Positions 1 to 64,000 of a DNA stretch of 64,000 nucleotides are shown here, one piece after another. How positions within the stretch are numbered: position 1 is the stretch's first letter; each line of letters starts with the position of its first letter. The stretch is from Rickettsiales bacterium (GTDB lineage Bacteria; Pseudomonadota; Alphaproteobacteria; Rs-D84): positions 5,257 to 69,256 of the forward strand of contig JAIRUP010000003.1 of assembly GCA_031254335.1 (NCBI GenBank), given 5' to 3'. The position numbers were made by a program, and so were the translations under genes. Under the pieces are notes generated by a model that was given only the letters and a program-made list of their open reading frames with translations, had not been told where the DNA came from and did not search any database.

Positions 1-2698
1 AGAACGCTTCGTCCGCGACCAGCTGGCAAGCGCGAACATCGCGTCAAGCACCCCGCAGGACATCATAAACGCCCGCCAGTTGGTTGCAGCCATATCGGAG
101 TTTTTTGGAAGCTCTCCGTTGTCGCAGCTGCTTGAACAGACAAACCCGCTTGCAGAAATCGAGCACAAACGCCTTGTGTCCGCCTTGGGTCCCGACGGAC
201 TCAACCGCGAGCGCGCCGGACTCGATGTTCGAGATGTGCATCCGACATACTACGGCCGCATTTGCCCAATCCAAGCCCCCGAAGGCCAGAACATCGGCCT
301 TATCAACCATTTCTCGGTTTATGCCCGCGTCAATAAATACGGCTTTGTCGAGACGCCTTATTATATAGTCAAGGGCGGCGTCGTGACCGACGAGCTTATA
401 TACCTTACCGCCGACGAGGAGGCCAAGCACAAAATCGCCCAGGGAAATTCCAAGCTGGACGAAAAACGCCGCCTTGTGGACGACAACCTGATTGCCCGCG
501 TCGACGAGGAATTCACCATGGTGCCGCGCGACGAAATCGACCTTATCGATGTGTCCACCAAGCAAGTCATATCCCTTGCGACGGGGCTTATCCCGTTCCT
601 TGAAAACGACGACGCCAACCGCGCCCTTATGGGTTCCAACATGATGAAACAGGGCGTACCCCTTGTCCGTTCCGACGCCCCGCTGATTGGAACGGGAATC
701 GAGAGCGTCATAGCCCGCGATTCCAAATCCGTCGAAATCGCCAAGCATTCCGGCGTAGTCGAGCTTGTGGACGCAGAACGCATAGTCGTCAAATGCATGA
801 ATTCCCGCAATGTCGTTTCCGGCGTGGACATTTACAACCTTAAAAAGTTCCAGCGGTCCAACAGCGACAAGCTTATGCACCAAAAGCCCCTTGTCAAAAT
901 CGGCGACCGAGTGAACGCCGGAGATGTCATAGCAGACGGGTCCTGCACCGAGCACGGCGAGCTTGCGCTCGGTCGGAATGTCGTCGTCGCATTCATGCCG
1001 TGGCGCGGATACAACTATGAAGACTCCATCGTCATATCAGAAAAAATCTCGCGCGAGGACACCTTCACATCCATAAAAATCTTCAAGAAGGAAGTCCGCG
1101 CCAAGGACACACAGCTTGGCCAGGAATCATTCACCCGCGACATCCCGAATGTCGGCGAGCACGCGCTTCGCAACCTTGACGAGTCCGGCATAATTTATGT
1201 CGGCGCGCATGTCAAGCCCGGCGACATCCTGGTCGGAAAGGTTTCCCCGAAGGCCGAGAGTTCCCCGACGCCCGAAGAAGATTTGCTTCGCGCAATCTTC
1301 GGCGAGAAGGCCCTTAATGTCCGCGACACATCCCTGCGCATGGCCGCGGGAGAAGAGGGCGTCGTAGTCGGCGTCGATGTTCTGACCCGCCACGGCGTTC
1401 CCAAAGACGAGCGCACACAGATGATTGAGATGCAGAAAATATCCAAGGTCAATAAAGACCGCGAGGACGAGCGGGAGATTCTTGAAAAAGGATATTACGC
1501 GCAGGTTTATCCGCTTGTCGAAGGCAAAATCCTGGTTTCCGGCGCTGGTTCCTTGAAACAGCACATGGGACGCAAGCTGACCCAGGGCGTTCTTGAATCC
1601 CTGCGTCTTGGCGACATCAAGAAAATCGCGGTCAAAGACCCCGAGGCCCAGGCCAAGGTCGATGTCATAAAAGAGCAGCACAACGCCGCCCTTAAAGCAC
1701 TCGACGAGCGCAGCGACGCCATGGTGAAAAAAATCCAAGAGGGGAATTCCCTTACCGCAGGCGTCTTGAAAGAGGTCAAAGTCTATATCGCCCACAAGAT
1801 GAAGCTGCAACCCGGCGACAAGATGGCCGGCCGCCACGGAAACAAGGGCATCGTGTCCAGCATCGTTCCCGTCGAATCCATGCCGCACCTTAGCGATGGA
1901 ACGCCCGTCGACATCGTCCTTAACCCGCTCGGCGTGCCGTCCCGTATGAACATCGGGCAGATTTTAGAGACCCACTTGGGCTTCGCTTCGCGCGGGCTGG
2001 GCCAGCAAATCGACGACATGCTGAACAAAATAAAAGCCAAGAAAGCAACCGCCGACGACCTTCGCGTCAAACTGCGCAAGGCTTACGACGACAAGGGAAT
2101 CGCGGCGCAATTCGAGAAGATGAACCAGGGCGAAATCCTGGCCCAGGGCGAATTGCTTCGCAAGGGAATCCCCATGTCTTCCCCGTCCTTCGACGGCGCG
2201 CTTCCCGAAGAAATTCACAAGGCCCTGGAACAGGCCGGTTTGCCCAAATCCGGACAGGTGGACCTGTATGACGGAATGACAGGCGACAAGTTCGCACGCC
2301 CCGTAACCGTCGGCGTAATCTACATGATGAAGCTGAAACACCTTGTGGACGAGAAGATTCACGCGCGCTCCACCGGCCATTACACCCTGATTACCCAGCA
2401 GCCGCTGAGCGGCCGCGCAAACATGGGCGGTCAACGCTTTGGCGAAATGGAGACATGGGCGTTGGAAGCCCACGGCGCGGCGCATATCCTTAAAGAGATG
2501 CTTACCGTCAAATCCGACGACATCACGGGCCGAAACAAGATGTATGAGGCCGTTATCTCGGGTTCGACCGACATCAAGACCGGCATTCCGGAGGGCTTCA
2601 ATGTCCTTACCCGCGAGCTTCGCGCTATCGGACTGAACCTGTCCATGAAAAGCCGCGAGAAGGTGAAGGAAGAGGAAGCCGCGGAGGCGAACGAATGA
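1..2698 (+). CDS. rpoB: DNA-directed RNA polymerase subunit beta, C-terminal portion; the 5' end lies upstream of the window
   Basis: Frame-2 translation from base 2 reads ERFVRDQLASANI...; the ORF ends in ...GRNKMYEAVISG...GLNLSMKS, the conserved beta-subunit C-terminus; it lies immediately upstream of rpoC. Confidence 0.95.
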   Translation, partial: ERFVRDQLASANIASSTPQDIINARQLVAAISEFFGSSPLSQLLEQTNPLAEIEHKRLVSALGPDGLNRERAGLDVRDVHPTYYGRICPIQAPEGQNIGLINHFSVYARVNKYGFVETPYYIVKGGVVTDELIYLTADEEAKHKIAQGNSKLDEKRRLVDDNLIARVDEEFTMVPRDEIDLIDVSTKQVISLATGLIPFLENDDANRALMGSNMMKQGVPLVRSDAPLIGTGIESVIARDSKSVEIAKHSGVVELVDAERIVVKCMNSRNVVSGVDIYNLKKFQRSNSDKLMHQKPLVKIGDRVNAGDVIADGSCTEHGELALGRNVVVAFMPWRGYNYEDSIVISEKISREDTFTSIKIFKKEVRAKDTQLGQESFTRDIPNVGEHALRNLDESGIIYVGAHVKPGDILVGKVSPKAESSPTPEEDLLRAIFGEKALNVRDTSLRMAAGEEGVVVGVDVLTRHGVPKDERTQMIEMQKISKVNKDREDEREILEKGYYAQVYPLVEGKILVSGAGSLKQHMGRKLTQGVLESLRLGDIKKIAVKDPEAQAKVDVIKEQHNAALKALDERSDAMVKKIQEGNSLTAGVLKEVKVYIAHKMKLQPGDKMAGRHGNKGIVSSIVPVESMPHLSDGTPVDIVLNPLGVPSRMNIGQILETHLGFASRGLGQQIDDMLNKIKAKKATADDLRVKLRKAYDDKGIAAQFEKMNQGEILAQGELLRKGIPMSSPSFDGALPEEIHKALEQAGLPKSGQVDLYDGMTGDKFARPVTVGVIYMMKLKHLVDEKIHARSTGHYTLITQQPLSGRANMGGQRFGEMETWALEAHGAAHILKEMLTVKSDDITGRNKMYEAVISGSTDIKTGIPEGFNVLTRELRAIGLNLSMKSREKVKEEEAAEANE

Positions 2699-2811
2699 CA
2701 AAAAATCCAATCGCGGTTTTTCTTGGTCCTCGGCGATTTTCTCTCGAAAACGCGACCTCGCTAGGATTTTTAGAAATTTAATAAAATAGGAATAAAAAGA
2801 GGAGTTCAATC

Positions 2812-5800
2812 ATGAGCATGTTGCAGAAAATCTTCGGCCAAATCGAAACCAACGACCCGTTCGAGGCGTTGCGCATAACCGTCGCTTCGCCGGACGAAAT
2901 CAAATCGTGGTCCTTCGGCGAAGTCAAGAAGCCCGACACCATCGACTATCACTCGCTGCGCCCGGAGCCCGAGGGCCTTTTCTGCCAGCAGATTTTCGGA
3001 CCCACCAAGGACTATGAGTGCGCCTGCGGAAAATACAAGCGCATAAAGTTCCGCGGCGTCGTCTGCGAACGCTGCGGCGTCGAAGTCGGCGCGTCCTCCG
3101 TCCGCCGCGAACGCATGGGACACATCAAACTTATAACCCCCGTCGTCCACAACTGGTTCATGCGCGAAGGCAAAATCGCGACCCTTCTCAACAACATGCC
3201 CAACAAGAAGCTGGACCAGGTCGTGTCATACGACAATTACATCGTGTCCGAGCCGGGCCTTACCGACCTTAAACTTTACGATGTCATATCCGAGGACGAA
3301 TATCAGAAGAAAGTCGAAGAGTTCGGGGCCGACAGCTTCCGCGTCGGCATCGGAGCCGAGGGAATCCGCAACATCATAACCGCCCTTGACATGGTCGAAG
3401 AGCGCAACCGACTTCGCGCCGAGCTGGCCGACACCAAGTCCGATGTCAAAAGACGCGGCTTGCAAAAGCACCTGCGCCTGGTCGAGCAATTCGTTTCCAG
3501 CGGCGTCAATCCGTCCTGGATGATTATGGACACCATCCCCGTTCTGCCGCCCGAACTGCGCCCGCTGGTCCAGCTTGACGCGGGACATGTGGCGACGAGC
3601 GACCTCAACGACCTTTATCGCCGCGTCATCATCCGCAACAACCGCTTGAAGAAACTTATCGAAATGCGCGCGCCCGAAATCATAGTCCGCAACGAAAAGC
3701 GCATGCTGCAAGAGGCCGTCGACGCCTTGTTCGACAACAGCCACAAGCCACGCCCGATGGTTTCGCAGAACAAGCATATCCTTAAATCCCTGAGCGACTC
3801 GCTTCGCGGCAAGCAGGGCCGGTTCCGCATGAACCTGCTTGGCAAGCGCGTGGACTATTCCGGCCGCTCGGTCATCGTTTCCGGCCCGACGCTCCGCCTG
3901 CACCAGGTCGGTCTTCCCAAAATCATGGCCCTTGAACTGTTCCGCCTGTTCGTTTATGCCGAGCTTCTCGCCATGGACCACGCCAACACTTTGAAGACCG
4001 CAAAGAAGATGGTCGAAAACCAAGAGCCAATCGTTTGGGATATTTTACAGAAGGTCATTTACCAGCACCCGGTTCTTCTCAACCGCGCGCCGACGCTTCA
4101 CAAACTTTCCGTCCTTGCGTTCGAACCGATTCTCGTCGAAGGCAAAGCCATCCACCTTCATCCGCTTGTCTGCAAGGGCTTCAACGCCGACTTCGACGGC
4201 GACGCGATGGCCGTGCATGTGCCCATTTCGCTTGAAGCGCAGCTTGAAGCGCGCACCCTTATGCTTGCGTCAAACAATGTCCTTCACCCGGCCGACGGCG
4301 CGCCCGTAATCGTTCCGACGCAAGACATGGTGCTGGGCGTTTATTACATTTCGCTAGTCAACGGCGACTGGACGCAAAAATCCCCGCGCTTCGCCAATAT
4401 GGACGAAATCAAGATGGCCTTGGACAACAAGAGCATAGAGCTGCACACGCCAATCGTCGCGCGCTATGCCGAGGTCGCCTTGGACGGGACCGAATCAGTC
4501 AATTCCGTCAAGACAACCGCCGGACGCATGCTGCTTGGCGAGATGCTGCCGAAAAAACCCGGCATGTCGTTCGCCTTGGTCAACCAAGTCATGAGCAAGG
4601 GCAAAATCGAGGAGCTTCTCGCGTCCGCCTATGAATTCTGCGGCGACAAGGACATGATTATAATCGCCGACAAGCTCAAAAACATCGGATTCGAGCAGGC
4701 CGCCAAATCCGGCATATCCATAACCCAGGACGACATCCTTATTCCCGAAGGCAAGGCCAAGGCCATCGAGGCCGCGCGAAAGTCCGCCAGTGAAATCGAG
4801 AGCCAATACCAGAACGGACTTATATCCAACGGCGAACGATACAACAAAATCGTCGACATGTGGCAGAAGACGACCGAACATGTCGCCGCGCTGTCCTTCG
4901 AGACCATGGAAAAATCGTCGGCCGGCGGAAAATGGAACTCCATATCCATGATGGCCGATTCCGGCGCGCGCGGTTCCAAAACCCAAATCCGCCAGCTGGC
5001 CGGCATGCGCGGAGTCATGGCCAAGCCAAGCGGCGAAATTATCGAAGTCCCCATCATCTCGAACTTCAAGGAAGGACTCACCGTGTCCGAATACTTCACT
5101 TCGACCCACGGTTCCCGCAAAGGACTTTCCGACACCGCCATGAAGACCGCGGAAGCCGGATACCTGACGCGCCGACTTGTGTCCCTTGCCCAGAACATCG
5201 TCATAACCGAGGAAGACTGCGGAACGCACGAGTCCGTCGTCGAACGCGCAATCCACGACGGCGCGACCGTCGTCAAGACTTTGGGCAAAGTCGTCATGGG
5301 CCGATTCGCCGCGACGGATGTCAAAGACGCGTCAGGCAAGGTCATCGTCAAACGCAACGAGCTTATCACCAAGCAAGTCGCCAGCCGAATCGACGCCGCG
5401 GATATTAAGGAAATCGATGTGCGCAGCGTCCTTACCTGCGAATCCGACGGCCTTTGCGCCAAGTGCTATGGCAGCGACCTTTCCAAGGGAACCCAGGTTC
5501 AAATCGGCGAGGGCGTCGGAATCATCGCCGCCCAGGCCATCGGCGAACCGGGAACGCAGCTTACGCTCCGCACATTCCATGTCGGCGGAGTCGCCGTGTC
5601 CAGCGGCGGAGCCGACGGACAAATCGCAACGCCCGCCGCGGGAAAAGTCGAATTCGAGAATGTCGGAATCGCCGTCAATTCGAAGGGCCGAAACATCGTC
5701 ATGGGCCACAACGCCTATGCCAAAATCGGAAGCGCGCGGGTGAAGCTCCCTTATTCCGCCGAGCTGTTCGTCGCCGACGGCGCGGTCGTGGAAAAGGGCG

Positions 5801-6936
5801 CGAAGCTGGCCGAAGTCGACCCGTATTCGCGCGTCATTCTCGCAGAAAAATCCGGCAAGGCGGCATACCGCGACCTTATAGACAACATTTCCTATAAGGA
5901 GGAAGAGGACCCCGTATCCGGCGCCTCGTCGAAGAAAATCATCAACTGGAAGAACATTACCAAGAAATCCCTGAAACCGTCCATCGCCATCCTTGACGAG
6001 TCCGGCGAAATCATAACCAGCGGCAAAAACAAGCTGGAATACATGATGCCGATTTACGCCATACTCAACATCAACGACGGCGACGAAATCAAGGCCGGAG
6101 ATGTCATCGCCTGGATTCCCGTCGAAAACCAGAAGACCAAGGACATCACGGGCGGTCTTCCGCGCGTCGAGGAATTATTGGAAGCGCGAAACCTTAAAAA
6201 TCCCGCCGTGCTTGCCGACATCGACGGCGAAATCGAAATCGACGATTCGCACAAGTCCAAAATCATGGTTCGAATCCTTCCCGCAGACGCCGCCGAAAAA
6301 CCCGTCGAATACATGATTCCGAAGGGCTCCGGCATTCTTGTGCAGAACGGCGATATCGTCAAAAAATCCGATTTCATAGTCGGCGGCGATGTCGTGCCGG
6401 AAGACATTCTCCGCATTTCGGGGCGCAAGGCTTTGGCGACCTATATGGTGGAGCAAGTCCAACAGGTTTATAGGCTTCAAGGCGTGTCCATCAACAACAA
6501 GCACATGGAAATCATAATCCGCGAGATGATGCGCAAAGTCGAAATCACAGACCCGAAGGACACCAAATTCTCGTCCGGGCAGGAAGTGAACATCGGAACG
6601 CTTCGCGCGGAAAACAAGCGCGTCATCAGCGATGGCAAGAAGCCCGCCCTGTTCAAGCCGCGCCTGATGGGTATTTCCAAGCTGTCCCGCTCGTCCGACA
6701 GCTTTATCAGCAACGCCGCGTTCCAAGAGGTCACACGCGTGCTTACCGACGCCGCGATTCAGGGCCAGGTCGACAAGCTGGAAGGCCTTAACGAGAACCT
6801 GATTGTGGGCCGACTGATACCGCTTGGCACGGGAACCTATGTTCGCCGCGTGCGCGAAATCGCCGAGGCAGAAGAGGCAAGCGAGGTCGCCAAAATCGAA
6901 GAGGGCGTGCCGGAGCAGGGGACGCTGGACCTCTGA
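2812..6936 (+). CDS. rpoC: DNA-directed RNA polymerase subunit beta' (1374 aa)
   Basis: N-terminal Zn-finger region CACGKYKRIKFRGVVCERCGVEV; the NADFDGD catalytic motif is present; an aagaggag RBS lies 12 nt upstream of the ATG. Confidence 0.97.
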   Translation: MSMLQKIFGQIETNDPFEALRITVASPDEIKSWSFGEVKKPDTIDYHSLRPEPEGLFCQQIFGPTKDYECACGKYKRIKFRGVVCERCGVEVGASSVRRERMGHIKLITPVVHNWFMREGKIATLLNNMPNKKLDQVVSYDNYIVSEPGLTDLKLYDVISEDEYQKKVEEFGADSFRVGIGAEGIRNIITALDMVEERNRLRAELADTKSDVKRRGLQKHLRLVEQFVSSGVNPSWMIMDTIPVLPPELRPLVQLDAGHVATSDLNDLYRRVIIRNNRLKKLIEMRAPEIIVRNEKRMLQEAVDALFDNSHKPRPMVSQNKHILKSLSDSLRGKQGRFRMNLLGKRVDYSGRSVIVSGPTLRLHQVGLPKIMALELFRLFVYAELLAMDHANTLKTAKKMVENQEPIVWDILQKVIYQHPVLLNRAPTLHKLSVLAFEPILVEGKAIHLHPLVCKGFNADFDGDAMAVHVPISLEAQLEARTLMLASNNVLHPADGAPVIVPTQDMVLGVYYISLVNGDWTQKSPRFANMDEIKMALDNKSIELHTPIVARYAEVALDGTESVNSVKTTAGRMLLGEMLPKKPGMSFALVNQVMSKGKIEELLASAYEFCGDKDMIIIADKLKNIGFEQAAKSGISITQDDILIPEGKAKAIEAARKSASEIESQYQNGLISNGERYNKIVDMWQKTTEHVAALSFETMEKSSAGGKWNSISMMADSGARGSKTQIRQLAGMRGVMAKPSGEIIEVPIISNFKEGLTVSEYFTSTHGSRKGLSDTAMKTAEAGYLTRRLVSLAQNIVITEEDCGTHESVVERAIHDGATVVKTLGKVVMGRFAATDVKDASGKVIVKRNELITKQVASRIDAADIKEIDVRSVLTCESDGLCAKCYGSDLSKGTQVQIGEGVGIIAAQAIGEPGTQLTLRTFHVGGVAVSSGGADGQIATPAAGKVEFENVGIAVNSKGRNIVMGHNAYAKIGSARVKLPYSAELFVADGAVVEKGAKLAEVDPYSRVILAEKSGKAAYRDLIDNISYKEEEDPVSGASSKKIINWKNITKKSLKPSIAILDESGEIITSGKNKLEYMMPIYAILNINDGDEIKAGDVIAWIPVENQKTKDITGGLPRVEELLEARNLKNPAVLADIDGEIEIDDSHKSKIMVRILPADAAEKPVEYMIPKGSGILVQNGDIVKKSDFIVGGDVVPEDILRISGRKALATYMVEQVQQVYRLQGVSINNKHMEIIIREMMRKVEITDPKDTKFSSGQEVNIGTLRAENKRVISDGKKPALFKPRLMGISKLSRSSDSFISNAAFQEVTRVLTDAAIQGQVDKLEGLNENLIVGRLIPLGTGTYVRRVREIAEAEEASEVAKIEEGVPEQGTLDL

Positions 6937-6960
6937 TTTGGTCGTGCTATGACAAAAAAT

Positions 6961-6984
6961 CCCCCTTAATAAGGGGGATTTTTC
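6961..6984 (+). terminator. Rho-independent terminator after rpoC
   Basis: Hairpin ccccctt-aat-aaggggg followed by a T-run, 25 nt after the rpoC stop. Confidence 0.7.
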
Positions 6985-7035
6985 ATTTGAAAAATATTTA
7001 TGGCTTGTCTATAATAAATCGCAAAAGGGGATAAA

Positions 7036-8115
7036 ATGGCGACAGTCATAGCTATGTTCAATCATAAAGGCGGAGTAAGTAAAACCACTACCACATTTCA
7101 TTTGGGATGGAAATTGGCTCGTCTTGGAAAACGAGTATTGATTGTTGACGCCGACCCGCAATGCAATTTGACCGGACTTGCACTTGGAATAGAGGATTAC
7201 GACTCTTTATTCGGTTTTTATGACAGCCGCCGCAATAACGATATTTTTTCGGCACTCGCGCCCGTGTTCAATATGGGTAACGGTGAGGGCAATACAATAC
7301 AATCTTTCGGCGTTACGGATATAAAAGATAATGAAAATTTGAAACTGCTGGCCGGCCATGTAAGATTTGCAGAACTTGATATGCAGATTGCGACTGCTAT
7401 AACAAGTAGCGCTGGATTGCCGGTATTGCGAGAGCTAGTCGGAGCATTCAATAAACTTATTCGGGAGGCCGCACTGAGGATGGCGGCGGACATAGTCATA
7501 ATAGACATGAGTCCTAGCATATCCGCTACAAATATGTGCCTGTTGATGGGAAGCGACAATTTTATAGTTCCGACATCGCCGGATTTTTATTGTTATCAGG
7601 CTATAGATTCCCTTAGCGAGGTTTTCCCAAAGTGGGCGCGGACAATGTCCGAATTCAAGAATGGAGTGGTGTTGCCGAGAAATAATCCCAAGATGATGGG
7701 TCTAATATCCCAAAATTACAGGGTTTATACGACGGACCCTAATGCGGATAAAAAAACAATGACAGCTTCATATCAAAGATGGGCCGATAAAATAAAGAAG
7801 ATAACCAATGAAAAATTGGTCCCCTCGTTAAATACCCATAACATGGTTATATCAAAAGAAGTGTTTGAAAGAAATGTAAAATATGATTCACCATACAACT
7901 TGGCGAATATCCAAGACCTTAATACTCTTATAGCCATATCACAGCGTCTCTCCAAACCTGTGTTTGAAATAACTGAAAAAGAATACGGAAGCGGCACGGT
8001 TTGGGAACATAAGACGACCAATGACAAAATGGTTGGCGCAAAATACACGGTAGAAGAACTGGATAAAGTATATTCGGAAATGGGAAAAGCTATAATAGGA
8101 ATGATACAACCATAA
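7036..8115 (+). CDS. ParA/MinD-family ATPase, unusually long (359 aa), in an AT-rich islet
   Basis: Deviant Walker A NHKGGVSKTTT; a VDADPQCNLT motif; about 100 aa of C-terminal extension beyond the canonical ParA size of roughly 255 aa; GC is clearly lower than the flanking rpoC; an aaagggga RBS is present. Confidence 0.8.
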   Translation: MATVIAMFNHKGGVSKTTTTFHLGWKLARLGKRVLIVDADPQCNLTGLALGIEDYDSLFGFYDSRRNNDIFSALAPVFNMGNGEGNTIQSFGVTDIKDNENLKLLAGHVRFAELDMQIATAITSSAGLPVLRELVGAFNKLIREAALRMAADIVIIDMSPSISATNMCLLMGSDNFIVPTSPDFYCYQAIDSLSEVFPKWARTMSEFKNGVVLPRNNPKMMGLISQNYRVYTTDPNADKKTMTASYQRWADKIKKITNEKLVPSLNTHNMVISKEVFERNVKYDSPYNLANIQDLNTLIAISQRLSKPVFEITEKEYGSGTVWEHKTTNDKMVGAKYTVEELDKVYSEMGKAIIGMIQP

Positions 8116-8125
8116 TAAAAAATGT

Positions 8126-8152
8126 GTCGCCGCGAAAGCGGCGACTTTCTTA
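8126..8152 (+). terminator. Hairpin terminator after the ParA-like gene; this is the first module of an E-family repeat
   Basis: gtcgccgc-gaaa-gcggcgac followed by tttctt; the same hairpin-plus-tail architecture recurs after lpxD at 16332. Confidence 0.55.
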
Positions 8153-8314
8153 TTACCTGGATGGGCGGGTTGGACCCGACCATGACATTTGATGATGAGG
8201 TCCCGCGGTCAAGCCGCGGGATGATAAAAACGGGGAGGTCAAGGGGAAAATCGGGCTTGAAAAATTTTCTAGGACGGGGAGGCGGCGGGGCGCGTTTTGT
8301 GGTATAATATACCT

Positions 8315-8839
8315 ATGCCGATATTCGATTCTTCAACTTCGCTGCTTTACTGTCCAGAGTGTCTTCAAAAGGACAGGGAACTTTACGAATCGGCACGAAA
8401 AATCGTTTATAAAGACAGCGGCATTATGCCCAAAATCGTTTCGGACACCACCAAAATCAACACACTTCCCCTGGACGCCGTTTTCTATTATCCAATCATG
8501 ACCACAAACAAGCACTGGTGGCTGAATCTTGTCGGCGCGGGAGATGTCAAACTTGTCGACAAACTCATCGTGTCCCCGGAATGCCAGCTGGCGGTCATCC
8601 GAAATGTCAGCGAATTCGAGACCAAAAAAGCGGGCAAGAAAAATCTAAGCGTTGGCGAAGTCAAAACCGCCAGCGCTTTTTTCAAAGTCGTTTCCAAAAA
8701 AATAACCTGCGTTCACGATATGATTGCGACCGGCAGCGGCACCGTCATGATTCTTTTCGGCGGGATTAACGAGGGGAAGCTGGCCGCCGCGTTACACGAC
8801 ACGGGCAATCAATATTACGGCGTCATCGGGTCTTATTAA
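8315..8839 (+). CDS. Hypothetical protein, about 175 aa, partner of the ParA-like gene
   Basis: ORF 8297..8839; a TGgTATAAT extended -10 overlaps the first codons, so the ATG at 8315 (MPIFDSS...) is the likely start; an N-terminal CPEC motif; no recognisable family. Confidence 0.5.
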   Translation: MPIFDSSTSLLYCPECLQKDRELYESARKIVYKDSGIMPKIVSDTTKINTLPLDAVFYYPIMTTNKHWWLNLVGAGDVKLVDKLIVSPECQLAVIRNVSEFETKKAGKKNLSVGEVKTASAFFKVVSKKITCVHDMIATGSGTVMILFGGINEGKLAAALHDTGNQYYGVIGSY

Positions 8840-9075
8840 TACGGACAAAAAATATAAGGCTGGTTTTTCAAAATCGGTCTATATTTCCGATTAACTGTGA
8901 AAAACCACCCGTCGCGGACCGCCAAGTCCAGACGCCGGGCGGTTTTTCTTGTTCCTCGAAAATCTATCCTCGATTTTGCGACCAGCCTAATATTTTTTGA
9001 GTTATTGAGCGGCGGTGGCCCGCACGCATTATGGATTTATACAATTTGAGATGCCGAGCTTCCTCGGCATGACGG

Positions 9076-9771
9076 CTAGGGTTGGGTCCAGGCGGGGGAT
9101 TTGACCGATTTTTCCAAGAATTCGTTCCAGGTTTTTAATTCCGCCTCGCTGGGCGGGAAATCGCGCGGTTCGCGGCCAGTCGTTTTCGGGATTTCCTTCA
9201 TCGCTTTCTCGAACCGCTCCTTTATCGAATCATAGCTTTCCATGTCCTGGGCGCGCGTCAATTCCAAATAGACCTGCGCCAGGATTTTCGAATCGACCAG
9301 CGCGCTATGCGCGAATTCGCGCTCCTTCAAACTTATATCGAACCATTTCGCCAGCGCGTCCAAGGAATACGACTTCGGCCCGAACACGCGGTTCCTTGCG
9401 AGGATAAGGCTGTCGCACTGACGCTCCCGCGGGACTTCGGGCAGGCCGCTTGCGCGCAGCTGGAAATTAAAGAACGGAAAGTCGAAGTCCTGGCCGTTAT
9501 GCGCCACAATCAGCGAGTCCTTGAAAAACTCCAACACCTTGGGCGCGATTTCCTTGAATTTGGGCTTCCCTTCCAGCGCGTGGTTGGAAATCTTATGGAC
9601 TTCATAGGCTTCCTTTGGAATCAATTTCCCTTCCGGGTTTATAAGCTCGTGCACATGCGCGCCGGTCAGTTTGCCGTCCAGGATTTCCACCGCCGCGATT
9701 TCGATTATCTTGTCCCCGTTCCGGTAATCGAAGCCCGTCGTTTCCGTATCGAAGCACACTATGCGAGACAT
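9076..9771 (-). CDS. dnaQ: DNA polymerase III epsilon subunit, 3'-5' exonuclease
   Basis: Exo I motif FDTETTG, Exo II HNGQDFDFPF and Exo III HSALVDSKILAQVY; an aaagggga RBS precedes the second ATG (MSRIV...). Confidence 0.9.
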   Translation of the reverse strand: MSRIVCFDTETTGFDYRNGDKIIEIAAVEILDGKLTGAHVHELINPEGKLIPKEAYEVHKISNHALEGKPKFKEIAPKVLEFFKDSLIVAHNGQDFDFPFFNFQLRASGLPEVPRERQCDSLILARNRVFGPKSYSLDALAKWFDISLKEREFAHSALVDSKILAQVYLELTRAQDMESYDSIKERFEKAMKEIPKTTGREPRDFPPSEAELKTWNEFLEKSVKSPAWTQP

Positions 9772-9871
9772 AATTTCCCCTTTCATTCCATGCGTATTTG
9801 CATTATATTTATTCAGAAATAATAATGCAAATAGTTATTACCTGGATTCCAGCTTTCGCTGGAATGACGGG

Positions 9872-12001
9872 GTGGAGCTGGCGGTGCAGGATTTATTGGA
9901 ATCTTTGAACGAGGGGCAGAGGCAGGCGGTTCTTACCACCGAGGGGCCTTTGCTTGTCCTAAGCGGCGCGGGGACAGGGAAGACCCGCGTGCTGACCACG
10001 CGCATAGCGCATATTTTGCAAAGCGGCTTGGCCGAGCCGTGGCAGATTCTCGCGCTTACCTTCACCAACAAGGCCGCCGGCGAAATGAAAACCCGGTTGC
10101 GCGGTTTGGTCGGAGATATGGTCGAGGGCGTTTGGATGGGGACTTTCCATTCCATAGGTTTGCGGATTCTGCGAGCGAACGCGCCGCTGGCGGGGCTTAA
10201 AAATCCCTTCGTCATCCTTAACGACGACGACCAGGAATCCGTCATAAAAAATATTCTGAAATCCATGAATCAGGACCCGAAGCAGGCGAGCGATATTGCC
10301 GGCAGGATTTCGCTTATGAAGGATACGGGACGAAACAGGCTGAACGAGTCCGAGCAGAAAGTTTTCGATGCATATCAGGCGGAATTGGAACGGATGAATG
10401 CCGTAGATTTTGGAGATTTGATTATAAAACCAATCAAGATGTTAATCGACAACCGCGATATTCTTAAAAAATATCAGCAACAATTCCTTTATGTGCTGGT
10501 GGACGAGTATCAGGACACCAACGCCTCGCAATATCAGCTTATGCGCCTGCTGGCAAGCGGGTCGGGAAATATTTGCTGCGTCGGCGACGACGACCAGTCA
10601 ATCTATTCCTGGCGCGGCTCGGAAGTCAAAAACATCCTGGGTTTTCAGAACGAATACAAGGGCGCGCAGGTCATTCGGCTTGAAAAAAACTATCGTTCGA
10701 CGCCCGAGATTCTCGGCGCGGCGAACAGCCTGATTAAAAACAACAAGGAACGCCTTGGGAAGAATTTGGAGGCGACCAAATCCGGCGGCGACAAGGTTCA
10801 AATAATCCGCGTTTGGAGCGACCTTGCGGAAGCGCAGGGGATTGCCGACGCCATTCAGGACATGGCGCGCGACGGCGAAAATTATTCCGATATGGCCGTA
10901 TTGATTAGAAGCGCGTCCTTGTCGCGACTTTTCGAAGAGGAATTTGTAAATCGCAAAATCCCATACAGACTTGTCGGCGGCACAAAGTTCTATGACCGCG
11001 CCGAAATCCGCGACGCAATCGCCTATGCGCGACTGCTGGCATATCCTTTCGACGATGTCGCCTTCGCGCGCATATTCAACACGCCGAAACGAAGCCTTGG
11101 CGACGCAGCTTTGGCCCAAGTCCGCGACTATGCCCGCGCGAACCATTTGTCTTTATTGGACGCGCTTCATTCCATGCCTTTGCCACCGCGCATGGCGAAA
11201 GGCGCGGCAGAATTCGCAAAGATTTTCTCCGAGGCGCGCGACATGGCGGACAGCGCGCCGCCCGCCGAAGTTTTCCAGGCTTTGCTGGACCGCGCGGGTT
11301 ATATCAAAATGTGGAACGAATCAAAAGAGCTTGACGCAAAGGAACGACTTGACCGAATCCGCGATTTAATCGGGACGCTTAAAGACGGGTATTCTTCATT
11401 GGAAGATTTCCTTGAACAGGTCGCGCTTTACACCAGCAACGACGAAGACGGCGTTTCCGGCGACGCCGTGTCCGTCATGACCATGCACGCCGCAAAGGGT
11501 TTGGAATTCAAGAATGTTTTTCTGCCGGCTTGGGAAGAGGGAATTTTTCCGAACGAGCGCGCTTTGGGCGAATTCGGAGCGGCGGCTTTGGAAGAAGAGC
11601 GGCGATTGGCTTATGTCGCCATCACGCGCGCGATTAGGCGCGCGGTCATTTCCCTGTCGGGTTCGCGCCTTTTGTTCGGGCAGCGGATTAATCCCAGGCC
11701 CAGCATGTTCATCGACGAGATAGAGGAAAGGTTTGCGGATAGGGTCGGGTTTAACAAAGGATATATACAATCTGAGATGCCGACCGACGCCCGCATGGCA
11801 CCCCCCACCGAAAAATCGCGCGGCGATTTTTCGACTTTCCCGCAAGGGGGGAGTTCCCCCTTTATCGGCCGGATGGTCGCGCACGAGGAATTGGGCAGGG
11901 GCGTCGTTATTCAATTAGACGGAGATATTGCGACCGTCGCCTTCCGGGACGCCGGGATGAAGAAGGTCAAGGTCGAGTTTTTGGAATTCGATAAAAAATA
12001 A
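9872..12001 (+). CDS. uvrD: UvrD/Rep-family ATP-dependent DNA helicase
   Basis: LLESLNEGQRQAV followed by the GAGTGKT Walker A; DEYQDTN; a helicase C-terminal region. The start is uncertain: the ORF track opens at 9761, but a B-family repeat lies in-frame at 9843..9870, so GTG 9872 is proposed. Confidence 0.85.
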   Translation: MELAVQDLLESLNEGQRQAVLTTEGPLLVLSGAGTGKTRVLTTRIAHILQSGLAEPWQILALTFTNKAAGEMKTRLRGLVGDMVEGVWMGTFHSIGLRILRANAPLAGLKNPFVILNDDDQESVIKNILKSMNQDPKQASDIAGRISLMKDTGRNRLNESEQKVFDAYQAELERMNAVDFGDLIIKPIKMLIDNRDILKKYQQQFLYVLVDEYQDTNASQYQLMRLLASGSGNICCVGDDDQSIYSWRGSEVKNILGFQNEYKGAQVIRLEKNYRSTPEILGAANSLIKNNKERLGKNLEATKSGGDKVQIIRVWSDLAEAQGIADAIQDMARDGENYSDMAVLIRSASLSRLFEEEFVNRKIPYRLVGGTKFYDRAEIRDAIAYARLLAYPFDDVAFARIFNTPKRSLGDAALAQVRDYARANHLSLLDALHSMPLPPRMAKGAAEFAKIFSEARDMADSAPPAEVFQALLDRAGYIKMWNESKELDAKERLDRIRDLIGTLKDGYSSLEDFLEQVALYTSNDEDGVSGDAVSVMTMHAAKGLEFKNVFLPAWEEGIFPNERALGEFGAAALEEERRLAYVAITRAIRRAVISLSGSRLLFGQRINPRPSMFIDEIEERFADRVGFNKGYIQSEMPTDARMAPPTEKSRGDFSTFPQGGSSPFIGRMVAHEELGRGVVIQLDGDIATVAFRDAGMKKVKVEFLEFDKK

Positions 12002-12012
12002 AAGTCCAAATA

Positions 12013-12990
12013 TTAGAGGCGGGGGGCGAGGGTCAGGACATCGTGCGTAATCGATACGCGGGTCGTATTCCCGTTCGGAGCCGTATAATCGTAATCCAAC
12101 GGCAACTGCCTGAGTTCGGGCGCGGTATTGAACAACTGCATGAACGGCGTCAGCATTTTCTTGAAATTAATTCCCGACGCTCCGCTGAAACAAGTCTGCT
12201 GCGCCGTCGTCATCGCCGCCGCCAGCTGGCCGCCGCCTGAAATCGTTTGTATCTCCTCGTCCGACATCACAAGGCATCTGTCCGTGAAGTGGAACACATT
12301 CTCGTCGTCGCTCATGACCGCGCGGACATCGAGCTGCGACGCGCCCATATCGCGCAACGCGTTCCCAAGCGAATTAGTGCAGCACTTCTTTCCCGCCGTC
12401 AAAAGGTTCCTATGCGCGCCTATCAGCACCCGGCCCGATTCGCTGCCGACGGGAAGGCTTCGGCGGTTCTTCAATTCCGTTATTATTATGCACATCTGCC
12501 GCTGGTCCACGCCATGCCCGCGGATTTGCGTCGTCGCGCGCACCGGCGGCTTTTTGTTCCATACCGCGCATTCCTTTTGCGTCCCATGCGGGCAACGGCC
12601 CCGTCCGACCGGCCCGCCGCAATGCAGTTTCCCATAGGATTCCAAGTCGCCGATTACGACGACCTTGTTCTCGAACAGATAATTGTTCTGGACATGGGTG
12701 AAAGGATTCGGAAATGTCGGCGCGGGATGGCCCGCCATCATTTCGGCCAGCGCGTCGTCGAACGCGCCGAGTCGCCCGGCGCGGAGCGGACCGGCCGCAA
12801 CGGGCTCCCATTCGCCGTCCTCGTCGTCTTCGATTTCTATATCAAGATTGATTACCAAGTCGCGCGGGACAGCCGGGCATTCCGCGGCTTCCTCTTCCGC
12901 CGGCTGCTCGGCGACGGGCTTTTCGGACGACGAGCAGCCCATGCCGAGGACGGCAATAATTCCTAGGAAAGAGACAAGTTTAAGGTTCAA
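12013..12990 (-). CDS. Hypothetical lipoprotein
   Basis: Signal peptide with a lipobox (LGMGCSS); an acidic stretch; Cys-rich; apparent TTG start; no confident family assignment. Confidence 0.5.
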   Translation of the reverse strand: MNLKLVSFLGIIAVLGMGCSSSEKPVAEQPAEEEAAECPAVPRDLVINLDIEIEDDEDGEWEPVAAGPLRAGRLGAFDDALAEMMAGHPAPTFPNPFTHVQNNYLFENKVVVIGDLESYGKLHCGGPVGRGRCPHGTQKECAVWNKKPPVRATTQIRGHGVDQRQMCIIITELKNRRSLPVGSESGRVLIGAHRNLLTAGKKCCTNSLGNALRDMGASQLDVRAVMSDDENVFHFTDRCLVMSDEEIQTISGGGQLAAAMTTAQQTCFSGASGINFKKMLTPFMQLFNTAPELRQLPLDYDYTAPNGNTTRVSITHDVLTLAPRL

Positions 12991-12996
12991 GTTTCT

Positions 12997-13050
12997 GACC
13001 CCCCACCAAAACCGCTTTGCGGTTTTGGCTCCCCCGCAAGGGGGGAGCTG
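12997..13050. repeat. C-family palindromic repeat (gaccccccacc...hairpin...cccccgcaaggggggag)
   Basis: Identical termini recur at 21988, 30011, 32374, 39928, 41368, 47712, 56285 and 62989, and in the composite copies at 46805, 53330 and 59902. Confidence 0.85.
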
Positions 13051-13056
13051 ATTTTA

Positions 13057-13707
13057 TTATTTTACTTTCAGGTTGAACTTGGTGGCTTTCTTGTCAAGCG
13101 CGGCTATGATTTCGTTCGTTATATCAAGCCCCGGCGCTTTGCTGACCACGCGGGTGAACCTGGCGTCCATTATAAGGTCCAGGCCTTTCTTCGCCGCGAG
13201 CGCGTCGATTACAGGGTCCAGATGCTTTTCCTGGATTTCAAGCAGCGCAGCTTGGAACGAAGCGTCGATGGCCTGGGCGCGCTCGGCTATTTCCTTTTGG
13301 AATTCGCCGACCGTTCTTTGGTATTCCACCACGCGCTGCTGCAACGCTTCGCGCGACAGGATTCCCTGCTGGCTTTCGATGGCTTTCTTTTCCGATTCCA
13401 ATTTCTTCTGCTTCCTTTCAAGGTCCGACTTCAAGTCGCTTTCCAGGCTTTCGCGCTGTTTCCGCAAATCCGCCAGGATTTTCGCGCTCTTTTGGATGTC
13501 GTCCATTCTGACGACCGCTATGCGCAGGTCCGCCGCAGACACCGAGAGCGCGGACGCGTCCGCCACCGCATGCTCGGCCGAGATGTTGCGCTTCATGCCG
13601 CCGATGGCGAAGACGCCAATCCCCGCCGCGACCACCGCGACCGCAGCCGCGATTATAACTATTTTTTTGCTTTTGCCTTTCTGTTTAACAGGTGCTTGGT
13701 TTGCCAT
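13057..13707 (-). CDS. skp: Skp/OmpH-family periplasmic chaperone
   Basis: N-terminal anchor or signal, then a long coiled-coil (K/E/Q-rich) typical of OmpH; ends ...KKATKFNLKVK; the start is taken at MANQAPVKQK. Confidence 0.75.
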   Translation of the reverse strand: MANQAPVKQKGKSKKIVIIAAAVAVVAAGIGVFAIGGMKRNISAEHAVADASALSVSAADLRIAVVRMDDIQKSAKILADLRKQRESLESDLKSDLERKQKKLESEKKAIESQQGILSREALQQRVVEYQRTVGEFQKEIAERAQAIDASFQAALLEIQEKHLDPVIDALAAKKGLDLIMDARFTRVVSKAPGLDITNEIIAALDKKATKFNLKVK

Positions 13708-13833
13708 TTTTATGCTCCTTTTATTTTGTCCCTTTATTCTATCAGAAATCCCGCCGCTTGGCAATACGAAAAAATATCCCTTGCCTTGCAAAAACCAAAA
13801 TCTTATAATCAATTCCGAGAAGAGGGAATAAAT

Positions 13834-14955
13834 ATGCCAAAATCAAAATTAACCGTGAAATCCGCGGAAAAACTAGCTCCGGCCAAATTGGAAAAGGACG
13901 CGCATTTGCCCGCGCCAGAAAGCGACAAGGTCAAAAAGGAATCCAAACCCAGGCCGTCCCGCGCGCGTTTCCTGCTGTGGCTTCTGATGGGCGCGTTCAT
14001 AATCGCCGTCGGATACACCCTTGTCAATTTCCACAAGCCCATGTTCCCGAGGAACGCCGCGAAGCACATCGCCGAAAAATTCCAGGAGAAAAAGGGCGCG
14101 CAGCTTGCCGAGGAACCAGTCGTCATAGTTCCCGAAATCGACACCAGCATGGCCGTCGTCGCGAACGCCGTCGTCCTGTCCGACGAACAAAAACAGCAGA
14201 AGGCCCAGGAATACATCCTGTCCGGCGTCGAACTGCTTAAAGCCGGAAAGGCCGACCTTGCGCTGGCCGATTTCAATTCCGCAATCGCCTTGTTCCCGAC
14301 TTTCGCGCCGTCCTATGTTTATCGCGGCGAGGCCCTGTTCCAGAAGACCGATTACGCGGGCGCGATGGAATCGTTCGACACCGCCCTTAAAATCGACGAG
14401 AACCTGGCGATGTCTTGGTTCGACAAGTCCGTTCTGCAAGTCAAGCTGGGCGACCTTGTCGGCGCGATGGACAGCATAAACGCCGCCATCAATTCATATC
14501 AAAACTATCCCGACGAGAACGCCAACATATACGCCGACGACCTTTACCGCAAGCGCGCCCAGCTGAACCTTTGGCGGAAGAACTGGACCGACGCGATACA
14601 CGACTTCACCATGGCCAGCAGCTTTGCGCGCAACCTGGGCCGCCTTGATTTCCCCGATATTTCCGGCCGCGCCGACGCGAAGATGGGGCTTGGCGATTTC
14701 GCCGGGGCGGTCCGCGACTTCGACGAGGTAATCAAAAGCGTCGCCGCCGCAATCGGCCGCATGGACGACGAAGAGGAAAAAGTCGCGTCCGCGACTTTGG
14801 CCATGGAAGCGTTCGAAAAGCGCGCCGCAATCAAGCTGCGCCTTGGCGACGCGGACGGCGCGCGCGAGGACCTTGTTGGGGCAATCGTTTTGGCCGAAGT
14901 TATAGGCGACTTCGAGCGCAAAGAGTCCTTAGAGGCTTCCTTGGGCCAGATATAA
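13834..14955 (+). CDS. TPR-repeat protein with an N-terminal transmembrane anchor
   Basis: agagggaat RBS; TM segment FLLWLLMGAFIIAVGY; several TPR-like units (ALADFNSAIALFP...YRGEALFQKTDYAGAMESFDTALKID). Confidence 0.7.
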   Translation: MPKSKLTVKSAEKLAPAKLEKDAHLPAPESDKVKKESKPRPSRARFLLWLLMGAFIIAVGYTLVNFHKPMFPRNAAKHIAEKFQEKKGAQLAEEPVVIVPEIDTSMAVVANAVVLSDEQKQQKAQEYILSGVELLKAGKADLALADFNSAIALFPTFAPSYVYRGEALFQKTDYAGAMESFDTALKIDENLAMSWFDKSVLQVKLGDLVGAMDSINAAINSYQNYPDENANIYADDLYRKRAQLNLWRKNWTDAIHDFTMASSFARNLGRLDFPDISGRADAKMGLGDFAGAVRDFDEVIKSVAAAIGRMDDEEEKVASATLAMEAFEKRAAIKLRLGDADGAREDLVGAIVLAEVIGDFERKESLEASLGQI

Positions 14956-15140
14956 GGACAAAAAATAAGCGGACAAAAAACATGGCGGACTTTTCCGTTC
15001 GCCGGGTCAAATCACCCACTACCTTCGCAAACCCGACGCGCCGCGGACCGCCAAGTCCAGACGGCGGTCGGGTTTGCTTGGTATTGCGCGATTTCCCCTC
15101 GGCGTCGTGAGTCCGCCGATGTTTTTTGAGTTATTTACCT

Positions 15141-15198
15141 GCTAACGCAGGATTTATTACTGGATGCCAGCCTTCGCTGGCATGACGGCGGGGGAGCT
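15141..15198. repeat. B-family repeat, extended form (ttacctgctaacgcaggatttattactggatGCCAGCcttcGCTGGCatgacggcgg)
   Basis: A near-identical 55-bp copy lies at 21444..21500; shorter B copies sit at 9043, 9843, 20943, 23871, 27363, 29945, 36470, 41955, 45745 and 54672. Confidence 0.85.
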
Positions 15199-15267
15199 GG
15201 AATGACTGTGGAGGTCGGGCTTGACCCGAGAATCCCAGTATATTATAATCATAAAAAAAGGAACTCC

Positions 15268-16321
15268 CATGCTGAAAAGACTTATGGCACGATTCTTTGC
15301 GCCGAAGGCGTCCGTCAAACTCACCGCAGGCGAAGTCGCCGACAAGCTGGGTTTGGAAGTCCGCGGGAACCGCGACGAATTGATAACGGGCCTTGCGCCA
15401 ATCGCAGACGCCAATCCGGGGCAGGCTTCGTTCTATTCCACCGAGAAGACTTCCACCGCGGGCAAGGTTCTTCCCATCGAGGTTCTTCGCAACACCAAGG
15501 CTTCCGTCATTCTCTTGCAGCCCGAGCAGGTATGCGACGCGCCCAAAGGGGCCACACTTGTAATATCCGACAGTCCGCGCCGAGATGTCATCAAAATCAT
15601 GGAAATCATTTTCGCCCCGAAAAAACGGCGCGGAATCGACCGAAGCGCGAAGATTGCCCGCGGCGTTTTCTTCCGCGACAAGAAGTCCGTTTTCATCGGA
15701 CCGAACGCCGTTATCGAACCGGGCTGCGTCATCGAGCCGGATGTCGAAATCGAATCGTGCGCATACATCGGCGGACGCAGCGTCATCGGACGCGGCACCG
15801 TCATCCGCCCCTTCGCCTATGTCATGAACACAACCTGCGGCGCGGACTGCGAAATCCAGAACGGCGCGTCCGTCGGCAAACACGGATTCGGATATTCCAT
15901 CGTCGACGGCAAGAACACGCCCATTCCGCACCTTGGCCGCGTGGTTTTGGGCGACCGGGTCGATGTCGGCGCGAACAGCGTCGTCGACCGCGGCGTCATG
16001 GCCGACACCGTTGTCGGCGAAGGCACCAAGTTCGACAGCCTTGTCATGGTCGGGCATAATGTCGTTTTCGGAAAGGAATGCTTCGCCGCAGGGCAGTCGG
16101 GATTCGCGGGCGGCACGGTTGTCGGCGACCGCGCCAAATTCGGCGGACAGGCCGGCGCGGTCAACAAGATTGCCATCGGCGACGACGCGGAGGTCGGCAC
16201 GAATTCATGCCCGACCAAGAATGTCCCGGCCGGAGCGAAACTGCTGGGATTCCCCGCCGTCCCCGCGAACGAGTTCTTGCGGATGCACGCTTTCCTTAAA
16301 CGGGCGGTCAAGCCGGAGTGA
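15268..16321 (+). CDS. lpxD: UDP-3-O-(3-hydroxyacyl)glucosamine N-acyltransferase
   Basis: N-terminal LpxD domain followed by left-handed beta-helix hexapeptide repeats (GxxVxIGxxxxI...); a tataat lies upstream. Confidence 0.85.
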
Positions 16322-16331
16322 TAATTAGGAA

Positions 16332-16358
16332 TCGGCCGCGAAAGCGGCCGATTTTCTT
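16332..16358 (+). terminator. Hairpin terminator after lpxD; first module of an E-family repeat
   Basis: cggccgc-gaaa-gcggccg followed by attttctt; the remainder of the element (...attacctagatggtcgggtcggagcccgaacatgaca) matches 8153..8190. Confidence 0.55.
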
Positions 16359-16402
16359 ATTACCTAGATGGTCGGGTCGGAGCCCGAACATGACAAGATG
16401 TT

Positions 16403-17413
16403 TTACCGGGATTTGACGCCGGTTTCGGAGCGGATGGCGTAAAGCTGGCGCGCGGCTGAAAGATTGTAATCCTCGCCCACAAGATTGAAATACACATCGG
16501 TATATCCCGCGACCGTGTTCTTTATATCTTCGTCCGCAAGGACAAGCTCCTGCTGCGGAAGCTCGCCTTCATAGTTTTTCTTCATCGCGCGTACAAGACG
16601 GCGCACCGGCTCCTTGTCCAAGCTGGCAGGGTCGCGCTTTTCGGCGAAGGCCTTCTCGTATTCGTCGCTTGCGACGAAGCGGGATGAATCCGGAGTGAAA
16701 GCCTCGTCCCCAAGGATAATATTTTCGTCTTCCCGTCCAAGCTCCACCTTCGTATCAATCAGGACTATGCCTTTGCCGAGCGCGTATTCGCTGGCGTCCT
16801 TGAACAGTTTAAGCGAGACAAGCTCTATCCCCGGACCGAATCCGGCATAGCCGTTTTGATTCAGGATTTCGCCCGCTTGCGCGACCGTTATATTCTCGTC
16901 ATGAAGGCCCAGTTCCGCCTTGGTCGACGGCGTATAAATCGCGCCCTTGGGGAATTTCTGCCAGTTCACGAGGCCCTTGCCCACATCGTGGCCCATCAGC
17001 ATGCCGTTGTTGTCCTCGTTGTATTTTTTCACGACGCTGCCAGTGAAATAGCCGCGAACGATACATTCCAGCGGGAACATATCCAATTTCTTAACCAATA
17101 TCGCGCGGTTTTTCAGCCGCTGTGACACGGGCTTCAAGGCCGGGATGCCGCGCGCTATGCTTTCAATATCCTTGTCCACGATATGGTTCGAATTCGGCGC
17201 AAGCTTTTCCATCCAGAAATTCGACATTTGATTCAGGACTATGCCCTTGCCAGGAATCTTGGACTTCAAGACGACATCCAGGGCCGAGATTCGGTCGGTC
17301 GTGACGATTAAAAGATATTTGTCGTCCGCCTTGTAAGTCTCGCGGACTTTGCCGACATTCAGCAACGGAAGGGGTATGAAATCGAAATCGGGTTTGATTT
17401 GGGGTTTCGCCAT
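16403..17413 (-). CDS. purC: Phosphoribosylaminoimidazole-succinocarboxamide (SAICAR) synthase, long form
   Basis: 336 aa; PurC-like N-terminus (LLNVGKVRETY...) and ATP-grasp-like core. Confidence 0.8.
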   Translation of the reverse strand: MAKPQIKPDFDFIPLPLLNVGKVRETYKADDKYLLIVTTDRISALDVVLKSKIPGKGIVLNQMSNFWMEKLAPNSNHIVDKDIESIARGIPALKPVSQRLKNRAILVKKLDMFPLECIVRGYFTGSVVKKYNEDNNGMLMGHDVGKGLVNWQKFPKGAIYTPSTKAELGLHDENITVAQAGEILNQNGYAGFGPGIELVSLKLFKDASEYALGKGIVLIDTKVELGREDENIILGDEAFTPDSSRFVASDEYEKAFAEKRDPASLDKEPVRRLVRAMKKNYEGELPQQELVLADEDIKNTVAGYTDVYFNLVGEDYNLSAARQLYAIRSETGVKSR

Positions 17414-17508
17414 TTTAACGACCTTTGGTTTGTTGTTTCAAACTCTCTCAAATCCCCGTGAGTGAATTATCGCCCACGGCGCGCGAAAAGTCAAGGTCAG
17501 ACTTGGGC

Positions 17509-17536
17509 TTGACATCCGTTCGCGATTGGTTATAAT
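17509..17536 (+). promoter_or_regulatory. Near-consensus sigma70 promoter for fabZ
   Basis: TTGACA, a 16-nt spacer, then TATAAT, about 30 nt upstream of the fabZ ATG. Confidence 0.6.
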
Positions 17537-17566
17537 TTGTTAGAATTTTCAATAAGGGCCAAGAAA

Positions 17567-18016
17567 ATGTCCAAGAAATTTACAAAAAAAGACATAGAAA
17601 AAGTCATACCGCACCGCGGCGTCATGCTGCTTTTGGACGAGGCGACCGAAATCACAAAAACCTCGGGCAGGGCCGTGCATTTCGTCCGCGACGACGAGTT
17701 CTGGTGCGCCGGACACTTCCCGGGCAACCCCGTCATGCCGGGCGTGATTCAGGTCGAAGCACTTGCGCAGACGGCATGCCTTGTCGCGCTTAACGCCATG
17801 ATGGAGAAGTTCCCGAACCAGCGCGGCGCGGGGTATTTCACCAAAATCGAAAACTGCAAATTCACCAAGCTGGTTTGCCCGGGCGATGTTCTTGAACTGG
17901 AAGTGAACCTTATCATGAACAAGCTGACGCTTTACAAGTTCCACGGATGCGCGCGCGTCAATGGCGAAACGGTTTCGGAAGCTACTTTTTCCGCCATCAT
18001 GCAGTTCGGCGCATAG
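17567..18016 (+). CDS. fabZ: 3-hydroxyacyl-ACP dehydratase
   Basis: Hotdog-fold signature HFPGNPVMPGVIQVEALAQ. Confidence 0.9.
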   Translation: MSKKFTKKDIEKVIPHRGVMLLLDEATEITKTSGRAVHFVRDDEFWCAGHFPGNPVMPGVIQVEALAQTACLVALNAMMEKFPNQRGAGYFTKIENCKFTKLVCPGDVLELEVNLIMNKLTLYKFHGCARVNGETVSEATFSAIMQFGA

Positions 18017-18063
18017 CGCCTTTTCCCTTATAATTTCAGCCGCGAATATGCTATAATGCATTA

Positions 18064-20331
18064 ATGAATAAATTCGCTTTTGCGATTTTTGCCGCGCTTA
18101 CTCTTTCTGCGCCGGTTTTCGCCGCGTCGCCGCGCGTCGCGCCTTCAAGTCCTGAACGAGCTTCGCCGCGCGCCGAGACAAGGGCCGCCGCAAGCCGCGC
18201 CGCCGCGCCAATCACGAGTCCCGCCGCCGCCCGCGTCGCCGCGTCAAACCGCGCCCCCGCCGCCGCACGGCCCACAAACATTTCCCGCGCCGCAGTCGTT
18301 CAATCGCCCATCGCCGCGACGCACTCCGCCGCGACGGTCAGCCGCGCCGCCGCAATTTCCCGCAGCGCGACCGTTCGCGGACACGCCAATCCCGCCGCCG
18401 CGCGCGCCGCGACAAACCGCGGACGACAAATCGGAAAACTCGGCGCGCCGATTGACGGACGCCGCATCGGCCGAGCCGCCGAAGCCGCCGCCAGCGATTA
18501 CGGAGCCTGCAAGGATTCATACTCGGAATGCATGGACCAGTTCTGCGCCAACGCCAGCGACACTTACAAAAAGTGCATTTGTTCCGACAAATACCTGGAC
18601 CTGGCCGCGCAAAAGGAAGCCCTTGAATCCGCCGAGAACTCCTTGCAGGATTTCGGCGCGATGAACCTTAACATGATTCAGATGACCGAGAGAGAAGTCA
18701 ACGCCGTGCTTGAAGGGACCGAAGGCGAGCGAGCAGCCGAGGGAAAGACCGACGAATCCGCAAACGCCCAAAAACTCAACGACATCCTGGGCAGCCTTGG
18801 CGCGGGCAACGCCGGTAAAAAATCCAGCAAACTGGATTCGCTTGGCGGCACTACATTCTCGATGGATGTGGACGATATTTGGAGCGGCGGGTCCGCCACC
18901 GAAGGCGCCGTCGGCGAGAATGTTCGAGGCCGCGCGCTTTTCACCGCCGTCAACGGACAATGCCAGCAGATGACCAAGGAAACCTGCAAGGGAACCAACA
19001 TCGCCATGGTCGTTTCCGCTTATTCACTTACGGTGGACGCCGACTGCCAGAAGTTCCAAGCCGCAATCGACAAGATGCGCCAGGGACTTAAAGACAAAAT
19101 CCGCGAGGCCAACCTTGCCATGATGAACGAACGCCTGTCCGACTTTGAAAACAGGAATTCCCAAACGGCGGTGGAATGCCTTGGCAATGTCCTGAACGAT
19201 TTCCGCACCGACGCCGTCTGCGGCGCGAACTGGGGACGGTGCCTGGACTTCACCGGCCAATTCATCAACCAGCAGGGCGAGCCGATTTACACCGAAAAAT
19301 TCGCCGACGAACAGACCGGAATAACCAGCCTTCTGACCTTCGGCAGCGGAAACCAGACCCTTCTTGAAGCCAACGCCAGCAGCAAGTTCGTCGAATTCCT
19401 TCAAGGCAAGAAAAACTTCGCCGGAGATTCCCTTAGAAAATGCGAGCAGGAGGCCGATGTCGTCTGGAAGGAATCCCTTTCCCGCGCGCTTATGGAAATC
19501 ATTCAGGCGCAGGCGCGCAAAGTCGAGGAAGTCAAAGACAACTGCCTGACCAAACTTGTCGAATGCAACGAGAAGCAGTCGAGCGAGATGTCGAAAATCA
19601 CAGAGGGCGGAACCAAGGAAAAAACCGCGACCGAAAAAGGCGTGGAAGTCAAAACCCAGGCCGGAAGCCTTGCCGGGCTTGAATCATGCAAGGACATTCA
19701 GCGCGCCTGCGAGGCCATTTACGGCGGAGACGACGGACTTCTCAAAGGCCTGCTTCTCGACCGACAGAGCGCGCTTCAAGTCCGATACTGCGAGGACGAA
19801 AAGGGCGGACACTGGCACCAGCCAGACAGCTCCAAGGAAGGCGTTTGCATAATGAACCAAGTCGATTGCGAAAAAGCCGGCTTGTATTGGATTGACCGCG
19901 AAGGCGCGCTCAACGAATTCCAGCAGCGCGCGCGCGACACATTCCGCGCACAAAAGAAAGAGGTCGACGCCGACCCGGAATGGAGGGGACCGATTCCGCG
20001 CGCCTGCGTTTCGTTCGATTATTACTGCGGAAACTTCGAGGCCGCGACCGCCAAGGCGTCGACGCCTTCGGAGGGCGACATCAAGAACGGAAACATTTGC
20101 AACGCCCCCAACAGAGAGCAATGCGAAAAGTTCGGCTTCCCGTGGATTGGAAACAAATGCGTTCGAAACAAATACGACTGCGACGCAGGCGGCAAGGGAA
20201 TCGTTTGGTATAAGGGCCGATGCTGGCTTTCCGACGAGGCCAGCAAGAGAATCTGCGAGGACATCGGCGGGAAGCCCGACGGTATCAACAAGATTTGCAA
20301 CATAGCGATAACGCACAGGAAACCAAAGTAG
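18064..20331 (+). CDS. Large secreted Cys-rich protein, paralog 1 (755 aa)
   Basis: Signal peptide MNKFAFAIFAALTLSAPVFAAS; about 120 aa of Ala/Arg/Pro/Ser-rich low-complexity sequence; then a Cys-rich region with C-x6-C-MDxxCAN-x6-C-x-CS and a VCGxNxxRCxDxTGQF motif shared with the ORF at 27396. Confidence 0.8.
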   Translation: MNKFAFAIFAALTLSAPVFAASPRVAPSSPERASPRAETRAAASRAAAPITSPAAARVAASNRAPAAARPTNISRAAVVQSPIAATHSAATVSRAAAISRSATVRGHANPAAARAATNRGRQIGKLGAPIDGRRIGRAAEAAASDYGACKDSYSECMDQFCANASDTYKKCICSDKYLDLAAQKEALESAENSLQDFGAMNLNMIQMTEREVNAVLEGTEGERAAEGKTDESANAQKLNDILGSLGAGNAGKKSSKLDSLGGTTFSMDVDDIWSGGSATEGAVGENVRGRALFTAVNGQCQQMTKETCKGTNIAMVVSAYSLTVDADCQKFQAAIDKMRQGLKDKIREANLAMMNERLSDFENRNSQTAVECLGNVLNDFRTDAVCGANWGRCLDFTGQFINQQGEPIYTEKFADEQTGITSLLTFGSGNQTLLEANASSKFVEFLQGKKNFAGDSLRKCEQEADVVWKESLSRALMEIIQAQARKVEEVKDNCLTKLVECNEKQSSEMSKITEGGTKEKTATEKGVEVKTQAGSLAGLESCKDIQRACEAIYGGDDGLLKGLLLDRQSALQVRYCEDEKGGHWHQPDSSKEGVCIMNQVDCEKAGLYWIDREGALNEFQQRARDTFRAQKKEVDADPEWRGPIPRACVSFDYYCGNFEAATAKASTPSEGDIKNGNICNAPNREQCEKFGFPWIGNKCVRNKYDCDAGGKGIVWYKGRCWLSDEASKRICEDIGGKPDGINKICNIAITHRKPK

Positions 20332-20336
20332 AAGAC

Positions 20337-20612
20337 ATGGCGAAACAGGCAAGACATTTTCTCAGCGTATTCGGCGGCCTTATCGTCGCAATGCTTTGCG
20401 TCGGCGAATCCCGCGCGGCCGACGCCTTCCCGAAAATATACGCGAACAAAATAATCTACGATTTCGCCGCCCTTGTGAACTGCCACGAGCGCGAAGGCGT
20501 CAAGGATATAAAGAGCTGTCTGAACTTCGACGACTATATGTCGCAATCGCAGCAGAAATGCGCGGACTACGGATGGCCCACTTCCGGCCCCAACGCATGC
20601 TACGGATACTGA
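20337..20612 (+). CDS. Small secreted Cys-containing protein (91 aa) just downstream of paralog 1
   Basis: Signal peptide (FLSVFGGLIVAMLCVGESRA); 4 Cys; 5-nt intergenic gap to the preceding gene. Confidence 0.5.
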   Translation: MAKQARHFLSVFGGLIVAMLCVGESRAADAFPKIYANKIIYDFAALVNCHEREGVKDIKSCLNFDDYMSQSQQKCADYGWPTSGPNACYGY

Positions 20613-20980
20613 AAAAAATCCAAGTTCGGTATTTCAAAATCGGTCTATATTTCCGATTAACTGCGAAAAACCGCCCGGCGCGGACACCTCAGTCCAGACG
20701 CCGGGCGGTTTTTCTTGTTCCTCGAAAATCTACCCTCGATTTTGCGACCGAACTACGGATTTTTTAGTTTATTAAATTATCCTCGGTGTCGCGACCCGGC
20801 TAATGTTTTTTGAGTTTATTAAATTATCCATCGAAATTGCGTTTCCGCTAAGGATTTTTTAGCTTTATTAAGCGGCGGTGGCCCGCACGCTTTGCGGCCG
20901 AGATTCTCCGGTCAAGCCGGGGAATGACAATTGATTTTTTACAATTTGAGATGCCGAGCTTCCTCGGCATGACAAAAGGA
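20612..20980. repeat. Composite intergenic repeat mosaic (D-family terminator element with a tandem sub-repeat, then an A and a B element)
   Basis: The D core aaaaaccgcccggcgcggac...gtccagacgccgggcggtttttcttgttcctcgaaaatct...tcgattttgcgacc recurs at 2699, 8840, 14950, 27148, 34540, 37430, 56140 and 58712; it is followed here by gccgagattctccggtcaagccggggaatgacaa (A) and atgccgagcttcctcggcatgaca (B). Confidence 0.85.
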
Positions 20981-21006
20981 AAAACCCGGCTTTCGCCGGG
21001 TTTTTT
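20981..21006. terminator. Bidirectional hairpin terminator serving the minus-strand FKBP gene
   Basis: cccggc-tttc-gccggg flanked by an A-run and a T-run. Confidence 0.6.
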
Positions 21007-21008
21007 AT

Positions 21009-21338
21009 TTATTTCACTTGTTTCAAGGATACTTTGAATGTTGCTGGTTTGCCCGCAAGCTCCGGATAATAATTCGCGGGAAAAGTTATATTTATATTCT
21101 TCGTATCCCCGGGGCGCATGCCCACGATTTGCGATTCGAACCCCGGCACAAACGCGTTGCTGCCAAGCATAAGCGGATACGATTCGCCCCGCCCGCCCGC
21201 GAATTCCTGGCCGTTCATCGAGCCCACGAAGTCGATAATAACCGTGTCGCCCATTTGCGCAGGGCGAGCTTCGCTGTCGCTGCACGCGAACAGCGCCGCG
21301 GTCATACCGATTATTCCGAATGCTTTCAATTTCTTCAT
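21009..21338 (-). CDS. FKBP-type peptidyl-prolyl cis-trans isomerase lipoprotein
   Basis: Lipobox LFACS; FKBP domain GDTVIIDFVGSMNGQEFAGG...LGSNAFVPGFESQIVGMRPGD. Confidence 0.75.
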   Translation of the reverse strand: MKKLKAFGIIGMTAALFACSDSEARPAQMGDTVIIDFVGSMNGQEFAGGRGESYPLMLGSNAFVPGFESQIVGMRPGDTKNINITFPANYYPELAGKPATFKVSLKQVK

Positions 21339-21586
21339 GCGCGTTTCTCCTTTCCTTTTCCTTCGGGTTCATTATGCAATTTTATGAGGGGGCGGGGCAA
21401 GGGAAAAAGGAAGAAGGGCGGAGTCACCAAAGGCGACGGATTATTACCTGCTAACGCAGGATTTATTACTGGATTCCAGCTTTCGCTGGCATGACGGCGG
21501 AGAGAAGGTTCGCTTTTGCGGCTGGTCGGGTTCGAAACTTACAAATGCGCAAATTAAAAATGGTCCAGAAGGACCATTTTCTAATT

Positions 21587-21663
21587 TGGCGCACCCGGAA
21601 GGATTCGAACCCTCAGTCTTCTGATCCGTAGTCAGACGCTTTATCCAGTTGAGCTACGGGTGC
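21587..21663 (-). tRNA. tRNA-Arg (anticodon ACG), CCA encoded
   Basis: Minus-strand cloverleaf GCACCCGTAGCTCAACTGGATA...CTACGGA...GGTTCGAATCC...CGGGTGCGCCA. Confidence 0.85.
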
Positions 21664-21712
21664 AAGTTTTTTGCCGAGATTCCCCGGTCAAGCCGGGGAA
21701 TGACAATGCGGA

Positions 21713-21967
21713 TTAGTCGGCGACGACCGAGACGGTCGTGCGGCCGCCCGTTCCTTTCTTGAACGAGACATGGCCGCTTGTCGTCGCGAATATCGTATGG
21801 TCCCGGCCCATTTTAACATTCAAGCCAGGGTGCGCTTTCGTTCCGCGCTGGCGCACGATTATATTCCCGGATACGACCTTTTGCATGCCGCCCTTTTTTA
21901 CCCCGAGTCTTCTTCCGGCAGAGTCGCGGCCGTTGGTTGTCGCGCTTCCGGCTTTCTTATGTGCCAT
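21713..21967 (-). CDS. rpmA: 50S ribosomal protein L27
   Basis: [24 protein letters not shown]...[20 protein letters not shown]. Confidence 0.95.
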
Positions 21968-21987
21968 GTTTTTACCTCTTTATTTTT

Positions 21988-22042
21988 GACCCCCCCCCAC
22001 CTGCGGCTTTGCCGCAGACTCCCCCGCAAGGGGGGAGTTGGG
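21988..22042. repeat. C-family palindromic repeat between rpmA and rplU
   Basis: tgacccccccccacctgcggctttgccgcagactcccccgcaaggggggagttgg. Confidence 0.8.
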
Positions 22043-22339
22043 TTAGGCTTTGATTTCCTTTATCCGGCAGACAGTTATCTGCTGTTGATGACCCTTCGTC
22101 CGGCGGTAGTTCTGGCGGCGTTTCTTCTTGAACACAAGAACCTTGTCCGCCTTGTCCTGCGCGATTACTTCCGCGATTACCTTCGCGCCCTTTACCAACG
22201 GGTCGCCGATTTTGTCCCCGACCAGCAGAACTTCCGTAAATTCAACGGTTTTGTCCGCGTCCAGCTTTTCGACCCGCACCACATCGCCGACTTTCGCGCG
22301 GTATTGCTTTCCGCCTGTTTGGAATATTGCAAATGACAT
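22043..22339 (-). CDS. rplU: 50S ribosomal protein L21
   Basis: MSFAIFQTGGKQYRAKVGDVVRVEKL... Confidence 0.9.
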   Translation of the reverse strand: MSFAIFQTGGKQYRAKVGDVVRVEKLDADKTVEFTEVLLVGDKIGDPLVKGAKVIAEVIAQDKADKVLVFKKKRRQNYRRTKGHQQQITVCRIKEIKA

Positions 22340-22503
22340 AGTTCGCATCCTTTTAATGAGATTGATAAGAATATATCCGACTTGGTGAAAAGTCAAGGTG
22401 AAAAAGGGCGAAAAAAGGAAGAAGTAAGAAGGAAGAAGGCAGAAGGGCGGATAGGATAGTTTTTTGATTGATTTAATATTATATATGGGTTAGGCTGGGC
22501 CGC

Positions 22504-23847
22504 ATGGAGAGAATGGGGAAAATTTTTGGTTTTATGATGGGATTCGCTTTACTGGCGGATGTAATACCGGCTTACGCCGGAAAGACCACCCCGCCGCTTC
22601 GCGGCACCCCTCCACAGGAGGGGAACTTAGATAATTGTGCGGGCATGACCGAGCTTCCGGGGAAGATTACCGCGGCCGACGCCGTCGAACTCGGGCTTTG
22701 CCGCAACAACGGCACACGCGCCGCCTATGAATCCGTCCGCGCCGCAAAATTCCAGAAATACCAGGGCTATTCCAGCTATCTGCCGTCCGTCAACGCCGAG
22801 GGCCGCCGCCAATGGCGGAGCGACGAATATTTCGGCATACAAAACAATCCCACATCCACCGCGGGACTTACCGCAAGCTGGCTTTTGTTCGACTTCGGCA
22901 AGCGAGAGTCCGACCTTGGCGCCGCAATCGCCGCCTGGAACGCCGCCGGATTCGATTACGATTCGACCATTCAGACCTTCGTCTACGACATCATCAGCGC
23001 GTATTACACCGCCCTTATGGCCGCCGCGGACGAGAAGGTCAACCGCGACCTGCTTAAAGTCGCGGAGCATTCCTTCAATACCGCCGACAAAAAGTTCAAG
23101 GCCGGCGTCGTCCCGAAAGCCGACCGCCTGAAAGCCGAGACCCAGCTTGCCCAAAAGCGCGTCGACCTGCAAAAGAGCGAGGGCGCGACCAAAATCGCAA
23201 AAGGCCGCCTGCTGAACATGATGTCGTTCGAGGCCTCGCTTGACATCAAGCTCGACGACACCACGCCCGAACCCGAACTTGAAGCGCGCGACATCGAGGG
23301 CCTTATCGAGACCGCGAAGAACCTGCGCCCGGATTTGCGCGCCGCGCGCGAGAATGTGAACTCCGCCGATTACAAGATGTATGCTTCATATCTTAAAAAC
23401 CTGCCAAGCGTTTCCGCCAGCGCGAACCAGGATTACGATGTCGACAACGACCTGAAATCTTCCAGCATTTCAATCCGCGTGTCCATGCCGCTGTTCGCCG
23501 GATTCTCCAACTTCAACGCGACCCGCGCAGCGCGCGCGCAGCGCGACCAGTCCGAATTCCGCGAGCGCTCGCTTTCCCGTTCGGTAGAGCGCGATGTGTG
23601 GGACGCTTTCCAGAATTACAACACCGCTTTGGCCGTGCTTGAATCCACGCGCTCGCTGCTTTCCAGCGCGCGCGAGTCCGAGCGCGTCGTTTCGGGAATG
23701 TATAATGTCGGGCGAAGCACCATGCTTGACTGGCTTACCGCGCAATCCGATTTGGCGTCCGCCGAACGGCAGGCCGTTTATGCCAGATACGATTTAATCA
23801 TCAAGAAGCACGCGCTTGCGCTGGCGATTGGCGAGGTCGAGAGATGA
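22504..23847 (+). CDS. tolC: TolC-family outer membrane efflux channel
   Basis: Signal peptide; two TolC-like repeat halves (coiled-coil and beta regions); first gene of an efflux operon. The region 22590..22650 looks like an inserted repeat and shares a motif with 49425..49455. Confidence 0.75.
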   Translation: MERMGKIFGFMMGFALLADVIPAYAGKTTPPLRGTPPQEGNLDNCAGMTELPGKITAADAVELGLCRNNGTRAAYESVRAAKFQKYQGYSSYLPSVNAEGRRQWRSDEYFGIQNNPTSTAGLTASWLLFDFGKRESDLGAAIAAWNAAGFDYDSTIQTFVYDIISAYYTALMAAADEKVNRDLLKVAEHSFNTADKKFKAGVVPKADRLKAETQLAQKRVDLQKSEGATKIAKGRLLNMMSFEASLDIKLDDTTPEPELEARDIEGLIETAKNLRPDLRAARENVNSADYKMYASYLKNLPSVSASANQDYDVDNDLKSSSISIRVSMPLFAGFSNFNATRAARAQRDQSEFRERSLSRSVERDVWDAFQNYNTALAVLESTRSLLSSARESERVVSGMYNVGRSTMLDWLTAQSDLASAERQAVYARYDLIIKKHALALAIGEVER

Positions 23848-25148
23848 AGAAGAAAGTTAAAAAAGGAAATTTACAAAATGAGATGCCGACCTCCGTCGGC
23901 ATGACGGCGGGGGGAGGCTCTGCCGTTATGGAGAAGCCGAAGAAAAGGTTTCAGGTTAAGATGAAGTGGGTGGTGGGCGCGGCGTTGGTTTTGGCCGCGA
24001 TTGTCGGGTATTCCCTGTGGCCCGCGAAGCCCAAGGACGAGGCCGCCAAATGGGTGAGCGTTCCCGTGTCATTCGGCCGCATTGTTCAAGTCGTAACCGC
24101 AACCGGCGAAATCACCCCAGTCAACACCATCAATGTCGGTTCCCAAGTTTCCGGAATCATCGAGCGCATTTTCGTCGACTATAACGATGTCGTTCAGAAA
24201 GACCAGATTCTTCTTGAACTGGACAAGTCCGCCTTGCAGGCCTCGCTTGACGAGGCGGTCGCCCGCGTCAAGCGCGCACAGACGCAGCGCGACCTGGCCA
24301 AGGCCGATTACGACCGCGACCGCAAACTTTATTCCGACGGATTCATCGCACGCGCAGAACTCGACAAAAGCAAGGCCAACTGGGAATCGCTTGTGCAGGA
24401 CTATAACTCCGCCAAGTCCCAGCACGAGCGCGCCGAAGTCAATCTTGGATACGCCACAATCCGTTCGCCCGTGTCCGGCACCATCATCTCGCGCAAGGTC
24501 GACGAGGGCCAGACCGTTTCCGCCAGCTTGCAGACCCCGGACCTTTTCATAGTCGCCGAGGACCTGTCCAAGATGCAGATTGCGACCAGCATTTCCGAGG
24601 CCGACATCGGCGTCATAAAACAAGGCCAAAAAGTTTCCTTTACCGTCGACGCTTATCCCGCCCAATCGTTCGAGGGATTCGTCCGCCAGGTGCGCTTGTC
24701 CCCAAGCACCGCCCAGAATGTCGTCGTCTACACCGTCATAATCGATGTCGACAATTCCAGCCTTGAACTCATGCCCGGCATGACCGCCTTCGTAACCATC
24801 ACCGTTTCAGAAAAGGACGATGTTTGGAAGGCCGCGAATTCCGCGTTCCTTGTGCGCGACCTGGGCCGCATTTCCGACGACGACCGCGTGCAGACCGGCG
24901 AACTTACCGCCAAAGACACACTTGCCGTTTTGCGCGATGGAAAGGTCATTCTTATTCCTTATAAAAAAGGCATGGTAACCAACATCGAAACCGAAATCGT
25001 CGCCGACGGCCTGCAAAAGGGCGACAGGATTATTACGGGCAAGGTCGGGCAGGCCGCGGCGAACTCGAAAGGCGGCGGAATGGGCGGAGGCGGCGGCAGC
25101 GGAGGCGGAGGAGGAGGTGGTTTTGGCAGCAGGAGCGGGATGAGGTAG
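23844..25148 (+). CDS. macA: HlyD/MacA-family periplasmic adaptor (membrane fusion protein) with a Gly-rich C-terminal tail
   Basis: N-terminal TM; biotinyl/lipoyl-like and beta-barrel MFP regions; the C-terminus is GGGMGGGGGSGGGGGGGFGSRSGMR. A B-family repeat lies in-frame near the N-terminus (23871..23908), so the true start may be at 23929. Confidence 0.8.
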   Translation: MKKKVKKGNLQNEMPTSVGMTAGGGSAVMEKPKKRFQVKMKWVVGAALVLAAIVGYSLWPAKPKDEAAKWVSVPVSFGRIVQVVTATGEITPVNTINVGSQVSGIIERIFVDYNDVVQKDQILLELDKSALQASLDEAVARVKRAQTQRDLAKADYDRDRKLYSDGFIARAELDKSKANWESLVQDYNSAKSQHERAEVNLGYATIRSPVSGTIISRKVDEGQTVSASLQTPDLFIVAEDLSKMQIATSISEADIGVIKQGQKVSFTVDAYPAQSFEGFVRQVRLSPSTAQNVVVYTVIIDVDNSSLELMPGMTAFVTITVSEKDDVWKAANSAFLVRDLGRISDDDRVQTGELTAKDTLAVLRDGKVILIPYKKGMVTNIETEIVADGLQKGDRIITGKVGQAAANSKGGGMGGGGGSGGGGGGGFGSRSGMR

Positions 25149-25189
25149 GATGGGACAAAAATTTTTGAGTTGTTGAACGGGAATAAGAA

Positions 25190-25918
25190 ATGCAGAAGAA
25201 GACAGAGCCGGATGTCATTTTCATGGACAAGGTCAACAAGGAATTCCCCTTGTATGGCGGTGGCGTGCAGAAAGTCCTTTTTGACATATCCTTCCGCGTC
25301 AGGCCCGGCGAATTCGTCGCCGTCATGGGGCCGTCCGGCTCCGGCAAATCGACCCTTATGAACATCATCGGAGCTTTGGACACCGCAACCAGCGGAATTT
25401 ATAAACTATACGGCCTTCCCATAGAAGACATGACGCCCGACGAGCTGGCCGTCGCCCGCAACGAATACATCGGCTTCGTTTTCCAGAGCTTCAATCTTCT
25501 GACCAAACGCAATGTCCTTGACAATGTCATGCTTCCCATCATGTATCGCGGCTTGGATTACGACGAGCGCGCGAAGCTGGCGCGCGAGATGTTGAATATG
25601 GTCGGCCTTGAAAAGTTCGAACGCTATTTGCCCAACCAACTTTCCGGCGGTATGCGCCAGAGAGTCGCCATCGCGCGCGCCCTTGCAGGCTCGCCCAAAC
25701 TAATCCTTGCAGACGAGCCCACCGGCGCGCTTGATTCCAAGATGGGAAACGAGATTCTAAAATTCTTCCAGAAACTCAACAAGGAGATGGGCATTACAAT
25801 CGTCATGATTACCCATGAATTCGAGATTGCGCAGTATGCTTCGCGCTTGATTCACATCAAGGACGGCGTGATTTCATACGACGGTAAGATGCCGAAATCG
25901 GATAGGAATATAAAGTAA
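25190..25918 (+). CDS. macB: ABC transporter ATP-binding protein, MacB/LolD type
   Basis: Walker A GPSGSGKST; ABC signature LSGGMRQRVAIARAL; Walker B ILADEPTGALD. Confidence 0.9.
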   Translation: MQKKTEPDVIFMDKVNKEFPLYGGGVQKVLFDISFRVRPGEFVAVMGPSGSGKSTLMNIIGALDTATSGIYKLYGLPIEDMTPDELAVARNEYIGFVFQSFNLLTKRNVLDNVMLPIMYRGLDYDERAKLAREMLNMVGLEKFERYLPNQLSGGMRQRVAIARALAGSPKLILADEPTGALDSKMGNEILKFFQKLNKEMGITIVMITHEFEIAQYASRLIHIKDGVISYDGKMPKSDRNIK

Positions 25919-25929
25919 AGGAAGAAGGA

Positions 25930-27147
25930 ATGACGATAGGGGACATATTCAAGGAATCGTGGATTTCCATCGCGGGAAACAAGACCCGAACATTCCTTAC
26001 CGTTTTGGGAATCATAATCGGCGTCATGGCCGTCGTCATCATGGTCGCCGTCGGCGAGACCGTGCAGAAACAAATCGACGACCAATTCTCGGCCCTTGGG
26101 TCCAACACCATCGTAATCCGCCCCGCCCAAGTTCAGACCGCCGGAGTGCGCCAGGGAAACCGCATGACCCTTACCATTCAAGACGCCGAAGTTTTGCGCC
26201 GGCTGCCCGAGATAACCGCCCTTACGCCGCAGCAATCTTCCAGCGCGCAGATTGTTTTCGGAAACAAAAACTGGCCAGCCCAGATGATGGGCGTTTGGCC
26301 AGACTATCTTGCCGTCAACGGCGCGGAGGTCGAGCAGGGCGCGTTCTTCGACATGTCCGCCGTCCGCAATTCATCCGCCGTCGCCGTTTTGGGCCCCAAG
26401 ATTGTGCGCGAGCTTGATATGGGCGATTACCCCATCGGACAAGTCATTCGAATTTCCAATGTTCCCTTCGTCGTAATCGGCGTCTTGAAATCCCGCGGCG
26501 AAAGTTTCGGCGGGAACACCGACGAGTCCGTCATCATTCCTTTCAGCACGCTTAAAAAACGCTTCGCGGGCCGGTATTTTCAAGATTCCGTTCAGGCCAT
26601 TGCTTTGAAAACAATTTCAGGCTCGGACAACGATGTCGTTATCGAGCAGATTACCGCGATTCTCCGCGACCGCCACAAGCTGAAAGACGACCAGCAGGAC
26701 GATTTCCAGATTATGAACATGAAGCAGGTCATGGACACCCTTAACACCGTAACAGGCTTTATGAAGATGCTGTTAATCGCCATCGCGTCGGTGTCCCTTT
26801 TGGTCGGCTCCATCGGAATCATGAACATGATGCTGGTGTCCGTCATGGAGCGCACGCGCGAAATCGGCATCCGAAAAGCCGTCGGAGCAAAAGAACGGCA
26901 CATCATGATTCAATTCCTTGCAGAGTCCATCATGATTTCCAGCATGGGAAGTTTTATAGGTTTGCTGTCGGGGGTTGTAATCACGCAGGGCGTCGGGCGG
27001 TTCGTTCTTGGGTTCCCCGTTCCCGTGAGTTTATGGTCGGTTATCATTTCCGTCGTCGTAGCTTTGGTAGTCGGTATTGCGTCCGGCGTGTTTCCAGCGA
27101 TTAAGGCGACGAAGCTGAATCCGATTGATTCGTTAAGGTATGAATAA
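25930..27147 (+). CDS. ABC transporter permease, FtsX/MacB family
   Basis: N-terminal TM, a large periplasmic domain, and a C-terminal FtsX-like 3-TM bundle (ERTREIGIRKAVGA). Confidence 0.85.
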   Translation: MTIGDIFKESWISIAGNKTRTFLTVLGIIIGVMAVVIMVAVGETVQKQIDDQFSALGSNTIVIRPAQVQTAGVRQGNRMTLTIQDAEVLRRLPEITALTPQQSSSAQIVFGNKNWPAQMMGVWPDYLAVNGAEVEQGAFFDMSAVRNSSAVAVLGPKIVRELDMGDYPIGQVIRISNVPFVVIGVLKSRGESFGGNTDESVIIPFSTLKKRFAGRYFQDSVQAIALKTISGSDNDVVIEQITAILRDRHKLKDDQQDDFQIMNMKQVMDTLNTVTGFMKMLLIAIASVSLLVGSIGIMNMMLVSVMERTREIGIRKAVGAKERHIMIQFLAESIMISSMGSFIGLLSGVVITQGVGRFVLGFPVPVSLWSVIISVVVALVVGIASGVFPAIKATKLNPIDSLRYE

Positions 27148-27335
27148 AAAATAAAGGCCGGTTTTTCGTTTTCGCGCCTAATACCCGAATGACACTTCGA
27201 AAAATCGCCCGTCGCGGACTTAGGTGTCCAGACGCCGGGCAATTTTTCTTGGTCCTCGGGCATTATTCATCGAAAACGCGACCGGCCTAATATTTTTTAT
27301 AGCTTATTAATGTTCTTGTTTAGAATATTGGGAAA

Positions 27336-27344
27336 TGGTATAAT
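27336..27344 (+). promoter_or_regulatory. Extended -10 promoter element (TGgTATAAT) upstream of secreted paralog 2
   Basis: The same tggtataat nonamer occurs at 8300..8308 upstream of the ParA-partner ORF. Confidence 0.4.
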
Positions 27345-27395
27345 GGGAACAGAACAATCTCTTATTCCGGCCTTCGCCGGAATGACAAAGGAAGA

Positions 27396-29786
27396 ATGAA
27401 GGTATTAAATTCTAGATTTTGGCTGGTTTCCGCGTGTGCGCTGGCGTTGGCTTTGCCCGCCGCGTCCGAACCCATCATGTTCTATGCAGAGGAAGAGGAA
27501 ATATACGATGAGATACCCGGTCAAGCCGGGTATGACAATGGTGCGGCGGGAATGACAAATGAAAATGAGGCGAGGCCGTCGGTGGTTGTGCCGGGCGGAG
27601 CGGGCGCGCAACGCGCCGGGGCCGTCATCCCAAGCGTCAAGCAAAACCAGGGCGCGCGCGGAAGCCAAGTCGTCAGCCGCCAGCCCAATTTCGCCCCCAC
27701 CGGCCCGCAGGGCCGCAATGTTCAGAACAGAAATATTCAAGGACGCAGCGCCGTGCCGATGGCCGTTCAACAACGAGGCACAGTTCAACAGCGCAGCGCG
27801 GCTCCCGCTCGCGGAACCGTTCAGGCACCGCGCGCGACTGCCCCTCGCGCCGTCGGGACCCGCGGTTCCAGCCAGCAGGGACGCGGAGCCGTTCAATCGG
27901 GAACGCAGCTTGTAGCCGGGACTTCGCCCACCGCCGCCGCAATATCGAACGAGCCCGCCGCGCAGGCCAATCAGCCCGTCGCCGCGCGAGCCGCCCTTAC
28001 AGGCTCGCCCATAACATCTTCCCGCACTTCGGTCGCCCGCAATGCCAACGCTTCCGCCGCACAACAGCTTATCGACGAACACACCGCGCAGAGGCAAGAG
28101 CTTGAAAGCCTGAAAACCGCCCTGGACATCGCAAACGAAAGGTCCGAAATACAAATGCAAATCGACGATTCATGCCTTGCGCAATTCTACGGCTGCATGG
28201 ACGATATTTGCGCCAATGTCAACGACACTCTCGGCCGCTGCGCTTGTTCCCCCAACGCGGAAAATTACAAAGAGATGGACGACCGCCTTAAAAAGGTGAA
28301 TATCGAGCTTCAAGATGTCGTCAGAAACATTCAATACCTTGGCCTGACCACCGACGAAGTCAACAGCCTTTTCATGGAGACCGAGGCCGAACGGGCCTTG
28401 AACCAGATGTCCCCCGACATAGGCGGCGGACAAAGCACCATGCTGCGCGATTTGCTGATGGGCGTCGAGCTTCCCGACATCGCGGACATTGGAACACAGA
28501 AAACCAAAAGCCCGTTCCAAAGCAGCTTTATAGACATGGCCGATTTCGGAGATTTCGGCGACTTGTTCGGAAACACAACCAAGAAGACCTTCAACGACAT
28601 CGCGAACATGTCCGGCAAGGACCTGTATAACGCCGCCAAGCAAAAGTGCGAATTCGTCCTTAAAGAATGCCAGAAGAAGAAAGTCGATGTCGAGATGATT
28701 CAAGCCAAATACGATGTCGAAATCGGAAAGCAATGCGTTTATATCCGCGACGACCTGGACGAAAGAATCGAAACCGCCACAAACATGCTTCGCCAGGCGC
28801 GCACCATGCTTGAACGCGCCCGCTTCCAAGTCGCCCAAAACAAAAACCTGTTCGACCTTAAAGAATGCGTGCAGGAAATGGACAAGTGCATGACCGACGA
28901 TTTCGTTTGCGGTAAAAACTATGTCCGCTGCATCGACGGCACAGGACAATTCGTTTCAAGCGACGGAAAGGATGTCGTCCCCGGCGCCGACCTTATATAT
29001 ATGCAGCACACATTGTGGGGCGGAACTTCCGGTAGTGCCGATTACGCCGTGCTTGCCGGGTTGGCTACAAAAAAAGTCAATGGAAAAGAAGAAACTATTT
29101 GGCCATTCAATCCCAGCCGGTTGACAGACGGCGGCTTTGCAGTGAACCCATCAGCGGAAAAAGTCGTCCAGATATTGGCCAGTAAAATCGGGTATATAGG
29201 CAAGGATGGATACGCGGGCGCGGGATTCTGCGCCGCAGTCATGAACCAATGCCAAAGATACACGCGCAGCGGCAACGAAGCCACTACATTCGACCCGAAC
29301 AATGAAGTTGTGAAAAATTATCTGCTTCAAGCACTTCCCAAAATCCGCAGCGCCCAGGACAAGTTCATAACCGAATTCCAAGTTCAATGCGTGTCTGACC
29401 TTAAATCGTGCTATCAGAGACAGATTCAATCAATGTCCGGCGGATATTACGGAAGCGTGTCCAATATAAACTTAGCGAACTTCTCCACAATGCGCGCGGC
29501 ATGCAGCAGTATCGGTTTCTCATGCGCCTTGGCGGTGAATTCAAGCGAATTTAATTCTTCCAGTGGCTCTGGCGCGTGCCGAAGGACTCCAACCGATGCC
29601 ATCACTACGACAACGGATATAGAAAAATGTTTGAACTCGGTGTCGACGATTGCTTTATCCGGATTGATAACTTGCCCGACCGGTGCGTCGATAGAGCTTG
29701 ATAGTAGTAAAAATCCTGTAACAAACAATAATATTTGTAAATGCCAGACCGGTAACATAGACTTGACAACGAATAGTTGTAGATAA
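27396..29786 (+). CDS. Large secreted Cys-rich protein, paralog 2 (796 aa)
   Basis: Signal peptide MKVLNSRFWLVSACALALALPAAS; an acidic stretch, then Gln/Arg/Ala-rich degenerate repeats (QGRNVQNRNIQGRSA...); the motifs CxxxxxxCMDDICANVNDTLGRCACS and FVCGKNYVRCIDGTGQF align to paralog 1. Confidence 0.8.
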   Translation: MKVLNSRFWLVSACALALALPAASEPIMFYAEEEEIYDEIPGQAGYDNGAAGMTNENEARPSVVVPGGAGAQRAGAVIPSVKQNQGARGSQVVSRQPNFAPTGPQGRNVQNRNIQGRSAVPMAVQQRGTVQQRSAAPARGTVQAPRATAPRAVGTRGSSQQGRGAVQSGTQLVAGTSPTAAAISNEPAAQANQPVAARAALTGSPITSSRTSVARNANASAAQQLIDEHTAQRQELESLKTALDIANERSEIQMQIDDSCLAQFYGCMDDICANVNDTLGRCACSPNAENYKEMDDRLKKVNIELQDVVRNIQYLGLTTDEVNSLFMETEAERALNQMSPDIGGGQSTMLRDLLMGVELPDIADIGTQKTKSPFQSSFIDMADFGDFGDLFGNTTKKTFNDIANMSGKDLYNAAKQKCEFVLKECQKKKVDVEMIQAKYDVEIGKQCVYIRDDLDERIETATNMLRQARTMLERARFQVAQNKNLFDLKECVQEMDKCMTDDFVCGKNYVRCIDGTGQFVSSDGKDVVPGADLIYMQHTLWGGTSGSADYAVLAGLATKKVNGKEETIWPFNPSRLTDGGFAVNPSAEKVVQILASKIGYIGKDGYAGAGFCAAVMNQCQRYTRSGNEATTFDPNNEVVKNYLLQALPKIRSAQDKFITEFQVQCVSDLKSCYQRQIQSMSGGYYGSVSNINLANFSTMRAACSSIGFSCALAVNSSEFNSSSGSGACRRTPTDAITTTTDIEKCLNSVSTIALSGLITCPTGASIELDSSKNPVTNNNICKCQTGNIDLTTNSCR

Positions 29787-29812
29787 TAGAAAGAAATTAA
29801 GGACGAAAAAAT

Positions 29813-29837
29813 CCCCCGGAAACGGGGGTTTTGTTTT
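29813..29837 (+). terminator. Rho-independent terminator after secreted paralog 2
   Basis: cccccg-gaaa-cggggg followed by ttttgtttt. Confidence 0.7.
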
Positions 29838-30074
29838 AAGTCGCCCCGAGGGGGGCGGTTTTTTTATTCCCACCCCGGCCCGCCTTCGTCTACGACTACG
29901 GCGCGGCGACTCCTCCCAAGAGGGGAATTTAATAAGGATTTATACAATGGACCCCGGCCTTCGCCGGGGTGACTGGTTGGGAAAGGCTCTGCGTAGGGGC
30001 GATGGGTTTTCGACCCCCCACCAAAAACGGCGAAGCCGTTTTTGGCTCCCCCGCATGGGGGGGAGCTAACCTTA

Positions 30075-30797
30075 TTATGAATTGAATTTGGATAAAAGGT
30101 CGGAGGGGACCGAGATTTGACGGATTTCGCCAGGCTTCAAATTCCCGAGCTTTATGCCCGCGTAGGATATGCGGATAAGCCGGCTCACTTCCATTCCCAG
30201 GCTGTTCAGAGTTTTTCTTATTTCGCGGTTCTTGCCTTCATGCAATATTACCGTCGACCACGCGTTGCCCGCCGTCTTGTCATCCACGCGCAGCGTTATC
30301 GGCGCGTATTTAATCCCGTCCACCGTTATGCCTTTGCGCAATTTTTCCATGTCGCCCTTGTTCGGAACGCCATGCGTTCTGACCGAATATATTCTTTCCA
30401 ATTCATTGCTTGGGCTTTCCATAAATCTTTGGAACTCCCCCGAGTTCGTAAGCAACAGCAAGCCTTCCGAATTCAAATCCAATCTGCCGATTGACACAAG
30501 CCGTCCGTATTCTTTCGGCAATGCGTCGAACACCGTTTTGCGGCCTTCGGGGTCGCTATGCGACACGACTTGGCCCGTGGGCTTGTGGTATATGAACAGC
30601 GACAGCTCCGTCGCAGGTTCCACCCGCCGTCCATTCACTGTTATCAGGTCGCGCGGCGACACATTCAGCGCGGGGCTGGTTATCACGATTCCATTCACGC
30701 GCACTTGGCCCGCTTCTATCATGCGTTCGGCCTCGCGCCGGCTGGCGATGCCGCTTGCGGCGATGGTTTTGGCTATGCGGTTAAGTTCGGTTTTCAT
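30075..30797 (-). CDS. RsuA/RluB-family rRNA pseudouridine synthase
   Basis: N-terminal S4 domain (IAASGIASRREAERMIEAGQVRVNG); catalytic GRLD motif (VSIGRLDLNSEGLLLLTN). Confidence 0.85.
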   Translation of the reverse strand: MKTELNRIAKTIAASGIASRREAERMIEAGQVRVNGIVITSPALNVSPRDLITVNGRRVEPATELSLFIYHKPTGQVVSHSDPEGRKTVFDALPKEYGRLVSIGRLDLNSEGLLLLTNSGEFQRFMESPSNELERIYSVRTHGVPNKGDMEKLRKGITVDGIKYAPITLRVDDKTAGNAWSTVILHEGKNREIRKTLNSLGMEVSRLIRISYAGIKLGNLKPGEIRQISVPSDLLSKFNS

Positions 30798-30805
30798 TTT
30801 TATAG

Positions 30806-30881
30806 TGGTGCCGCCTATAAGATTCGAACTTACGACCCCCTCATTACGAATGAGGTGCTCTACCAGCTGAGCTAAGGCGGC
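30806..30881 (-). tRNA. tRNA-Thr (anticodon CGT)
   Basis: Minus-strand GCCGCCTTAGCTCAGCTGGTAGAGC...TTCGTAA...GGTTCGAATC...GGCGGCACCA. Confidence 0.85.
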
Positions 30882-30927
30882 ATTGCTGGGTTATACAATA
30901 CAATTTTATAAAGGTCAATAATAATGA

Positions 30928-32415
30928 TTAGCGCAGGGATTTTTTGATGTAATACTGCTGCGCTATGCCGAAGATGTTCGACACCGTCCAATACAACACA
31001 AGGCCAGCCGGCAGGCCCGCGAACAGGACCACAAACACCACCGGCATCCACTTCATGAAGCCCATGCCCGGCGTCGCCGCATTTGCGTTCGACGACATTT
31101 TCATTTGAAGCCACATTGTCGCGCCCATCAGAATCGGCAGAATTCCGATTGCGGGCAAGAACGAGGGCGGCGCGAAAGGCAACAGGCCGAACAGGTTCAA
31201 TATGTTCGTCGGGTCCGCCGCCGCCAAATCCCTTATCCACAGGAAACTTGAATCCCGCATTTCGACCGCGATAATCAGCGCGCGGTATAGCGCGAAGAAT
31301 ATCGGGATTTGCAGCAACATCGGCAGGCACCCCGACATCGGGCTGACCTTCGTCGTCTGATACAACCTCATCATTTCCTGTTGAAGGCGCGCGCGGTCGT
31401 CCTTATACAGCTTTTGGATTCTTTGCATTTCCGGCTGCATTTTCTGCATCGCCGCCATCGACTTATACGATTTCTTCGTAAGCGGTATCATCAGAATACG
31501 GATGATTAGGGTAAGGATAATGATTGCGAGGCCATAGTTCCCGACCAAATCGTGCAACGCCGTAAGCGACCAAAGGAAAGGCCGCGACAGGAACGAAAAC
31601 CATCCGTAGTCGATTGTTTGCGCGACGCCCGGCATCGCCGGATTCGCCGCGTTCAGGATTTTCTGCGATTTCGGCCCGGCATATATATTAAATGTAAAGT
31701 CGCTTGCCGCGTCCGCCGATATATCCGCCTGGAACCGGTCGCCGCCGATGTTCTTCATGCGGAGCGTGCGCGGACCCGGGACGCCCGAATCAATTTGCAC
31801 AAGCGTTTGCCAATACTGGTCCTCGAACCCGACGAACGAATTCGCGCCGCCGCCCCACACCGCGCTTTTATCCGATATATTTCCCCAGCTTTCGCGCTTC
31901 GTGTTTCCATCGATATTGGCGAGGCCGCCCGCGGATGTCATCAGCATCATGCTCGATTTTTTTCCGCCGTCCCTTGCGATTCTCGCGTAGGGCGCGGCGT
32001 TCCCTTTCGACTTAATCCGCACGCTTATCACATAGTCTTCCGATATTGAAATCGTCTTCGTGAATTCGCCGCCGCCGACCAGTCCGAACTCTATGAATTC
32101 GCCCGGGTTCGCCAGAAGCTCCACCGGCTTCGCGCCGTCATGATATTTCAGCAATCGGACATTCGATATGCGGTCGCCCGTTTGCGTGAGTTCGATGTTT
32201 TCGGATTTTATTTCGATTGGAGCGGACGAGGTCCCGCGGTCAAGCCGCGGGATGACATCATTATTTATTTGCGCGGGCTGCGGTTTGCTTGACGGCATGA
32301 AGAACGATATGATTAGCCAATTCAGGCCAAGGAATATTCCAAGCAGCAGCGCCAGTTCCAAGAATTTGGGTTTTGACCCCCCCGCAAGGGGGGAGTTATT
32401 TAATATTTTTACCAT
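30928..32415 (-). CDS. yidC: Membrane protein insertase YidC
   Basis: 495 aa; an N-terminal TM, a large periplasmic domain, and the conserved C-terminal 5-TM core (...LPMLLQIPIFFALY...). A truncated C-family repeat is encoded in-frame at residues about 6-14 (NSPLAGGSK). Confidence 0.9.
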   Translation of the reverse strand: MVKILNNSPLAGGSKPKFLELALLLGIFLGLNWLIISFFMPSSKPQPAQINNDVIPRLDRGTSSAPIEIKSENIELTQTGDRISNVRLLKYHDGAKPVELLANPGEFIEFGLVGGGEFTKTISISEDYVISVRIKSKGNAAPYARIARDGGKKSSMMLMTSAGGLANIDGNTKRESWGNISDKSAVWGGGANSFVGFEDQYWQTLVQIDSGVPGPRTLRMKNIGGDRFQADISADAASDFTFNIYAGPKSQKILNAANPAMPGVAQTIDYGWFSFLSRPFLWSLTALHDLVGNYGLAIIILTLIIRILMIPLTKKSYKSMAAMQKMQPEMQRIQKLYKDDRARLQQEMMRLYQTTKVSPMSGCLPMLLQIPIFFALYRALIIAVEMRDSSFLWIRDLAAADPTNILNLFGLLPFAPPSFLPAIGILPILMGATMWLQMKMSSNANAATPGMGFMKWMPVVFVVLFAGLPAGLVLYWTVSNIFGIAQQYYIKKSLR

Positions 32416-32914
32416 GATGTTGTCCTTTGATTAAAGAATAAACGAATACGGCGATGCCCAGCGAGATACATATATCCGCGAAGTTAAATGCCGGCCAATG
32501 CAGGCCGCCGATATGGAAATCCAAAAAGTCCACAACCGCGCCGAACCTTAACCTGTCCACCAGATTCGCAACCGCGCCGCCAACAATCAATGCAAGCGCG
32601 AGCGATTCCAGCCTTGGCGGGTTTTTCGCTATAAGCCGATGGCCCAAGTATCCGATAATCGCGCTTGTCGCAAATATTATTACAAGCGGCGCCGACGCGC
32701 CCACGCTTTGCAGCATGGAAAAACTTGTCCCAGGGTTCCAAGTGAAGACCAAGTTAAAGAAACTTGTTATTTCCGCGAACATGACAGGGAAGGGGACCAA
32801 TTCATAGAACCGCCCGCCGAGCGGGACCCGGCCGGTCAGCAGGTATAAGAGATAGCCTTTCGACAGTTGGTCGATTAATATGATTCCGAAGATTGCGAGA
32901 AGTTTTTTCAGCAT
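32396..32914 (-). CDS. lspA: Lipoprotein signal peptidase II
   Basis: 4 TM helices; conserved FNFAD motif (WPAFNFADICISLG). Confidence 0.85.
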   Translation of the reverse strand: MLKKLLAIFGIILIDQLSKGYLLYLLTGRVPLGGRFYELVPFPVMFAEITSFFNLVFTWNPGTSFSMLQSVGASAPLVIIFATSAIIGYLGHRLIAKNPPRLESLALALIVGGAVANLVDRLRFGAVVDFLDFHIGGLHWPAFNFADICISLGIAVFVYSLIKGQHHGKNIK

Positions 32915-32938
32915 TGCTTCCTTATTACCCGGATAGCC

Positions 32939-33439
32939 CTAGTCAGCCCGACTATGACAATGAGTCAATATATCCGATGTGTTCGCGTGTGTCAATGCGA
33001 TTGCGAGCGCGTCCGCTTCGTCCGAAGTCTTGGGTTTCGCAAGCGGCATCAGAATCGACACCATTTTCGCAATTTGCTCCTTGTCCGCGCGGCCCGTTCC
33101 GACTATGGCTTTCTTCACGAGCGTGGGCTCGTATTCCGCGACGCAGAGGCCCGCCGTCGCCAATGCCGTGATGGCCGCTGCCCTTGCGTGGCCCAACAAG
33201 AGCGTCGTCGTCGGGTTTTCGTTCACGAATGTAATCTCTATCGCCGCCTGGGTCGGGCCGAATTCCCGCGCCACCTTTTGCAGCCCGTCGAATATTTCCA
33301 GCAATCGATTAGGAAGGGTTTCCTTGACATTCGGATGGATTACGCCGGACGCGATATATTTCCGGTTGTTCCCCTCCGCTTCGATTACAGCCCAGCCTGT
33401 ATGGCGAAGGCCCGGGTCTATGCCGATTATGCGCCTCAT
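32939..33439 (-). CDS. ruvC: Holliday junction resolvase RuvC
   Basis: MRRIIGIDPGLRHTGWAV...; catalytic acidic residues in the GIDPG and EADALAIAL context; the start overlaps the recF stop by 4 nt. Confidence 0.85.
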   Translation of the reverse strand: MRRIIGIDPGLRHTGWAVIEAEGNNRKYIASGVIHPNVKETLPNRLLEIFDGLQKVAREFGPTQAAIEITFVNENPTTTLLLGHARAAAITALATAGLCVAEYEPTLVKKAIVGTGRADKEQIAKMVSILMPLAKPKTSDEADALAIALTHANTSDILTHCHSRAD

Positions 33440-34518
33440 TCTTTGACCCCTCCGTCTTCGATTTCGATAAACACCGCTTCCGGCAGACTGGCAAACGCCG
33501 AAGCCGACACCCCGGTCATCCATATTTGCGAGTTCGTTTTTCCGAATTCGGCCAGCAGCTTCGCGCGGGTGTCATTGTCCAGATGCGCCGCCACTTCGTC
33601 CAGCAATATAACCGGCGAGACCCCGAACAATGCGCTCAGCAATTTCGCGTGGCTTAATGCGAGCGACAATAAAATCATCTTCTGCTGGCCCGTCGAACAC
33701 AGGTGCGCCGGCCTGTTCAAATCCATGCCAAGCACCTTGAAATCCGATTTTTGCGGGCCGTCGAATATTTGCCGGTCCGACATCAGAATCCGATTGTCCG
33801 CCAGATATTCAGCATAGTCCGTTTCGATTTTGGAAATCGGCTCGCCCGCGAGGATTCTGTCTTCAAGCCAGCCCGAAACCGTTATCGCGTTTCTTCCGAA
33901 TTCGGACTCCGCATTGAAAAAGTGGTTCAGCTCCGCGCAATATTTCACGCGCTCGGCCGCGACCGCCGCCGCGGTTTGCATAAGGTTTTCCTCTATCGCG
34001 CTCAGCCAGCCGGGTTCCGCCTCCGCACGGAGCGCGGCCGCGCGTTCCGATATTAGTTTCGACAGCCGCCCAAGCCGCCCCGCGTGCGACGGCGAGAATC
34101 CCGCGATTAGATGGTCGAAGAACGCGCGCCGGTTTTCGGCCGCGCCGTAGAACAGGCCGTCCTCGCGCGGGGTCAGCCATATTGGCTTTATGATTTTAAG
34201 CAATTCCGCCAGGCTGGAATCCCGGCCGTTGATTTTGACCGCCCGCCGCGCGTCGCCCGCTCCCGCCGCAGTCGCCGCCGTATTGCCGCATTCAAGCTCC
34301 GCATGGATTCCAAATCCCGCGTCCGATTCGAACGCAGGAAGGTCGGTCATTTCCGCGCGGCGCAGCCCCGCGCCCGCAGACAGAAGCGAGATTGCCTCTA
34401 TTATATTCGTTTTGCCCGAACCGTTCGCGCCGAACAGGATTATATGCTTCGCGCCCTGCGTTTTTATGCGCGTGGATTTGTGGTTGCGGAAATTGGTAAG
34501 GGTTAGGGTGGTTATCAT
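33436..34518 (-). CDS. recF: DNA replication and repair protein RecF
   Basis: LTNFRNH; Walker A GANGSGKTN; signature-like STGQQK; Walker B ILLDEVAAHLD. Confidence 0.85.
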   Translation of the reverse strand: MITTLTLTNFRNHKSTRIKTQGAKHIILFGANGSGKTNIIEAISLLSAGAGLRRAEMTDLPAFESDAGFGIHAELECGNTAATAAGAGDARRAVKINGRDSSLAELLKIIKPIWLTPREDGLFYGAAENRRAFFDHLIAGFSPSHAGRLGRLSKLISERAAALRAEAEPGWLSAIEENLMQTAAAVAAERVKYCAELNHFFNAESEFGRNAITVSGWLEDRILAGEPISKIETDYAEYLADNRILMSDRQIFDGPQKSDFKVLGMDLNRPAHLCSTGQQKMILLSLALSHAKLLSALFGVSPVILLDEVAAHLDNDTRAKLLAEFGKTNSQIWMTGVSASAFASLPEAVFIEIEDGGVKE

Positions 34519-34741
34519 GCTTGCATTATAATTACGGAATGACAAAAAATCCAAGCGCAATTTTTCGTTTTCGGCCTAAATCTCCGAATGACACGGCGAA
34601 AAACCGACACGCCGCGGCGGCGCATAAGGCCAGCGTCGGTCGGTTTTTCTTGGTCCTCGGCGATTTATTCTCGAAAACGCGATTGCGCCAAGGATTTTTT
34701 GGGATTATTTAGTGATTGACAAAATGTTTTATTAAGGTATT

Positions 34742-35320
34742 ATGGGGGTAATTGAGAGGTATATTATGGGTTGCACTTTCATAAGCAAAAAGATAGACGG
34801 AGTTTATGTCATAGAGCCGCGCGTTTTCGAGGACGCCCGCGGGCATTTCTTCGAATCATACAACGCCGAAGATTTCAAGGAATTCGGCCTTGAATACAAC
34901 TGGGTCCAGGACAACCAATCCTTTTCGGAATACGGCACAATCCGCGGGCTTCATTTCCAGAAGGGAAAATTCGCGCAGGCAAAACTTGTCCGCGTCCTGG
35001 TCGGCGAGGTCATGGACATAGCCGTCGACCTTCGCCCGGATTCCAAGACTTACGGCAAGTTCGTTTCCGCCGTGCTTTCGTCCGAAAACAAGCGGCAGCT
35101 GCTTATCCCGCGCGGGTTCGCCCACGGATTTTCCGTCCTTTCGGAAACCGCCGTTTTCGCCTATAAATGCGACAATATCTACAACAAGGAATCCGAGGGC
35201 GGAATCAGATGGAACTGCCCGGAAATCGGCATAGACTGGGGCGTGCCGGCCAAAAATCAAAAACTTTCCCAAAGGGACAAACTGCTGCCCTTGTTCGCCG
35301 AATTCGACGGAGGAAGATAA
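34742..35320 (+). CDS. rfbC: dTDP-4-dehydrorhamnose 3,5-epimerase
   Basis: Cupin fold; RGLHFQ motif; the start could be an internal Met (MGCTF...). Confidence 0.85.
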   Translation: MGVIERYIMGCTFISKKIDGVYVIEPRVFEDARGHFFESYNAEDFKEFGLEYNWVQDNQSFSEYGTIRGLHFQKGKFAQAKLVRVLVGEVMDIAVDLRPDSKTYGKFVSAVLSSENKRQLLIPRGFAHGFSVLSETAVFAYKCDNIYNKESEGGIRWNCPEIGIDWGVPAKNQKLSQRDKLLPLFAEFDGGR

Positions 35321-35322
35321 TT

Positions 35323-35368
35323 GCCGGGATTCTCCGGTCTTCGCTTCGCTCGCCGTGGAATGACAAAT
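35323..35368. repeat. A/B hybrid palindromic repeat (gccgggattctccggtcttcgcttcgctcgccgtggaatgacaa)
   Basis: Near-identical to the hybrid copy at 63843..63884 that lies inside rseP. Confidence 0.7.
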
Positions 35369-35385
35369 AAAAAAAGAGGCATGCA

Positions 35386-36354
35386 ATGAAAAATATTCTT
35401 ATAACCGGCGGGTGCGGCTTTATCGGCTCGAACTTCATCCCTTGGTTCGCCGCCGAGCATTCTTATAAAATTTTCAATATGGACTGCCTTACATACGCCG
35501 GAAGCTTGGAAAATTTGTCCGAGATGGACGGAAGGCCAAACTATGAATTCATAAACGCCGACATACGCGACGCAGACGAAGTTCACCGAATCTTCCACCA
35601 AAAGAAAATCGACGGAGTCATTCACTTCGCCGCGGAGTCCCATGTCGACAACTCCATTTCCGGGCCGCGCGCATTCGCCGAAACCAATGTCGGCGGGACC
35701 CTGAACCTTCTTGAAGCCGCGCGGGATTATTGGAAGGGGCGATACGAGCAATGCCGCTTTCATCATGTGTCCACCGACGAAGTCTACGGCAGCCTTGGGG
35801 CGGACGGACTTTTCACCGAAACGACCCCTTACGACCCAAGCAGCCCTTATTCCGCGTCGAAGGCCGCAAGCGACCATCTGGTGCGCGCATGGAAACGAAC
35901 TTACGGACTTAACGCCACCATTTCAAACTGCTCGAACAACTATGGCCCGAAGCAGCATTCCGAAAAACTGATTCCCACCATAATCAGAAAGGCCTTGTCC
36001 GGCCAGCCCATCCCGATTTACGGCAACGGACAGAATGTCCGCGACTGGCTTTATGTCCTTGACCACGCGCGCGCAATCGACACGATATTCCACAAGGGCC
36101 GCGCCGGCGATACTTACAATGTCGGCGGGCGGAACGAGCGGAACAATATCCAAATCGTGGAAGCCATCGTCAAAATCCTTGGCAAGGGGCGGATAGAGTT
36201 CGTCAAAGACAGGGCCGGACATGATTTCCGATATGCCATCGACGCCTCCAAAATAGAGGGACAGCTTGGCTGGAAAGCCGTCGAGAATTTCGACACGGGA
36301 ATCAAGAAAACCGTGGAGTGGTATTTGCAAAAAACATTTGCAAAAAGTATTTAA
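35386..36354 (+). CDS. rfbB: dTDP-glucose 4,6-dehydratase
   Basis: N-terminal Rossmann GGCGFIGSN; YxxxK catalytic motif (YSASKAASD). Confidence 0.9.
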   Translation: MKNILITGGCGFIGSNFIPWFAAEHSYKIFNMDCLTYAGSLENLSEMDGRPNYEFINADIRDADEVHRIFHQKKIDGVIHFAAESHVDNSISGPRAFAETNVGGTLNLLEAARDYWKGRYEQCRFHHVSTDEVYGSLGADGLFTETTPYDPSSPYSASKAASDHLVRAWKRTYGLNATISNCSNNYGPKQHSEKLIPTIIRKALSGQPIPIYGNGQNVRDWLYVLDHARAIDTIFHKGRAGDTYNVGGRNERNNIQIVEAIVKILGKGRIEFVKDRAGHDFRYAIDASKIEGQLGWKAVENFDTGIKKTVEWYLQKTFAKSI

Positions 36355-36375
36355 TCGGGTATGCTTGCCGGAAGT

Positions 36376-36452
36376 CGGGGCGTAGCTCAGCCTGGTAGAG
36401 TGCTTGCATGGGGTGCAAGAGGTCGCATGTTCGAACCATGTCGCCCCGACCA
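36376..36452 (+). tRNA. tRNA-Pro (anticodon GGG)
   Basis: CGGGGCGTAGCTCAGCCTGGTAGAGT...ATGGGGT...GGTTCGAACC...CGCCCCGACCA. Confidence 0.8.
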
Positions 36453-36492
36453 AAAATGAATTATTCAATTTGAGACGCCGACCAACGCCGGC

Positions 36493-37425
36493 ATGACGAG
36501 TCGTATGAAAAAGATATTCAAATATTTTCCGGTTTGGGTTGTTTGCGTTATCGCCCTTGGCGCGGCATTCGTATATTTCAGGCCCGCGCAGGAAATCGAA
36601 ATCGCCGCGGCTTTGGCTCCGGCGGCGACAAAGGATATTAATTACGACCTGGATGGTCGGGTCCTAGCCCACCATGACAATAATGGCGAGGTTCAGGTTG
36701 CGCGGCACGGGTTTGCCCTTGAATTCGAGGGCATAAAAGCACGCGCGCGCATCGGTCGCGTGAGAATCAATTTCATGCGCGACGGCGACAGATACGAAAC
36801 TTCCATGAGCGTTCGCGCCGCGGGAATTTTCAAGAGCGTTCTTGACGAGAAGCTATCCTTGAAATCCGCAGGCCGGATTTCAGACGGACGGATGGAGGCC
36901 GATTATTTCCTTAACAGCTCCGTCAAAGACAACGGGAAGGGGGAAGAAAAAGTCCACGACTTTACGGACGGTCCGGCATACTCTTACAACGGAACCAAGG
37001 AAGAAGTCGACGGCAAGATATACGAGCAGGCCGTCGACCCCCTTGTTATTTTGATTCTTGTCGGCAATGCCATCGGCGACGCGGGAAACTGCAATTTTTC
37101 AAGCAACTCGCTTTTGGACAAGTTGGGATTCACGGTCGAATCTTCCGACAAGGGAGACCGAAAGGACTCGGGCATAAAGTCCAAGGGCAAGCCAATCGTA
37201 GAGCGGCGGTGCGACATTACCGTCCGAAACCGCGCCGGAAAAAAGCAGAAGGCTTTCCCTTTCGACCACGAGTTCGCAAAAAAGGGCAAGAAGGCGCGGG
37301 CCGCCAAGATTCGGGTTTATTATTCCGACATCGACGGCGGAGGGATTGTTCCCGTTTATATAAAAATCATCGAGACCCCGATTGGGGATTTCGACATAAG
37401 GCTGGTGAAGATTTCGAGGTTTTGA
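36493..37425 (+). CDS. Hypothetical exported protein
   Basis: N-terminal hydrophobic segment VWVVCVIALGAAFV; Lys-rich C-terminus. The annotated ATG lies within a B-family repeat (gacgccgaccaacgccggcatgacgag), so the true start may be MKKIF at 36505. Confidence 0.5.
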   Translation: MTSRMKKIFKYFPVWVVCVIALGAAFVYFRPAQEIEIAAALAPAATKDINYDLDGRVLAHHDNNGEVQVARHGFALEFEGIKARARIGRVRINFMRDGDRYETSMSVRAAGIFKSVLDEKLSLKSAGRISDGRMEADYFLNSSVKDNGKGEEKVHDFTDGPAYSYNGTKEEVDGKIYEQAVDPLVILILVGNAIGDAGNCNFSSNSLLDKLGFTVESSDKGDRKDSGIKSKGKPIVERRCDITVRNRAGKKQKAFPFDHEFAKKGKKARAAKIRVYYSDIDGGGIVPVYIKIIETPIGDFDIRLVKISRF

Positions 37426-37600
37426 GAAAGACAAAAAATAAAATGGGCGTTTTTCGTTTTCGCGTCTAATCGCCGAATGACGCTTCGAAAAACCGACGCG
37501 CCGCGGCGGCGTTACAGGCCAACGGCGGTCGGTTTTTCTTGGTCCTCGGACGATTATCCATCGAAAACGCGACGCCAATAATTATTTTTTGAGCTTATTT

Positions 37601-38098
37601 TTATTTTCCTTCTTCAAGGCAGCGGATTTTGTCGTGGAGCCATTTGTCCCAATTCATTATATCCATCGCGTCCCATTTCGTGAACTCGAACCTTGGCAGC
37701 CAGCGGAACTTCACCTTCGACCATTTCTTCACAAGGCATTCCTGCATGCACACGCCTTCCTTGAACTCCATCCCGTTCACCTTTATGAATTCGCCGTTCA
37801 GGCTTTTAAGGCTTGCTATATCCTTTTCCAGCAGCGCCGAGAATTTAGTCAGGTGGTCCTTCAAGTCCTTCATGACATAGCCGCCCTTGGCCCCCGGTTT
37901 TTTGATGTCCATTCCCAAATCCATCGCGAAATTCGCAACGCATATTCCATGGCATTGGAATTTCTTCGCCAGGTGGCGGTGCATCCTTTTCAAGCCGTTC
38001 AGATTGATTTTCTGCGCGCACGACATCGCCTCTTCGTTAAGCAACGCCTGGTTGTCCGCGATATTCCTTATTTCTTGAAGTATTTTTGCCGGTTCCAT
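37601..38098 (-). CDS. Hypothetical protein, 165 aa, Cys/His-containing
   Basis: Clean ORF; no family recognised. Confidence 0.4.
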   Translation of the reverse strand: MEPAKILQEIRNIADNQALLNEEAMSCAQKINLNGLKRMHRHLAKKFQCHGICVANFAMDLGMDIKKPGAKGGYVMKDLKDHLTKFSALLEKDIASLKSLNGEFIKVNGMEFKEGVCMQECLVKKWSKVKFRWLPRFEFTKWDAMDIMNWDKWLHDKIRCLEEGK

Positions 38099-38168
38099 TC
38101 ATCCCCTCCTTTGGTTGGATAAAAGGAGGGTGCGGAAAACGGGTCAACGATTCAATGAGGCGGTATTC

Positions 38169-38888
38169 CTAGCGCGTCGCCGCCTTGTTGCTGTCAAGCG
38201 CGATGGTCGCGCCTTCCTGCTTGTTATAGCGGCCGTTGTAGAGGTGGTTCAAGACATCCAATTCCGTGTCGAAGAAATACATCTGCGCTATCGGCTTGAA
38301 CGGATACAAAACCGTCGGGACAGTGCAGGACATTTCAAGCGTAAGCTGCGTTCCCTTGCCGTTGAACGGCGCGTCTTTCTCCGAATCCCAGCCCTGGCCG
38401 CTGTGTATGAACGGCGCGGTGTAGTGGATGAACAGGCTGTCGCGGCCGCGGGTGGAAAGACCTTCGAGCAATCCCGTTATATTCCTCATCGCCACATATT
38501 CGTATATCGAGCTTAGATAAAAAACGCCCGGCCTTATATAAAGCCCCGATTCCGGGATTTTCGTTTCAATCGTTTCGCGCTCCTTCCGGGTTTTTGGGTC
38601 GAGCGCGTATTTCGGGCTTATGCAATAATGCGCCGGACGGTTGCAATCCTTCACATAGTCGCCGTGCGATTCATACCAGTCCATTTCCGTATATTCCACG
38701 CCTTCCTTTTTCGGAAGCCACGGACGCACGCCTTCGGGCAGGGAATTCTTGTAAATCTTTATATGGTCCACTATGCGCAAATCAATCGAGTCCGCGCCGA
38801 TAAGCTCCGGGTCAAGATTGTGTATGTAAAGGGAATATCTTGAAAACGCAGGATTCATCCTGTCTATAAGTTGGGGCTTGGTGAGCAT
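38169..38888 (-). CDS. Hypothetical protein; possibly a dUTPase-superfamily, dCTP-deaminase-like protein
   Basis: Weak resemblance to dCTP deaminase beta-helix motifs (IGADSIDLRI; SGQGWDSE); the assignment is low confidence. Confidence 0.35.
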   Translation of the reverse strand: MLTKPQLIDRMNPAFSRYSLYIHNLDPELIGADSIDLRIVDHIKIYKNSLPEGVRPWLPKKEGVEYTEMDWYESHGDYVKDCNRPAHYCISPKYALDPKTRKERETIETKIPESGLYIRPGVFYLSSIYEYVAMRNITGLLEGLSTRGRDSLFIHYTAPFIHSGQGWDSEKDAPFNGKGTQLTLEMSCTVPTVLYPFKPIAQMYFFDTELDVLNHLYNGRYNKQEGATIALDSNKAATR

Positions 38889-38932
38889 GAGAGACCTCTT
38901 GATTTGAGTCGCCTGGCGGCGACAGTTATAAC

Positions 38933-38964
38933 CTGGGTCCTCGGGTCAAGCCCGAGGATGACAA
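38933..38964. repeat. A-family palindromic repeat (ctgggtcctcgggtcaagcccgaggatgacaa)
   Basis: A-family copies (gag/gcc-(g)a(t)tcc CCGG tcaagCCGGgg(a)atgaca) at 8197, 20897, 21673, 32227, 41825, 54552, 58908 and 59284. Confidence 0.85.
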
Positions 38965-38966
38965 GG

Positions 38967-40025
38967 CTATTTGTTGTTCATTTCCCTACGAATCTCTCTC
39001 CAATTCGCGTGGTTAACCTGGTGCTCCTCGTATGTTTCGGCGAATATATGCCCCCCGCTTCCATCCGCCACGAAGTAAAAATAATCATGCTGTTCCGGGT
39101 TCAGAGCAGCCATTATAGCATGGATTCCGGGATTCGCAATCGGCGTCGGCGGAAGCCCTTTGTATTTATAAGTATTATACAGGCTGTCGGTTTCAAGGTG
39201 CTTCCTTGTAATCCCGCGGCCCTGCATGTGGCCCCAGCCGCCCGTTATCGCATAGACGACAGTCGGGTCCGCCTGCAACTTCATGCCTTTTTTCAGGCGG
39301 TTCACATACACCCCCGCCACGCGCGGCATTTCCGACAAGACCCTTGTTTCTTTTTGTATTATGGCCGCCAAGGATAGCAATTCCGTCCAGTTTTGTATCG
39401 GTTCCGGCAGGCTGTTCTCATATTTCGCGCGCGTCGCCGACATTTTATCCGCCATTGCGTTAAGGACAAGATTCCTATCCGCGCCCTTGGCGAATCCATA
39501 GGTTTCCGGGAACAATTCCCCGTCATTATAAAGCGTTCTTATTTGGCCGGTCAGCTCCGGGTGGTTGCCGACGATTTCATAGATTTGCTTCACCGTCAGC
39601 CCTTCGGGAATCGTAATCATCGTGAGGGCTATGCGGCCCTTGGCGAAATTACGCGCGGTCGTCCAGACGCTTTGGCCCGGCTTCAAGTCGTAAAGGCCCG
39701 ACTGTATGCGGCCGCCCCAAAGCTGGACCGATACCTTGAACAATATCCCGCTATTGATTAGATTTTGTTCGCGCAATTCCGCGGCCACTTTCGATATTGA
39801 CGCGCCCGCCGGGACATTGAACGGCGTTTTTTCCGCAATCGGCGAGCTGAAAAATGTCCAGCGCGCGAGGGTAAAGCCGGTTGCGAGGATGATAACGATT
39901 AGGAATTGGGCGAGGATGTTGCGTTTCGACCCCCCACCGAAACGCCAAAGGCGTTTCGACTCCCCCGCAATGGGGGAGTTGATTTTTTTTATTATTTTTT
40001 TCTTAATTTTCTTTTTCTTAGGCAT
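38967..40025 (-). CDS. mltG: Endolytic murein transglycosylase MltG (YceG family)
   Basis: YceG-like domain (...LPPTPIANPG...); the N-terminus carries an in-frame C-family repeat (KKINSPIAGESKRLWRFGGGSKR) encoded by 39928..39980. Confidence 0.85.
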   Translation of the reverse strand: MPKKKKIKKKIIKKINSPIAGESKRLWRFGGGSKRNILAQFLIVIILATGFTLARWTFFSSPIAEKTPFNVPAGASISKVAAELREQNLINSGILFKVSVQLWGGRIQSGLYDLKPGQSVWTTARNFAKGRIALTMITIPEGLTVKQIYEIVGNHPELTGQIRTLYNDGELFPETYGFAKGADRNLVLNAMADKMSATRAKYENSLPEPIQNWTELLSLAAIIQKETRVLSEMPRVAGVYVNRLKKGMKLQADPTVVYAITGGWGHMQGRGITRKHLETDSLYNTYKYKGLPPTPIANPGIHAIMAALNPEQHDYFYFVADGSGGHIFAETYEEHQVNHANWREIRREMNNK

Positions 40026-41283
40026 CGACCTTTCCGATTATGATGGACGCGTTCGTCCCGCCGAAACCGAACGAATTCGACAGCGCGTATTTGATGTCTT
40101 TTTTCTTGGCGACATGAGGAACCAAGTCAAGGTCGCCGACTTCATCCGCCGGCTCGTCCAAGTTAATCGTCGGCGGAAGCATTCCGTCCCTGACCGCCAA
40201 TGCGCTGAATATCGCCTCTACCGCGCCGGCCGCGCCCAAGAGATGGCCCGTCATCGATTTCGTGGATGACATCGACACATTCGTTCCCGCGAACAATGTT
40301 TTCACCGCCGCCAATTCCGCCAAGTCGCCCAGCGGCGTCGAGGTGCCGTGCGCGTTTATATATCCGATGTCTTCCGGTTTCAGATTCGCGTCGCGCAGGG
40401 CCGCTTCCATCGCGCGGCGGCCGCCGTTGCCGTCCTCGGCCGGCGCGGTTATATGGTGCGCGTCGCCCGACATTCCGTATCCGAAAATCTCGCCGTATAT
40501 CTTCGCGCCGCGCGCTTTCGCGTGCTCGTATTCTTCCAAAACAAGGATTCCCGCGCCTTCGGCAATCACGAATCCTCCGCGGTTCTTGTCCCACGGGCGG
40601 CTGCCCTTTTCCGGCGCGTCGTTGTATGCCGTGCAGAGCGCGTGCATAACGCCGAAGCCCGCGACCCCGATTCTGCATACTCCCGCCTCGCTTCCGCCGG
40701 CGACCATAACATCCGCGTCGCCGTGCATTATCATCCTTGCGGCGTCGCCGATTGCGTGCGTGCCCGTCGCGCAGGCCGTGACAATCGACATGTTCGGCCC
40801 CCTGAATCCGTGTATAATCGAGACCTGTCCCGACATCATGTTTATCAGCGCCTTTGGCATGAAGAACGGCGAGACCCGTCTTGGGCCGTTGTTCTCCAAC
40901 GCGACGCAGTTTTCATATATCGTTTGCAGGCCGCCGATTCCCGCGCCAATCAAAACGCCCGTGCGGTCTTTTTGCTCGTCGGTAAGGTTTTCGAGCTTTG
41001 CGTCGCGGATTGCCTCGTTCGCGCAGGCGACGCCATAGGCGACGCATTTGTCCATCTTGCGGCTTAGCGCGGGGTCAAGCAGCGCGTCCTGGTTGTATTG
41101 CCCAGGCTCGGTTCCAGTTTCCGGCACGCCGCCGATTTGGCTGGCAAGGTCGTCCACTTGGAAGCCCTCTATCCGTTTTATGCCGGATTTGCCGGCCAAA
41201 ATGTTCTTCCAGGCGTGTTCCACGCCGGAACCAACCGGGGAAACTATTCCCATTCCTGTTATAACTACGCGTCGCGTGTTCAT
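40018..41283 (-). CDS. fabF: Beta-ketoacyl-ACP synthase II
   Basis: RVVITGMGIVSPVG; active-site Cys (VTACATG); HGTSTPLGD and NSFGFGGTNASI motifs. Confidence 0.92.
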   Translation of the reverse strand: MNTRRVVITGMGIVSPVGSGVEHAWKNILAGKSGIKRIEGFQVDDLASQIGGVPETGTEPGQYNQDALLDPALSRKMDKCVAYGVACANEAIRDAKLENLTDEQKDRTGVLIGAGIGGLQTIYENCVALENNGPRRVSPFFMPKALINMMSGQVSIIHGFRGPNMSIVTACATGTHAIGDAARMIMHGDADVMVAGGSEAGVCRIGVAGFGVMHALCTAYNDAPEKGSRPWDKNRGGFVIAEGAGILVLEEYEHAKARGAKIYGEIFGYGMSGDAHHITAPAEDGNGGRRAMEAALRDANLKPEDIGYINAHGTSTPLGDLAELAAVKTLFAGTNVSMSSTKSMTGHLLGAAGAVEAIFSALAVRDGMLPPTINLDEPADEVGDLDLVPHVAKKKDIKYALSNSFGFGGTNASIIIGKVDA

Positions 41284-41367
41284 TACATAATCCTTTGATT
41301 TGTTAATCGGTGCTAAATTATAGGACATCAAAAAACGGTTTTCAAATAAAAAAATGTGGAGGATTTT

Positions 41368-41423
41368 AACCCCCCACCGAAATTTTCATTGAAAATTTCG
41401 ACTCCCCCGCAAGGGGGGAGTTA
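41368..41423. repeat. C-family palindromic repeat between acpP and fabF
   Basis: aaccccccaccgaaattttcattgaaaatttcgactcccccgcaaggggggagtt. Confidence 0.8.
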
Positions 41424-41432
41424 ATTTATTTT

Positions 41433-41678
41433 TTACTTCTTCTCGGCGATTTTCGCGTCGATGTAGCGGACCGCGTCCCCGACCGTAAGCAGCTTTGCCG
41501 CCGCTTCGTCCGGAATCGTGATGTTCCACTTGCTTTCCAATTCCATAATCAATTCCACCAAGTCAAGGCTGTCCGCGCCCAAATCCTGTTGAAAGGATTT
41601 CTCCATCGTGATGTCTTCCGCCTTGGCGTTCAGCTTTTCGACTATGACTTGTTTCATTGTTTCAAATGTGTTCGACAT
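41433..41678 (-). CDS. acpP: Acyl carrier protein
   Basis: LGADSLDLVELIMELE phosphopantetheine-attachment motif. Confidence 0.95.
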   Translation of the reverse strand: MSNTFETMKQVIVEKLNAKAEDITMEKSFQQDLGADSLDLVELIMELESKWNITIPDEAAAKLLTVGDAVRYIDAKIAEKK

Positions 41679-41868
41679 TTATTTACCTTTGTTTTTGTTG
41701 ATATATACGAAGGGTTTCCTTTTCCCCCCGGTTATGAGATTGAATTTTATCAGTCCAGAAGTCAAATGTCAAGTTTATAACAGGTTATAACAAGAGAATT
41801 GGCTGGAATCAACAGGATGAGGATGAGGTCCCGCGGTCAAGCCGCGGGATGACAATGTTATTTAAGGT

Positions 41869-43887
41869 TTGAATATGGGGGGGGAATATGGTAAAATTAG
41901 GGAAAGAGAGAATTTTAGGAGAGGGCCTATTTTTAGGAAGTTCAGCAATTTATGCGGATTCATACAATGGACCCCGGCCTTCGCCGGGGTGACGCTAGTT
42001 GTTATGTTGTCCAGTGCAATGGCGGCGCCGATTGCGGGGCCGGGTCCGGCAATCGCGGGCGGCGGCGGAAACCTTACTTCCCTTAAAGGTTCCGGCATAG
42101 TGAACGCCAACGCCTACAACAATCAAGCCATGCCTCAACGCACCGCCCATGTCGAGATGGCCGAGGCTGCCGCGGGCGCGGAAATAAACTATCGCAACTG
42201 CGAATCCATGCTGAAACGCTGCGTCGTTCCCAAGTGTTCCGCAGGCTGCACAGACAATGCCATGACGACCAGCATTATCAAGGGATGTTTATCCGCCATG
42301 TCACCCGGTTGCGAGAAATTCGACGAATTGCCGTCCGCGCTTGCCGCTGAAATAGTTTCCATGGGCGTAGCCGCCCAACAAAAAGCCGCGTCCGAGGCCG
42401 CGAGCGCGGCCGCCGCGCAGGCGCAAGCCCAGGCAAGCGCGGACACCGCCGCCATGCAGCAACAGATGGCGCAGATGCAACAGCAGATGGCCGAACAGCA
42501 GGCCCAGGCCGCCGCGGCGCAACAGAAAATGATGGAAGACATGATGGCCGCGCAACAGGCGCAGGCTCAGCAGGCCGCCGCCATGCCCGCCGCCGCGCCG
42601 GTTATGGCCGAAGTTTTGGCGCGCGACCAGGCGTCCGGCCAAATCATGTCCGAAATCGACCGCATGAACGGCGCGCTGGCTTCCCTTAAAAAAATCATGG
42701 AGACGACATTCGATTACGCCGGCTGCGATTACCGCGGCGAGAACTGCCAGCAGGTGCGCCGAGTCGCCGCCTTCCGCGAGAAGGCCAACAAGTTCTTCCA
42801 GCCCTTCGACGAAGTTATCGACCGCATTTACGATGTAATCAGCATGGGCCAGGCACTTGGCGCGGATGTCAACAATGTTTATATGCTGTTGGAGAGTTCT
42901 TGCGAAAGATGGGGGCTTTACACCAATACAAACTTCAAGCCGAATACCACAAATGTTCCGAAACAAGGCGACCTTATAAGGATTCTGAATTCCGGCGAAG
43001 AAGTTTTGAATGAATTTTCGCAGGGGCAGCAGAGGTCCGACGGCCTTATGGTCGCCTGCGCTTCGAAGAGCGCGACAAGCAATGTGGGAATGATTGCCAG
43101 GCGCCGGGCGAACGCAACCGCAATCGATACCGAGCCTTTGAGGCAGGCGCTGGCGGCCATGGATAGAAGAGAGATGAACGCAAGCAAAAGCATGGTATGG
43201 GTGCATCCGTGTTGCGGAAGCAGTACCGTAAAGACCGTTTGCAAAGAGAAGTGGGGCGACACGGACAAAAACAACCCGGGCGACGGGTCTTGCAAAGAAG
43301 TAAATCCCGAATTCACCATTTGCCCGGTGCATGCATTGAACGGACCCATGTGTTCCTCTGGGGTGCAAACGCTTTCGCTGACGGCGCCGGACGCCGAGCT
43401 TCTTGCGCGCCGCGCGAGCAATATAACCCGCGAGATGTTCCAGCAGTTCAACAGGCTGGACATCATCGCAAAGCAAATCAGAACCATTGTTCAGCAGGCC
43501 GTTCTGAACCACCAGAACCAGCAGGCGGCAGAAGCCGCCAACCCGGGCGCGAATGCCATAGATTCGGCGCTTTGTATGAGTGCGGGTGGAACTTTGGAAG
43601 TTCTTAAATGCCTTGGCAACGAGGTCGCGCAGCTTATTTCAGAAGTTCAATCAGCGAGCACCGTGTCGAATTTCAGAAAACGCTGCGATAACCTGTATGC
43701 CAGGGTTAAGAATGAAACCAGCCTTTATGCGAAGAATCAAAATAAAAATATTAAACAATGCGGAACTGATAAAGCTAGTATGCAAGAAAGCTTATATTCG
43801 TTTAGAAATGCCTTAACCGAGGCTAGTAATAGCACTGACCTTAAAAAAGATGCCACACAGTTCGTGATTCAAGCCAGTCCGCAGTAG
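41869..43887 (+). CDS. Large secreted Cys-rich protein, divergent paralog 3
   Basis: C-x6-C-x4-C module (CESMLKRCVVPKCSAGC) like paralogs 1 and 2; a long Gln/Ala-rich low-complexity tract (AQAQASADTAAMQQQMAQMQQQMAEQQAQAAAAQQ); a Cys-rich remainder. The N-terminus includes an in-frame B-family repeat (41955..41990) encoding a hydrophobic segment; the true start is uncertain. Confidence 0.65.
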   Translation: MNMGGEYGKIRERENFRRGPIFRKFSNLCGFIQWTPAFAGVTLVVMLSSAMAAPIAGPGPAIAGGGGNLTSLKGSGIVNANAYNNQAMPQRTAHVEMAEAAAGAEINYRNCESMLKRCVVPKCSAGCTDNAMTTSIIKGCLSAMSPGCEKFDELPSALAAEIVSMGVAAQQKAASEAASAAAAQAQAQASADTAAMQQQMAQMQQQMAEQQAQAAAAQQKMMEDMMAAQQAQAQQAAAMPAAAPVMAEVLARDQASGQIMSEIDRMNGALASLKKIMETTFDYAGCDYRGENCQQVRRVAAFREKANKFFQPFDEVIDRIYDVISMGQALGADVNNVYMLLESSCERWGLYTNTNFKPNTTNVPKQGDLIRILNSGEEVLNEFSQGQQRSDGLMVACASKSATSNVGMIARRRANATAIDTEPLRQALAAMDRREMNASKSMVWVHPCCGSSTVKTVCKEKWGDTDKNNPGDGSCKEVNPEFTICPVHALNGPMCSSGVQTLSLTAPDAELLARRASNITREMFQQFNRLDIIAKQIRTIVQQAVLNHQNQQAAEAANPGANAIDSALCMSAGGTLEVLKCLGNEVAQLISEVQSASTVSNFRKRCDNLYARVKNETSLYAKNQNKNIKQCGTDKASMQESLYSFRNALTEASNSTDLKKDATQFVIQASPQ

Positions 43888-43943
43888 ACCCCCCCCACCC
43901 CCCGCATGGGGGGGGGGAGTTGTAAAAAGAGGAAATAAAATAA

Positions 43944-44516
43944 TTGGTTAATCTCAAAAATATCATTTATGAAATCAGGGGGCAGCAGGTCATGTTGGAC
44001 AGCGACCTCGCGCGGATTTATGGGATTGATACAAAGGTATTAAATCAGGCCGTGAAACGGAATATTCACAAGTTCCCGCCTGAATTCAGGTTTCAGCTGA
44101 CGCGGGCCGAATATGAAAACTTGAGGTGCCAAATTGGCACCTCAAGATGGGAATGCCCTGAAAATCAGCCAAACTTAAGGTCACAAATTGTGACCTCAAG
44201 TTATGGAGGGCGCAGATACCTGCCGTTCGTCTTCACCGAGCACGGGGTTGTCATGCTTGCTTCCGTCCTTAATAGCAAGACTGCCGTGCAGGTAAATATC
44301 GCCGTCGTCAAAGCATTCGTCGCAATGCGCCACTATGTCGAGCAGCCCGTCAAAAAGAAGCTGGACGACCTTGAAAAGATTCTTATGCTTCACATCGACG
44401 ACACCAACGGACACTTGTCCGAACACGCCGCCAAGATAAACGAAATCATAACCGCTTTGGGCGCGATGGTCGAAAAGCCCAAGCCCAAAAGGAGGATAGG
44501 GTTCAATGTTAAATAA
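43944..44516 (+). CDS. ORF6N-domain protein (KilA-N-like, mobile-element or phage associated)
   Basis: IRGQQVMLDSDLARIYGIDTKVLNQAVKRNIHKFPPEFRFQLT...SYGGRRYLPFVFTEHGVVMLASVLNS; TTG start with an aagagga RBS; contains an 18-codon palindromic duplication; AT-rich. Confidence 0.8.
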   Translation: MVNLKNIIYEIRGQQVMLDSDLARIYGIDTKVLNQAVKRNIHKFPPEFRFQLTRAEYENLRCQIGTSRWECPENQPNLRSQIVTSSYGGRRYLPFVFTEHGVVMLASVLNSKTAVQVNIAVVKAFVAMRHYVEQPVKKKLDDLEKILMLHIDDTNGHLSEHAAKINEIITALGAMVEKPKPKRRIGFNVK

Positions 44517-44563
44517 AAATTATACAATCACCCCCCCCCCCCCCGAGTTCTAGGTTCGGTTGG

Positions 44564-45799
44564 ATGAGGAAGATTATCCCGGCTCTTTTTCTTTTTGCGC
44601 TTGTTCCCGCCGCCGGGTTCGCCAGGCCTTTCAATATGGACGGTATGTTCATGATTGGCACGGATGTGGGGTTAGGACATTCCGCCTTAGGGAGCGGTAT
44701 GGCGGCCGCGGCAGCGCGCGACGACACTATTAAGACAATAGACAACGCCCAAATAGAAATGGTCTTAAAAAACGCCAATGAACTGGACTTTGGGCCCGTT
44801 GAATCCCAATTGCAAGATGCTTTCGCAAAGTTGTGGGAAATTCTGCCGGAAGAGGACAAGACCTTGTGCTGGGCCGCCGACGGAGCCAAGGATACCATAA
44901 AAACCGCCTTGGACAATATAACCGCCAAAATAACCGGCGCGAGATTTCTTGCGCTGAATGTAGATGAAAAATACAAGATGGAATACTTCAAGCTGAGGGT
45001 TTCGCAAATGAAACCATGCGTCGCAAATGCGATAACAATGGCCGCAGTTCAAGCACAAGGCAGGGCGGCCGAAGAAATACTCGATATAGCCAATAATCTT
45101 TCATTCGACGAACTGAAAGAAAAGCTGAGAGTTATTCCGCGCGAAGAGAACAAGACCGTTTGCTTCATACCGTTCGGAACAGACAGGAACGATATGCAGT
45201 CCGCAATAAATGATTTGCAATATTCAATCGGCCGTTCAAGCATGTTTGCCGCAACGGACGCATTCAATAAACAGGTCAAAACCCTACATGACGCAGAGAA
45301 TTGCGGATGGTGCGGCGAGGATGGCAAGATTTGCTTCAAGGACAAAAACGACAATATCATAAACACGCATGATATGAACGAGGCGGACCGCGATTGGTTC
45401 TTGGAATCGCACAGTAGAGGATTCATAAAAGAAGAGGATTTGGAAAGATATGCGAAGCTGGCCGGAGTTGAATGGGATTCGGATGTCCTTTCCCCCGCGC
45501 CAGCCGTTGAATTGTCATATTACACCGGGGAAATGGACTCAATGTTGGAATCTCACGGCTCCGAGTGCGTGCCGATGGAATCATACTATGATTGGGATGA
45601 AAGGGTCCGCGAAAATATAGATAGGGACCAGATGGATGCCTTTCATGATTATGCGAAGACGATTATCGACAGGTTCTGCTCAGAGGAAAGGCCGGTGGTG
45701 GCGGAAGGAGAGGGCGTTGAAGAATTGGATAATGAACAGAATAGGATTCCCGCCTCCGCGGGAATGACAGATTTGGCGGCGGCGGAAGGAGAAATGTGA
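44564..45799 (+). CDS. Hypothetical secreted protein (411 aa) with an acidic C-terminus
   Basis: Signal peptide MRKIIPALFLFALVPAAGFA; several Cys; a B-family repeat is encoded in-frame near the C-terminus (RIPASAGMTD). Confidence 0.55.
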   Translation: MRKIIPALFLFALVPAAGFARPFNMDGMFMIGTDVGLGHSALGSGMAAAAARDDTIKTIDNAQIEMVLKNANELDFGPVESQLQDAFAKLWEILPEEDKTLCWAADGAKDTIKTALDNITAKITGARFLALNVDEKYKMEYFKLRVSQMKPCVANAITMAAVQAQGRAAEEILDIANNLSFDELKEKLRVIPREENKTVCFIPFGTDRNDMQSAINDLQYSIGRSSMFAATDAFNKQVKTLHDAENCGWCGEDGKICFKDKNDNIINTHDMNEADRDWFLESHSRGFIKEEDLERYAKLAGVEWDSDVLSPAPAVELSYYTGEMDSMLESHGSECVPMESYYDWDERVRENIDRDQMDAFHDYAKTIIDRFCSEERPVVAEGEGVEELDNEQNRIPASAGMTDLAAAEGEM

Positions 45800-45855
45800 T
45801 TCGGGTTTTGATTCCCACCCCGCTCTTCGCGCACCCCTCCCAAGAGGGGAATTTT

Positions 45856-47019
45856 TTAGAGGATGGCGCGGAGGATGTTTTCCGTCGCGTGATTCGGGGT
45901 TTGCGCAGACGCCGCCATTTTTTCTAGGCGAGCGGGATTCGAGAAAAGGTCGGATAAAATCGAAGAGAGATATTTCGGCGTGAAGTTTTTCTGTTCGATT
46001 GTGATTCCGCCGCCAAGTTTTTCGAACGCCCTTGCATTGGCCAACTGGTCCGGGTTTATGTTCAACGGCACCAATATCGCCGGTCTTCCCACCGTCATCA
46101 ATTCCGCCACCGTGCCGGCTCCGCTTCGCCCTATCACAAGGGACGCTTCCGAAATTTCCGTCGCCATATCCTTGAAGAACGGCGCGAGGCGGTGCTTTAT
46201 ATTAAGGTTGGTATAGAACTTACTCAATGATTGGATACTATTATTATCGACTTGTTGGACTATGGACAGGTTGTTGCGGATGGATGGCGGAAGCATTTCG
46301 ATTGCCGCCGGCACCACTTCGCGCAAAATGTTCGCGCCCAAGGAACCGCCGGTTATAAATATTGCGTGTCCGGCGTTGTAGGGAGCAGGGCGGAAGTCGC
46401 TTCGCACCGGCAATCCCGTCAATTCTATGCGCGCGTTTTTCGGAAGGCCCGTCGTCCCCGGAAACGAAATCAAAATCTTATCCGCGAATTTCGCAGAAAG
46501 CGCGTTCGCCCTTCCTGCCGCCGCGTTTTGCTCGTGCAGAAAAACAGGTATGCGCAGCAATTTCCCCGCAAGCACCGCGGGCACCGACGAATAGCCGCCG
46601 AACGCGACTATGCGCGACGGACGCGACACCAAAAAGCGCGCGCTCAACGCCGCCGCGCTTAACGCGATTTTCGATAGAGCGACGATTTTTCCGATTGGGC
46701 TGCGGTTGCCGACCCCGCTTGCCCAGACGCGCGCCACCTTTGCGTTCGCGGGTTTGTTCCGCGCGACCATATCATAGCCGCGGGCGTCGGTGGAGATTGT
46801 GATTTTGTTTTGACCCCCCACCGGCGGCTGCGCCGCCGCCGACAACGAATCCACCGAATTGAAAATTCGGGGATTCTGCTCGGACGGGAAATCATGCCGC
46901 CCGGCATGATTTCTTTGTCCGTCCTCACCCGCAAGGGGGGAGTTAACTATAGATTGGGCGACGGCGAGGGCCGGAAATATATGCCCGCCGGTGCCGCCGG
47001 TCGCTATCCATATTTTCAT
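45856..47019 (-). CDS. murG: UDP-N-acetylglucosamine--N-acetylmuramyl-(pentapeptide) pyrophosphoryl-undecaprenol N-acetylglucosamine transferase, carrying an in-frame repeat insertion
   Basis: MKIWIATGGTGGHIFPALAVAQ, then an insert of about 45 aa (NSPLAGEDGQRNHAGRHDFPSEQNPRIFNSVDSLSAAAQPPVGGQ) encoded by the composite repeat 46805..46948, then canonical MurG. Confidence 0.88.
   Translation of the reverse strand: MKIWIATGGTGGHIFPALAVAQSIVNSPLAGEDGQRNHAGRHDFPSEQNPRIFNSVDSLSAAAQPPVGGQNKITISTDARGYDMVARNKPANAKVARVWASGVGNRSPIGKIVALSKIALSAAALSARFLVSRPSRIVAFGGYSSVPAVLAGKLLRIPVFLHEQNAAAGRANALSAKFADKILISFPGTTGLPKNARIELTGLPVRSDFRPAPYNAGHAIFITGGSLGANILREVVPAAIEMLPPSIRNNLSIVQQVDNNSIQSLSKFYTNLNIKHRLAPFFKDMATEISEASLVIGRSGAGTVAELMTVGRPAILVPLNINPDQLANARAFEKLGGGITIEQKNFTPKYLSSILSDLFSNPARLEKMAASAQTPNHATENILRAIL
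46805..46948. repeat. Composite repeat of about 140 bp (C-family termini enclosing nested hairpins)
   Basis: gaccccccaccg...gaatccaccgaattgaaaattcggggattc...ggacgggaaatcatgccgcccggcatgatttctttgtccgtcc...cccgcaaggggggagtt; near-identical copies at 53330..53510 (intergenic) and 59902..60045 (inside proS). Confidence 0.9.
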
Positions 47020-48188
47020 GAGAACTCCTTACGGGTTGTGTCGGCTTTGCCGACGGATTTATTAAATGACGGCGGGGAAGGGAACTTATAGCTTCTTAAC
47101 AGGCCGAGCAGGATTCCGAACACCGCGCACATCGATATAAACGCGCTGCCTCCGTAAGATATAAACGGCAGTATCGTTCCCTTGGCCGGCGTTATATTCA
47201 ATGTCGTTCCTATATTCAATATCAAGTGCATCGTCATCAGCGCGACCGTGCCGCCGCACACCAGCTTCGTCGTCATGTCCGTCATATCCCGCATCAGCTT
47301 CAATATTCTCGCCAGCAGCCAAAGATACAGGCCAAGCAACGCCACGCCCGCCAGGATTCCCCGGTCTTCCACGAACGCCGCGAACACAAAGTCCGTATGG
47401 CTGTCCGGCAATGTAGATTTCACGAAGCTGCTATTGCTTTGGCCGATAAACCCGCCGTTCCTTATCGCGTCCAACGCCTGGTTCACCTGGTAGCCGTCGC
47501 CCTCGCCGAGCAATCTTTTCCGCACATGCGGCATAGTCGCAAACGCTATGCCCAGCAATCCAATCGCGCCGCTTGCCAATCCCGTCAGCGGCTTCCATCC
47601 GTATCCCGCGAAGAACAGCATCGCCCAGAATGTTCCGAAGTATATCAGCGTCATGCCGAAGTCCTTCCTGATAAATATCGTGGCCAGCAGGGGGAGGGTG
47701 ATGGCGAGGTAGACCCCCCACCGAAACCGCTTTGCGGTTTCGACTTCCCCGCATGGAGGGAGTTGGGACAAGAAGACGGCGGTTAATAATATGAAGAACG
47801 GCTTCAACAATTCCGACGGGTGGATTTGCTGGCCCAGAACCGTCAAGAATCGGCACGAGCCCTTGACGCATGTTGGGGAAATCAGCGTCGCCAGCACGAG
47901 CGCGGCGGTAATGGTTCCGAGGAGCGCAGACAGATATATGATTTGTTTCCTTGGCAGAAACGAAAAGAAAAACAGGGCGAAAAGACCGATTCCCATCGGG
48001 GCGAGGGCTTTTATAAAAAAGTATAGCGGCTGCTGGCCTATGCGGGCCGCGGACACTCCGCCCGCCGCAATCAGCATATAGACCCCGACCAGTATCAAGC
48101 CCAAGACCGAATACAATATCGCGCGGTCGGTTTGGAAGAACCATTTGGTCAAGAAGCTTGGGTCGCGGCGTTGGAAGCGCATTTGCAT
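47016..48188 (-). CDS. ftsW: Peptidoglycan glycosyltransferase FtsW (SEDS family)
   Basis: Ten-TM SEDS topology; conserved C-terminal region. An in-frame C-family insert (47712..47765) encodes LPPCGEVETAKRFRWGV. Confidence 0.88.
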   Translation of the reverse strand: MQMRFQRRDPSFLTKWFFQTDRAILYSVLGLILVGVYMLIAAGGVSAARIGQQPLYFFIKALAPMGIGLFALFFFSFLPRKQIIYLSALLGTITAALVLATLISPTCVKGSCRFLTVLGQQIHPSELLKPFFILLTAVFLSQLPPCGEVETAKRFRWGVYLAITLPLLATIFIRKDFGMTLIYFGTFWAMLFFAGYGWKPLTGLASGAIGLLGIAFATMPHVRKRLLGEGDGYQVNQALDAIRNGGFIGQSNSSFVKSTLPDSHTDFVFAAFVEDRGILAGVALLGLYLWLLARILKLMRDMTDMTTKLVCGGTVALMTMHLILNIGTTLNITPAKGTILPFISYGGSAFISMCAVFGILLGLLRSYKFPSPPSFNKSVGKADTTRKEFS

Positions 48189-48235
48189 ACCTTATATGAC
48201 GAAAAATCCAATCTCGGTTTTTCGAGTTTTATTTA

Positions 48236-49300
48236 TTAGCCTCGGAGCAGGGCCAGGGCCAGGCCCGCGCACAAAATCGTTATAATCCAAAACCTTTCCG
48301 AGACCTTGGATTCCGCCCAGCCCGACAATTCGAAGTGATGGTGCAACGGCGCCATTTTGAACAGACGCTTTCCGCCCGTGAACTTATAATAATATATTTG
48401 CAGGAACGACGAGGCCAGTATCGCCACCATCATAAGCGACGCGACGCCCATTATGATTTCGCTTTTCATCAGCATCGCGCTTGTTCCGAGGAACCCGCCC
48501 AAGGCCAGCGAGCCCGTGTCCCCCATGAATATTTGCGCCGGCGCCGAATTAAACCACAAGAATCCAAGCGCCGCGCCCATCGCCGCTCCGAACAGCGGGA
48601 ACAGCGCCGCGTTATCCGGCAAGTAGGGCGCCATCATCATGAAATCCATTCTTGTAATGGACACCAACGCCACCATCATGACGAACATGACGGTCAGGAA
48701 TATTTTCGAGAACATCCCGTCCAGGCCGTCCGTTATATTCGCCGCGTTCGCCGTTCCGGCGATAACGAAATACGCGAACACGAAATAGAATATTCCAAGC
48801 GGCAGTATGGTTTGGAACGGCAGGAACAGGCTTGTTCCCGGGACATACGCCGGCATGGTCGCGTCGATTGCGAACGCAAGCGCGACCGCGATAAATCCTT
48901 CAACAATCAAACGCGCACGGGGAGAGAGTCCCGAATACGCGTTCGATTTCTTGACTTTGCCGAGGTCGTCGGCAAATCCGATTGCTCCGAACGCGACAAG
49001 CGCGGCCAAAGCGATATATGGTATCGGGCTGCTTAAATCCATGAACAGGACCGATGAGATTATCGTCGCCGCGATAATCAAGATTCCGCCCATCGTCGGC
49101 GTTCCCGCTTTGGCGAAGTGCGCCTTGACCCCGTCCGTTCTGATGGGCTGGCCCTTGCCTTGGAATTTTTTCATCGCCGCTATGAAGCCGTCTCCGGCGA
49201 ACAGCATGAGCAAAAACGCGACGCCGAAGCCCGCGATGAACTGCATCATGCCGCTGTTCAGCATATTGAATCCAAGACTGGAAAGGAAATTCGGTATCAT
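48236..49300 (-). CDS. mraY: Phospho-N-acetylmuramoyl-pentapeptide transferase
   Basis: Conserved DD, NxxNxxDGIDGL and HHHFE motifs (KMAPLHHHFEL). Confidence 0.92.
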   Translation of the reverse strand: MIPNFLSSLGFNMLNSGMMQFIAGFGVAFLLMLFAGDGFIAAMKKFQGKGQPIRTDGVKAHFAKAGTPTMGGILIIAATIISSVLFMDLSSPIPYIALAALVAFGAIGFADDLGKVKKSNAYSGLSPRARLIVEGFIAVALAFAIDATMPAYVPGTSLFLPFQTILPLGIFYFVFAYFVIAGTANAANITDGLDGMFSKIFLTVMFVMMVALVSITRMDFMMMAPYLPDNAALFPLFGAAMGAALGFLWFNSAPAQIFMGDTGSLALGGFLGTSAMLMKSEIIMGVASLMMVAILASSFLQIYYYKFTGGKRLFKMAPLHHHFELSGWAESKVSERFWIITILCAGLALALLRG

Positions 49301-49452
49301 GGGCGGGCCTTTTTGTTTGTAAGGAAATTATATCATAAAAACAAGGAAGATGGAAGAAGTAAGAAGGAGTGCGGACTTTGTCCGCGTTCAAGTCTGCGAC
49401 GCACTGCCTTGGCAAAGCCGAGGCAGAGATTCCACAGGAGGGGAACTTAATG

Positions 49453-50538
49453 TTATCTTCCGATGCCGAGGATGGTCGCAAGTTTGCCCGCGTGCATGAC
49501 ATTCTGCATTTTCGCCTCGGCCAGCAGGATTTCCGTTTCCGGGCGCGCTTCCGGCAAATCGTCCCAATTCACGCCATAGAAGCCCGCGGCGTTTTTGGAA
49601 TATTTTTCCAGCTGCGCCCTTATGTTTTTCGACGGGAACGCAGACTGATACGACAATGCCGTTCCGCCCATGAAGATTCCGGCCATCGGAGCCTTGCCCG
49701 GTTCCAGATTCTCTTTCTTCGTCTTCGCGTGCGGCGCGCCGTCCGTTCCCAGCATAAGCAATTCGCCGTTCGCGCCATCCACCCAATGCTCGCGCAGCTT
49801 GTTCCTGTTCTTCCGGGTTTGGACAACCGGCTTGCACCAGAAATACGGGTTCTCGCCCGACAGAACCTTTTCCGCGTCTTTCGGATTTTTAATCCCGAAG
49901 TCTTCAAGGCAGAAGCGCAGATGGTGCGGCGTTATCGTATAATGCAGCCCATAAGATTCCGCGGTTTCCACCGCGCGCCATGTCGACAGGTGCTCCATCG
50001 AGATTTTCATTTCGCGCTGGCGGCCGTTTTTCATTATGAATTTTCCAAGGACCGCGTCCATCGCGGATTCTTCCTTTTGCGCGACGGGGACGCCCGCGTC
50101 CGGGTCCTCCAAATGCAGGGCCAGCGGCATTTTCATATATTCCAAGACATCTATCAGTTCCGGCGCGTCCTGTATCTTCGGAGCATAGCCCGCGTTCGTG
50201 CTTGTTCCGGGCGTGAACAGCTTGAAGCCGCCCAGCGGAACGCCCCACAAGAACGCGCGCTCTATGAAATTTTCAAGCTGTTTCGGCGTCATCGTGTTGT
50301 TGAGGACCGGCATCAAGAGCAGGCGGTAATTCGGCTGGTATTCGGCCGCGACGCCCATTATGTTCGCCGCATATTGAAGGCAGAACGACACCGCCGCCTC
50401 GGTGTTCGACAAGTCCAGCGGCTTGGCGAAATTCATCATGGCGACGCCGCCGCCGTCCTTCGTGTAAATCGGCGCGGCTTCAATAAATTCGGGGGTTCCG
50501 GCTTCGCGGAAGTGTTTGTGGGCGTTGAATACTTTCAT
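49453..50538 (-). CDS. pyrC: Dihydroorotase, class II (homodimeric type)
   Basis: HxH (NAHKHF); GTDGAPHAKTKKE, compared with E. coli GTDSAPHARHRKE; TITPHHLRF, compared with TITPQHLMF. Confidence 0.8.
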   Translation of the reverse strand: MKVFNAHKHFREAGTPEFIEAAPIYTKDGGGVAMMNFAKPLDLSNTEAAVSFCLQYAANIMGVAAEYQPNYRLLLMPVLNNTMTPKQLENFIERAFLWGVPLGGFKLFTPGTSTNAGYAPKIQDAPELIDVLEYMKMPLALHLEDPDAGVPVAQKEESAMDAVLGKFIMKNGRQREMKISMEHLSTWRAVETAESYGLHYTITPHHLRFCLEDFGIKNPKDAEKVLSGENPYFWCKPVVQTRKNRNKLREHWVDGANGELLMLGTDGAPHAKTKKENLEPGKAPMAGIFMGGTALSYQSAFPSKNIRAQLEKYSKNAAGFYGVNWDDLPEARPETEILLAEAKMQNVMHAGKLATILGIGR

Positions 50539-50673
50539 TATTTGAACCTTTTGTTCGTTGCTTCTCTCTCGCCCCGTTAGGCGGTATCTTAGCGGGCCGC
50601 GGATGGGATGTCAATAAATTCATAAACAGCTTGATTTTTGGCAAACCCTATGTCAAACTCGGCGGGTTGTGAA

Positions 50674-50750
50674 GGGGCTGTAGCTCAGCTGGTTAGAGCG
50701 CCTGCCTGTCACGCAGGAGGCCGCGGGTTCAAGTCCCGTCAGTCCCGCCA
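50674..50750 (+). tRNA. tRNA-Asp (anticodon GTC)
   Basis: GGGGCTGTAGCTCAGCTGGTTAGAGC...CTGTCAC...GGTTCAAGTCC...CAGTCCCGCCA. Confidence 0.85.
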
Positions 50751-50761
50751 CTTTGCAAACT

Positions 50762-50837
50762 GGCCCCATCGTCTAGAGGCCTAGGACACCGCCCTTTCAA
50801 GGCGAGAACCCCGGTTCGAATCCGGGTGGGGTCACCA
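50762..50837 (+). tRNA. tRNA-Glu (anticodon TTC)
   Basis: GGCCCCATCGTCTAGAGGCCTAGGACACCGCCCTTTCAAGGCG...GGTTCGAATCC...TGGGGTCACCA. Confidence 0.8.
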
Positions 50838-50840
50838 GTT

Positions 50841-50916
50841 GGCTTGGTAGCTCAGTTGGTAGAGCAAATGACTGAAAATCATTGTGTCGGCGGTTCAATT
50901 CCGTCCCAAGCCACCA
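50841..50916 (+). tRNA. tRNA-Phe (anticodon GAA)
   Basis: GGCTTGGTAGCTCAGTTGGTAGAGC...CTGAAAA...GGTTCAATTCC...CCAAGCCACCA. Confidence 0.85.
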
Positions 50917-51076
50917 ATAAACCGCGCTAAACGCACCGCCTGGCTTGCGTTTCTCGTTTTTTGCCACCGGCATGTATGTTCAATACACTAGCTCGGCGTC
51001 AAAAAACTTCGAATACGCGCCATTCGGCGCATTTATCACGATTTCTTACAAACAAAATTCGCACGGGTCGTTTTGG

Positions 51077-53242
51077 ATGGATGAAAAACCGATTTCGATT
51101 TTAGACGCCGCAAACGCGAAATCCCTTCCCGTCATTTCGTTCATCATTCCCTTTTACAACGCCGAGAATTATCTCAACCGCGCGATAACATCCGTCGCCT
51201 GCCAGACCCTTCGCAACATTGAAATCATCCTTGTCGACGATTGCGGAACAGACGGTTCCCTCGCCATCGCCGAACAGTGGGCCGCCGCCGACAAACGCAT
51301 TCGCATAATTAAAAACCAGACCAATTCCGGCGCGGGAGTATCGCGCGATTTCGGAATGTATTCCGCCGTCGGCGAATTCGCCGCATTCGTCGATTCCGAC
51401 GATTACATCGCGCCCGACTGGGCCGCCGTCATGCTGTCCGCCGCTTGGAACACCGGCGCCGAAATCATAGTGTCCGGCGCGGCCGCCGTTTATCCAGACG
51501 GCTTCATCGCCGACTATCCGCGCGGATTCAATCCGCGGTTCGACAACGGCCTTTACACGACGCCGCGCGAAAAATTCCGCAGCCATGTCGTTTGGGGAAC
51601 ACTGCTTCGGCGCGATTTCATTGAAAAAGAAAATCTGCATTTCCTTCCCCTTCGCGTCGCCGAGGACGCCGAGTTCATGTTCACCGCAAGCGCGCTTGCA
51701 AAATCCGTCGCAATCGAAACCCGCGCTTCGTATTACTATATTCAGCGCAGCGACTCCCTTACCGGCGGAAGCGACGGGCGGCGCGCGCTGTATAACGCCA
51801 AGTGCCAGCTGTATGCAGCCGAAAAGATTCTGCAAAACTTCGCCGAAGGCGATTTGCCAGACAAGGCCGAATGGATTCGGCTTGCCGAGATGCAGCTGCT
51901 TATGGGCGTCGTCGGATTCATGCTGCTATATCCCGCGTCCGCGGAGGGCGAGGCACTTTACGAGGAATACCGCGCCGCGATTCTTGCCATAGACTGGGAG
52001 CAAAACAGACTCGTCATGCCGAGGTGGAAGGGCAGAATCATCCGAATTTTCCGCCTTGCCGCGACGCACGACGAATTCGTGAAGCTGTTCTTCCTTGCGT
52101 TCCCGCGGTGGCACCATGTCGGCATTCAGGCGTTAGCCGAACTTCATATCCGCAGGACGATAAAAATAGGGCGGTTCTACAAAACCAAATTGAAAATCAA
52201 AAATATGTTCCGGGCGCGGCGCGCTTCGGAATGGCATCCGGCAAAAAACTTCGGAGGAAGAATCGAAATGAAAAGCATGATTGGAAAAGACGATTTCATG
52301 GAGGCCGTCGGCTCGTTCAGCTATGGCGACGCGGACATATTCCAAAACTATTTCCTGGAAAACAACATGCCCGAGAAAATCGCCGCCTTAAAAGACGGCC
52401 TGGACCAAAAATCGAAGGACAATATCGATTTGTATATCCGCCGCATGCTTGTCCTGCCCAACAAAAAAACGCAGCAGAATTTCAAGATTCGGCGCGAGTT
52501 CGTAGAAACATTCCAGACGGAGGACGACCGCGCCGCAAACAAGGCGTGGAATGAAAACCTTCCGCTTTACAAAAAACAAATCGCCCTCGACGACGAGGAT
52601 TACAGCGCGGCGACTTTCCTTTTCCGGCACGGCCTTGGCACCGACATGGCCGACGAAGCCCTTTTGCAATACATCGCGGGCAAGGACTTTATCGACGGCG
52701 GCGCGTATGTCGGCGACACCGCGCTTATGCTTGCGAAAAACTACAACCCGAAGCGAGTTTGGTCGTTCGAAGTATCCGCGAAGAATCGCGCGCGGTTTTC
52801 CGACACCATGAAAAACAATTCCGGCTCCGAAAAATGCGTCCTTGTTCCGACGGGTCTTGGCGAGTCCAAAGGAGAGATGTTCATGGACGACGAGGGCGGG
52901 GCCGAGGCCTGCGTCATGGACAAGGGAGGCGACAAAGTTTCCATGACAGACCTTGATTCTTTCGTCCGCGAGAACAACCTTTCCGTCGGGTTCGTCAAAA
53001 TGGATTTGGAAGGATTCGGGTTGCAGGCGTTAAAGGGAATGAAAGAAACCATCAAAAAGCACAGGCCGGTTTTGTCCCTTGCGATTTACCACAATCCGAC
53101 CGAGTTCTTCGAGATTCTGCCCAGGCTGCGCGAAATTTGCGGCAGCGGTTATGAGTTTTTCGTTCGCCAGTTCAATGCTTTTTACGATGGGAATCATGAG
53201 ATAGCCGTGTTTGCCAAGCCCAAGGGGGGGGTAGATTGTTAA
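51077..53242 (+). CDS. Bifunctional family-2 glycosyltransferase / FkbM-family methyltransferase
   Basis: N-terminal GT-A fold (ISFIIPFYNAENYL...VDDCGTDGS...DSDDY); C-terminal FkbM-type SAM-methyltransferase domain (IDGGAYVGDTAL...FVKMDLEGFG). The start is taken at MDEKPIS; the ORF track opens at 50945. Confidence 0.75.
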   Translation: MDEKPISILDAANAKSLPVISFIIPFYNAENYLNRAITSVACQTLRNIEIILVDDCGTDGSLAIAEQWAAADKRIRIIKNQTNSGAGVSRDFGMYSAVGEFAAFVDSDDYIAPDWAAVMLSAAWNTGAEIIVSGAAAVYPDGFIADYPRGFNPRFDNGLYTTPREKFRSHVVWGTLLRRDFIEKENLHFLPLRVAEDAEFMFTASALAKSVAIETRASYYYIQRSDSLTGGSDGRRALYNAKCQLYAAEKILQNFAEGDLPDKAEWIRLAEMQLLMGVVGFMLLYPASAEGEALYEEYRAAILAIDWEQNRLVMPRWKGRIIRIFRLAATHDEFVKLFFLAFPRWHHVGIQALAELHIRRTIKIGRFYKTKLKIKNMFRARRASEWHPAKNFGGRIEMKSMIGKDDFMEAVGSFSYGDADIFQNYFLENNMPEKIAALKDGLDQKSKDNIDLYIRRMLVLPNKKTQQNFKIRREFVETFQTEDDRAANKAWNENLPLYKKQIALDDEDYSAATFLFRHGLGTDMADEALLQYIAGKDFIDGGAYVGDTALMLAKNYNPKRVWSFEVSAKNRARFSDTMKNNSGSEKCVLVPTGLGESKGEMFMDDEGGAEACVMDKGGDKVSMTDLDSFVRENNLSVGFVKMDLEGFGLQALKGMKETIKKHRPVLSLAIYHNPTEFFEILPRLREICGSGYEFFVRQFNAFYDGNHEIAVFAKPKGGVDC

Positions 53243-53329
53243 GTAAAATCAAGAGGTTATTTGGGAAGGTAAGAAGGAAGAAGTAGGAAGGAAGAAGGAT
53301 TGAATCGCCCGCAAAGCGGGCGATAGTTT

Positions 53330-53510
53330 CACACAATGGACCCCGAACAACGAATCCACCAAATCGAAGATTTGGGGATTCTGCTTGGCCGGGAAATCAT
53401 GACGCCAGTCATGATTTCTTTGTCCGTCCTCACCTTCGCTGGGGTGACGGGTGGGGTTATTCTCTGCCTGGGTGACGGCGGGGGGGGGAAGGCTTTGCAC
53501 AAAGAGGGGG
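53330..53510. repeat. Intergenic copy of the ~140-bp composite repeat, with an added B-like tail
   Basis: ccccgaacaacgaatccaccaaatcgaagatttggggattctgcttggccgggaaatcatgacgccagtcatgatttctttgtccgtcctcaccttcgctggggtgacgg. Confidence 0.8.
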
Positions 53511-53514
53511 ATTT

Positions 53515-54246
53515 TCAATGCTGGTTGGAGTGGGCCATGACCGCGCGCATGGCCTGGCTTACCGCAAGCTCGTCTTCCGATAGCGGGTGCGAATTCGGCG
53601 TATAGGTTTCAAGCTGCACGACGGGTTGAGCCACAGGCATGCTATGCTGTTCGGACGCTTCCCTGCGCATGGATTTCCTTAGTATTTCGTATTCATGGCT
53701 GTATTGATTGTAAAGCCCCATCCCCGAGCCGTATTTCACGCATATATGATAAAATTGCGACAGGTGGTCCGTCGTCATTTGAATCAGGTTGCTTATAACC
53801 CTTTCCCCGACATGATGGTTCGAATACGCCTTCAGATTCGCAACCGAGGATTTCGCCTGCGACGCGAAAAAACCAAGCTCGGCCGCCGCGCCAACACGAT
53901 AATTATACGGATTATCCGCCGGATTCTCCACCGTTTGGCGGATGGCGAAGCCATAGGTGCCGCGCGCCTGCGTCGGACGATAGCAATTCACAACCAATTT
54001 CGGCGGCTGCAAGATATAACGCCGGACCTCGACCGGGGCGGCCACATGAATCGTTTTCGCATTGTCCGCGTCGTGGATGTCCGGGATGCCCGTGTTGCCG
54101 ACGCTCATGCCCCAGGCCGCGCCCGCGATGAACGCCGACGCGGTCGCAGCTTTGACAATCGCCTCGGTTCCCGCCGTCGCCGCCTCGTGGATGGCGGTCG
54201 CCGCGCGGCTCGGCATGCTGCGAAGAGAGCTTATTATGCTTTGCAT
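53515..54246 (-). CDS. Hypothetical protein (243 aa)
   Basis: Clean ORF, contiguous with the upstream gene; no family recognised. Confidence 0.45.
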   Translation of the reverse strand: MQSIISSLRSMPSRAATAIHEAATAGTEAIVKAATASAFIAGAAWGMSVGNTGIPDIHDADNAKTIHVAAPVEVRRYILQPPKLVVNCYRPTQARGTYGFAIRQTVENPADNPYNYRVGAAAELGFFASQAKSSVANLKAYSNHHVGERVISNLIQMTTDHLSQFYHICVKYGSGMGLYNQYSHEYEILRKSMRREASEQHSMPVAQPVVQLETYTPNSHPLSEDELAVSQAMRAVMAHSNQH

Positions 54247-54247
54247 A

Positions 54248-55108
54248 TTATTCCTCGACCTTCAAGCCCATCTGTTTCCAAGTCGACATCATGTCGCCTT
54301 TGTTTATAATCGTGTCCGCCGTGAGTTTTAACACGGGAATGATTCGTTTTCCAGTGTTTTTGGATTCAAATTCCTCGGCTTTCTTTTTCAGAAGCCAGGC
54401 CGGCGAGATTTTTTCCGCGCCTTCGGCGAACCATTTCGGCGGCATGCCGCCGGATTCCTTTTCGTCCGCAATCCATGCGCCCGCGTCCTTGTGCTCGGCC
54501 GTTATGCGGATTCTGAATTCCGATTCGGTTATTTCAAGGTTGTCTGTCGATGAGGTCCCGTGGTCAAGTCGTGGGACGACAGAGGGGGCGGCGTTTTCCT
54601 GTTTTCCGGGCGTCGGGTCGAAAGAGGACATGGAGAATAAATCGGTTGAGTTGTCTTCGGCAACAGTTTTTGACTGGATGCCAGCCTTCGCTGGCATGAC
54701 GGCGGGGGTGGGCGTTTGCTCTGCTTCGAGGCGTTTGATTTTTATATAGGCGTTTTTCAGCTCGTCCGGCATGCTTTTTCCTATCTTGATTTCGGTATGG
54801 GTTTTTACCAAGTCTTCATGCTCGACCGGCTTGGTTTCCGCGGGCTTGGCGGGTTTCTTGAAGCCGCCCTGCTTATAAAACACGAACGACAGGACGCCGC
54901 CGATTGGCAGGCTTGCGGCCATCGAGACCAGCAGGGCCGTGCCGCGCAGGCCGTGGAATCCGTATTTCGACACCAATGCCCAATGGCGCGCGGAAAATAT
55001 ATCGAATCGGAAGGCGGCATAAAAGAAAACCACGCAAAACGCCAGCCAAACGGACCACCAGGCGGCTTGGACGGCGACTGCTTTCAATATGTTGTTTTCG
55101 GGTTTCAT
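54248..55108 (-). CDS. Hypothetical membrane protein carrying two in-frame repeat insertions
   Basis: N-terminal TMs (AAWWSVWLAFCVVFFYAAF; ALLVSMAASLPIGGVLSFVFY). A B-family repeat (54672..54705) encodes TPAVMPAKAGIQ; an A-family repeat (54552..54581) encodes VVPRLDHGTSST. Confidence 0.55.
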   Translation of the reverse strand: MKPENNILKAVAVQAAWWSVWLAFCVVFFYAAFRFDIFSARHWALVSKYGFHGLRGTALLVSMAASLPIGGVLSFVFYKQGGFKKPAKPAETKPVEHEDLVKTHTEIKIGKSMPDELKNAYIKIKRLEAEQTPTPAVMPAKAGIQSKTVAEDNSTDLFSMSSFDPTPGKQENAAPSVVPRLDHGTSSTDNLEITESEFRIRITAEHKDAGAWIADEKESGGMPPKWFAEGAEKISPAWLLKKKAEEFESKNTGKRIIPVLKLTADTIINKGDMMSTWKQMGLKVEE

Positions 55109-55184
55109 GGTGGTATTGTATTGAATAAATAGTGTTTTGTCAAGTAGGAAATATGTTTGTTGTATGCCGCGGGGGGAGCTGATT

Positions 55185-55628
55185 TTATATTTTCAGGGAT
55201 GGGTTGGATTTTTGCAGGCGGGCAAGGGATTCATTCTGCGCCTTTGCGAATTCCCTTGGGTTCCATATTTGGAAACTGTTGCCCCGGCCGACAAACACCG
55301 CTTCGCCGGAAATGTCCGCGTGTTTCAGCAAGTCTTCCGGAATCACCACGCGGCCTGACACATCGAATTGGAGCGGCCTTGCGTCGGCGAACAGCATGGC
55401 CGTCAAGTCGTCCTGAGTTTTATCAAATGCGCCCAGCTGGTCCGTCGCCGCCGCCATTTTCTCCATCCGGTTCATGCCGAAGCCTTCGATACATTTATTC
55501 GTGAACGAGCGGAACAGGACAATGCCGCCGAAATTCTCCGCCGCGACCGCCGCGCGGAACGAGGCCGGGACCGATATGCGGCCCTTGGTGTCTATGCCGT
55601 TTGTAAAACTTGATAAGAACAATGCCAT
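55185..55628 (-). CDS. mraZ: Transcriptional regulator MraZ
   Basis: Two SpoVT/AbrB-like halves (GIDTKGRISVPASFR ... VSGRVVIPEDLL). Confidence 0.85.
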   Translation of the reverse strand: MALFLSSFTNGIDTKGRISVPASFRAAVAAENFGGIVLFRSFTNKCIEGFGMNRMEKMAAATDQLGAFDKTQDDLTAMLFADARPLQFDVSGRVVIPEDLLKHADISGEAVFVGRGNSFQIWNPREFAKAQNESLARLQKSNPSLKI

Positions 55629-55683
55629 GCCGCTATTCTAGACTGGTAATGCGTGCCTGTCAATGACAAATTTATGTTCATAA

Positions 55684-55698
55684 GTGGGATTGTATGGG
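55684..55698. promoter_or_regulatory. Candidate MraZ operator direct repeats upstream of mraZ
   Basis: gtgggattgtatggg: two TGGG-type repeats at 10-bp periodicity, about 55-70 nt upstream of the mraZ start, in an AT-rich divergent promoter region. Confidence 0.35.
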
Positions 55699-55816
55699 TA
55701 AAACTAGTTAAAATCAATGTTATTTGCATAAACTTAAATAAAATTGAATTTTTTACTTGACCAGCCGATTCGTTTTTATCTATGATTCGGACAGAGAAAC
55801 AAAAAACGGGGGAAAA

Positions 55817-56137
55817 ATGACACAAAACCTAGTTCAGATAATGACCGCTTTGGACCAAGTGCTGGCGAGCGTCGCTTGGCTTGGAGCCGATGGGAAAATC
55901 GACAGTTTGAAGGGGCGTCTGCAAAACGGCGGCACCGACAGCCTTGACAAGCTGCCGCGCGACGCGCTGACCGGCGCTTATATCGCCCTTCAAATCAAGT
56001 GCGACAATTTCGAGCCGGCCGTCGAGAGCCTTAACGACGAAGAGCTTGCTTTGCGCGTCAAAGCCATGGTGTTTTCCGAGGCCAAGAAAATCCTGGATGC
56101 GCGCGTCGCCGCGAAGAAGGAAGTCAAGGCGGCTTGA
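55817..56137 (+). CDS. Hypothetical small protein (106 aa), divergent from mraZ
   Basis: The start is taken at MTQNLVQ (the ORF track opens at 55757); no family recognised. Confidence 0.4.
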   Translation: MTQNLVQIMTALDQVLASVAWLGADGKIDSLKGRLQNGGTDSLDKLPRDALTGAYIALQIKCDNFEPAVESLNDEELALRVKAMVFSEAKKILDARVAAKKEVKAA

Positions 56138-56430
56138 TGTCAAAAAATCCAACCTCGCTTTTTCGTTTTCGGATTAAATCACCGAAAACGAAAAAGCGAG
56201 CTCGATAAGATTTTTTAAGTTTATAAAGTTTCCCGAAGGGGAAGGAAGGGAGAACGCCGCTGATTCAAAACAGCGGCGTTTTTTTGACCCCCCCCACCGT
56301 CCGCCTGCGCTTCGCGCTGGCGCGACGACTCCCCCGCAAGGGGGGAGTTAATTTATAGTGGGATTTTAGTTGACAAAAACAGAAGGGAAGGGTATAATCG
56401 GGGCATCCAATCCCAGCAAAAGGCCCAAAG

Positions 56431-57603
56431 ATGAGCATATTCGGCGTTCAGACATTCGGAATAAAGACCCCTTTGATTCACGACAACGACGACCTTGCCG
56501 CCATCATAAAGCAGACGCTTCTTGACGCCACCCAGGAAGGTTTTTCCCCGCAGGCCGGCGATGTTCTGTGCATAACCGAATCCGTCGTCGCACGCAGCCA
56601 GGGCAATTACGCGACCGCCGCGCAAATCACGAAAGACCTTCAATCCAAATTCGAGGGCGCGGAAAGTTTGGGCGTCGTGTTCCCGATTCTTTCCCGCAAC
56701 CGGTTCGCCGAAATCCTGAAAGCAATCTCCGCAGGGTTCGACCAAGTCGTTTTACAGCTTTCATATCCGTCCGACGAAGTCGGAAACCACCTTGTGTCCC
56801 ACGAGGCCGTCGCCGCCAAAAAAATCAATCCGTATGCCGACAGCTTCGACAGCTGGAAATTCCAGGAAATATTCGGCGACACCAAGCACGCCTTCACGGG
56901 AATCGACTATATCGATTTCTATCGCAAGCTGGACAACAACATCAACATCGTTCTTTGCAACGACCCCGCGCATATCCTTAAACACACTCCGTATGTTCTG
57001 GCCGCCGACATTCATTCCCGCAACCGCACCAAGAAGGCCGTCGCCGAGAAAGGCGCCGAGGAAGTTTTGGGCCTTGACGACATCATGACCGCGCCGGTGG
57101 ACGGCAGCGGGTTCAATCCCGAATACGGCCTGCTTGGCTCCAACATGGCGACGACAGGAAAACTCAAACTCTTTCCGCGCGACTGCAAAAAACTCGCAGA
57201 GGAAATTCAGCGCATGGTTTCCGATATGTTCGGCGTCAGAATAGAAGTCATGGTTTACGGCGACGGCGCATTCAAGGACCCGGTCGGAAAAATTTGGGAG
57301 CTGGCCGACCCCGTCGTATCCCCCGGTTTCACCGACGGCCTGGCCGGGACCCCGAACGAGGTCAAACTGAAATATCAAATCGACAGCATGGACGCCGCCG
57401 GCAAATCCCGCGCGGACGGCGAGGCGGCAATCAAGGAAATGATTTCCGCAAAAGACAAGACACAGCAGCTTGGAACCACTCCGCGCCAATACACCGACCT
57501 CTTGGGCAGCCTTGCGGACCTTTGCAGCGGTTCCGGCGACAAGGGCACGCCGCTTGTCGTCGTGCGGAATTATTTCAGCAATTATTATTCGAATGCGAGG
57601 TAA
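56431..57603 (+). CDS. CofE-like (F420-0:gamma-glutamyl ligase family) protein
   Basis: Motifs resembling CofE: NDDLAAII; GDVLCITESVVARSQG; a C-terminal LGSLADLCSGSGDKGTPLVVVRN. Confidence 0.5.
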   Translation: MSIFGVQTFGIKTPLIHDNDDLAAIIKQTLLDATQEGFSPQAGDVLCITESVVARSQGNYATAAQITKDLQSKFEGAESLGVVFPILSRNRFAEILKAISAGFDQVVLQLSYPSDEVGNHLVSHEAVAAKKINPYADSFDSWKFQEIFGDTKHAFTGIDYIDFYRKLDNNINIVLCNDPAHILKHTPYVLAADIHSRNRTKKAVAEKGAEEVLGLDDIMTAPVDGSGFNPEYGLLGSNMATTGKLKLFPRDCKKLAEEIQRMVSDMFGVRIEVMVYGDGAFKDPVGKIWELADPVVSPGFTDGLAGTPNEVKLKYQIDSMDAAGKSRADGEAAIKEMISAKDKTQQLGTTPRQYTDLLGSLADLCSGSGDKGTPLVVVRNYFSNYYSNAR

Positions 57604-57616
57604 AAGAGGTTAGGGC

Positions 57617-58711
57617 ATGGTTTATAAACTTATCGAGAAAAACATACTATCGGGTTCGTCCTTCGACGACTATCTCATCGTTCCGGGGTATTCCGCCGTC
57701 GTGCCTTCCGATGTTTCCACAAGCATAACGCTGCTCAATAAAAAATACGGGACGCGCCTTCAACTTCGTCTTCCGATTTTCTCGGCCGCCATGGACACCG
57801 TCAGCGAAGCGCGCATGGGAATCGCTATGTCCAAGTCCGGCGGAATCGCCGTAATCCACAAAAACATGACGCCCGAACAGCAGGCCGCGGAAGTCGAAAA
57901 AGTCAAAATAAAACGCTGCAAGGTCGCCGCCGCCACAGGCGTCGGGAAAAAGGGCGTCAAACGCGCGGGCCTTCTTATCGACGCCGGCGTCGACGCGATT
58001 GTCATCGATTCCTCGCACGGGCATTCCAAAAATGTCGGCGACACCGTCGCCGCGCTTCGCAAGAAGTTCCCGCACCTTAACATCATCGCGGGAAATGTCG
58101 CCACCGCGGAAGGCGCGCTTTTCCTTGAACAGGCCGGTGCCAGCATTGTCAAAGTCGGAATCGGCCCGGGTTCGATTTGCACGACCCGCCAGGTAACCGG
58201 ATGCGGCATTCCGCAGCTTGACGCCGTCTACGATGTCGCGCGCGCCATGGACGGCCGGGTGCCGGTAATCGCCGACGGCGGAATCAGATATTCCGGCGAC
58301 ATAACCAAGGCCCTTTCCGCGGGCGCGTCCGCCGTAATGCTTGGCTCCATGCTGGCCGGAACCGAAGAGACCCCAGGCGAGGTCATGAAAAACATGGAAG
58401 GCAAAAAATACAAGCAATACCGCGGCATGGGCTCTATCCCCGCCATGATGAAGGGCAGCGCCGACAGATACGGCCAGGGAAATATCAAAAACAGCAAGAA
58501 ACTTGTCGCAGAGGGAATCGAGGCTTTCGTTCCATATAAGGAAGAAGTTGCGAAACTTCTGTTCCAGCTTAGCGGGGGGCTGCGCGCAGGGATGGGGCTT
58601 GTCGGAGCGAAGTGCATTATGGAGCTTTGGAGCAAGGCGAAGTTCCGCCAGATTACATTCGCCAGCCGGTTGGAGAGCCTTACGCACAGCGTGCAGGAAA
58701 AGATACATTAG
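57617..58711 (+). CDS. guaB: IMP dehydrogenase-family enzyme lacking the CBS/Bateman subdomain (364 aa)
   Basis: [13 protein letters not shown]; IDSSHGHS; [11 protein letters not shown] catalytic-Cys loop; [11 protein letters not shown]; GSMLAGTEE; RGMGS. These align throughout to IMPDH, but there is no insert of about 120 aa between the IHKNM and SSHGHS regions. Confidence 0.8.
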
Positions 58712-58940
58712 ACGAAAAATCCTGAGCTGGAATTTTCGAATTCGGCTTAAAACCCCCACTACGCTTCGGGAAGCCGACACGCCGCGGACGCCTCAGTCCA
58801 GACGGCGGTCGGGTTTTCTTGGTATTGAACGATTTATCCTCGAAAACGCGAGTGGACTAATATTTTTTGAGTTATTGAGCGGCGGTTCCCGCACGCTTTG
58901 TTGCCGGGATTCCCCGGTCAAGCCGGGGAATGACAATTTA
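58712..58940. repeat. Composite intergenic repeat (D-family terminator element, a gagcggcgg...ccgcacgc linker, then an A-family element)
   Basis: The same module order as 8840..9075 and 20612..20980. Confidence 0.8.
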
Positions 58941-59219
58941 GCGGGAGGCGGGGGTGCGGCACTCGCGCAGCGCGAGGTGCCGGACATTATAATGCGGCTT
59001 GCCGTCCTTCATGAAAAACTGGCTGTCGCTGAAATACTTCTTATTCGCCATCGGGTCGCCCGTTTCAGAGCACGCTTTCCGCGCCGCAGCGGATTCTTCC
59101 GCAGGTTCCCGCGCGCTGTTCAACATGAAAACCGCCAGAGCGATTGTGCCGAATATGGCCACTATTATACGGTTCACGGATGAAACCATTTCTTTTTCTT
59201 GCTGGATTGTCATCGGCAT
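58938..59219 (-). CDS. Hypothetical small membrane protein (93 aa)
   Basis: One TM (IIVAIFGTIALAVFML); weak evidence. Confidence 0.3.
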   Translation of the reverse strand: MPMTIQQEKEMVSSVNRIIVAIFGTIALAVFMLNSAREPAEESAAARKACSETGDPMANKKYFSDSQFFMKDGKPHYNVRHLALRECRTPASR

Positions 59220-59316
59220 ATTCGCACCTCTTTTTTAATTAGGGTATAGCGCGGGGCGGGTTTTGTCAATGAGATAATGCGGCCGAGATTCCCCGGTCAA
59301 GCCGGGGAATGACAAT

Positions 59317-60720
59317 TTATTTTATGGTGCGGAGGATGGCGGGCAGGGTGTCCTTGACGGGAAGGGTTGCGGGCAGCAAGTCCGATTTGATTTCAAACTG
59401 TCCGTTCGCGATATTCTTATCCGAGGAAATTATTCTGACGGGCGCGCCAAGCAAATCCGCGTTCGCAAATTTGCTTCCCGCGCGGTCGTCCGTCGTATCG
59501 ATGATGGCGGGAATGTTGTTTTTAAGAAGTTCTTCGTAAAGTTTTTCCGCTTCCTTACGGGATGACTCGGCGGAGCCGAGGGTTATGATATGGACTTTAT
59601 AGGGGGCGACTTCCAAATTGAATTTTGCGAGAGAGTCGCTGCCGGACTGTTCCAACAACGCGCCCAAACATCTGCTGACGCCAATCCCATAACATCCCAT
59701 GACCGGGTTTTTCCGTTCGCCCTTTTCGTCCGTATATTCCAGCTTCATCGGTTTGGAATATTTGTCGCCCAGCCTGAAAATATTTCCGACTTCGACCGCG
59801 CGGTGCGCGCGGAGTTCGCCGCCGCATTTCGGGCAGACCAGAATATCGTCGGCTTCCTTGTCGCCGTTGGTCAGGATTTCCTTGTTGGAGCGGTAGCCGC
59901 ACGCGCCTTGACCCCCCACCGACGGCGAAGCCGTCGACGACAACGAATCCACCGAATTGAAAATTCGGGGATTCTGCTCGGACGGGAAATCATGCCGCCC
60001 GGCATGATTTCTATTTCCGTCCTCACCCGCATGGAGGGAGTTGTTATTTTGGCATACATATATAATGTCTTCGCCGGTGTCGTTCATCCATTGGAACTCG
60101 TGCGAGAACCGGCTGCTCATATCGCCGCCGGGAGCCAGAACATCAATCACATTTTCAAGGCCCAATCTTTTATATATGCGCTTGTAGGCTTCGAGGATTT
60201 TTTCGTAGGTCGCGTCAAGGTCCGCGTCCGTCGCATGGAACGAATACGCGTCCTTCATCAGGAATTCCCGGCCCCGCATGATTCCGGCGCGGGCGCGCGC
60301 TTCGTCCCTATATTTGTCTTGGATTTGGTAGAGCGTGAACGGAAGCTGCTTGTAGCTTTGCAGCGCGCCGCGAGCATAGTCCACCACGATTTCCTCGTGC
60401 GTGGGATTCAGGGCGAGCTCTTGGCCGCTTCGGTTCTTGAATTTCAGAAGCACATCCATATTCTCGCGCTTCGTTTCCCGCCAGAGCGCGACCGGCGACA
60501 GCACCGGCATGAAGATTTCCTGCGCGCCGGCTTTATTCATTTCGTCGCGGATTATGCTCGATATGTTTTGGATTGCGGCCCAGCCGATGGACGAATAGGT
60601 ATATATTCCCGCCGCCGTTTGATGGACGAAGCCGCCGCGCAGGCTTAACTTATGCCCGTTCGTCGTCGCTTCCGCCGGAAGTTCCTTTTCGCGTTTCAGG
60701 AATAGGTTTTCTATGCGCAT
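59317..60720 (-). CDS. proS: Prolyl-tRNA synthetase (short form without an editing domain) carrying an in-frame repeat insertion
   Basis: Class II aaRS motifs; a C-terminal anticodon-binding region. An insertion of about 45 aa (LHAGEDGNRNHAGRHDFPSEQNPRIFNSVDSLSSTASPSVGGQG) is encoded by the composite repeat 59902..60045. Confidence 0.9.
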   Translation of the reverse strand: MRIENLFLKREKELPAEATTNGHKLSLRGGFVHQTAAGIYTYSSIGWAAIQNISSIIRDEMNKAGAQEIFMPVLSPVALWRETKRENMDVLLKFKNRSGQELALNPTHEEIVVDYARGALQSYKQLPFTLYQIQDKYRDEARARAGIMRGREFLMKDAYSFHATDADLDATYEKILEAYKRIYKRLGLENVIDVLAPGGDMSSRFSHEFQWMNDTGEDIIYVCQNNNSLHAGEDGNRNHAGRHDFPSEQNPRIFNSVDSLSSTASPSVGGQGACGYRSNKEILTNGDKEADDILVCPKCGGELRAHRAVEVGNIFRLGDKYSKPMKLEYTDEKGERKNPVMGCYGIGVSRCLGALLEQSGSDSLAKFNLEVAPYKVHIITLGSAESSRKEAEKLYEELLKNNIPAIIDTTDDRAGSKFANADLLGAPVRIISSDKNIANGQFEIKSDLLPATLPVKDTLPAILRTIK

Positions 60721-60732
60721 TTCATGCTCCTT

Positions 60733-63078
60733 TTAGAACTGGGTTTCGAACGACAGCAGGAACCGGCGCTCGCGGTCGTAGTCCTTGCGCAGGAACGGAT
60801 AGCCCCAGCTGAAATTCATCGGTCCCATCGGCGTGTTCCAATAGACTCCGAATCCATAGGACGCGCGCAAATCCTGGTCAATCATATTCGGCACGCCCAA
60901 TGTTTTCCAATCCTTTTCCGGCGGCTTGCCCAGCACGCCGTAATCCAGGAACACAAATCCCTTCACCTGGTATTCGTCCGGGATGAATATCGGGAAATTC
61001 ATTTGCGTCGTGCCGTTAACCTTCCACAGGCCTCCGAACGCATATCGGTTATTGAACCAAAGCCGCGAGCCGACGCCGGAATTGTCGAATCCGCGCAATG
61101 TTTCGCCGCCCAAGAAATACCTGTATGGGCGCAGAAGGTAGTCGTCTTGGAGCGGGTATATATATCCGCCGTCCAGGCTTGATTTAAGCTGCCATCTTTC
61201 GTCCAGGAAATTCACCAATCCCACAATCGACGAATCTCCGCGCAGGAATGTTTCCGTCCCCCCGAATCCCGTATAGGCCAGCGACAAGGAATACACGACC
61301 CCGGTATGGGTGTTTTGCTGGAAGTTCGTGTCCAAATTGGAATACCGAACCGATGTTCCCAAGGTATAAAGCGCCGTATCCGTCGCGCGCTGCATTTCAA
61401 CATCCGTTATATGGTCCCACATTCCCGACAAGCGGAGCTGCTGCGTCCAATTATCCGTAAGCAGCCAGCCCAGCCTTCCCGTGATTCCCGCCGTGTCCCT
61501 GTTATATCCGTAAGACCCAAGGTTCTTATAGTCGTATTTCACATAGTTCACATCGAAGCCGCCGCTTAACGCGCGCTTCCAAAGATACGGCTCTGTAAAA
61601 CTGAACGCGACCATGTCCTGATACTGCGCGACCTGGCCCTTGATGGACACGATTTGTCCGCGGCCCATGAAGTTCCGTTCGGTAATTCCCGCGTCCACCA
61701 TAAACCCGTTTATGTTCGACCAGCCAACGCCGCCCGACAATTCCCCCGTCGGCTGTTCCTGGACATTGACCGCAAGGTTCATAAGGTTCGTGTCCTCTAT
61801 CCGCGTTGGCGTCATTTCCACCGATTTAAAGAATCCCGTGCGCATGAGGCGTTGGCGCGACTGCTCTATCGTCTGCAACGAGAACGGGTCCTTGGGCTTC
61901 ATCATAAGGTGCCTGTTTATAACGAAATCGAATGTCCGGGAATTGCCCGCGACGATAATATCGTTCAGATACATTCTCGGGGCTTTCCGAATCCTGAATG
62001 TCAAATCGATTGTAAGGCTTTCGTCGTTTTTCTTCGGCTCTATATCGATATTGATAAACGCATAGCCTTTGTCCGCCACGATTTGGCGCAGCTTCGACAT
62101 CGTCATTTCGACTTTTTCCAGATTGTATATGTCGCCCGTCTCGAACTGGACGCCGCGCCGCAAGTCCCGCATTTCAACATCGGGGAACGGATTATCTATA
62201 TCAATCGCCCCGAATTTGAAGCGCGCCCCCTCGACTATCTTGAACTTCACCGAATAATCCCGCCTGTCGGCGGAAAGCCGCCCATACACGCGGCCGACGC
62301 TTACATCCGCGAAGCCGTTCTTCAAGTAAAACTGGCGGATAAGCTGCATGTCGTAATCGATTCTGTCCGCGTCATAGGAATCGAAGCTGGACATGAATTT
62401 CCACCAGGCGTATTCCTGCGACATGACCACGCCGCGGAGCGTTCTGTTCGAAAATTTCTCGTTCCCCTCGAAGTCGATATTGCGGATGCGCGTCCTGTGG
62501 CCCTCGGTTATCTTATACACCACATCCACGCGGTGGTCTTCCGTTATAATCTTCTGAGGCTCTACCTTTGTGTCGAAGAATCCATGCCTTTGATAGAGCG
62601 TGAGTATTCGCTGCGTGTCCGCGCCCACCGTCGCAATCGAAAACGGATTTCTTTCCGCGAGCCTTATTTCCTTTTTCAAATCCTCGGTCGAAATCTCGTC
62701 GTTTCCCTCTGTCGTGATTCGCCCGACAACCGGCGTTTCCGCCACGCGGATTTGGAGCGCGCCGCCCCGGATGTCCGCCGACACTTCCTCGAAGTATCCG
62801 CTTCGCTGCAAGGACTTGGTGATTTGGTTGAGCCGCGCTTTCGATATGTCCTCGCCCGGCTTCGCGCCGACCATCAGGATTACCGACTCGGAGTCTATGC
62901 GCTTGTTGCCGGCGACCGTGATTTTGGAGATTGTTTCGGCGAAGGAAGAAGTGGTTAAAAATAAGGATATGCCGAATAGTCCCCCCACCAAAAACCGCAA
63001 AGCGGTTTTTGACTCCCCCGCAAGGGGGGAGTTAATCTTATGAAATAATGCGAGAGAGAATTTCATTTTACAGACCAA
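60733..63078 (-). CDS. bamA: Outer membrane protein assembly factor BamA
   Basis: Five POTRA-like repeats plus a C-terminal Omp85 beta-barrel ending ...LSFETQF. An N-terminal in-frame C-family insert (62989..63033) encodes HKINSPLAGESKTALRFLVGG. Confidence 0.92.
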   Translation of the reverse strand: MVCKMKFSLALFHKINSPLAGESKTALRFLVGGLFGISLFLTTSSFAETISKITVAGNKRIDSESVILMVGAKPGEDISKARLNQITKSLQRSGYFEEVSADIRGGALQIRVAETPVVGRITTEGNDEISTEDLKKEIRLAERNPFSIATVGADTQRILTLYQRHGFFDTKVEPQKIITEDHRVDVVYKITEGHRTRIRNIDFEGNEKFSNRTLRGVVMSQEYAWWKFMSSFDSYDADRIDYDMQLIRQFYLKNGFADVSVGRVYGRLSADRRDYSVKFKIVEGARFKFGAIDIDNPFPDVEMRDLRRGVQFETGDIYNLEKVEMTMSKLRQIVADKGYAFINIDIEPKKNDESLTIDLTFRIRKAPRMYLNDIIVAGNSRTFDFVINRHLMMKPKDPFSLQTIEQSRQRLMRTGFFKSVEMTPTRIEDTNLMNLAVNVQEQPTGELSGGVGWSNINGFMVDAGITERNFMGRGQIVSIKGQVAQYQDMVAFSFTEPYLWKRALSGGFDVNYVKYDYKNLGSYGYNRDTAGITGRLGWLLTDNWTQQLRLSGMWDHITDVEMQRATDTALYTLGTSVRYSNLDTNFQQNTHTGVVYSLSLAYTGFGGTETFLRGDSSIVGLVNFLDERWQLKSSLDGGYIYPLQDDYLLRPYRYFLGGETLRGFDNSGVGSRLWFNNRYAFGGLWKVNGTTQMNFPIFIPDEYQVKGFVFLDYGVLGKPPEKDWKTLGVPNMIDQDLRASYGFGVYWNTPMGPMNFSWGYPFLRKDYDRERRFLLSFETQF

Positions 63079-64000
63079 GCACCCTTAATAGGTCGTTTTT
63101 GAGGGCGAGGGCCATCAATGCAATCAGCACCGCCCAGCCGCCCATTATAACATAGCTTACCGCTTTCTCGTTAAGTTTGCGGCGCGTTATGCTTTCGATT
63201 GCGATTATCAGCAAATGCCCGCCGTCCAGGGCCGGTATCGGCAGCAGATTGACCACTCCCAAATTTATGCTGAGCATCGCTATCATCGAAAGCAGCGCGA
63301 ACAGGCCCGCGGCCAACGCCTCGCCCGACATTTGCGCTATCATTATAAAGCTGCCCAGCTGCTTGGAATCGCGGTCGCCCGTGAGCAGCTGTCTTATAAC
63401 CGTAAAGAGAAGCGTGGATTGCTCGGCCACTTCGCGCGTCGCGCGGGCGATGACGCCCGCGACCGTGCGTTTCTTGAATTCCGGGTTGGCGTCCGCCGCG
63501 GGCGCGATTCCCCAAGATTTATCCGCAATCAGCCGGACCGTTTCGCCGCCCGCGAATTCGATTTTCACGATAGCATTCCCCGCGCGGGTTTTAATTTTTA
63601 TTATGTCCGCAAATTCATTCACAGGTTGTCCGTAGACGGATTTGACCGTCCAGCCCGGTTTGATTCCCGCGTTATAGGCCAGCGAATTTTCCGCCACCGT
63701 TCCGATTACGGGCCGGACAATCTGCTCGGGCTTGGCCGCGAACAGGAACAGGAATATAATCCATGCCAGCACGAAGTTCATTATTACGCCCGCCGACATG
63801 ATTAGCGCGCGCTTCCAGCGGGGGATGGATTGGAGGCTGGCGGCCGAGATTCCCCGGTCGCGCTTCGCTTGCCGTGGAATGACATTTTTTTTCTTTTTGG
63901 CGGCGGTGGCGGGAGAGGCAACGGGTTTTTCGCCGTATAAATCAACATAGCCGCCGATGGGAAGCCAGCCTATGCGCCATTCAGTTCCGCGCTTGTCCGT
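63068..64000 (-). CDS. rseP: RIP metalloprotease RseP, C-terminal part; the 5' end lies beyond the window
   Basis: GWLPIGGYVDLYGE; PDZ region; C-terminal LLPIPALDGGH motif. A hybrid A/B repeat (63843..63884) is encoded in-frame (NVIPRQAKRDRGISAASLQ). Confidence 0.85.
   Translation of the reverse strand, partial: TDKRGTEWRIGWLPIGGYVDLYGEKPVASPATAAKKKKNVIPRQAKRDRGISAASLQSIPRWKRALIMSAGVIMNFVLAWIIFLFLFAAKPEQIVRPVIGTVAENSLAYNAGIKPGWTVKSVYGQPVNEFADIIKIKTRAGNAIVKIEFAGGETVRLIADKSWGIAPAADANPEFKKRTVAGVIARATREVAEQSTLLFTVIRQLLTGDRDSKQLGSFIMIAQMSGEALAAGLFALLSMIAMLSINLGVVNLLPIPALDGGHLLIIAIESITRRKLNEKAVSYVIMGGWAVLIALMALALKNDLLRVLGL

Follow-up and report, generated by a model that had tools for sequence, protein, structure and literature searches.

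The gene at 54248..55108 of the 64-kb window (the whole stretch of DNA analysed) encodes a membrane protein with two hairpin-forming repeats in its linker, and 27 copies of such repeats, each roughly 30-45 nt in length, have been counted across the window, between genes as well as in frame within genes for YidC, RseP, TolC and several secreted proteins (Table 1). NCBI labels the genome Rickettsiales, but more widely it is related to gut bacteria of the Candidatus Enterousia type. Every position quoted in the original prediction does hold a repeat (the copies at 54552, 54674, 23875, 9842, 63846, 41961 and 45738), and the listed copies are free of stops in the frame of the longest ORF, as had been seen there; in-frame copies in YidC (32227-32257), ORF 27396 (27505-27541) and ORF 36493 (36645-36683) can be added to that list. 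Four ORFs that read through repeats, 15131..16057(-), 20848..21372(-), 21018..21494(+) and 58503..59183(+), have been rejected as genes, because two of them run into genes with better support (lpxD and the FKBP gene) and because their translations look spurious, those of ORFs 20848 and 58503 being Arg-rich.

Table 1. Repeat copies of the SRM class and the membrane-protein gene in the 64-kb window
Feature	Coordinates	Strand	Context or reading
D-type + A3-type SRM pair	8161-8186 (D), 8200-8225 (A3)	-	intergenic
B2-type SRM	9043..9073	-	intergenic, 2 nt beyond dnaQ-like gene stop
B1-type SRM, intact	9842..9869	-	dnaQ-like/uvrD divergent spacer
B1-type SRM	15160..15187	-	intergenic, upstream of lpxD
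D-type SRM	16368..16394	-	intergenic, 8 nt beyond SAICAR synthetase gene stop
A1-type + B2-type SRMs	20899-20929 (A1), 20943-20973 (B2)	-	intergenic, downstream of FKBP lipoprotein gene
B1-type SRM	21469..21496	-	intergenic, FKBP gene/tRNA-Arg spacer
A1-type SRM	21675..21705	-	intergenic, adjoins tRNA-Arg
B-type SRM, decayed	22558..22587	-	TolC, directly after signal peptide; read as DVIPAYAGKT
B2-type SRM, intact	23875..23905	-	macA 5' region; QNEMPTSVGMT if ATG 23844 is used
B3-type SRM	27356..27386	-	intergenic, 10 nt upstream of ORF 27396 start
A2-type SRM, intact	27505..27541	-	secreted ORF 27396..29786, after signal peptide; read as YDEIPGQAGYDNG
B4-type SRM	29947..29974	-	intergenic
A3-type SRM, intact	32227..32257	-	YidC, after TM1; read as VIPRLDRGTSS
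B2-type copy, degenerate	36466..36498	-	its ATGAC contains the ATG (36493) with which the longest ORF starts
D-type SRM, imperfect stem	36645..36683	-	DUF3108-like ORF 36493..37425, after N-terminal TM segment; read as YDLDGRVLAHHDNN
A4-type SRM	38933..38963	-	intergenic, 4 nt beyond yceG/mltG-like gene stop
A3-type SRM	41825..41854	-	intergenic, upstream of ORF 41869
B4-type SRM, intact, GTGAC tail	41961..41994	-	5' part of secreted ORF 41869/41875..43887
B3-type SRM, intact	45738..45768	-	orphan secreted ORF 44564..45799; ATTCCCGCCTCCGCGGGAAT, read as RIPASAGMTD
Membrane-protein gene, 286 aa, lineage-restricted	54248..55108	-	N-terminal TM region, variable linker, conserved C-terminal domain
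A3-type SRM, decayed	54552..54582	-	membrane-protein linker; read as VVPRLDHGTSS
B1-type SRM, intact	54674..54701	-	membrane-protein linker; CGTCATGCCAGCGAAGGCTGGCATCCAG on - strand, read as VMPAKAGIQ
A1-type SRM	58905..58935	-	intergenic
A1-type SRM	59284..59314	-	intergenic, 3 nt beyond proS stop
A-type SRM, extended, decayed	63846..63885	-	RseP, loop between GGYV and AGV(I)MNF motifs; read as NVIPRQAKRDRGISA

The repeat unit is composed of a G, a GC-rich stem of 8-10 bp with a loop of 3-5 nt and an ATGAC tail, which on the minus strand gives the order GTCAT, GC-rich stem of 8-10 bp, loop of 3-5 nt, complementary stem and a conserved C. Families A and B had been introduced as two further repeat families, but are not separate: together with a third variant, D, they are, as judged by pattern matching, sub-families of one class already described, the Ssn-related motifs (SRM), to which the Neisseria Transformation Sequence (NTS) and dRS3 belong (Nat Commun 2025, PMC11893778). 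Thirteen genuine copies match the SRM pattern HGTCWYN(0-2)YYVSBRHN(0-5)WNVSBRGN(0-2)RNCYNB, taken from PMC11893778, exactly; the others either deviate from it at one or two positions or have decayed. In total the pattern finds 14 matches in the window, the 14th, at 40239, being a probable chance hit, against a mean of 0.21 and a maximum of 1 in 100 Markov-1 simulations, and the A and the B consensus find 4 matches each against 0.00 expected. The tails of all 25 aligned copies have the G-A of the GAC, with A, T and C kept in no fewer than 90% of them, and 23 copies also have a G as the base ahead of the hairpin on the plus strand. As stem positions 3, 6, 7 and 8 show three to four Watson-Crick pair types each among the aligned copies, the hairpin itself is what is conserved; intact copies have a folding energy of -8.8 to -11.2 kcal/mol (z -3 to -3.9). 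Hairpins are weakened in the copies at 54552, 63846 and 22558; older intragenic copies lose the hairpin. An Rfam scan of the whole window yielded six tRNAs only, so that no curated RNA family accounts for the hairpins, and a literature search on the repeat-encoded peptides (PAFAGMT, VIPAKAGI and others) found nothing. Miniature elements of the MITE type are defined by terminal inverted repeats and a target-site duplication; neither a flanking direct repeat nor a target-site duplication was seen around the copies.

The relationship to the neisserial elements can be specified further, with NTS, CGTCATTCCCGCGMAVGCGGGAATCYRG (PMC11893778), set beside the window copy 9842-9869, CGTCATTCCAGCGAAAGCTGGAATCCAG. 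Shared with the SRM class are GTCAT, the GC-rich palindrome and the conserved C with asymmetric flanks that make the element directional, an inverted repeat of 20-50 nt able to form a hairpin, strong enrichment over shuffled sequence, a symbiotic or gut-associated host and the clustering of copies near membrane-protein genes. Equally, the key positions for the nuclease SsnA (PMC11893778), namely the bases that precede the palindrome on its 5' side and the C that directly follows, are the most conserved positions in the window copies. On the other hand, only 2% of NTS are found inside genes in N. meningitidis (PMC11893778), whereas 30-40% of the window repeats are intragenic and in frame. Furthermore, Neisseria has one conserved palindrome, the alteration of which abolishes SsnA activity even with the hairpin kept (PMC11893778), whereas this genome displays, in the window, at least 10 stem variants with compensatory changes. 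The dRS3 motif, ATTCCC-N8-GGGAAT, is present exactly in one window copy only, at 45746-45765 (ATTCCCGCCTCCGCGGGAAT), and the repeats do not belong to dRS3 as a group: A1 copies read ATTCCC-N11-GGGAAT, and stems differ again in the other sub-families. The 2025 account of SRMs is exceeded in three respects, namely the high intragenic fraction, the full co-orientation, as all copies in the 64 kb run in one direction, a feature that account does not mention (PMC11893778), and the occurrence in sister genomes of different sub-families at the same protein sites.

Membership of the SRM class would further entail an ssn gene (single-domain GIY-YIG, cd10448) within the genome, often with repeats at its flanks, and a cognate Ssn that binds the repeat as ssDNA only and cuts upstream of the hairpin. 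A regex search and a tblastn search, the latter using Ssn-like proteins of distant relatives as probes, identified no Ssn-like GIY-YIG gene in the 64-kb window or in loci L002-L007 and L045 (~85 kb of the closest relatives); Ssn-like genes are present in the more distant relatives L055, L061 and L106 (PF01541 E 4e-17). A candidate Ssn-type GIY-YIG single-strand nuclease would recognise the repeats in this organism; against this speak the negative search in the window and those loci and the at least 10 different stems, which one nuclease of SsnA specificity would not serve.

The membrane protein at 54248..55108, which has no match in Pfam and is not on record in an exact-sequence look-up (for MraZ such a look-up gave only a 1.6-kb contig), can be compared with three homologs of 43-55% identity, which show conservation over residues 1-125 and 195-286 and a variable linker. 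As proposed, the ORF carries one copy each of A and B in frame; both fall in the linker, at residues 135-187 of 286 between the two conserved parts, and the genes of the three homologs hold no match to the SRM pattern. The B copy matches the SRM pattern exactly and forms a DNA hairpin of -8.9 kcal/mol (z -3.0). In the A copy, G-T pairs have arisen in the stem through three C-to-T changes, leaving a hairpin of just -4.0 kcal/mol (z 0), and this copy stands in place of an FKPxxFG motif common to the three homologs. Across the repeat junction the protein reads ...TPTPAVMPAKAGIQSK... L001, a contig assembled independently from run SRR14710927, agrees with window positions 54679-56318 at 100% identity and ends within the B copy, so that the junction on that side, at least, is not an artefact of MAG assembly.

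Similar additions can be recognized in other envelope proteins. The RseP loop from GGYV to PRWKR comprises 40 aa as compared to 29-30 aa in five relatives of 40-46% identity from a metagenome scan, a close relative not being among the matches; the excess of ~11 aa is situated between catalytic-core motifs, where the repeat has a hairpin z of -1.2. In YidC the copy forms a hairpin of -11.2 kcal/mol, the protein reads ...NDVIPRLDRGTSSAP... across the junction and the N-terminus MVKIL is conserved in homologs; in YidC of a 71% relative a B-type SRM (VIPAKAGIQ) is placed at a distance of a few codons, whereas no repeat occurs in eight further homologs. The copy claimed for tolC without coordinates has been located just after the signal peptide, where TolC has about 22 additional residues compared to eight distant relatives. 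Repeats in frame inside real genes are thus supported by comparison with orthologs, which are shorter or have a different repeat at such sites, for the membrane protein, YidC, RseP and TolC, and for macA by the L045 relative discussed below. Among the secreted proteins, ORF 27396 has a partial second repeat tail at 27543-27561, and its N-terminal ~130 aa are missing from the paralog 18064..20331. ORF 44564 has its copy at the C-terminus, eight codons ahead of the stop, and no homolog among 1.84 billion representatives, so that the in-frame case there is founded on the ORF reading.

Repeats near gene starts need to be judged individually. The macA ATG at 23844 overlaps the tolC stop, and an alternative ATG with GGAGG upstream is available at 23928, which had led to the copy being viewed as an artefact of 5'-extension; this view has largely been reversed by the comparison with L045, an 83% relative. 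Its macA has the same ATGA stop/start overlap and two SRMs of its own, and as no ATG, GTG or TTG occurs from these repeats up to the conserved segment KPKKRF, translation must pass through the repeats in L045. By this comparison, the window macA probably carries its repeat in frame as well. The in-frame copy claimed for uvrD, in contrast, is probably untranslated: with a start at 9761 the gene would extend 26 nt into the divergent dnaQ-like gene, residue 49 is where the helicase domain begins and GTG 9884 has GGAG six nt upstream and gives the canonical N-terminus MQDLLESLNEGQ. The repeat, whose own ATG is out of frame, most likely lies 5' of the true start, GTG 9884 or 9872. For ORF 41869 it is uncertain whether the copy is translated as WTPAFAGVT in the signal-peptide region or supplies a GTG start; the NCBI start (P0125, 627 aa) is an ATG downstream of the repeat and would leave no signal peptide. 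At 36493 the longest ORF does start with an ATG from the repeat, as had been noticed, but whether its first four codons are translated is uncertain, a second ATG at 36505 giving MKKIF... Remodelling of start codons by repeats at macA, ORF 41869 and ORF 36493, where the repeat ATG or GTG is in frame and a downstream ATG exists in each case in the window, is plausible but unproven.

Considered over the whole window, 8-11 of the 27 copies (30-40%) are in frame in genuine genes and the majority, 16 copies, is intergenic, a depletion from coding sequence given that 87.8% of the window is coding (P <= 8e-9). Without exception the host proteins of the in-frame copies, nine or ten, are envelope or secreted proteins, with most copies directly after the signal peptide or TM1. 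All 27 copies point in the same direction and none forms an inverted pair; every other repeat family in the 64 kb is likewise co-oriented, and the GC3 skew over this length offers a mere hint at the replichore. The SRM pattern finds 22 matches in 1.41 Mb from 80 related genomes as opposed to 14 in the 64-kb window: the repeats have multiplied specifically in this termite-gut alphaproteobacterial lineage, in a recent burst. In YidC, TolC, MacA and MurG of sister genomes the same site is likewise occupied by a repeat, but of a different sub-family. Orthologs at 43-83% identity differ in length without clean insertions, and no empty-site allele was found among the compared sequences.

These observations are most probably explained by hairpins of the SRM class that have multiplied in this lineage, with some copies surviving in frame inside envelope-protein genes. 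The elements would act as DNA, and the spaces between genes would be where most of them land or persist. Some might survive within genes where a short unit with two or three stop-free reading frames meets a permissive site, that is, a length-variable and probably unstructured segment of an envelope protein such as the region after a signal peptide or first TM helix, an inter-domain linker or a C-terminal tail. Each in-gene copy would thereby add about 10-15 residues, VIPAKAGIQ, VIPRLDRGTSS or IPAFAGMT depending on strand and frame. As survival would occur under those conditions only, 'in frame' would be what selection has left and not a property of insertion.

In this respect the repeats recall the Rickettsia palindromic elements (RPEs) of ~100-150 bp, which, as far as the summary in PMC10969869 describes them (Ogata et al. 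2000 Science, 2002 Genome Res), are palindromic repeats located in frame in unrelated functional genes at tolerated positions, where the insertion adds a short peptide and deteriorates over time. Such in-frame insertion at tolerated positions is found in the membrane protein, YidC, RseP, TolC and MacA. By size and by description in that summary, the ~30-45 nt SRM hairpins of a gut alphaproteobacterium are set apart from RPEs, which are of different sequence families and occur in Rickettsia; they work like RPEs without being RPEs. A separate element of ~100 bp, nearer to RPEs in size, is present in frame in ProRS and MurG of this genome.

The strict co-orientation suggests a spread via a single-stranded DNA step at the replication fork. 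A more far-reaching proposal, which is possible but on balance unlikely, regards SRM hairpins as active ssDNA elements that insert or convert in coupling with the replication fork and repeatedly hit, or overwrite one another at, the same permissive envelope-protein sites, with continual remodelling of N-termini, signal-peptide regions and start codons in surface and secreted proteins. Fork-coupled insertion would explain the co-orientation of the 27 copies and of the other repeat families.

REP, REPIN and BIME elements are short GC-rich hairpin repeats, mostly extragenic and present in many copies, some of which are mosaic with other modules; REPINs consist of two such repeats in inverted orientation and go together with a RAYT gene. 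The window repeats resemble REP and BIME elements as short, GC-rich multicopy hairpins that are mostly extragenic and in many cases abut gene ends, and a mobilization by RAYT (IS200/IS605-like Y1), or their being targets of an IS110-type recombinase instead of partners of Ssn, might be considered. Co-orientation is expected from single-strand transposition on a lagging-strand template, as in IS608 and IS200/IS605, with which the 27 of 27 co-oriented copies agree; that no Ssn gene was found locally, in the window and loci L002-L007 and L045, and that neisserial dRS3 is also the target of a phage recombinase (PMC11893778), equally point in this direction. Nevertheless this origin appears improbable: none of the roughly 40 main ORFs of the 64-kb window has a Pfam match to a RAYT/Y1 or other transposase, the window lacks the inverted pairs that make up REPINs, a sizeable fraction of copies is intragenic and the sequence fits the SRM/NTS signature including its asymmetric flanks and not any REP consensus tested.

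A selected function of the encoded peptides themselves, for instance as an envelope sorting or cleavage signal with the intergenic copies as by-products, would accord with the exclusively envelope or secreted hosts and the position after signal peptide or TM1, with the common V-I/M-P frame of all copies in minus-strand genes and with the retention of a repeat at the same site in sister YidC, TolC, MacA and MurG. It is, however, highly improbable, as one and the same DNA encodes peptides without resemblance depending on the strand that is read (IPAFAGMT or YD..D.N versus VIPAKAGIQ), orientation tracks the chromosome and not the gene, different sub-families and hence different peptides occupy the same site in sister genomes, 16 copies are intergenic, older copies decay as DNA while the proteins persist, and distant orthologs manage without repeats. 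Finally, that all intragenic copies are ORF-calling artefacts with true starts downstream of every element and no repeat translated, which the original prediction had named as its own refutation, is hardly credible, as it most likely applies to uvrD, agrees with the NCBI start of ORF 41869 and could draw on the alternative ATGs of macA and ORF 36493, individual N-terminal cases only, but fails generally on the internal copies of the membrane protein and RseP, the C-terminal copy of ORF 44564, the copies downstream of signal peptide or TM1 in YidC (with its conserved N-terminus), TolC, ORF 27396 and ORF 36493, and the macA of L045 devoid of a downstream start.

The 2025 description of SRM and NTS left open the role of the repeats and Ssn nucleases outside Neisseria as well as the mobility of the repeats. 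With its recent burst, in-gene copies, sub-family differences and complete orientation bias, the lineage analysed here is a natural experiment on both. Essential genes, yidC and rseP, hold copies that orthologs reveal as additions; together with the burst, the differing sub-families at the same sites in sister genomes and the orientation bias this argues for movement or conversion of SRMs as DNA. SRMs can, as RPEs do, contribute coding sequence. In predicted proteins VIPAKAGIQ, IPAFAGMT and VIPRLDRGTSS can serve as a flag for repeat-derived segments, and start-codon calls beside such repeats, as in uvrD, macA, ORF 41869 and ORF 36493, need care. If coupling to the replication fork were true, the repeats would represent a built-in generator of envelope-protein variation and not passive junk.

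A strict scan for stems of 8-10 bp, perfect or nearly so, directly ahead of ATGAC, combined with a second scan at looser settings, identifies 27 hairpin elements in the 64 kb, and each repeat coordinate of the original prediction holds an element in these scans of the window. Searches with the consensus of the two repeat types A and B returned four matches each against zero expected. Both types have a G ahead of the stem, closing A-T/T-A pairs and a near-invariant ATGAC tail, with tcaag as the loop of A and cttc as the loop of B; they differ in the stem interior, where three to four Watson-Crick pair types occur at each of positions 3, 6, 7 and 8, a compensatory variation that keeps the hairpin. 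The folding energies of intact copies as single-stranded DNA range from -8.8 to -11.2 kcal/mol (z -3 to -3.9 versus shuffles), and the degraded stems at 54552, 63846 and 22558 reach -4.0, -7.2 and -6.2 kcal/mol, which fits age-related decay as in Rickettsia palindromic elements (RPEs).

Initially regarded as two further families, A and B turn out, by pattern matches and common flanks, to be sub-families of a described class, the Ssn-related motifs (SRMs) with the Neisseria Transformation Sequence (NTS). The Ssn nuclease family was described in 2025, with CGTCATTCCCGCGMAVGCGGGAATCYRG as the NTS and a degenerate SRM pattern for NTS relatives in other phyla (PMC11893778). SsnA is a GIY-YIG enzyme of 94 aa with one domain that binds single-stranded DNA at the hairpin and cleaves it upstream, in only one of the strands; critical for SsnA are the C that follows the palindrome and the bases lying 5' to it; symbionts are enriched among SRM-rich genomes, and in N. 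meningitidis only 2% of NTS are intragenic (PMC11893778). Read on the - strand, the window elements consist of GTCAT, palindrome and C (copy 9842-9869 is CGTCATTCCAGCGAAAGCTGGAATCCAG), and their most conserved positions are the SsnA-critical ones. The SRM pattern has 14 matches in the window versus 0.21 expected, and the exact matches include 13 genuine copies, all on the - strand. Because of these matches, their excess over chance and the conserved SsnA-critical positions, A, B and a third variant, D, are filed as SRM sub-families. Members of the SRM/NTS class by sequence, the elements resemble RPEs (PMC10969869) by behaviour, but are much shorter and reside in a host other than Rickettsia. 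The elements are no REPINs, since the window has no inverted pairs and no REP-associated Y1 transposase (RAYT) is nearby.

The focal protein, the membrane protein encoded by ORF 54248..55108, is identical to LBH81_01145 of an NCBI metagenome-assembled genome (MAG) labelled 'Rickettsiales bacterium'. MAGs labelled likewise, L045 (isolate Coa324_bin6; MacA 83%) and L007 (YidC 71%), are the closest relatives; wider relatives, at 53-60% identity, are Candidatus Enterousia and further Alphaproteobacteria of the gut. For MacA and TolC the nearest sequences beyond two to three sister MAGs come from Candidatus Enterousia or other gut Alphaproteobacteria. The NCBI Rickettsiales label and any Rickettsia analogy drawn from it should be treated with caution. 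Across 80 related genomes (1.41 Mb) the SRM pattern has 22 matches, versus 14 in the 64-kb window, and L007 holds approximately 10 copies in 21 kb; the repeat burst is lineage-specific. With respect to gene order, the F420-ligase-like/IMPDH-like/mraZ block is inverted relative to rseP-bamA-proS (window 55185-58711 against L007 4267-7211), and the 20 kb at 34.7-55 kb of the window are absent between mraZ and recF in L007.

The core of the original prediction, that repeats lie in frame inside real genes, is borne out by comparisons of the focal protein, YidC, RseP, TolC and macA, with eight secure and three probable or possible intragenic cases among the 27 copies. In the focal protein, residues 1-125 and 195-286 are common to three homologs (43-55% identity), and both repeats fall within the variable linker between these conserved parts; the A copy occupies the place of an FKPxxFG motif common to the homologs, whose genes have no match to the SRM pattern, and an independent assembly terminates within the B copy and is identical elsewhere. 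In YidC, the start of which is sound because the MVKIL N-terminus is kept in homologs, the repeat follows TM1; eight homologs have no repeat at this site, and L007 carries a different, B-type repeat (VIPAKAGIQ) a few codons off. In RseP, the motifs GGYV and AGVIMNF flank the repeat, and the loop exceeds that of five relatives by approximately 11 residues. A tolC copy, previously claimed without coordinates, was located as a decayed copy at 22558-22587 that encodes DVIPAYAGKT immediately after the signal peptide; the extra residues at this site number ~22 in the window and ~16, from a different repeat, in L045, with none in eight distant relatives. Immediately after this decayed SRM, a short hairpin of GGGGAG-like composition (22607-22623) has no match to the family-C consensus. 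ORF 27396 and the DUF3108-like ORF 36493 have one copy each after a signal peptide/TM segment, and the orphan ORF 44564 has a copy 8 codons ahead of its stop. The product of ORF 44564 (411 aa) begins with a signal peptide and is without relatives in a set of 1.84 billion representative proteins. The ORF comes after an ORF6N/Rha-type phage regulator gene, so that 43944-45799 may be a prophage remnant.

At N-termini the repeats touch on the choice of start codon. For macA, an alternative ATG is present at 23928 of the window, but the reading of the copy as an extension artefact is largely countered by comparison with L045. The ATGA overlap with tolC and a Lys-rich start are kept in the window and in L045, and in distant relatives macA starts immediately after the tolC stop. 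In L045 no ATG, GTG or TTG occurs from the two in-frame repeats of macA to the conserved KPKKRF segment, and these repeats are therefore unavoidably translated. The uvrD copy, on the other hand, does not hold as an in-frame example: the start at 9761 would overlap the divergent dnaQ-like gene, the repeat ATG is out of frame, and GTG 9884, with GGAG 6 nt upstream, gives MQDLLESLNEGQ, so that the copy most likely belongs to the promoter or leader. The AT-rich spacer between these divergent genes also contains a perfect 12-bp inverted repeat, TATTTGCATTAT-N15-ATAATGCAAATA (9795-9833), which may be an operator. For ORF 41869 the NCBI start (protein P0125) lies downstream of the repeat and leaves 7 residues ahead of the conserved PIAGPGPAI.GGGGNLT, a segment preceded by a signal peptide in all homologs; either the signal region includes the repeat in translated form, or the start is provided by the GTGAC tail of the repeat. 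The first ATG of ORF 36493 belongs to a degenerate copy, but starting at a second ATG, four codons on, yields MKKIF, a normal N-terminus. That repeats create or remodel start codons is reasonable, if unproven.

With 87.8% of the window coding, the 8-11 of 27 copies in coding sequence represent a strong depletion (P <= 8e-9). The surviving intragenic copies are in segments of ortholog-variable length, and the host proteins are all envelope or secreted. As derived manually from the consensus, the TGA inside aTGAc closes one + strand frame, and ..PAFAGMT.. or ..YD....D(N) results from the remaining two; read on the - strand, the B type has no closed frame and the A type has one. The V-I/M-P frame is found in 5/5 - strand gene copies (two in the focal protein, YidC, RseP and the L007 YidC), a small sample. 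The in-frame state is read here as survivorship, with persistence only of stop-free, frame-keeping insertions in permissive linkers.

Coordinates of repeat features in the window, unless another locus is named
Feature	Coordinates	Strand	Remark
Focal ORF	54248..55108	-	286 aa
B-type repeat GATGCCAGCCTTCGCTGGCATGACG in focal ORF	54678-54702 (scan bounds 54674-54701)		
Weaker tcaag-loop hairpin relative in focal ORF	54552-54582		
Two-hairpin unit	8126-8186		
Two-hairpin unit	16330-16394		
Two-hairpin unit	38920-38962		
Two-hairpin unit	15135-15186		
Two-hairpin unit	21444-21495		
Two-hairpin unit	L045 9925-9975		
Two-hairpin unit	L007 17150-17215		
~100-bp multi-hairpin element	59920-60011		proS
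~100-bp multi-hairpin element	46822-46913		murG
~100-bp multi-hairpin element	53304-53418		
GGGGAG-type hairpin, in frame	32376-32396		yidC, NSPLAGG near N-terminus
GGGGAG-type hairpin, in frame	46923-46943		murG

Other repeats accompany the SRMs. Many SRMs form the 3' part of two-hairpin units, in which a spacer of 12-15 nt separates them from a GC hairpin (GTCGCC..GGCGAC or CCTGCtaaGCAGG); the ~60-nt units of L045 macA and L007 murG are near-identical. A separate ~100-bp multi-hairpin element is in frame in prolyl-tRNA synthetase, 467 aa in the window versus 440 aa in L007, and in MurG, where L007 has a B4-type SRM instead (17174-17201, TMGPGLRRGD). SRMs 8161-8225 and 9043-9073 bracket a ParA-like gene and a 180-aa ORF of unknown function that are unusually low in third-position GC (0.42 and 0.59 versus ~0.68 elsewhere); this suggests that 7036-8839 is acquired DNA.

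ATGAC lies on the + strand in 27/27 copies irrespective of gene strand (two-sided P ~1.5e-8), and L007 and L045 show the same repeat orientation relative to shared genes. Third-position GC skew, when split according to the strand of the gene, indicates a C-rich + strand (replication component -0.13), hence a hint, from 64 kb only, that the GTCAT strand is on the G-rich strand; the SRM paper makes no mention of a replication-strand bias (PMC11893778). Copies of every recognised repeat family are equally all on the + strand: hairpin ACTCCCCCGCAAGGGGGGAGT in 10/10 (e.g. 11834, 13028, 22018, 32376, 39959, 41401, 46923, 47743, 56328, 63012), the core of the ~100-bp element in 3/3 (46844, 53349, 59942) and module TTGAGCGGCGGTGGCCCGCACGC in 2/2 (9005, 20868). 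Together with the SRMs, this co-orientation points to a chromosome-level cause, possibly related to replication. As to neighbouring genes, intergenic SRMs 9051, 16368, 38938 and 59288 are 2-8 nt from a - strand gene stop codon and SRMs 27364, 41829, 36475 and 9846 end ~10-40 nt from a + strand gene start; genes therefore hug the ATGAC side, the gap on the opposite side being at least 46 nt.

Sister genomes differ in the sub-family or element found at nearly the same position of four proteins (YidC, TolC, MacA, MurG), and within the window genome some copies, for example 32232, 41829 and 8201, have identical sequences. This suggests recent hot-spot insertion or inter-copy conversion and not a single ancestral copy that diverged slowly. 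Neither the window nor ~85 kb of sequence from its nearest relatives contains an Ssn-like gene, genuine Ssn-like GIY-YIG genes are present in more distant relatives, and Pfam gives no match to RAYT or another transposase among the ~40 main ORFs scanned in the window. The many stem variants are hard to reconcile with one nuclease that has the sequence specificity of Neisseria SsnA. Three features extend what has been published on SRMs: the high proportion of intragenic copies, their complete co-orientation in the window, and sub-family turnover at sites shared between sister genomes.

Follow-up and report, generated by a model that had tools for sequence, protein, structure and literature searches.

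Rickettsia palindromic elements (RPEs) are palindromic repeats of 100-150 bp found both between genes and within protein-coding genes, including an aminoacyl-tRNA synthetase gene (PMC1779305, PMC10969869). REPs carrying a CGTC tag include the Rickettsia elements RPE-4 and RPE-6, and intragenic single REP units, dimers, and clusters encode 20-82 residues, again including tRNA synthetase genes among their hosts (PMC3733652). ERIC, Coxiella QMITE1, Anabaena MITEs, and Correia elements are small, non-autonomous, and able to fuse their frames with those of host ORFs (PMC10969869). The Rfam family whalefall-1 (RF01762) is an orphan candidate non-coding RNA from whale-fall metagenomes (PMC2864571).

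We analyzed a stretch of 64,000 nt (hereafter the window) from a metagenome-assembled genome (MAG) labeled 'Rickettsiales bacterium' (LBH81). Two of its genes, proS and murG, share a block of 135 nt, which we consider very probably to be a non-coding, selfish, hairpin-forming repeat of REP/RPE type that landed in both genes and is translated through. The host genes and the parts of the repeat are as follows.

59317..60720, minus strand: proS ORF, 467 aa, with Pfam domains tRNA-synt_2b and HGTP_anticodon
45856..47019, minus strand: murG ORF, 387 aa, with Glyco_transf_28 and Glyco_tran_28_C, identical to MDR0319320.1
59908..60042, plus strand (gene on minus): composite copy in proS, from the repeat search and empty-site comparison
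46810..46944, plus strand: composite copy in murG, giving MurG residues 25-69
46812..46822, plus strand: 5' terminus of the outer (C-family) element, murG copy, GACCCCCCACC
46823..46837, plus strand: HP0, the variable perfect hairpin of the outer element, murG copy, GGCGGC-TGC-GCCGCC
59921-59935: HP0, proS copy, GACGGC-GAA-GCCGTC
46841..46927, plus strand: inner element of ~87 nt, murG copy, (G)ACAACGAATCC...GTCCGTCCTCA, two hairpins
46847-46876 and 46882-46924, plus strand: HP1 and HP2, the inner-element hairpins of the murG copy
59939-60025: inner element, proS copy, 97.6% identical to the murG copy
46928..46944, plus strand: 3' terminus of the outer element, murG copy, CCCGCAAGGGGGGAGTT, with the inner element cutting short its 5' stem arm
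53347..53434, plus strand: third copy, inner element only, 88 nt, 89-90% identity, intergenic, between convergent ORFs

The original prediction, made from the letters alone, had placed a composite palindromic element with nested hairpins in proS and murG, and a repeat search of the window recovered it at those places: the two copies were 93% identical over 135 nt (10 of 135 positions differed). The orientation of the element is given here as GACCCCCCACC ... GGGGGGAGTT on the plus strand; both host genes are read from the minus strand. The nested hairpins are real. Folded as RNA, the 143-nt sequence reached −76.4 kcal/mol (z = −6.0 relative to shuffles), with a closing C6/G6 stem and three hairpins; folded as DNA, it gave z = −5.3. 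The 28-nt core of the long hairpin had three matches in the window and the 39-nt region of the first hairpin had two exact matches, against none expected in either case (100 shuffles for the core). At least four inner copies were found in the LBH81 MAG.

No Rfam family reached its threshold on the composite, and a tRNA-like or other known-RNA identity for the cloverleaf-like fold was rejected on these scans. An intein or self-splicing intron was likewise rejected, as Pfam returned only host-protein domains and Rfam no intron, even with E values up to 10. The inner element had no match in the metagenome contigs scanned and was absent from ~95 kb of sequence from the closest relatives. A scan of genome contigs with the long-hairpin core, in a collection evidently without the source genome, returned only unrelated palindromes, mostly from Desulfosarcina, and blastn against PLSDB plasmids and phages gave no match for the element.

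The composite is built on two levels. The outer C-family element, ~53 nt in length, consists of GACCCCCCACC, a variable perfect hairpin, and then GACTCCCCCGCAAGGGGGGAGTT; in the composite, its last stem is interrupted by the inner element. A third, intergenic copy of the whole composite had been predicted at 53330..53510. The inner module is indeed present there, but the C-rich termini are absent and the range was too wide: the copy is nested instead within a small hairpin repeat of the D17 type (~53334-53458), which it interrupts at ACAATGGACCCCG / CCTTCGCTGGGGTGAC. In the window the inner module thus occupies C-family elements twice and a D17 repeat once, and its occurrence without the outer element inside another small hairpin repeat marks it as a module in its own right, one that inserts into hairpins.

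The outer element also occurs without the inner one. Its 3' module was found 12 times in the window, nine of these in simple full copies:

47714..47764, plus strand: simple copy inside ftsW, read in another frame as LPPCGEVETAKRFRWGV
41370..41422, plus strand: simple copy, intergenic, the best sub-threshold whalefall-1 match (minus strand, 28.4 bits; gathering score 37)
62981..63033, plus strand: simple copy at the 5' end of the bamA ORF, whalefall-1 score 26.9 bits
11801-11855, 12999-13049, 21990-22039, 30014-30067, 39930-39980, and 56288-56349: further simple copies
ending at 32397: truncated copy

Simple copies mostly differed from one another in HP0, while the structure of the middle hairpin was kept by compensatory changes. 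The copy in ftsW fills a loop whose sequence is unrelated among relatives. A primary role as terminator for the 3' hairpin and its T-rich tail was considered and set aside; copies lie inside genes, and upstream of minus-strand genes in the wrong orientation.

The reverse strand of the outer element aligned over the full 56-nt model of whalefall-1. The two share a layout of a 7-bp C/G hairpin, a spacer of 2-3 nt, a 9-bp variable hairpin, and a G-rich tail. Three window copies aligned at full length on the minus strand with scores of 28.4, 26.9, and 19.1 bits, all below the gathering score of 37, and a whalefall-1 unit in L022/L024 scored 41.2 bits. In the ffh gene of another metagenome, an above-threshold whalefall-1 unit adjoins an exact C-family unit; units of one family or the other were found inside ffh and a PP-loop ATPase gene of other metagenomes. 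The difference lies in the description, whalefall-1 having been described as a non-coding RNA and not as a mobile repeat or as DNA within coding regions.

In proS and murG the element was predicted to be read through without breaking the ORFs, and both ORFs are intact on the minus strand, with the element in the same frame. The insert peptides are NSLHAGEDGNRNHAGRHDFPSEQNPRIFNSVDSLSSTASPSVGGQ (proS) and NSPLAGEDGQRNHAGRHDFPSEQNPRIFNSVDSLSAAAQPPVGGQ (murG). A further in-frame composite copy, read from the protein rather than the DNA, is present in LBH81_03630 of the same MAG, with 96% peptide identity and the same HP0 as the murG copy. The peptide thus recurs in three unrelated proteins, of which one (the synthetase) is cytosolic, one (the glycosyltransferase) membrane-associated, and one secreted and Cys-rich, which argues against a common function for it. 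Of the six composite frames, three are open, a single one of them non-basic, and it is this one that the three copies share; given three open frames, this agreement is weakly significant (~1 in 9). The conservation of the frame suggests that the insert is translated in both ProRS and MurG.

Comparison with orthologs bore out the idea that the block of ~45 residues is lineage-specific. The window ProRS lacks the INS editing domain, has a four-Cys zinc ribbon, and is identical to MDR0319332.1 (LBH81_01175); NCBI names it 'hypothetical protein'. Relative to an empty orthologous site, the net proS insert spans ~59905-60051, or ProRS residues 224-272. The closest ProRS (LBG89, 79% identical) has the short outer element only, at the same site, whereas a 69%-identical ortholog (SRR27833618) has an empty site, with no target duplication discernible; 71 further ProRS homologs, when aligned, had nothing at the insert site. 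Among MurG proteins, those of close relatives P0123 and P0124 lacked the insert, and different repeats occupied the same loop in LBG89 and Ga0466718. The outer termini at proS were ~90% identical between the two lineages, at a synonymous divergence of ~1.2. From these sequences the history of the site is ambiguous: either the copies have evolved in concert, or the site received insertions more than once, independently.

The inserted residues are predicted to be disordered. In AlphaFold2 models of ProRS (mean pLDDT 87) and MurG (mean pLDDT 89.5), residues 230-271 and 31-65, respectively, had pLDDT below 50 and no secondary structure. The MurG insert lies in the α1-β2 loop. The ProRS insert lies between C223 and C274 and splits the first CxxC of the zinc ribbon, whose cysteines (C223, C274, C296, C299) were invariant in 73 ProRS sequences; this region corresponds to the position of INS in long ProRS, where other bacteria carry an editing domain of ~170 aa. 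A surface loop had been proposed, and low-confidence coil within otherwise confident folds fits that idea: judging from the models, the inserts are probably tolerated as floppy surface loops in both enzymes. The MurG α1-β2 loop, the FtsW loop, and the ProRS INS site have been hit repeatedly by different repeats and are natural markers of insertion-tolerant sites. Neither host gene is likely to be a decaying pseudogene; dN/dS relative to a sister MAG was 0.107 and 0.108 for the two genes, and the family-invariant residues were kept, including the four ProRS zinc cysteines.

RPEs are among the closest described systems, and the comparison with them had been aptly drawn with respect to repeat length, palindromes, and the use of both intergenic and coding sites (PMC1779305, PMC10969869). 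Like RPE-1 to RPE-10 and the protein-coding repeats of Wolbachia, the element lies in frame in unrelated housekeeping genes as well as between genes. Shared features include aminoacyl-tRNA synthetase hosts (for example, PheT with RPE-7), a conserved peptide for each family, lineage-specific proliferation, the lack of an assigned transposase, and a host that is an alphaproteobacterium labeled Rickettsiales. The composite is a multicopy, hairpin-forming repeat in the RPE size range (135 nt, at least four inner copies, z = −6.0), and it sits in frame in three unrelated genes (proS, murG, LBH81_03630) with a peptide absent from orthologs. It differs in that its host is not Rickettsia but a 'Rickettsiales bacterium' MAG (LBH81) of ~54% G+C, that it nests two independent repeat families, and perhaps in that it and the other repeats of the window are all co-oriented on one strand; the likeness is one of behavior.

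Resemblance to REPs, BIMEs, and REPINs extends to short hairpin repeats, compensatory variation in stems, and units joined in mosaics. Neighboring families (D3, D11, D13, D17) have a hairpin followed by an ATGAC(G) tail, equivalent to CGTCAT-hairpin on the other strand, and all 17 hairpin-RTGAC units in the window came from such neighboring small families. The composite and the C-family, however, carry no GTAG or CGTC tag; their ends are GACCCCCC and GGGGGGAGTT, with runs of C6 and G6. Their units are single and in one orientation, whereas REPs are mostly in inverted pairs, and no RAYT gene flanked by repeats was present among the 23 window ORFs scanned. MITEs differ: the filled and empty proS sites revealed no target-site duplication, the terminal inverted repeat amounts to the C-run and G-run, and no parent insertion sequence is known.

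The course of events that we favor, drawing on earlier work on such repeats (PMC1779305, PMC10969869, PMC3733652, PMC6006769), is as follows. The inner element of ~87 nt, with its two long hairpins, would have interrupted the last stem of an outer C-family element, creating the two-level composite. Once formed, the composite would have spread as a unit, given that the LBH81_03630 copy shares both frame and HP0 with the murG copy while simple copies mostly differ in HP0. Spread would be selfish and would depend on a trans-acting enzyme; no transposase or RAYT-like gene was present among the 23 window ORFs scanned. Copies within genes would persist only where the added length is divisible by three, no stop interrupts the frame read, and the loop is structurally permissive. 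The 45-49 encoded residues would then be a disordered, hydrophilic excursion without a function of their own.

Perhaps the insert has been co-opted, its hairpins regulating the stability or translation of proS and murG mRNA, or its peptide serving as an interaction or localization tag or other functional module. The compensatory changes in the middle hairpin of the outer element would fit such a role, as would the resemblance of that element to a motif judged a real RNA by Rfam curators (PMC2864571) and the proposal that REPs act as RNA elements (PMC3733652). We nevertheless consider co-option improbable: the inner element is missing from the ~95 kb of the closest relatives, close relatives have proS and murG without the insert, and one peptide, predicted to be disordered, appears in unrelated cytosolic, membrane-associated, and secreted proteins. 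Moreover, palindromes that are perfect but copy-specific are typical of REP-like mobile repeats and not of one conserved RNA function.

If the element were instead removed from the mRNA or bypassed by the ribosome, proteins of wild-type length would result. Bypassing has precedents in gene 60 of phage T4 and in the 'byp' elements of Magnusiomyces mitochondria, and the RNA here is very strongly folded (−76 kcal/mol, z = −6), the two junctions being drawn together by its closing stem. Neither removal nor bypass, however, would impose a constraint on frame, and the kept frame therefore speaks against both. All genic copies examined were stop-free and in frame, though three of the six composite frames contain stops; they comprised the three composite copies (proS, murG, LBH81_03630), a simple copy each in ftsW and LBG89 proS, and other repeats in MurG of two MAGs. 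No intron or ribozyme family was detected with Rfam, and in Rickettsia an intragenic RPE is regarded as a translational fusion, in frame, by which the product of the gene is changed (PMC10969869). We regard this explanation as very unlikely.

Least probable of all is that the proS and murG copies are inactivated or that the insertion is an artefact of assembling a repeat-rich metagenome bin; although the evidence is a single assembly, an exact look-up of the ProRS found no second contig record, its name at NCBI is 'hypothetical protein', and a zinc-binding CxxC is split, the ORFs are full-length and intact with family-invariant residues kept and dN/dS of 0.11, the insert is flanked by the same gene in the same frame (as a chimeric join would not be), two samples independently yielded an assembly of the sister MAG's proS with its outer element, and a collapsed repeat would not give two copies that differ at 10 of 135 positions.

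With a selfish, translated-through repeat as the preferred reading, its route of spread can be considered. All repeat families in the window were strictly co-oriented, on one strand over 64 kb, and in each of the related contigs the oriented copies were also on one strand. Elements of the IS200/IS605 type insert into single-stranded DNA at the replication fork, and the strict one-strand orientation points to insertion of the same kind here. We suggest, tentatively, that the composite, the C-family (as a relative of whalefall-1), and CGTC-tagged REPs might all be mobilized via single-stranded DNA at the replication fork. If so, whalefall-1 would be a mobile hairpin element of DNA, open to read-through within essential genes, rather than an ncRNA gene; nested insertion into other hairpins would represent a targeting rule; and the one-strand orientation of every oriented copy would be explained. 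Strand polarity provides a testable handle on REP/RPE-like spread, including that of CGTC-type REPs and RPEs.

Behavior of the RPE type was known already; what is new here is the repeat sequence family and the lineage. For annotation, the case has two consequences: what may be a mobile repeat is listed in Rfam as an 'ncRNA' motif, and a ProRS carries the name 'hypothetical protein' in its deposited record. For the organisms themselves, the read-through of selfish palindromic repeats in essential genes would extend past Rickettsia and Wolbachia, with repeat sequences that seem unrelated to theirs, to a G+C-rich, uncultured, Rickettsiales-like lineage.

The sequences quoted in the original prediction were found in the window, where a repeat search returned a 135-nt family with one copy at 46810-46944, a second at 59908-60042 (93% identity), and a third, weak member. 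Three matches to the 28-nt core of the long hairpin and two to the 39-nt first-hairpin region were counted, where shuffled sequence would give none. Both strong copies lie in-frame within intact minus-strand open reading frames, as had been claimed for proS and murG: 59317-60720 (-; 467 aa), with the core and anticodon-binding domains of a class II tRNA synthetase, and with prolyl-tRNA synthetases (ProRS) as its best solved relatives, and 45856-47019 (-; 387 aa), with both MurG glycosyltransferase domains. The claimed common reading frame and addition of about 45 residues also held, the two peptides being near-identical and 45 residues each. The supposed third, intergenic copy required correction: 53347-53434 is homologous (89-90% over 88 nt), but the rest is not and the C-rich termini are absent. 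This inner copy interrupts a small hairpin repeat, ACAATGGACCCCG...CCTTCGCTGGGGTGAC, of another repeat family (D17).

The 135-nt block is a composite, with one element nested in another. In the outer element, termed the C-family, a perfect hairpin of variable sequence (HP0) stands between GACCCCCCACC on its 5' side and GACTCCCCCGCAAGGGGGGAGTT on its 3' side. Twelve 3' modules of this element were counted in the window, where 0.05 would be expected for 11 of them; nine belong to simple full copies, each of about 53 nt.

Simple C-family copies in the window, with conserved termini
11801-11855
12999-13049
21990-22039
30014-30067
39930-39980
41370-41422
47714-47764
56288-56349
62981-63033

In each of these copies the middle hairpin has complete or almost complete pairing, and its sequence varies between most of them; double-sided (compensatory) changes were observed in seven of nine pairs. 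In the composite, an inner element of about 87 nt, (G)ACAACGAATCC...GTCCGTCCTCA, with two long hairpins (46847-46876 and 46882-46924), is placed between GAC and CCCGCAAGG, where it interrupts the last C-family stem in its 5' arm. Likewise, the intergenic copy splits the D17 hairpin in its 5' arm, so that all three inner copies readable as DNA lie inside another hairpin element. No inner element was found in about 95 kb of related contigs or in the metagenome collection searched. Folded as RNA, the composite reaches -76.4 kcal/mol (z = -6.0), the C6 and G6 end runs closing a three-hairpin junction; folded as DNA, z = -5.3. Searches against Rfam families and with a tRNA predictor yielded no assignment.

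Identical database entries for the window proteins are MDR0319332.1 (LBH81_01175) for ProRS and MDR0319320.1 for MurG, both encoded on one 84,968-bp contig of the source MAG that NCBI labels 'Rickettsiales bacterium'; G+C in the window is about 54%. The nearest ProRS (P0002, from the sister MAG LBG89; 79% identity, 440 aa) has just a simple C-family unit, which is placed at the same codon with matching orientation and frame; in the next (P0003; 69%, 416 aa) the site is empty, TGC|GCT TGC. Comparison of filled and empty sites revealed no visible target-site duplication at proS. The composite either replaced a resident C-family copy there or struck the same site. None of the 71 further ProRS homologues aligned, nor the MurG relatives P0123 and P0124, has an insert there, and the 45-residue block is lineage-specific, as anticipated.

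These ProRS lack the INS editing domain and have instead a four-cysteine motif (C223, C274, C296, C299), invariant in 73 sequences; the insert falls between the first two cysteines, converting CxxC to C-x50-C. In long ProRS structures the equivalent region, residues 234-402, is where the INS domain sits (PF04073 in homologues of 565-580 aa), so the site tolerates insertions naturally. The MurG insert belongs to the N-terminal Rossmann-like domain, where it comes just past the GGTGGH loop and is flanked by helix 11-26 and strand 72-77. The suggestion of a surface loop agrees with the AlphaFold2 models (mean pLDDT 87.1 for ProRS and 89.5 for MurG), in which residues 230-271 and 31-65, respectively, are predicted without secondary structure at pLDDT <50; the inserts are the only long segments below that value. 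Relative to the LBG89 orthologues, dN/dS was 0.107 for proS and 0.108 for murG (dS >1 for both), values that show both genes to have been under purifying selection, in the case of proS with a C-family insert present in both lineages. The ProRS (59317-60720) was deposited as 'hypothetical protein', as was its LBG89 counterpart, whose insert is shorter; the insert may interfere with coverage by the family model.

The MurG alpha1-beta2 loop holds three different repeats in three MAGs: the composite in the window, a D17-type REP in LBG89, and a diverged C-family-like variant in a further related MAG (Ga0466718). The FtsW loop of Ga0466718 contains a 51-aa repeat-derived insert. These MurG and FtsW loops are recurrent insertion hot spots.

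MurG and FtsW loop inserts in relatives (related contigs)
L016 3512-3740
L017 9950-10190
L017 8535-9773

Phage-like genes adjoin the mraY-ftsW-murG cluster in L017. In LBG89, a reverse-transcriptase gene (RVT_1, 333 aa) adjoins a BrnT/BrnA toxin-antitoxin pair (L013 19069-21092); this block lies between yidC and murG and is absent at the corresponding place in the window.

A HMMER search of the 45-residue peptide against 1.84 billion representative proteins recovered one further protein, LBH81_03630 (P0241), a 1759-aa secreted Cys-rich protein on a different contig of the same MAG. Its residues 117-161 match the composite peptide (96% identity, same frame), and a second, simple C-family insert occurs near residue 200 (about 197-222); both are in a low-complexity N-terminal region. 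The residues encoded by HP0 agree with those in murG, but most simple C-family copies have other HP0 hairpins, an indication that the composite has multiplied as a unit since it arose.

Three of the six frames of the 135-nt composite are open; two are strongly basic, and all three genic copies read the third, which is hydrophilic. All six frames of the simple C-family are open, and ftsW uses a different one. This pattern is the prediction of a selection filter on random insertions, whereby selection would keep in-frame, stop-free copies in tolerant loops. A function for the encoded peptide itself is argued against by the occurrence of the same peptide in one cytosolic, one membrane-associated, and one secreted protein. 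The pattern also argues against RNA excision or ribosomal bypass, to which neither frame nor stops would matter.

Although genes occupy both strands of the window, all oriented copies of all repeat families (C-family, D3, D11, D13, D17, the long D1, D2, and D4 elements, and the inner element) are on the plus strand. A separate count of small hairpin+RTGAC units showed each related contig to be polar as well, irrespective of gene strand; in more distant relatives such units were rare or absent.

Hairpin+RTGAC units by strand
Window: plus 17, minus 0
L013: plus 1, minus 7
L016 (overlaps L013, reversed relative to it): plus 9, minus 1
L017: plus 0, minus 14

When third-codon-position GC skew is split by gene strand, its replication-type component for the plus strand is about -0.11, which places the CGTCAT-hairpin orientation on the G-rich strand. 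That strand would be the lagging-strand template, assuming a G-rich nascent leading strand, as in most bacteria. IS200/IS605 transposases insert into the lagging-strand template, and REP-associated Y1 transposases (RAYTs), of the same family, need single-stranded DNA (PMC6006769). Repeat polarity may be linked to insertion of this type; a scan of 23 window ORFs detected no such enzyme.

Small hairpin-ATGAC(G) repeats, which read CGTCAT-hairpin from the opposite strand and resemble CGTC-tagged REPs (PMC3733652), are found inside several ORFs or at their ends, for example in the UvrD C-terminal tail and the YidC N-terminal part. A separate, AT-richer intergenic family of about 170 nt, all in direct orientation, is often just downstream of plus-strand genes. 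Several large paralogous proteins, for which no Pfam match is recorded, differ by many indels between genomes.

Other repeats and paralogs
9842-9877, 11759-11856: hairpin-ATGAC(G), uvrD ORF 9761-12001
32224-32267: hairpin-ATGAC(G), yidC
54552-54709, 20940-20973, 23879-23908: hairpin-ATGAC(G)
8842-9013, 20608-20777, 27133-27308, 34532-34709, 37421-37599, 58710-58883: AT-richer family
2695-2782, 15023-15142, 56137-56186: AT-richer family, partial
18064-20331, 27396-29786, 41869-43887; L017 14740-17085, 18616-21063: large paralogous proteins

Read from the reverse strand, the C-family matches the Rfam orphan motif whalefall-1 (RF01762) over the full length and in layout, at 28.4, 26.9, and 19.1 bits, below the threshold of 37.

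Whalefall-1 matches
41368-41423 (-), sub-threshold
62979-63034 (-), sub-threshold
12997-13050 (-), sub-threshold
L022 3746-3801 and L024 7940-7995: whalefall-1/C-family locus

The exact C-family 3' module was found at seven metagenome loci. At one (a contig recovered twice, L022 and L024), a whalefall-1 unit above threshold (41.2 bits) stands beside the module in inverted orientation, both falling between the N- and G-domain parts of an ffh (SRP54) ORF; another metagenome copy is in a PP-loop ATPase ORF. Whalefall-1 has been presented solely as a candidate environmental ncRNA (PMC2864571); these findings suggest that it may not be an ncRNA gene but a mobile repeat that forms a hairpin.

Rickettsia palindromic elements (RPEs) are 100-150-bp repeats, intergenic and coding, found in-frame in many housekeeping genes, pheT among them, and Wolbachia has related coding repeats (PMC1779305, PMC10969869). 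Intragenic REPs, single or clustered, encode 20-82 residues in several phyla, tRNA synthetase genes included, and the CGTC-tagged REPs include RPE-4 and RPE-6 of Rickettsia (PMC3733652). The likeness to RPEs originally proposed holds, in that the present element behaves the same way, as it does relative to intragenic REPs. However, its host is a different, G+C-rich lineage, RPEs have no demonstrated homology to it, it lacks the GTAG or CGTC terminal tag of tagged REPs, and it leaves no target duplication; it is therefore not classed as an RPE proper. With its third copy corrected, the original observation is confirmed and its interpretation supported. Most likely, and we hold this with considerable confidence, the composite is a selfish, nested, hairpin-forming repeat that would be read through as a disordered loop at permissive sites of essential proteins.

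Follow-up and report, generated by a model that had tools for sequence, protein, structure and literature searches.

Palindromic repeats read in frame within bamA and other genes of a Rickettsiales-like alphaproteobacterium are probably selfish elements surviving at tolerated sites

The bamA gene of an uncultured Rickettsiales-like alphaproteobacterium, represented by a metagenome genome of ~54% GC, encodes a signal peptide of 43 aa against 17-22 aa in orthologues, and the region concerned carries a short palindromic sequence that recurs in other genes and in the spacers between them. The locus raises the question of what this sequence is, whether it is translated where it falls within genes, and why it is found where it is. 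We consider these points for the whole stretch of DNA analysed, 64 kb of contig JAIRUP010000003.1 and hereafter the window, starting from a first-pass annotation that had described the repeats as in-frame insertions at the N-termini of envelope proteins. The features discussed are collected in Table 1.

Table 1. Genes and repeat copies in the window (positions are those of the window)
Feature	Position	Strand	Remarks
C element, antisense within uvrD-like helicase gene	11799..11855	-	58.6 bits
C element, intergenic	12997..13049	-	ends 7 nt upstream of TTG start of gene 12013-12990; 71.9 bits
C element, intergenic	21988..22039	-	between two - strand ORFs, 21 nt upstream of ATG 21967; 59.1 bits
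C element, intergenic	30012..30067	-	convergent genes 27396-29786 (+) and 30075-30797 (-); 65.3 bits
yidC (495 aa)	30928..32415	-	annotated YidC, MDR0319305.1
Truncated C element, yidC N-terminal tail	32371..32397	-	27 nt, hairpin 1 only, NSPLAGGSK; 25.4 bits
mltG (352 aa)	38967..40025	-	aligns with L122 gene carrying Pfam YceG; annotated MltG, MDR0319314.1
C element, mltG cytoplasmic N-terminal tail	39928..39981	-	codons 16-33, NSPIAGESKRLWRFGGGS; 70.2 bits
C element, acpP-fabF spacer	41368..41422	-	37 nt upstream of fabF start; 74.4 bits
murG (387 aa)	45856..47019	-	matches solved MurG structures; identical to P0001
135-nt long C variant in murG	46810..46944	-	45 codons after helix alpha1; family D5
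ftsW (390 aa)	47016..48188	-	matches solved FtsW and RodA structures, E = 2e-30
C element forming the entire inter-helix loop of ftsW	47712..47765	-	18 codons, QLPPCGEVETAKRFRWGV; 63.7 bits
Mosaic relative of long C variant	53315..53449	-	family D5, 67% identity
C element, intergenic, longer hairpin 2	56285..56349	-	50.7 bits
proS (467 aa)	59317..60720	-	matches solved ProRS, E = 1e-87
135-nt long C variant in proS	59908..60042	-	codons 227-271
bamA (777 aa)	60733..63066	-	83% identical to P0123, BamA [Rickettsiales bacterium]
C element, bamA signal-peptide region	62979..63036	-	codons 12-29, NSPLAGESKTALRFLVGG; 75.5 bits

The repeat, which we call the C element, is 53 nt long and consists of a conserved hairpin, a variable hairpin and a G-rich tail. 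It does recur at the places first proposed. Its core (CTCCCCCGCAAGGGGGGAG) is found 12 times in 64 kb with up to three mismatches, about one copy per 5 kb, against 0.02 expected from shuffled sequences; the left arm (CCCCCCACCRAAA) is found seven times against 0.30 expected. A covariance model built from the window copies recovers nine copies in full, with scores of 50.7-75.5 bits, and the truncated one in yidC with 25.4 bits; two long variants are matched in part. Read on the minus strand, hairpin 1 is a conserved stem of 8 bp (ACTCCCCC-CTTGC-GGGGGAGT), and adjoining it is hairpin 2, of 7-10 bp, in which the sequence varies by copy while pairing is almost always complete; the 3' tail (GGTGGGGGG) is unpaired. 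The two-hairpin fold is common to every copy (z from -2.9 to -5.8, with -5.7 for the bamA copy), and compensatory changes affect 7 of 15 pairs, with strong covariation in hairpin 2 and almost no pair broken. The long variant, of 135 nt, has the termini of the short form and additional inner hairpin modules, and its mosaic relative elsewhere in the window has only these inner modules in common with it, the first hairpin being different. All repeat families in the window are co-oriented (45 direct pairs and no inverted pair), and the C copies occur singly and in one orientation, with no inverted doublets.

Seven of the 12 copies lie inside genes whose frame is unbroken, and the five that had been considered intergenic are all indeed so. 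The position of the gene start is critical for those near N-termini. In bamA, the ATG lies 1 nt past the rseP stop codon, is placed identically in the public annotation (MDR0319333.1) and, together with the first residues MKF..LF, is common to the 83%-identical orthologue (MKKFLSIF), in both genes upstream of the element. The first-pass annotation located this copy correctly and drew it slightly too short, at 62989-63033; the covariance model extends it to 62981-63033, or ~62979-63036 with flanks. An in-frame TTG at 63000, within the copy, would yield a canonical signal peptide of 21 aa (MRFLVGGLFGISLFLTTSSFA), so that the upstream half of the element could be untranslated, and in the relative L132 comparable elements precede the start, in the spacer separating rseP from bamA. 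These observations, along with a TTG that follows the yidC copy and three intergenic copies situated 7-37 nt upstream of start codons, are what would recommend a view of the repeats as 5' UTR or intergenic sequence, with true starts downstream and nothing translated. We regard that view as very unlikely, because bamA has no start codon between the C element and the hydrophobic core, so that at least the 3' part of the copy should be coding, and because the bamA start is homologous to that of its orthologue. Similarly, the mltG start (MPKKKK) matches that of the L122 orthologue (MPAKKKKK) upstream of the element, and no in-frame ATG, GTG or TTG occurs from there to the membrane helix. The copies in ftsW, murG, proS and the uvrD-like gene are internal to their genes, and NCBI and JGI gene calls have the starts used here. 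The coding interpretation first put forward consequently stands, the ancestral starts of bamA and mltG being upstream of the element.

The case for a coding copy in yidC is similar and weaker. The truncated copy, placed by codon alignment with yidC of L121 and L122, follows an ATG preceded at 7 nt by AAGGA, and the window gene offers neither ATG nor GTG past the element; initiation at the TTG would cost the conserved KPKF, orthologues beginning M(EN)KKPKY or MKRKY directly before the first membrane helix. The ftsW copy (NCBI calls this gene at 388 aa) is different again. By codon alignment, the loop that it constitutes has 18 codons both here and in L122 and 12 in L121. The element adds no length when compared with L122 or Pseudomonas FtsW, which simple insertion fails to explain.

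While the copies in bamA, mltG, yidC and ftsW had been recognised at the outset, the copy in the uvrD-like gene and the 135-nt variant in murG and proS had been overlooked. The murG insert is missing from orthologues P0003 and P0004, and in an AlphaFold2 model of MurG residues 30-68 have pLDDT <50 while the others are mostly at 87-97, a pattern that predicts disorder in the insert. In proS, named as a prolyl-tRNA synthetase by JGI and as a hypothetical protein by NCBI, homology to solved ProRS ends at residue 224 and restarts at 297; past both the murG and the proS insert it restarts in frame. The relative L131, whose BamA is the one 83% identical, has a short C element at exactly the site of the long form in the window's proS. 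The uvrD-like helicase gene (9761-12001, + strand) is read through its copy on the opposite strand, giving PPTEKSRGDFSTFPQGG, at a point past the helicase core (Pfam UvrD_C ends at residue 633) and before the last ~45 residues. A secreted protein of 1759 aa is a further host, with one long and one short copy in the same frame. Comparison with orthologues, which the first-pass annotation had proposed, thus finds murG without its insert and the bamA and mltG starts conserved upstream of theirs.

The same gene copies bear on whether the encoded peptide is itself the reason for their presence. An NSP(L/I)AGESK-type reading had been claimed for bamA, mltG and yidC, and their translations (Table 1) agree with it; it had also been claimed for ftsW, which uses another frame. 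A common frame, found in 8 of 11 coding copies in the window and relatives, and the several envelope proteins among the hosts might suggest that NSPLAGESK...GG is a functional protein module, for instance an envelope sorting or interaction motif, acquired for its protein function. The frame is not constant, since the ftsW, L131 uppS and uvrD-like copies use two other frames or the opposite strand, and the supposed specificity for envelope proteins is contradicted by the cytoplasmic hosts MurG, ProRS and the UvrD-like helicase. Moreover, identical DNA is also intergenic, conservation tracks base pairing and not the amino acids of hairpin 2, disorder is predicted for the MurG insert, and the BamA peptide sits in a signal peptide that is cleaved off. 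We consider a protein module extremely unlikely. A search with a 64-aa concatenation of three peptide variants against 5.8 billion proteins returned seven word-sharing candidates and no matches. Two other ideas about coding copies were discarded: core lengths are 49-53 nt in both coding and intergenic classes, which, with the true boundaries undefined, offers no sign that only the former are multiples of three; and a filter on stop codons is not a full account of frame usage, the core being open in all six frames, some of which are closed by flank-derived TAA or TGA alone.

The strong covariation of hairpin 2 raises the prospect that the element acts as RNA, either a structured RNA or a cis-regulatory hairpin tuning translation initiation, mRNA stability or termination, and that the coding copies too would be selected for this role. 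The nearest analogue is whalefall-1 (Rfam RF01762), a 56-nt motif that likewise has a C/U-rich conserved hairpin, an adjacent covarying hairpin of 9 bp and a G-rich unpaired 3' tail, and whose model aligns end to end with two C copies. Membership was nevertheless rejected, because the best scores, 28.4 bits (the acpP-fabF copy) and 26.9 bits, fall short of the gathering score, 37 bits; no Rfam threshold is reached, and the whalefall-1 score also stays below threshold in 18 hairpin-bearing loci scanned, mostly from Mesorhizobium. Whalefall-1 is described as a stand-alone noncoding RNA from whale-fall metagenomes only, graded as certainly an RNA owing to covariation (Weinberg et al. 2010, PMC2864571), and not as a dispersed repeat or coding insert, unlike the C element. 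Location offers some encouragement, in that 7 of 12 copies fall from 37 nt upstream to 76 nt downstream of the start of a co-directional gene, and in that, 7-9 nt ahead of the TTG at 12990, the G-rich tail looks like a ribosome-binding site. Other copies are mid-gene or late in the gene (ftsW, proS, uvrD-like), between convergent genes, or antisense to the host gene, placements so varied that no one RNA role fits them all. On the plus strand, hairpin 1 with its T-rich flank scores as terminator-like; Rho-independent termination as a general role was rejected, given that many hairpin-2 variants have no T run and that copies occur inside genes. Nor do intact stems demand selection on RNA, for template-switch repair can keep perfect stems in DNA palindromes without it. 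Finally, a dozen copies in 64 kb, and the presence of the 19-nt hairpin in >120 stretches of genome, most of them alphaproteobacterial, where it frequently forms inverted pairs, are typical of dispersed DNA repeats. An RNA-level role is, in our judgement, distinctly unlikely.

As a dispersed repeat, the C element has several analogues. The closest parallel is with the Rickettsia palindromic elements (RPEs), which have been described from numerous genes of Rickettsia, where they are inserted in frame (Ogata et al. 2000 and 2002, via PMC10969869). Both are dispersed, hairpin-forming palindromic repeats of Rickettsiales-like alphaproteobacteria, and both have in-frame copies in unrelated housekeeping genes that are left intact, with a conserved peptide at fold-compatible positions; the C family is, as an RPE-type repeat should be, a dispersed repeat with stable hairpins and in-frame copies in seven intact genes. 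Compared by description, RPEs are ~100-150 bp long whereas the C element is 50-55 nt (135 nt in the mosaic form) and G+C-rich, and their host is Rickettsia while the present one is annotated as 'Rickettsiales bacterium', at ~54% GC. Signal-peptide insertion, strict co-orientation and module swapping are features of the C element that we cannot attribute to RPEs. The short imperfect palindromes, many copies, sub-families and mosaics of the REP, BIME and REPIN systems, associated with RAYT (TnpA-REP Y1) transposases, are also reminiscent of the C family. Inverted pairs of the 19-nt C hairpin, spaced by ~90 nt, are found in Rhizobiales genomes such as those of Mesorhizobium and Bradyrhizobium, among others, and a strand-specific, single-strand mechanism would account for uniform orientation. 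REPs are extragenic by definition, however, while 7 of 12 C copies are inside genes, and REPINs are inverted doublets while the window contains single, co-oriented copies. No RAYT gene was found in the window, where a Pfam scan of 40 ORFs gave no transposase and no Y1 match, and Y1 transposases of RAYT or IS200 type are reported to be rare or lacking in Alphaproteobacteria (PMC6006769). MITEs with intragenic copies (ERIC, Correia/NEMIS, Coxiella QMITE1 and those of Anabaena; PMC10969869) are similarly small and non-autonomous and can form in-frame host fusions, but the C element has no identified target-site duplication, parent insertion sequence, or terminal inverted repeat beyond its runs of C6 and G6, which are its sole complementary ends. 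The flanks of the C copies (AAATTA|AC... and ...GGGGGGTC(A/G)AAA) show no clear duplication, the empty sites being too diverged to fix boundaries. A metagenome scan for AACTCCCCCCTTGCGGGGGAGTC gave seven loci only, with one copy each, and nothing relevant was found in the literature on the 19-mer.

Our preferred explanation, which we think probable, is that the C family consists of small, selfish repeats of palindromic sequence, REP/RPE-like mosaics of hairpin modules that survive at tolerated sites. Mobility is suggested by copy number and by presence and absence between relatives, and the common orientation of the copies hints at a single-strand, strand-specific mode of insertion at the replication fork. 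A copy landing in a gene would persist if the frame were kept and the extra residues were harmless there, and genic copies can persist since the element is G+C-rich and almost without stop codons, and the peptide it would encode is rich in Pro, Gly and Ser. The occupied sites would then be tolerant ones: in BamA the signal peptide; in YidC and MltG the cytoplasmic tail that precedes the first membrane helix; in FtsW the loop joining membrane helices; in MurG the alpha1-beta2 surface loop; in ProRS the position where other bacterial ProRS bear a whole extra domain; and in the UvrD-like helicase the stretch from the helicase core to the short C-terminal tail.

An N-terminal bias, as first claimed, is present, 4 of 7 coding copies beginning within the initial 10% of their protein (P ~0.003 in a binomial test applied post hoc, with seven copies in one window), and the seeming preference for N-termini and envelope proteins would be mostly this tolerance filter, to which a true preference for gene 5' ends may add. 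Different elements are found in relatives at the murG alpha1-beta2 loop, the mltG tail, the ftsW loop and the uppS N-terminus, and also at the rseP-bamA junction, there upstream of the start; those elements have C-like architecture. Such recurrence is evidence for permissive or hot sites. On a more far-reaching view, the C element might belong to a large, unnamed alphaproteobacterial superfamily of modular hairpins, of which whalefall-1 would be one branch, spreading by a strand-specific mechanism coupled to replication or to an RNA intermediate and homing preferentially to gene 5' ends, such that bamA, mltG, murG, ftsW and uppS are re-hit by targeting and not by tolerance. We consider this unlikely; were it true, such elements could supply ribosome-binding sites, start codons and signal-peptide segments at gene 5' ends.

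As a probable selfish repeat filtered by tolerance, the C element indicates that protein-coding palindromes, hitherto seen as a peculiarity of Rickettsia, occur in another Rickettsiales-like lineage, in the form of a G+C-rich element that looks unrelated to those of Rickettsia, and that they can reside in essential genes for envelope biogenesis and the cell wall (bamA, yidC, ftsW and murG). In proS, a single insert has been kept across two species while its inner module was exchanged. There is also a caution for annotation, because C inserts extend signal peptides, lead a ProRS to be called 'hypothetical' and can pass for structured RNA genes. The strict co-orientation of all repeats is a testable lead on the mechanism of spread, and the copies themselves amount to a natural insertion map of permissive sites in the host proteins.

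The C element, a hairpin-forming repeat of 50-55 nt for which the bamA site contains AACTCCCCCCTTGCGGGGGAGTCAAAAACCGCTTTGCGGTTTTTGGTGGGGGGAC on the minus strand, is a genuine repeat family, as the first-pass annotation had proposed: its core, CTCCCCCGCAAGGGGGGAG, has 12 matches in the window against 0.02 expected (at most three mismatches; shuffles), every one on the plus strand as written, and its left arm, CCCCCCACCRAAA, has seven against 0.30 expected. A covariance-model census of the window recovered nine full copies at 50.7-75.5 bits, a truncated copy in yidC at 25.4 bits and only partial matches to two 135-nt variants, while the reverse orientation gave no convincing match. Because some of these same copies went into the model, this is a census of the element rather than an independent test.

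Folded as single strands, most copies form a pair of neighbouring hairpins and then an unpaired tail (folding z -2.9 to -5.8). Hairpin 1 is conserved, with 8 bp (ACTCCCCC / GGGGGAGT) and a 5-nt loop; hairpin 2 has 7-10 bp and a 3-nt loop; the tail, GGTGGGGGG, pairs instead with a C run in the minimum-energy fold of three copies. When 16 copies (window and other genomes) are compared, 7 of the 15 base pairs are changed on both sides with pairing kept, and almost none is broken. Hairpin 2 is flipped between copies, being CCGCTTTGCGG in bamA and CCGCAAAGCGG at 12999 and 47714, which suggests that this module undergoes inversion or exchange. The 135-nt repeat of murG and proS has the ends of the C element (AACTCC...GGGTGAG and GGTGGGGGGTCAA) with extra hairpin modules inside, while a third, related copy has only the inner modules in common and a different first hairpin. 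Given this sharing and swapping, C-type elements are mosaics of hairpin modules.

Coordinates of repeat copies and associated features (window positions unless a locus is named)
Feature	Position	Remark
Full C copies by covariance model	62981, 41370, 12999, 39930, 30014, 47714, 21993, 11801, 56290	
C copies aligning full-length with whalefall-1	41368-41423; 62979-63034	below threshold
Hairpin 2, flipped	62995-63013 vs 13011-13029 and 47726-47744	exact reverse complements, loop TTT vs AAA, same conserved flanks
Third 135-nt-related copy	53315-53449	
Sites re-used by other elements in relatives		murG loop; mltG tail; ftsW loop; uppS N-terminus; rseP-bamA spacer
GPGLRRGD-type element in L121 murG	L121 3512-3700	at site of window's murG insert
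ProRS gene	59317-60720	NCBI 'hypothetical protein LBH81_01175', JGI ProRS; E = 1e-87 to solved ProRS
Other repeat families inside ORFs	9842-9877, 11759-11814, 29947-29982	includes LDSSFRWNDG, in 5' extension of uvrD-like ORF
Intergenic C copy with TTG start beside it	12990-13049	G-rich tail ends 7 nt ahead of TTG start; product N-terminus signal-peptide-like
F420-ligase-like + IMPDH-like segment	56431-58711 vs L131 13722-16061	inverted relative to bamA and proS
Repeats bordering that segment	56285-56349; 58764-58945, 59281-59324	C copy; other families
Reverse-transcriptase gene (Pfam RVT_1, 333 aa) + adjoining 99-aa ORF	L121 7645-8945 / L131 21334-22256	in closest relative, near yidC; no counterpart among window ORFs scanned with Pfam
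tRNA genes	50674-50913; 21590-21663, 30809-30881, 36376-36449	cluster of three; singles

To judge from comparison with orthologues, the copies that lie in genes are coding. In L131, the locus of the closest relative, whose BamA is 83% identical to that of the window, bamA overlaps rseP at an ATGA and its product begins MKKFLSIFSLLFITASHA, then EV; the window gene has its ATG 1 nt past the rseP stop and encodes MKFSLALFHKI-(NSPLAGESKTALRFLVGG)-LFGISLFLTTSSFA, then ET, so that the ancestral start and first residues lie upstream of the element. The signal peptide is split and has 43 aa, whereas four orthologues have 17-22 aa; by hydropathy its hydrophobic core persists after the insert. No start codon is found in bamA downstream of the element; a TTG at 63000 is still inside it (a start there would give MRFLVGG...), so with either start the element is coding in its 3' part at least. 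The mltG start, MPKKKKIKKK, corresponds to MPAKKKKK in the orthologue, which has a different G+C-rich insert in the identical place, and from the element to the membrane helix no in-frame start occurs. The yidC product reads MVKILN-(NSPLAGGSK)-PKFLEL, with AAGGA 7 nt before the ATG, and its orthologues begin MENKKPKY or MKRKY. Public gene calls from NCBI and JGI agree with the starts used here; they belong to a metagenome genome labelled 'Rickettsiales bacterium' with locus tags LBH81_, and the contig measures 84,968 bp. With ancestral starts upstream, other copies internal to genes and public calls in agreement, the alternative that, in all four genes of the first-pass annotation, start codons lie downstream and the repeats are 5'-UTR fails.

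The internal copies occupy varied positions. In ftsW the element forms an entire loop, bounded by FL(S/A) on one side and Y(L/I)xI on the other, both conserved; it is read not as NSP(L/I)AGESK, as earlier proposed, but in a different frame, as QLPPCGEVETAKRFRWGV. This loop has 18 codons in the window and in L122 and 12 in L121 (loci of the next relatives), and the Trp present in both close orthologues is encoded by a TGG within the element's G tail; the copy looks like replacement more than pure insertion. The murG gene has 45 additional codons past helix alpha1, missing from the orthologues P0003 and P0004 (65% and 64% identical). AlphaFold2 models the protein with a mean pLDDT of 85; residues 30-68, flanked by a helix (11-26) and a strand (72-77), score below 50 there and are without secondary structure. 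The 45 additional codons of proS are residues 227-271; homology to solved ProRS ends at residue 224 and restarts at 297, and across the corresponding interval the longer solved enzymes have about 170 additional residues, which are the insertion (editing) domain. The 45-aa repeat insert may have influenced the NCBI naming of this protein. In the plus-strand uvrD-like helicase gene the element is read antisense, past the helicase core (residue 633 is the last in Pfam UvrD_C), and the frame runs on into a C-terminal tail of about 45 residues. Directly preceding this copy is GYIQSEMPTDARMA, of another repeat family, and the LDSSFRWNDG repeat is probably upstream of the gene's true GTG start; families other than C also occur inside ORFs.

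None of the six frames is closed within the core; some are shut only by flank-derived TAA or TGA. Coding copies in the window use the NSPLAGE frame five times, the +1 frame once (ftsW) and the antisense once (uvrD-like); relatives add three NSPLAGE copies (proS of L131 and two in the secreted 1759-aa protein P0250) and a third frame in uppS of L131. The start of four of the seven coding copies falls within the N-terminal 10% of the protein (post hoc P about 0.003), and three of five intergenic copies have a co-directional gene starting 7-37 nt downstream; the G-rich tail before one TTG start (12990-13049) could act as a ribosome-binding site. The inserts that the first-pass annotation placed in envelope proteins are real and coding, but restricting them to envelope proteins is too narrow.

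At the proS site, L131 carries a short C element, NSPLAGESQSAKRDAVGGQ, exactly where the window has the long variant, so the insertion is older than the split of the two genomes, with the inner module exchanged later. L121 and L122 contain no C copies; they and GCA_031283185.1 (L132, L133) have other hairpin-hairpin-tail elements at the same sites. This recurrent use fits permissive sites or hot spots alike, and the data do not separate these. In the Cys-rich P0250, a protein from a public set and not of the window, aa 117-161 form a long variant with 96% identity to the murG insert; downstream, sharing its frame, follows a short C element, both within an N-terminal low-complexity region. More widely, over 120 reference-genome stretches, overwhelmingly of Alphaproteobacteria (Mesorhizobium, Bradyrhizobium, Kaistia, Devosia and others), contain the 19-nt hairpin CTCCCCCCTTGCGGGGGAG, frequently as inverted pairs about 90 nt apart; many copies, notably of the Mesorhizobium type, continue into a variable hairpin and a G-rich run. 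The exact window type is found in two other Rickettsiales metagenome genomes (L109, L114).

The C copies are co-oriented, 12 of 12 (P = 0.0005 under random orientation), and every other repeat family in the window is likewise unidirectional: by self-BLAST, repeat pairs within it number 45 direct and 0 inverted, with a similar picture in the relatives L132 (66 and 0) and L133 (122 and 2). Window genes occupy both strands, and six of the seven coding copies are in minus-strand genes, though plus-strand genes make up 62% of coding DNA. Cumulative GC skew declines over most of the window with small reversals, a course compatible with a single replichore. Transposition of single strands into one template strand, which IS608 and ISDra2 are documented to perform (PMC6006769), would give this pattern and may be how the co-oriented repeats arose. 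Few Y1 transposases are reported from alphaproteobacteria (PMC6006769), and a Pfam scan of 40 window ORFs found no transposase.

Among known systems, Rfam assigns the window copies to no family at threshold. Under relaxed thresholds two copies match whalefall-1 (RF01762), a noncoding RNA motif described from whale-fall metagenomes (PMC2864571), over the full length, scoring 28.4 and 26.9 bits where the gathering score is 37. This 56-nt motif has the same layout as the C element. The C element falls below the threshold, as do all 18 hairpin-bearing loci scanned (mostly Mesorhizobium; also Jiella, Roseibium, Devosia, Hoeflea and others). Whalefall-1, an 'orphan sRNA' motif, may in turn be one of the dispersed repeats of this superfamily. 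REP/REPIN elements are defined by extragenic location and inverted doublets, neither of which applies to the C element, and by a cognate RAYT (Y1 transposase) gene, none of which was found in the window. Of the hallmarks of MITEs, terminal complementarity is limited to the C6 and G6 runs, and the flanks give no clear sign of a target-site duplication. In behaviour, compared by description rather than sequence, the closest match is the Rickettsia palindromic elements, which lie in frame in many unrelated genes at fold-compatible positions (PMC10969869); they differ from the C element in size and composition.

We consider it probable that the C element is a selfish palindromic repeat kept only at permissive, frame-preserving sites, which would make it a new addition to the already known 'protein-coding palindrome' kind. 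Four points deserve to be pursued: that all copies are co-oriented, that a module was exchanged at an orthologous site, that sites are used repeatedly and that there is a link to whalefall-1.
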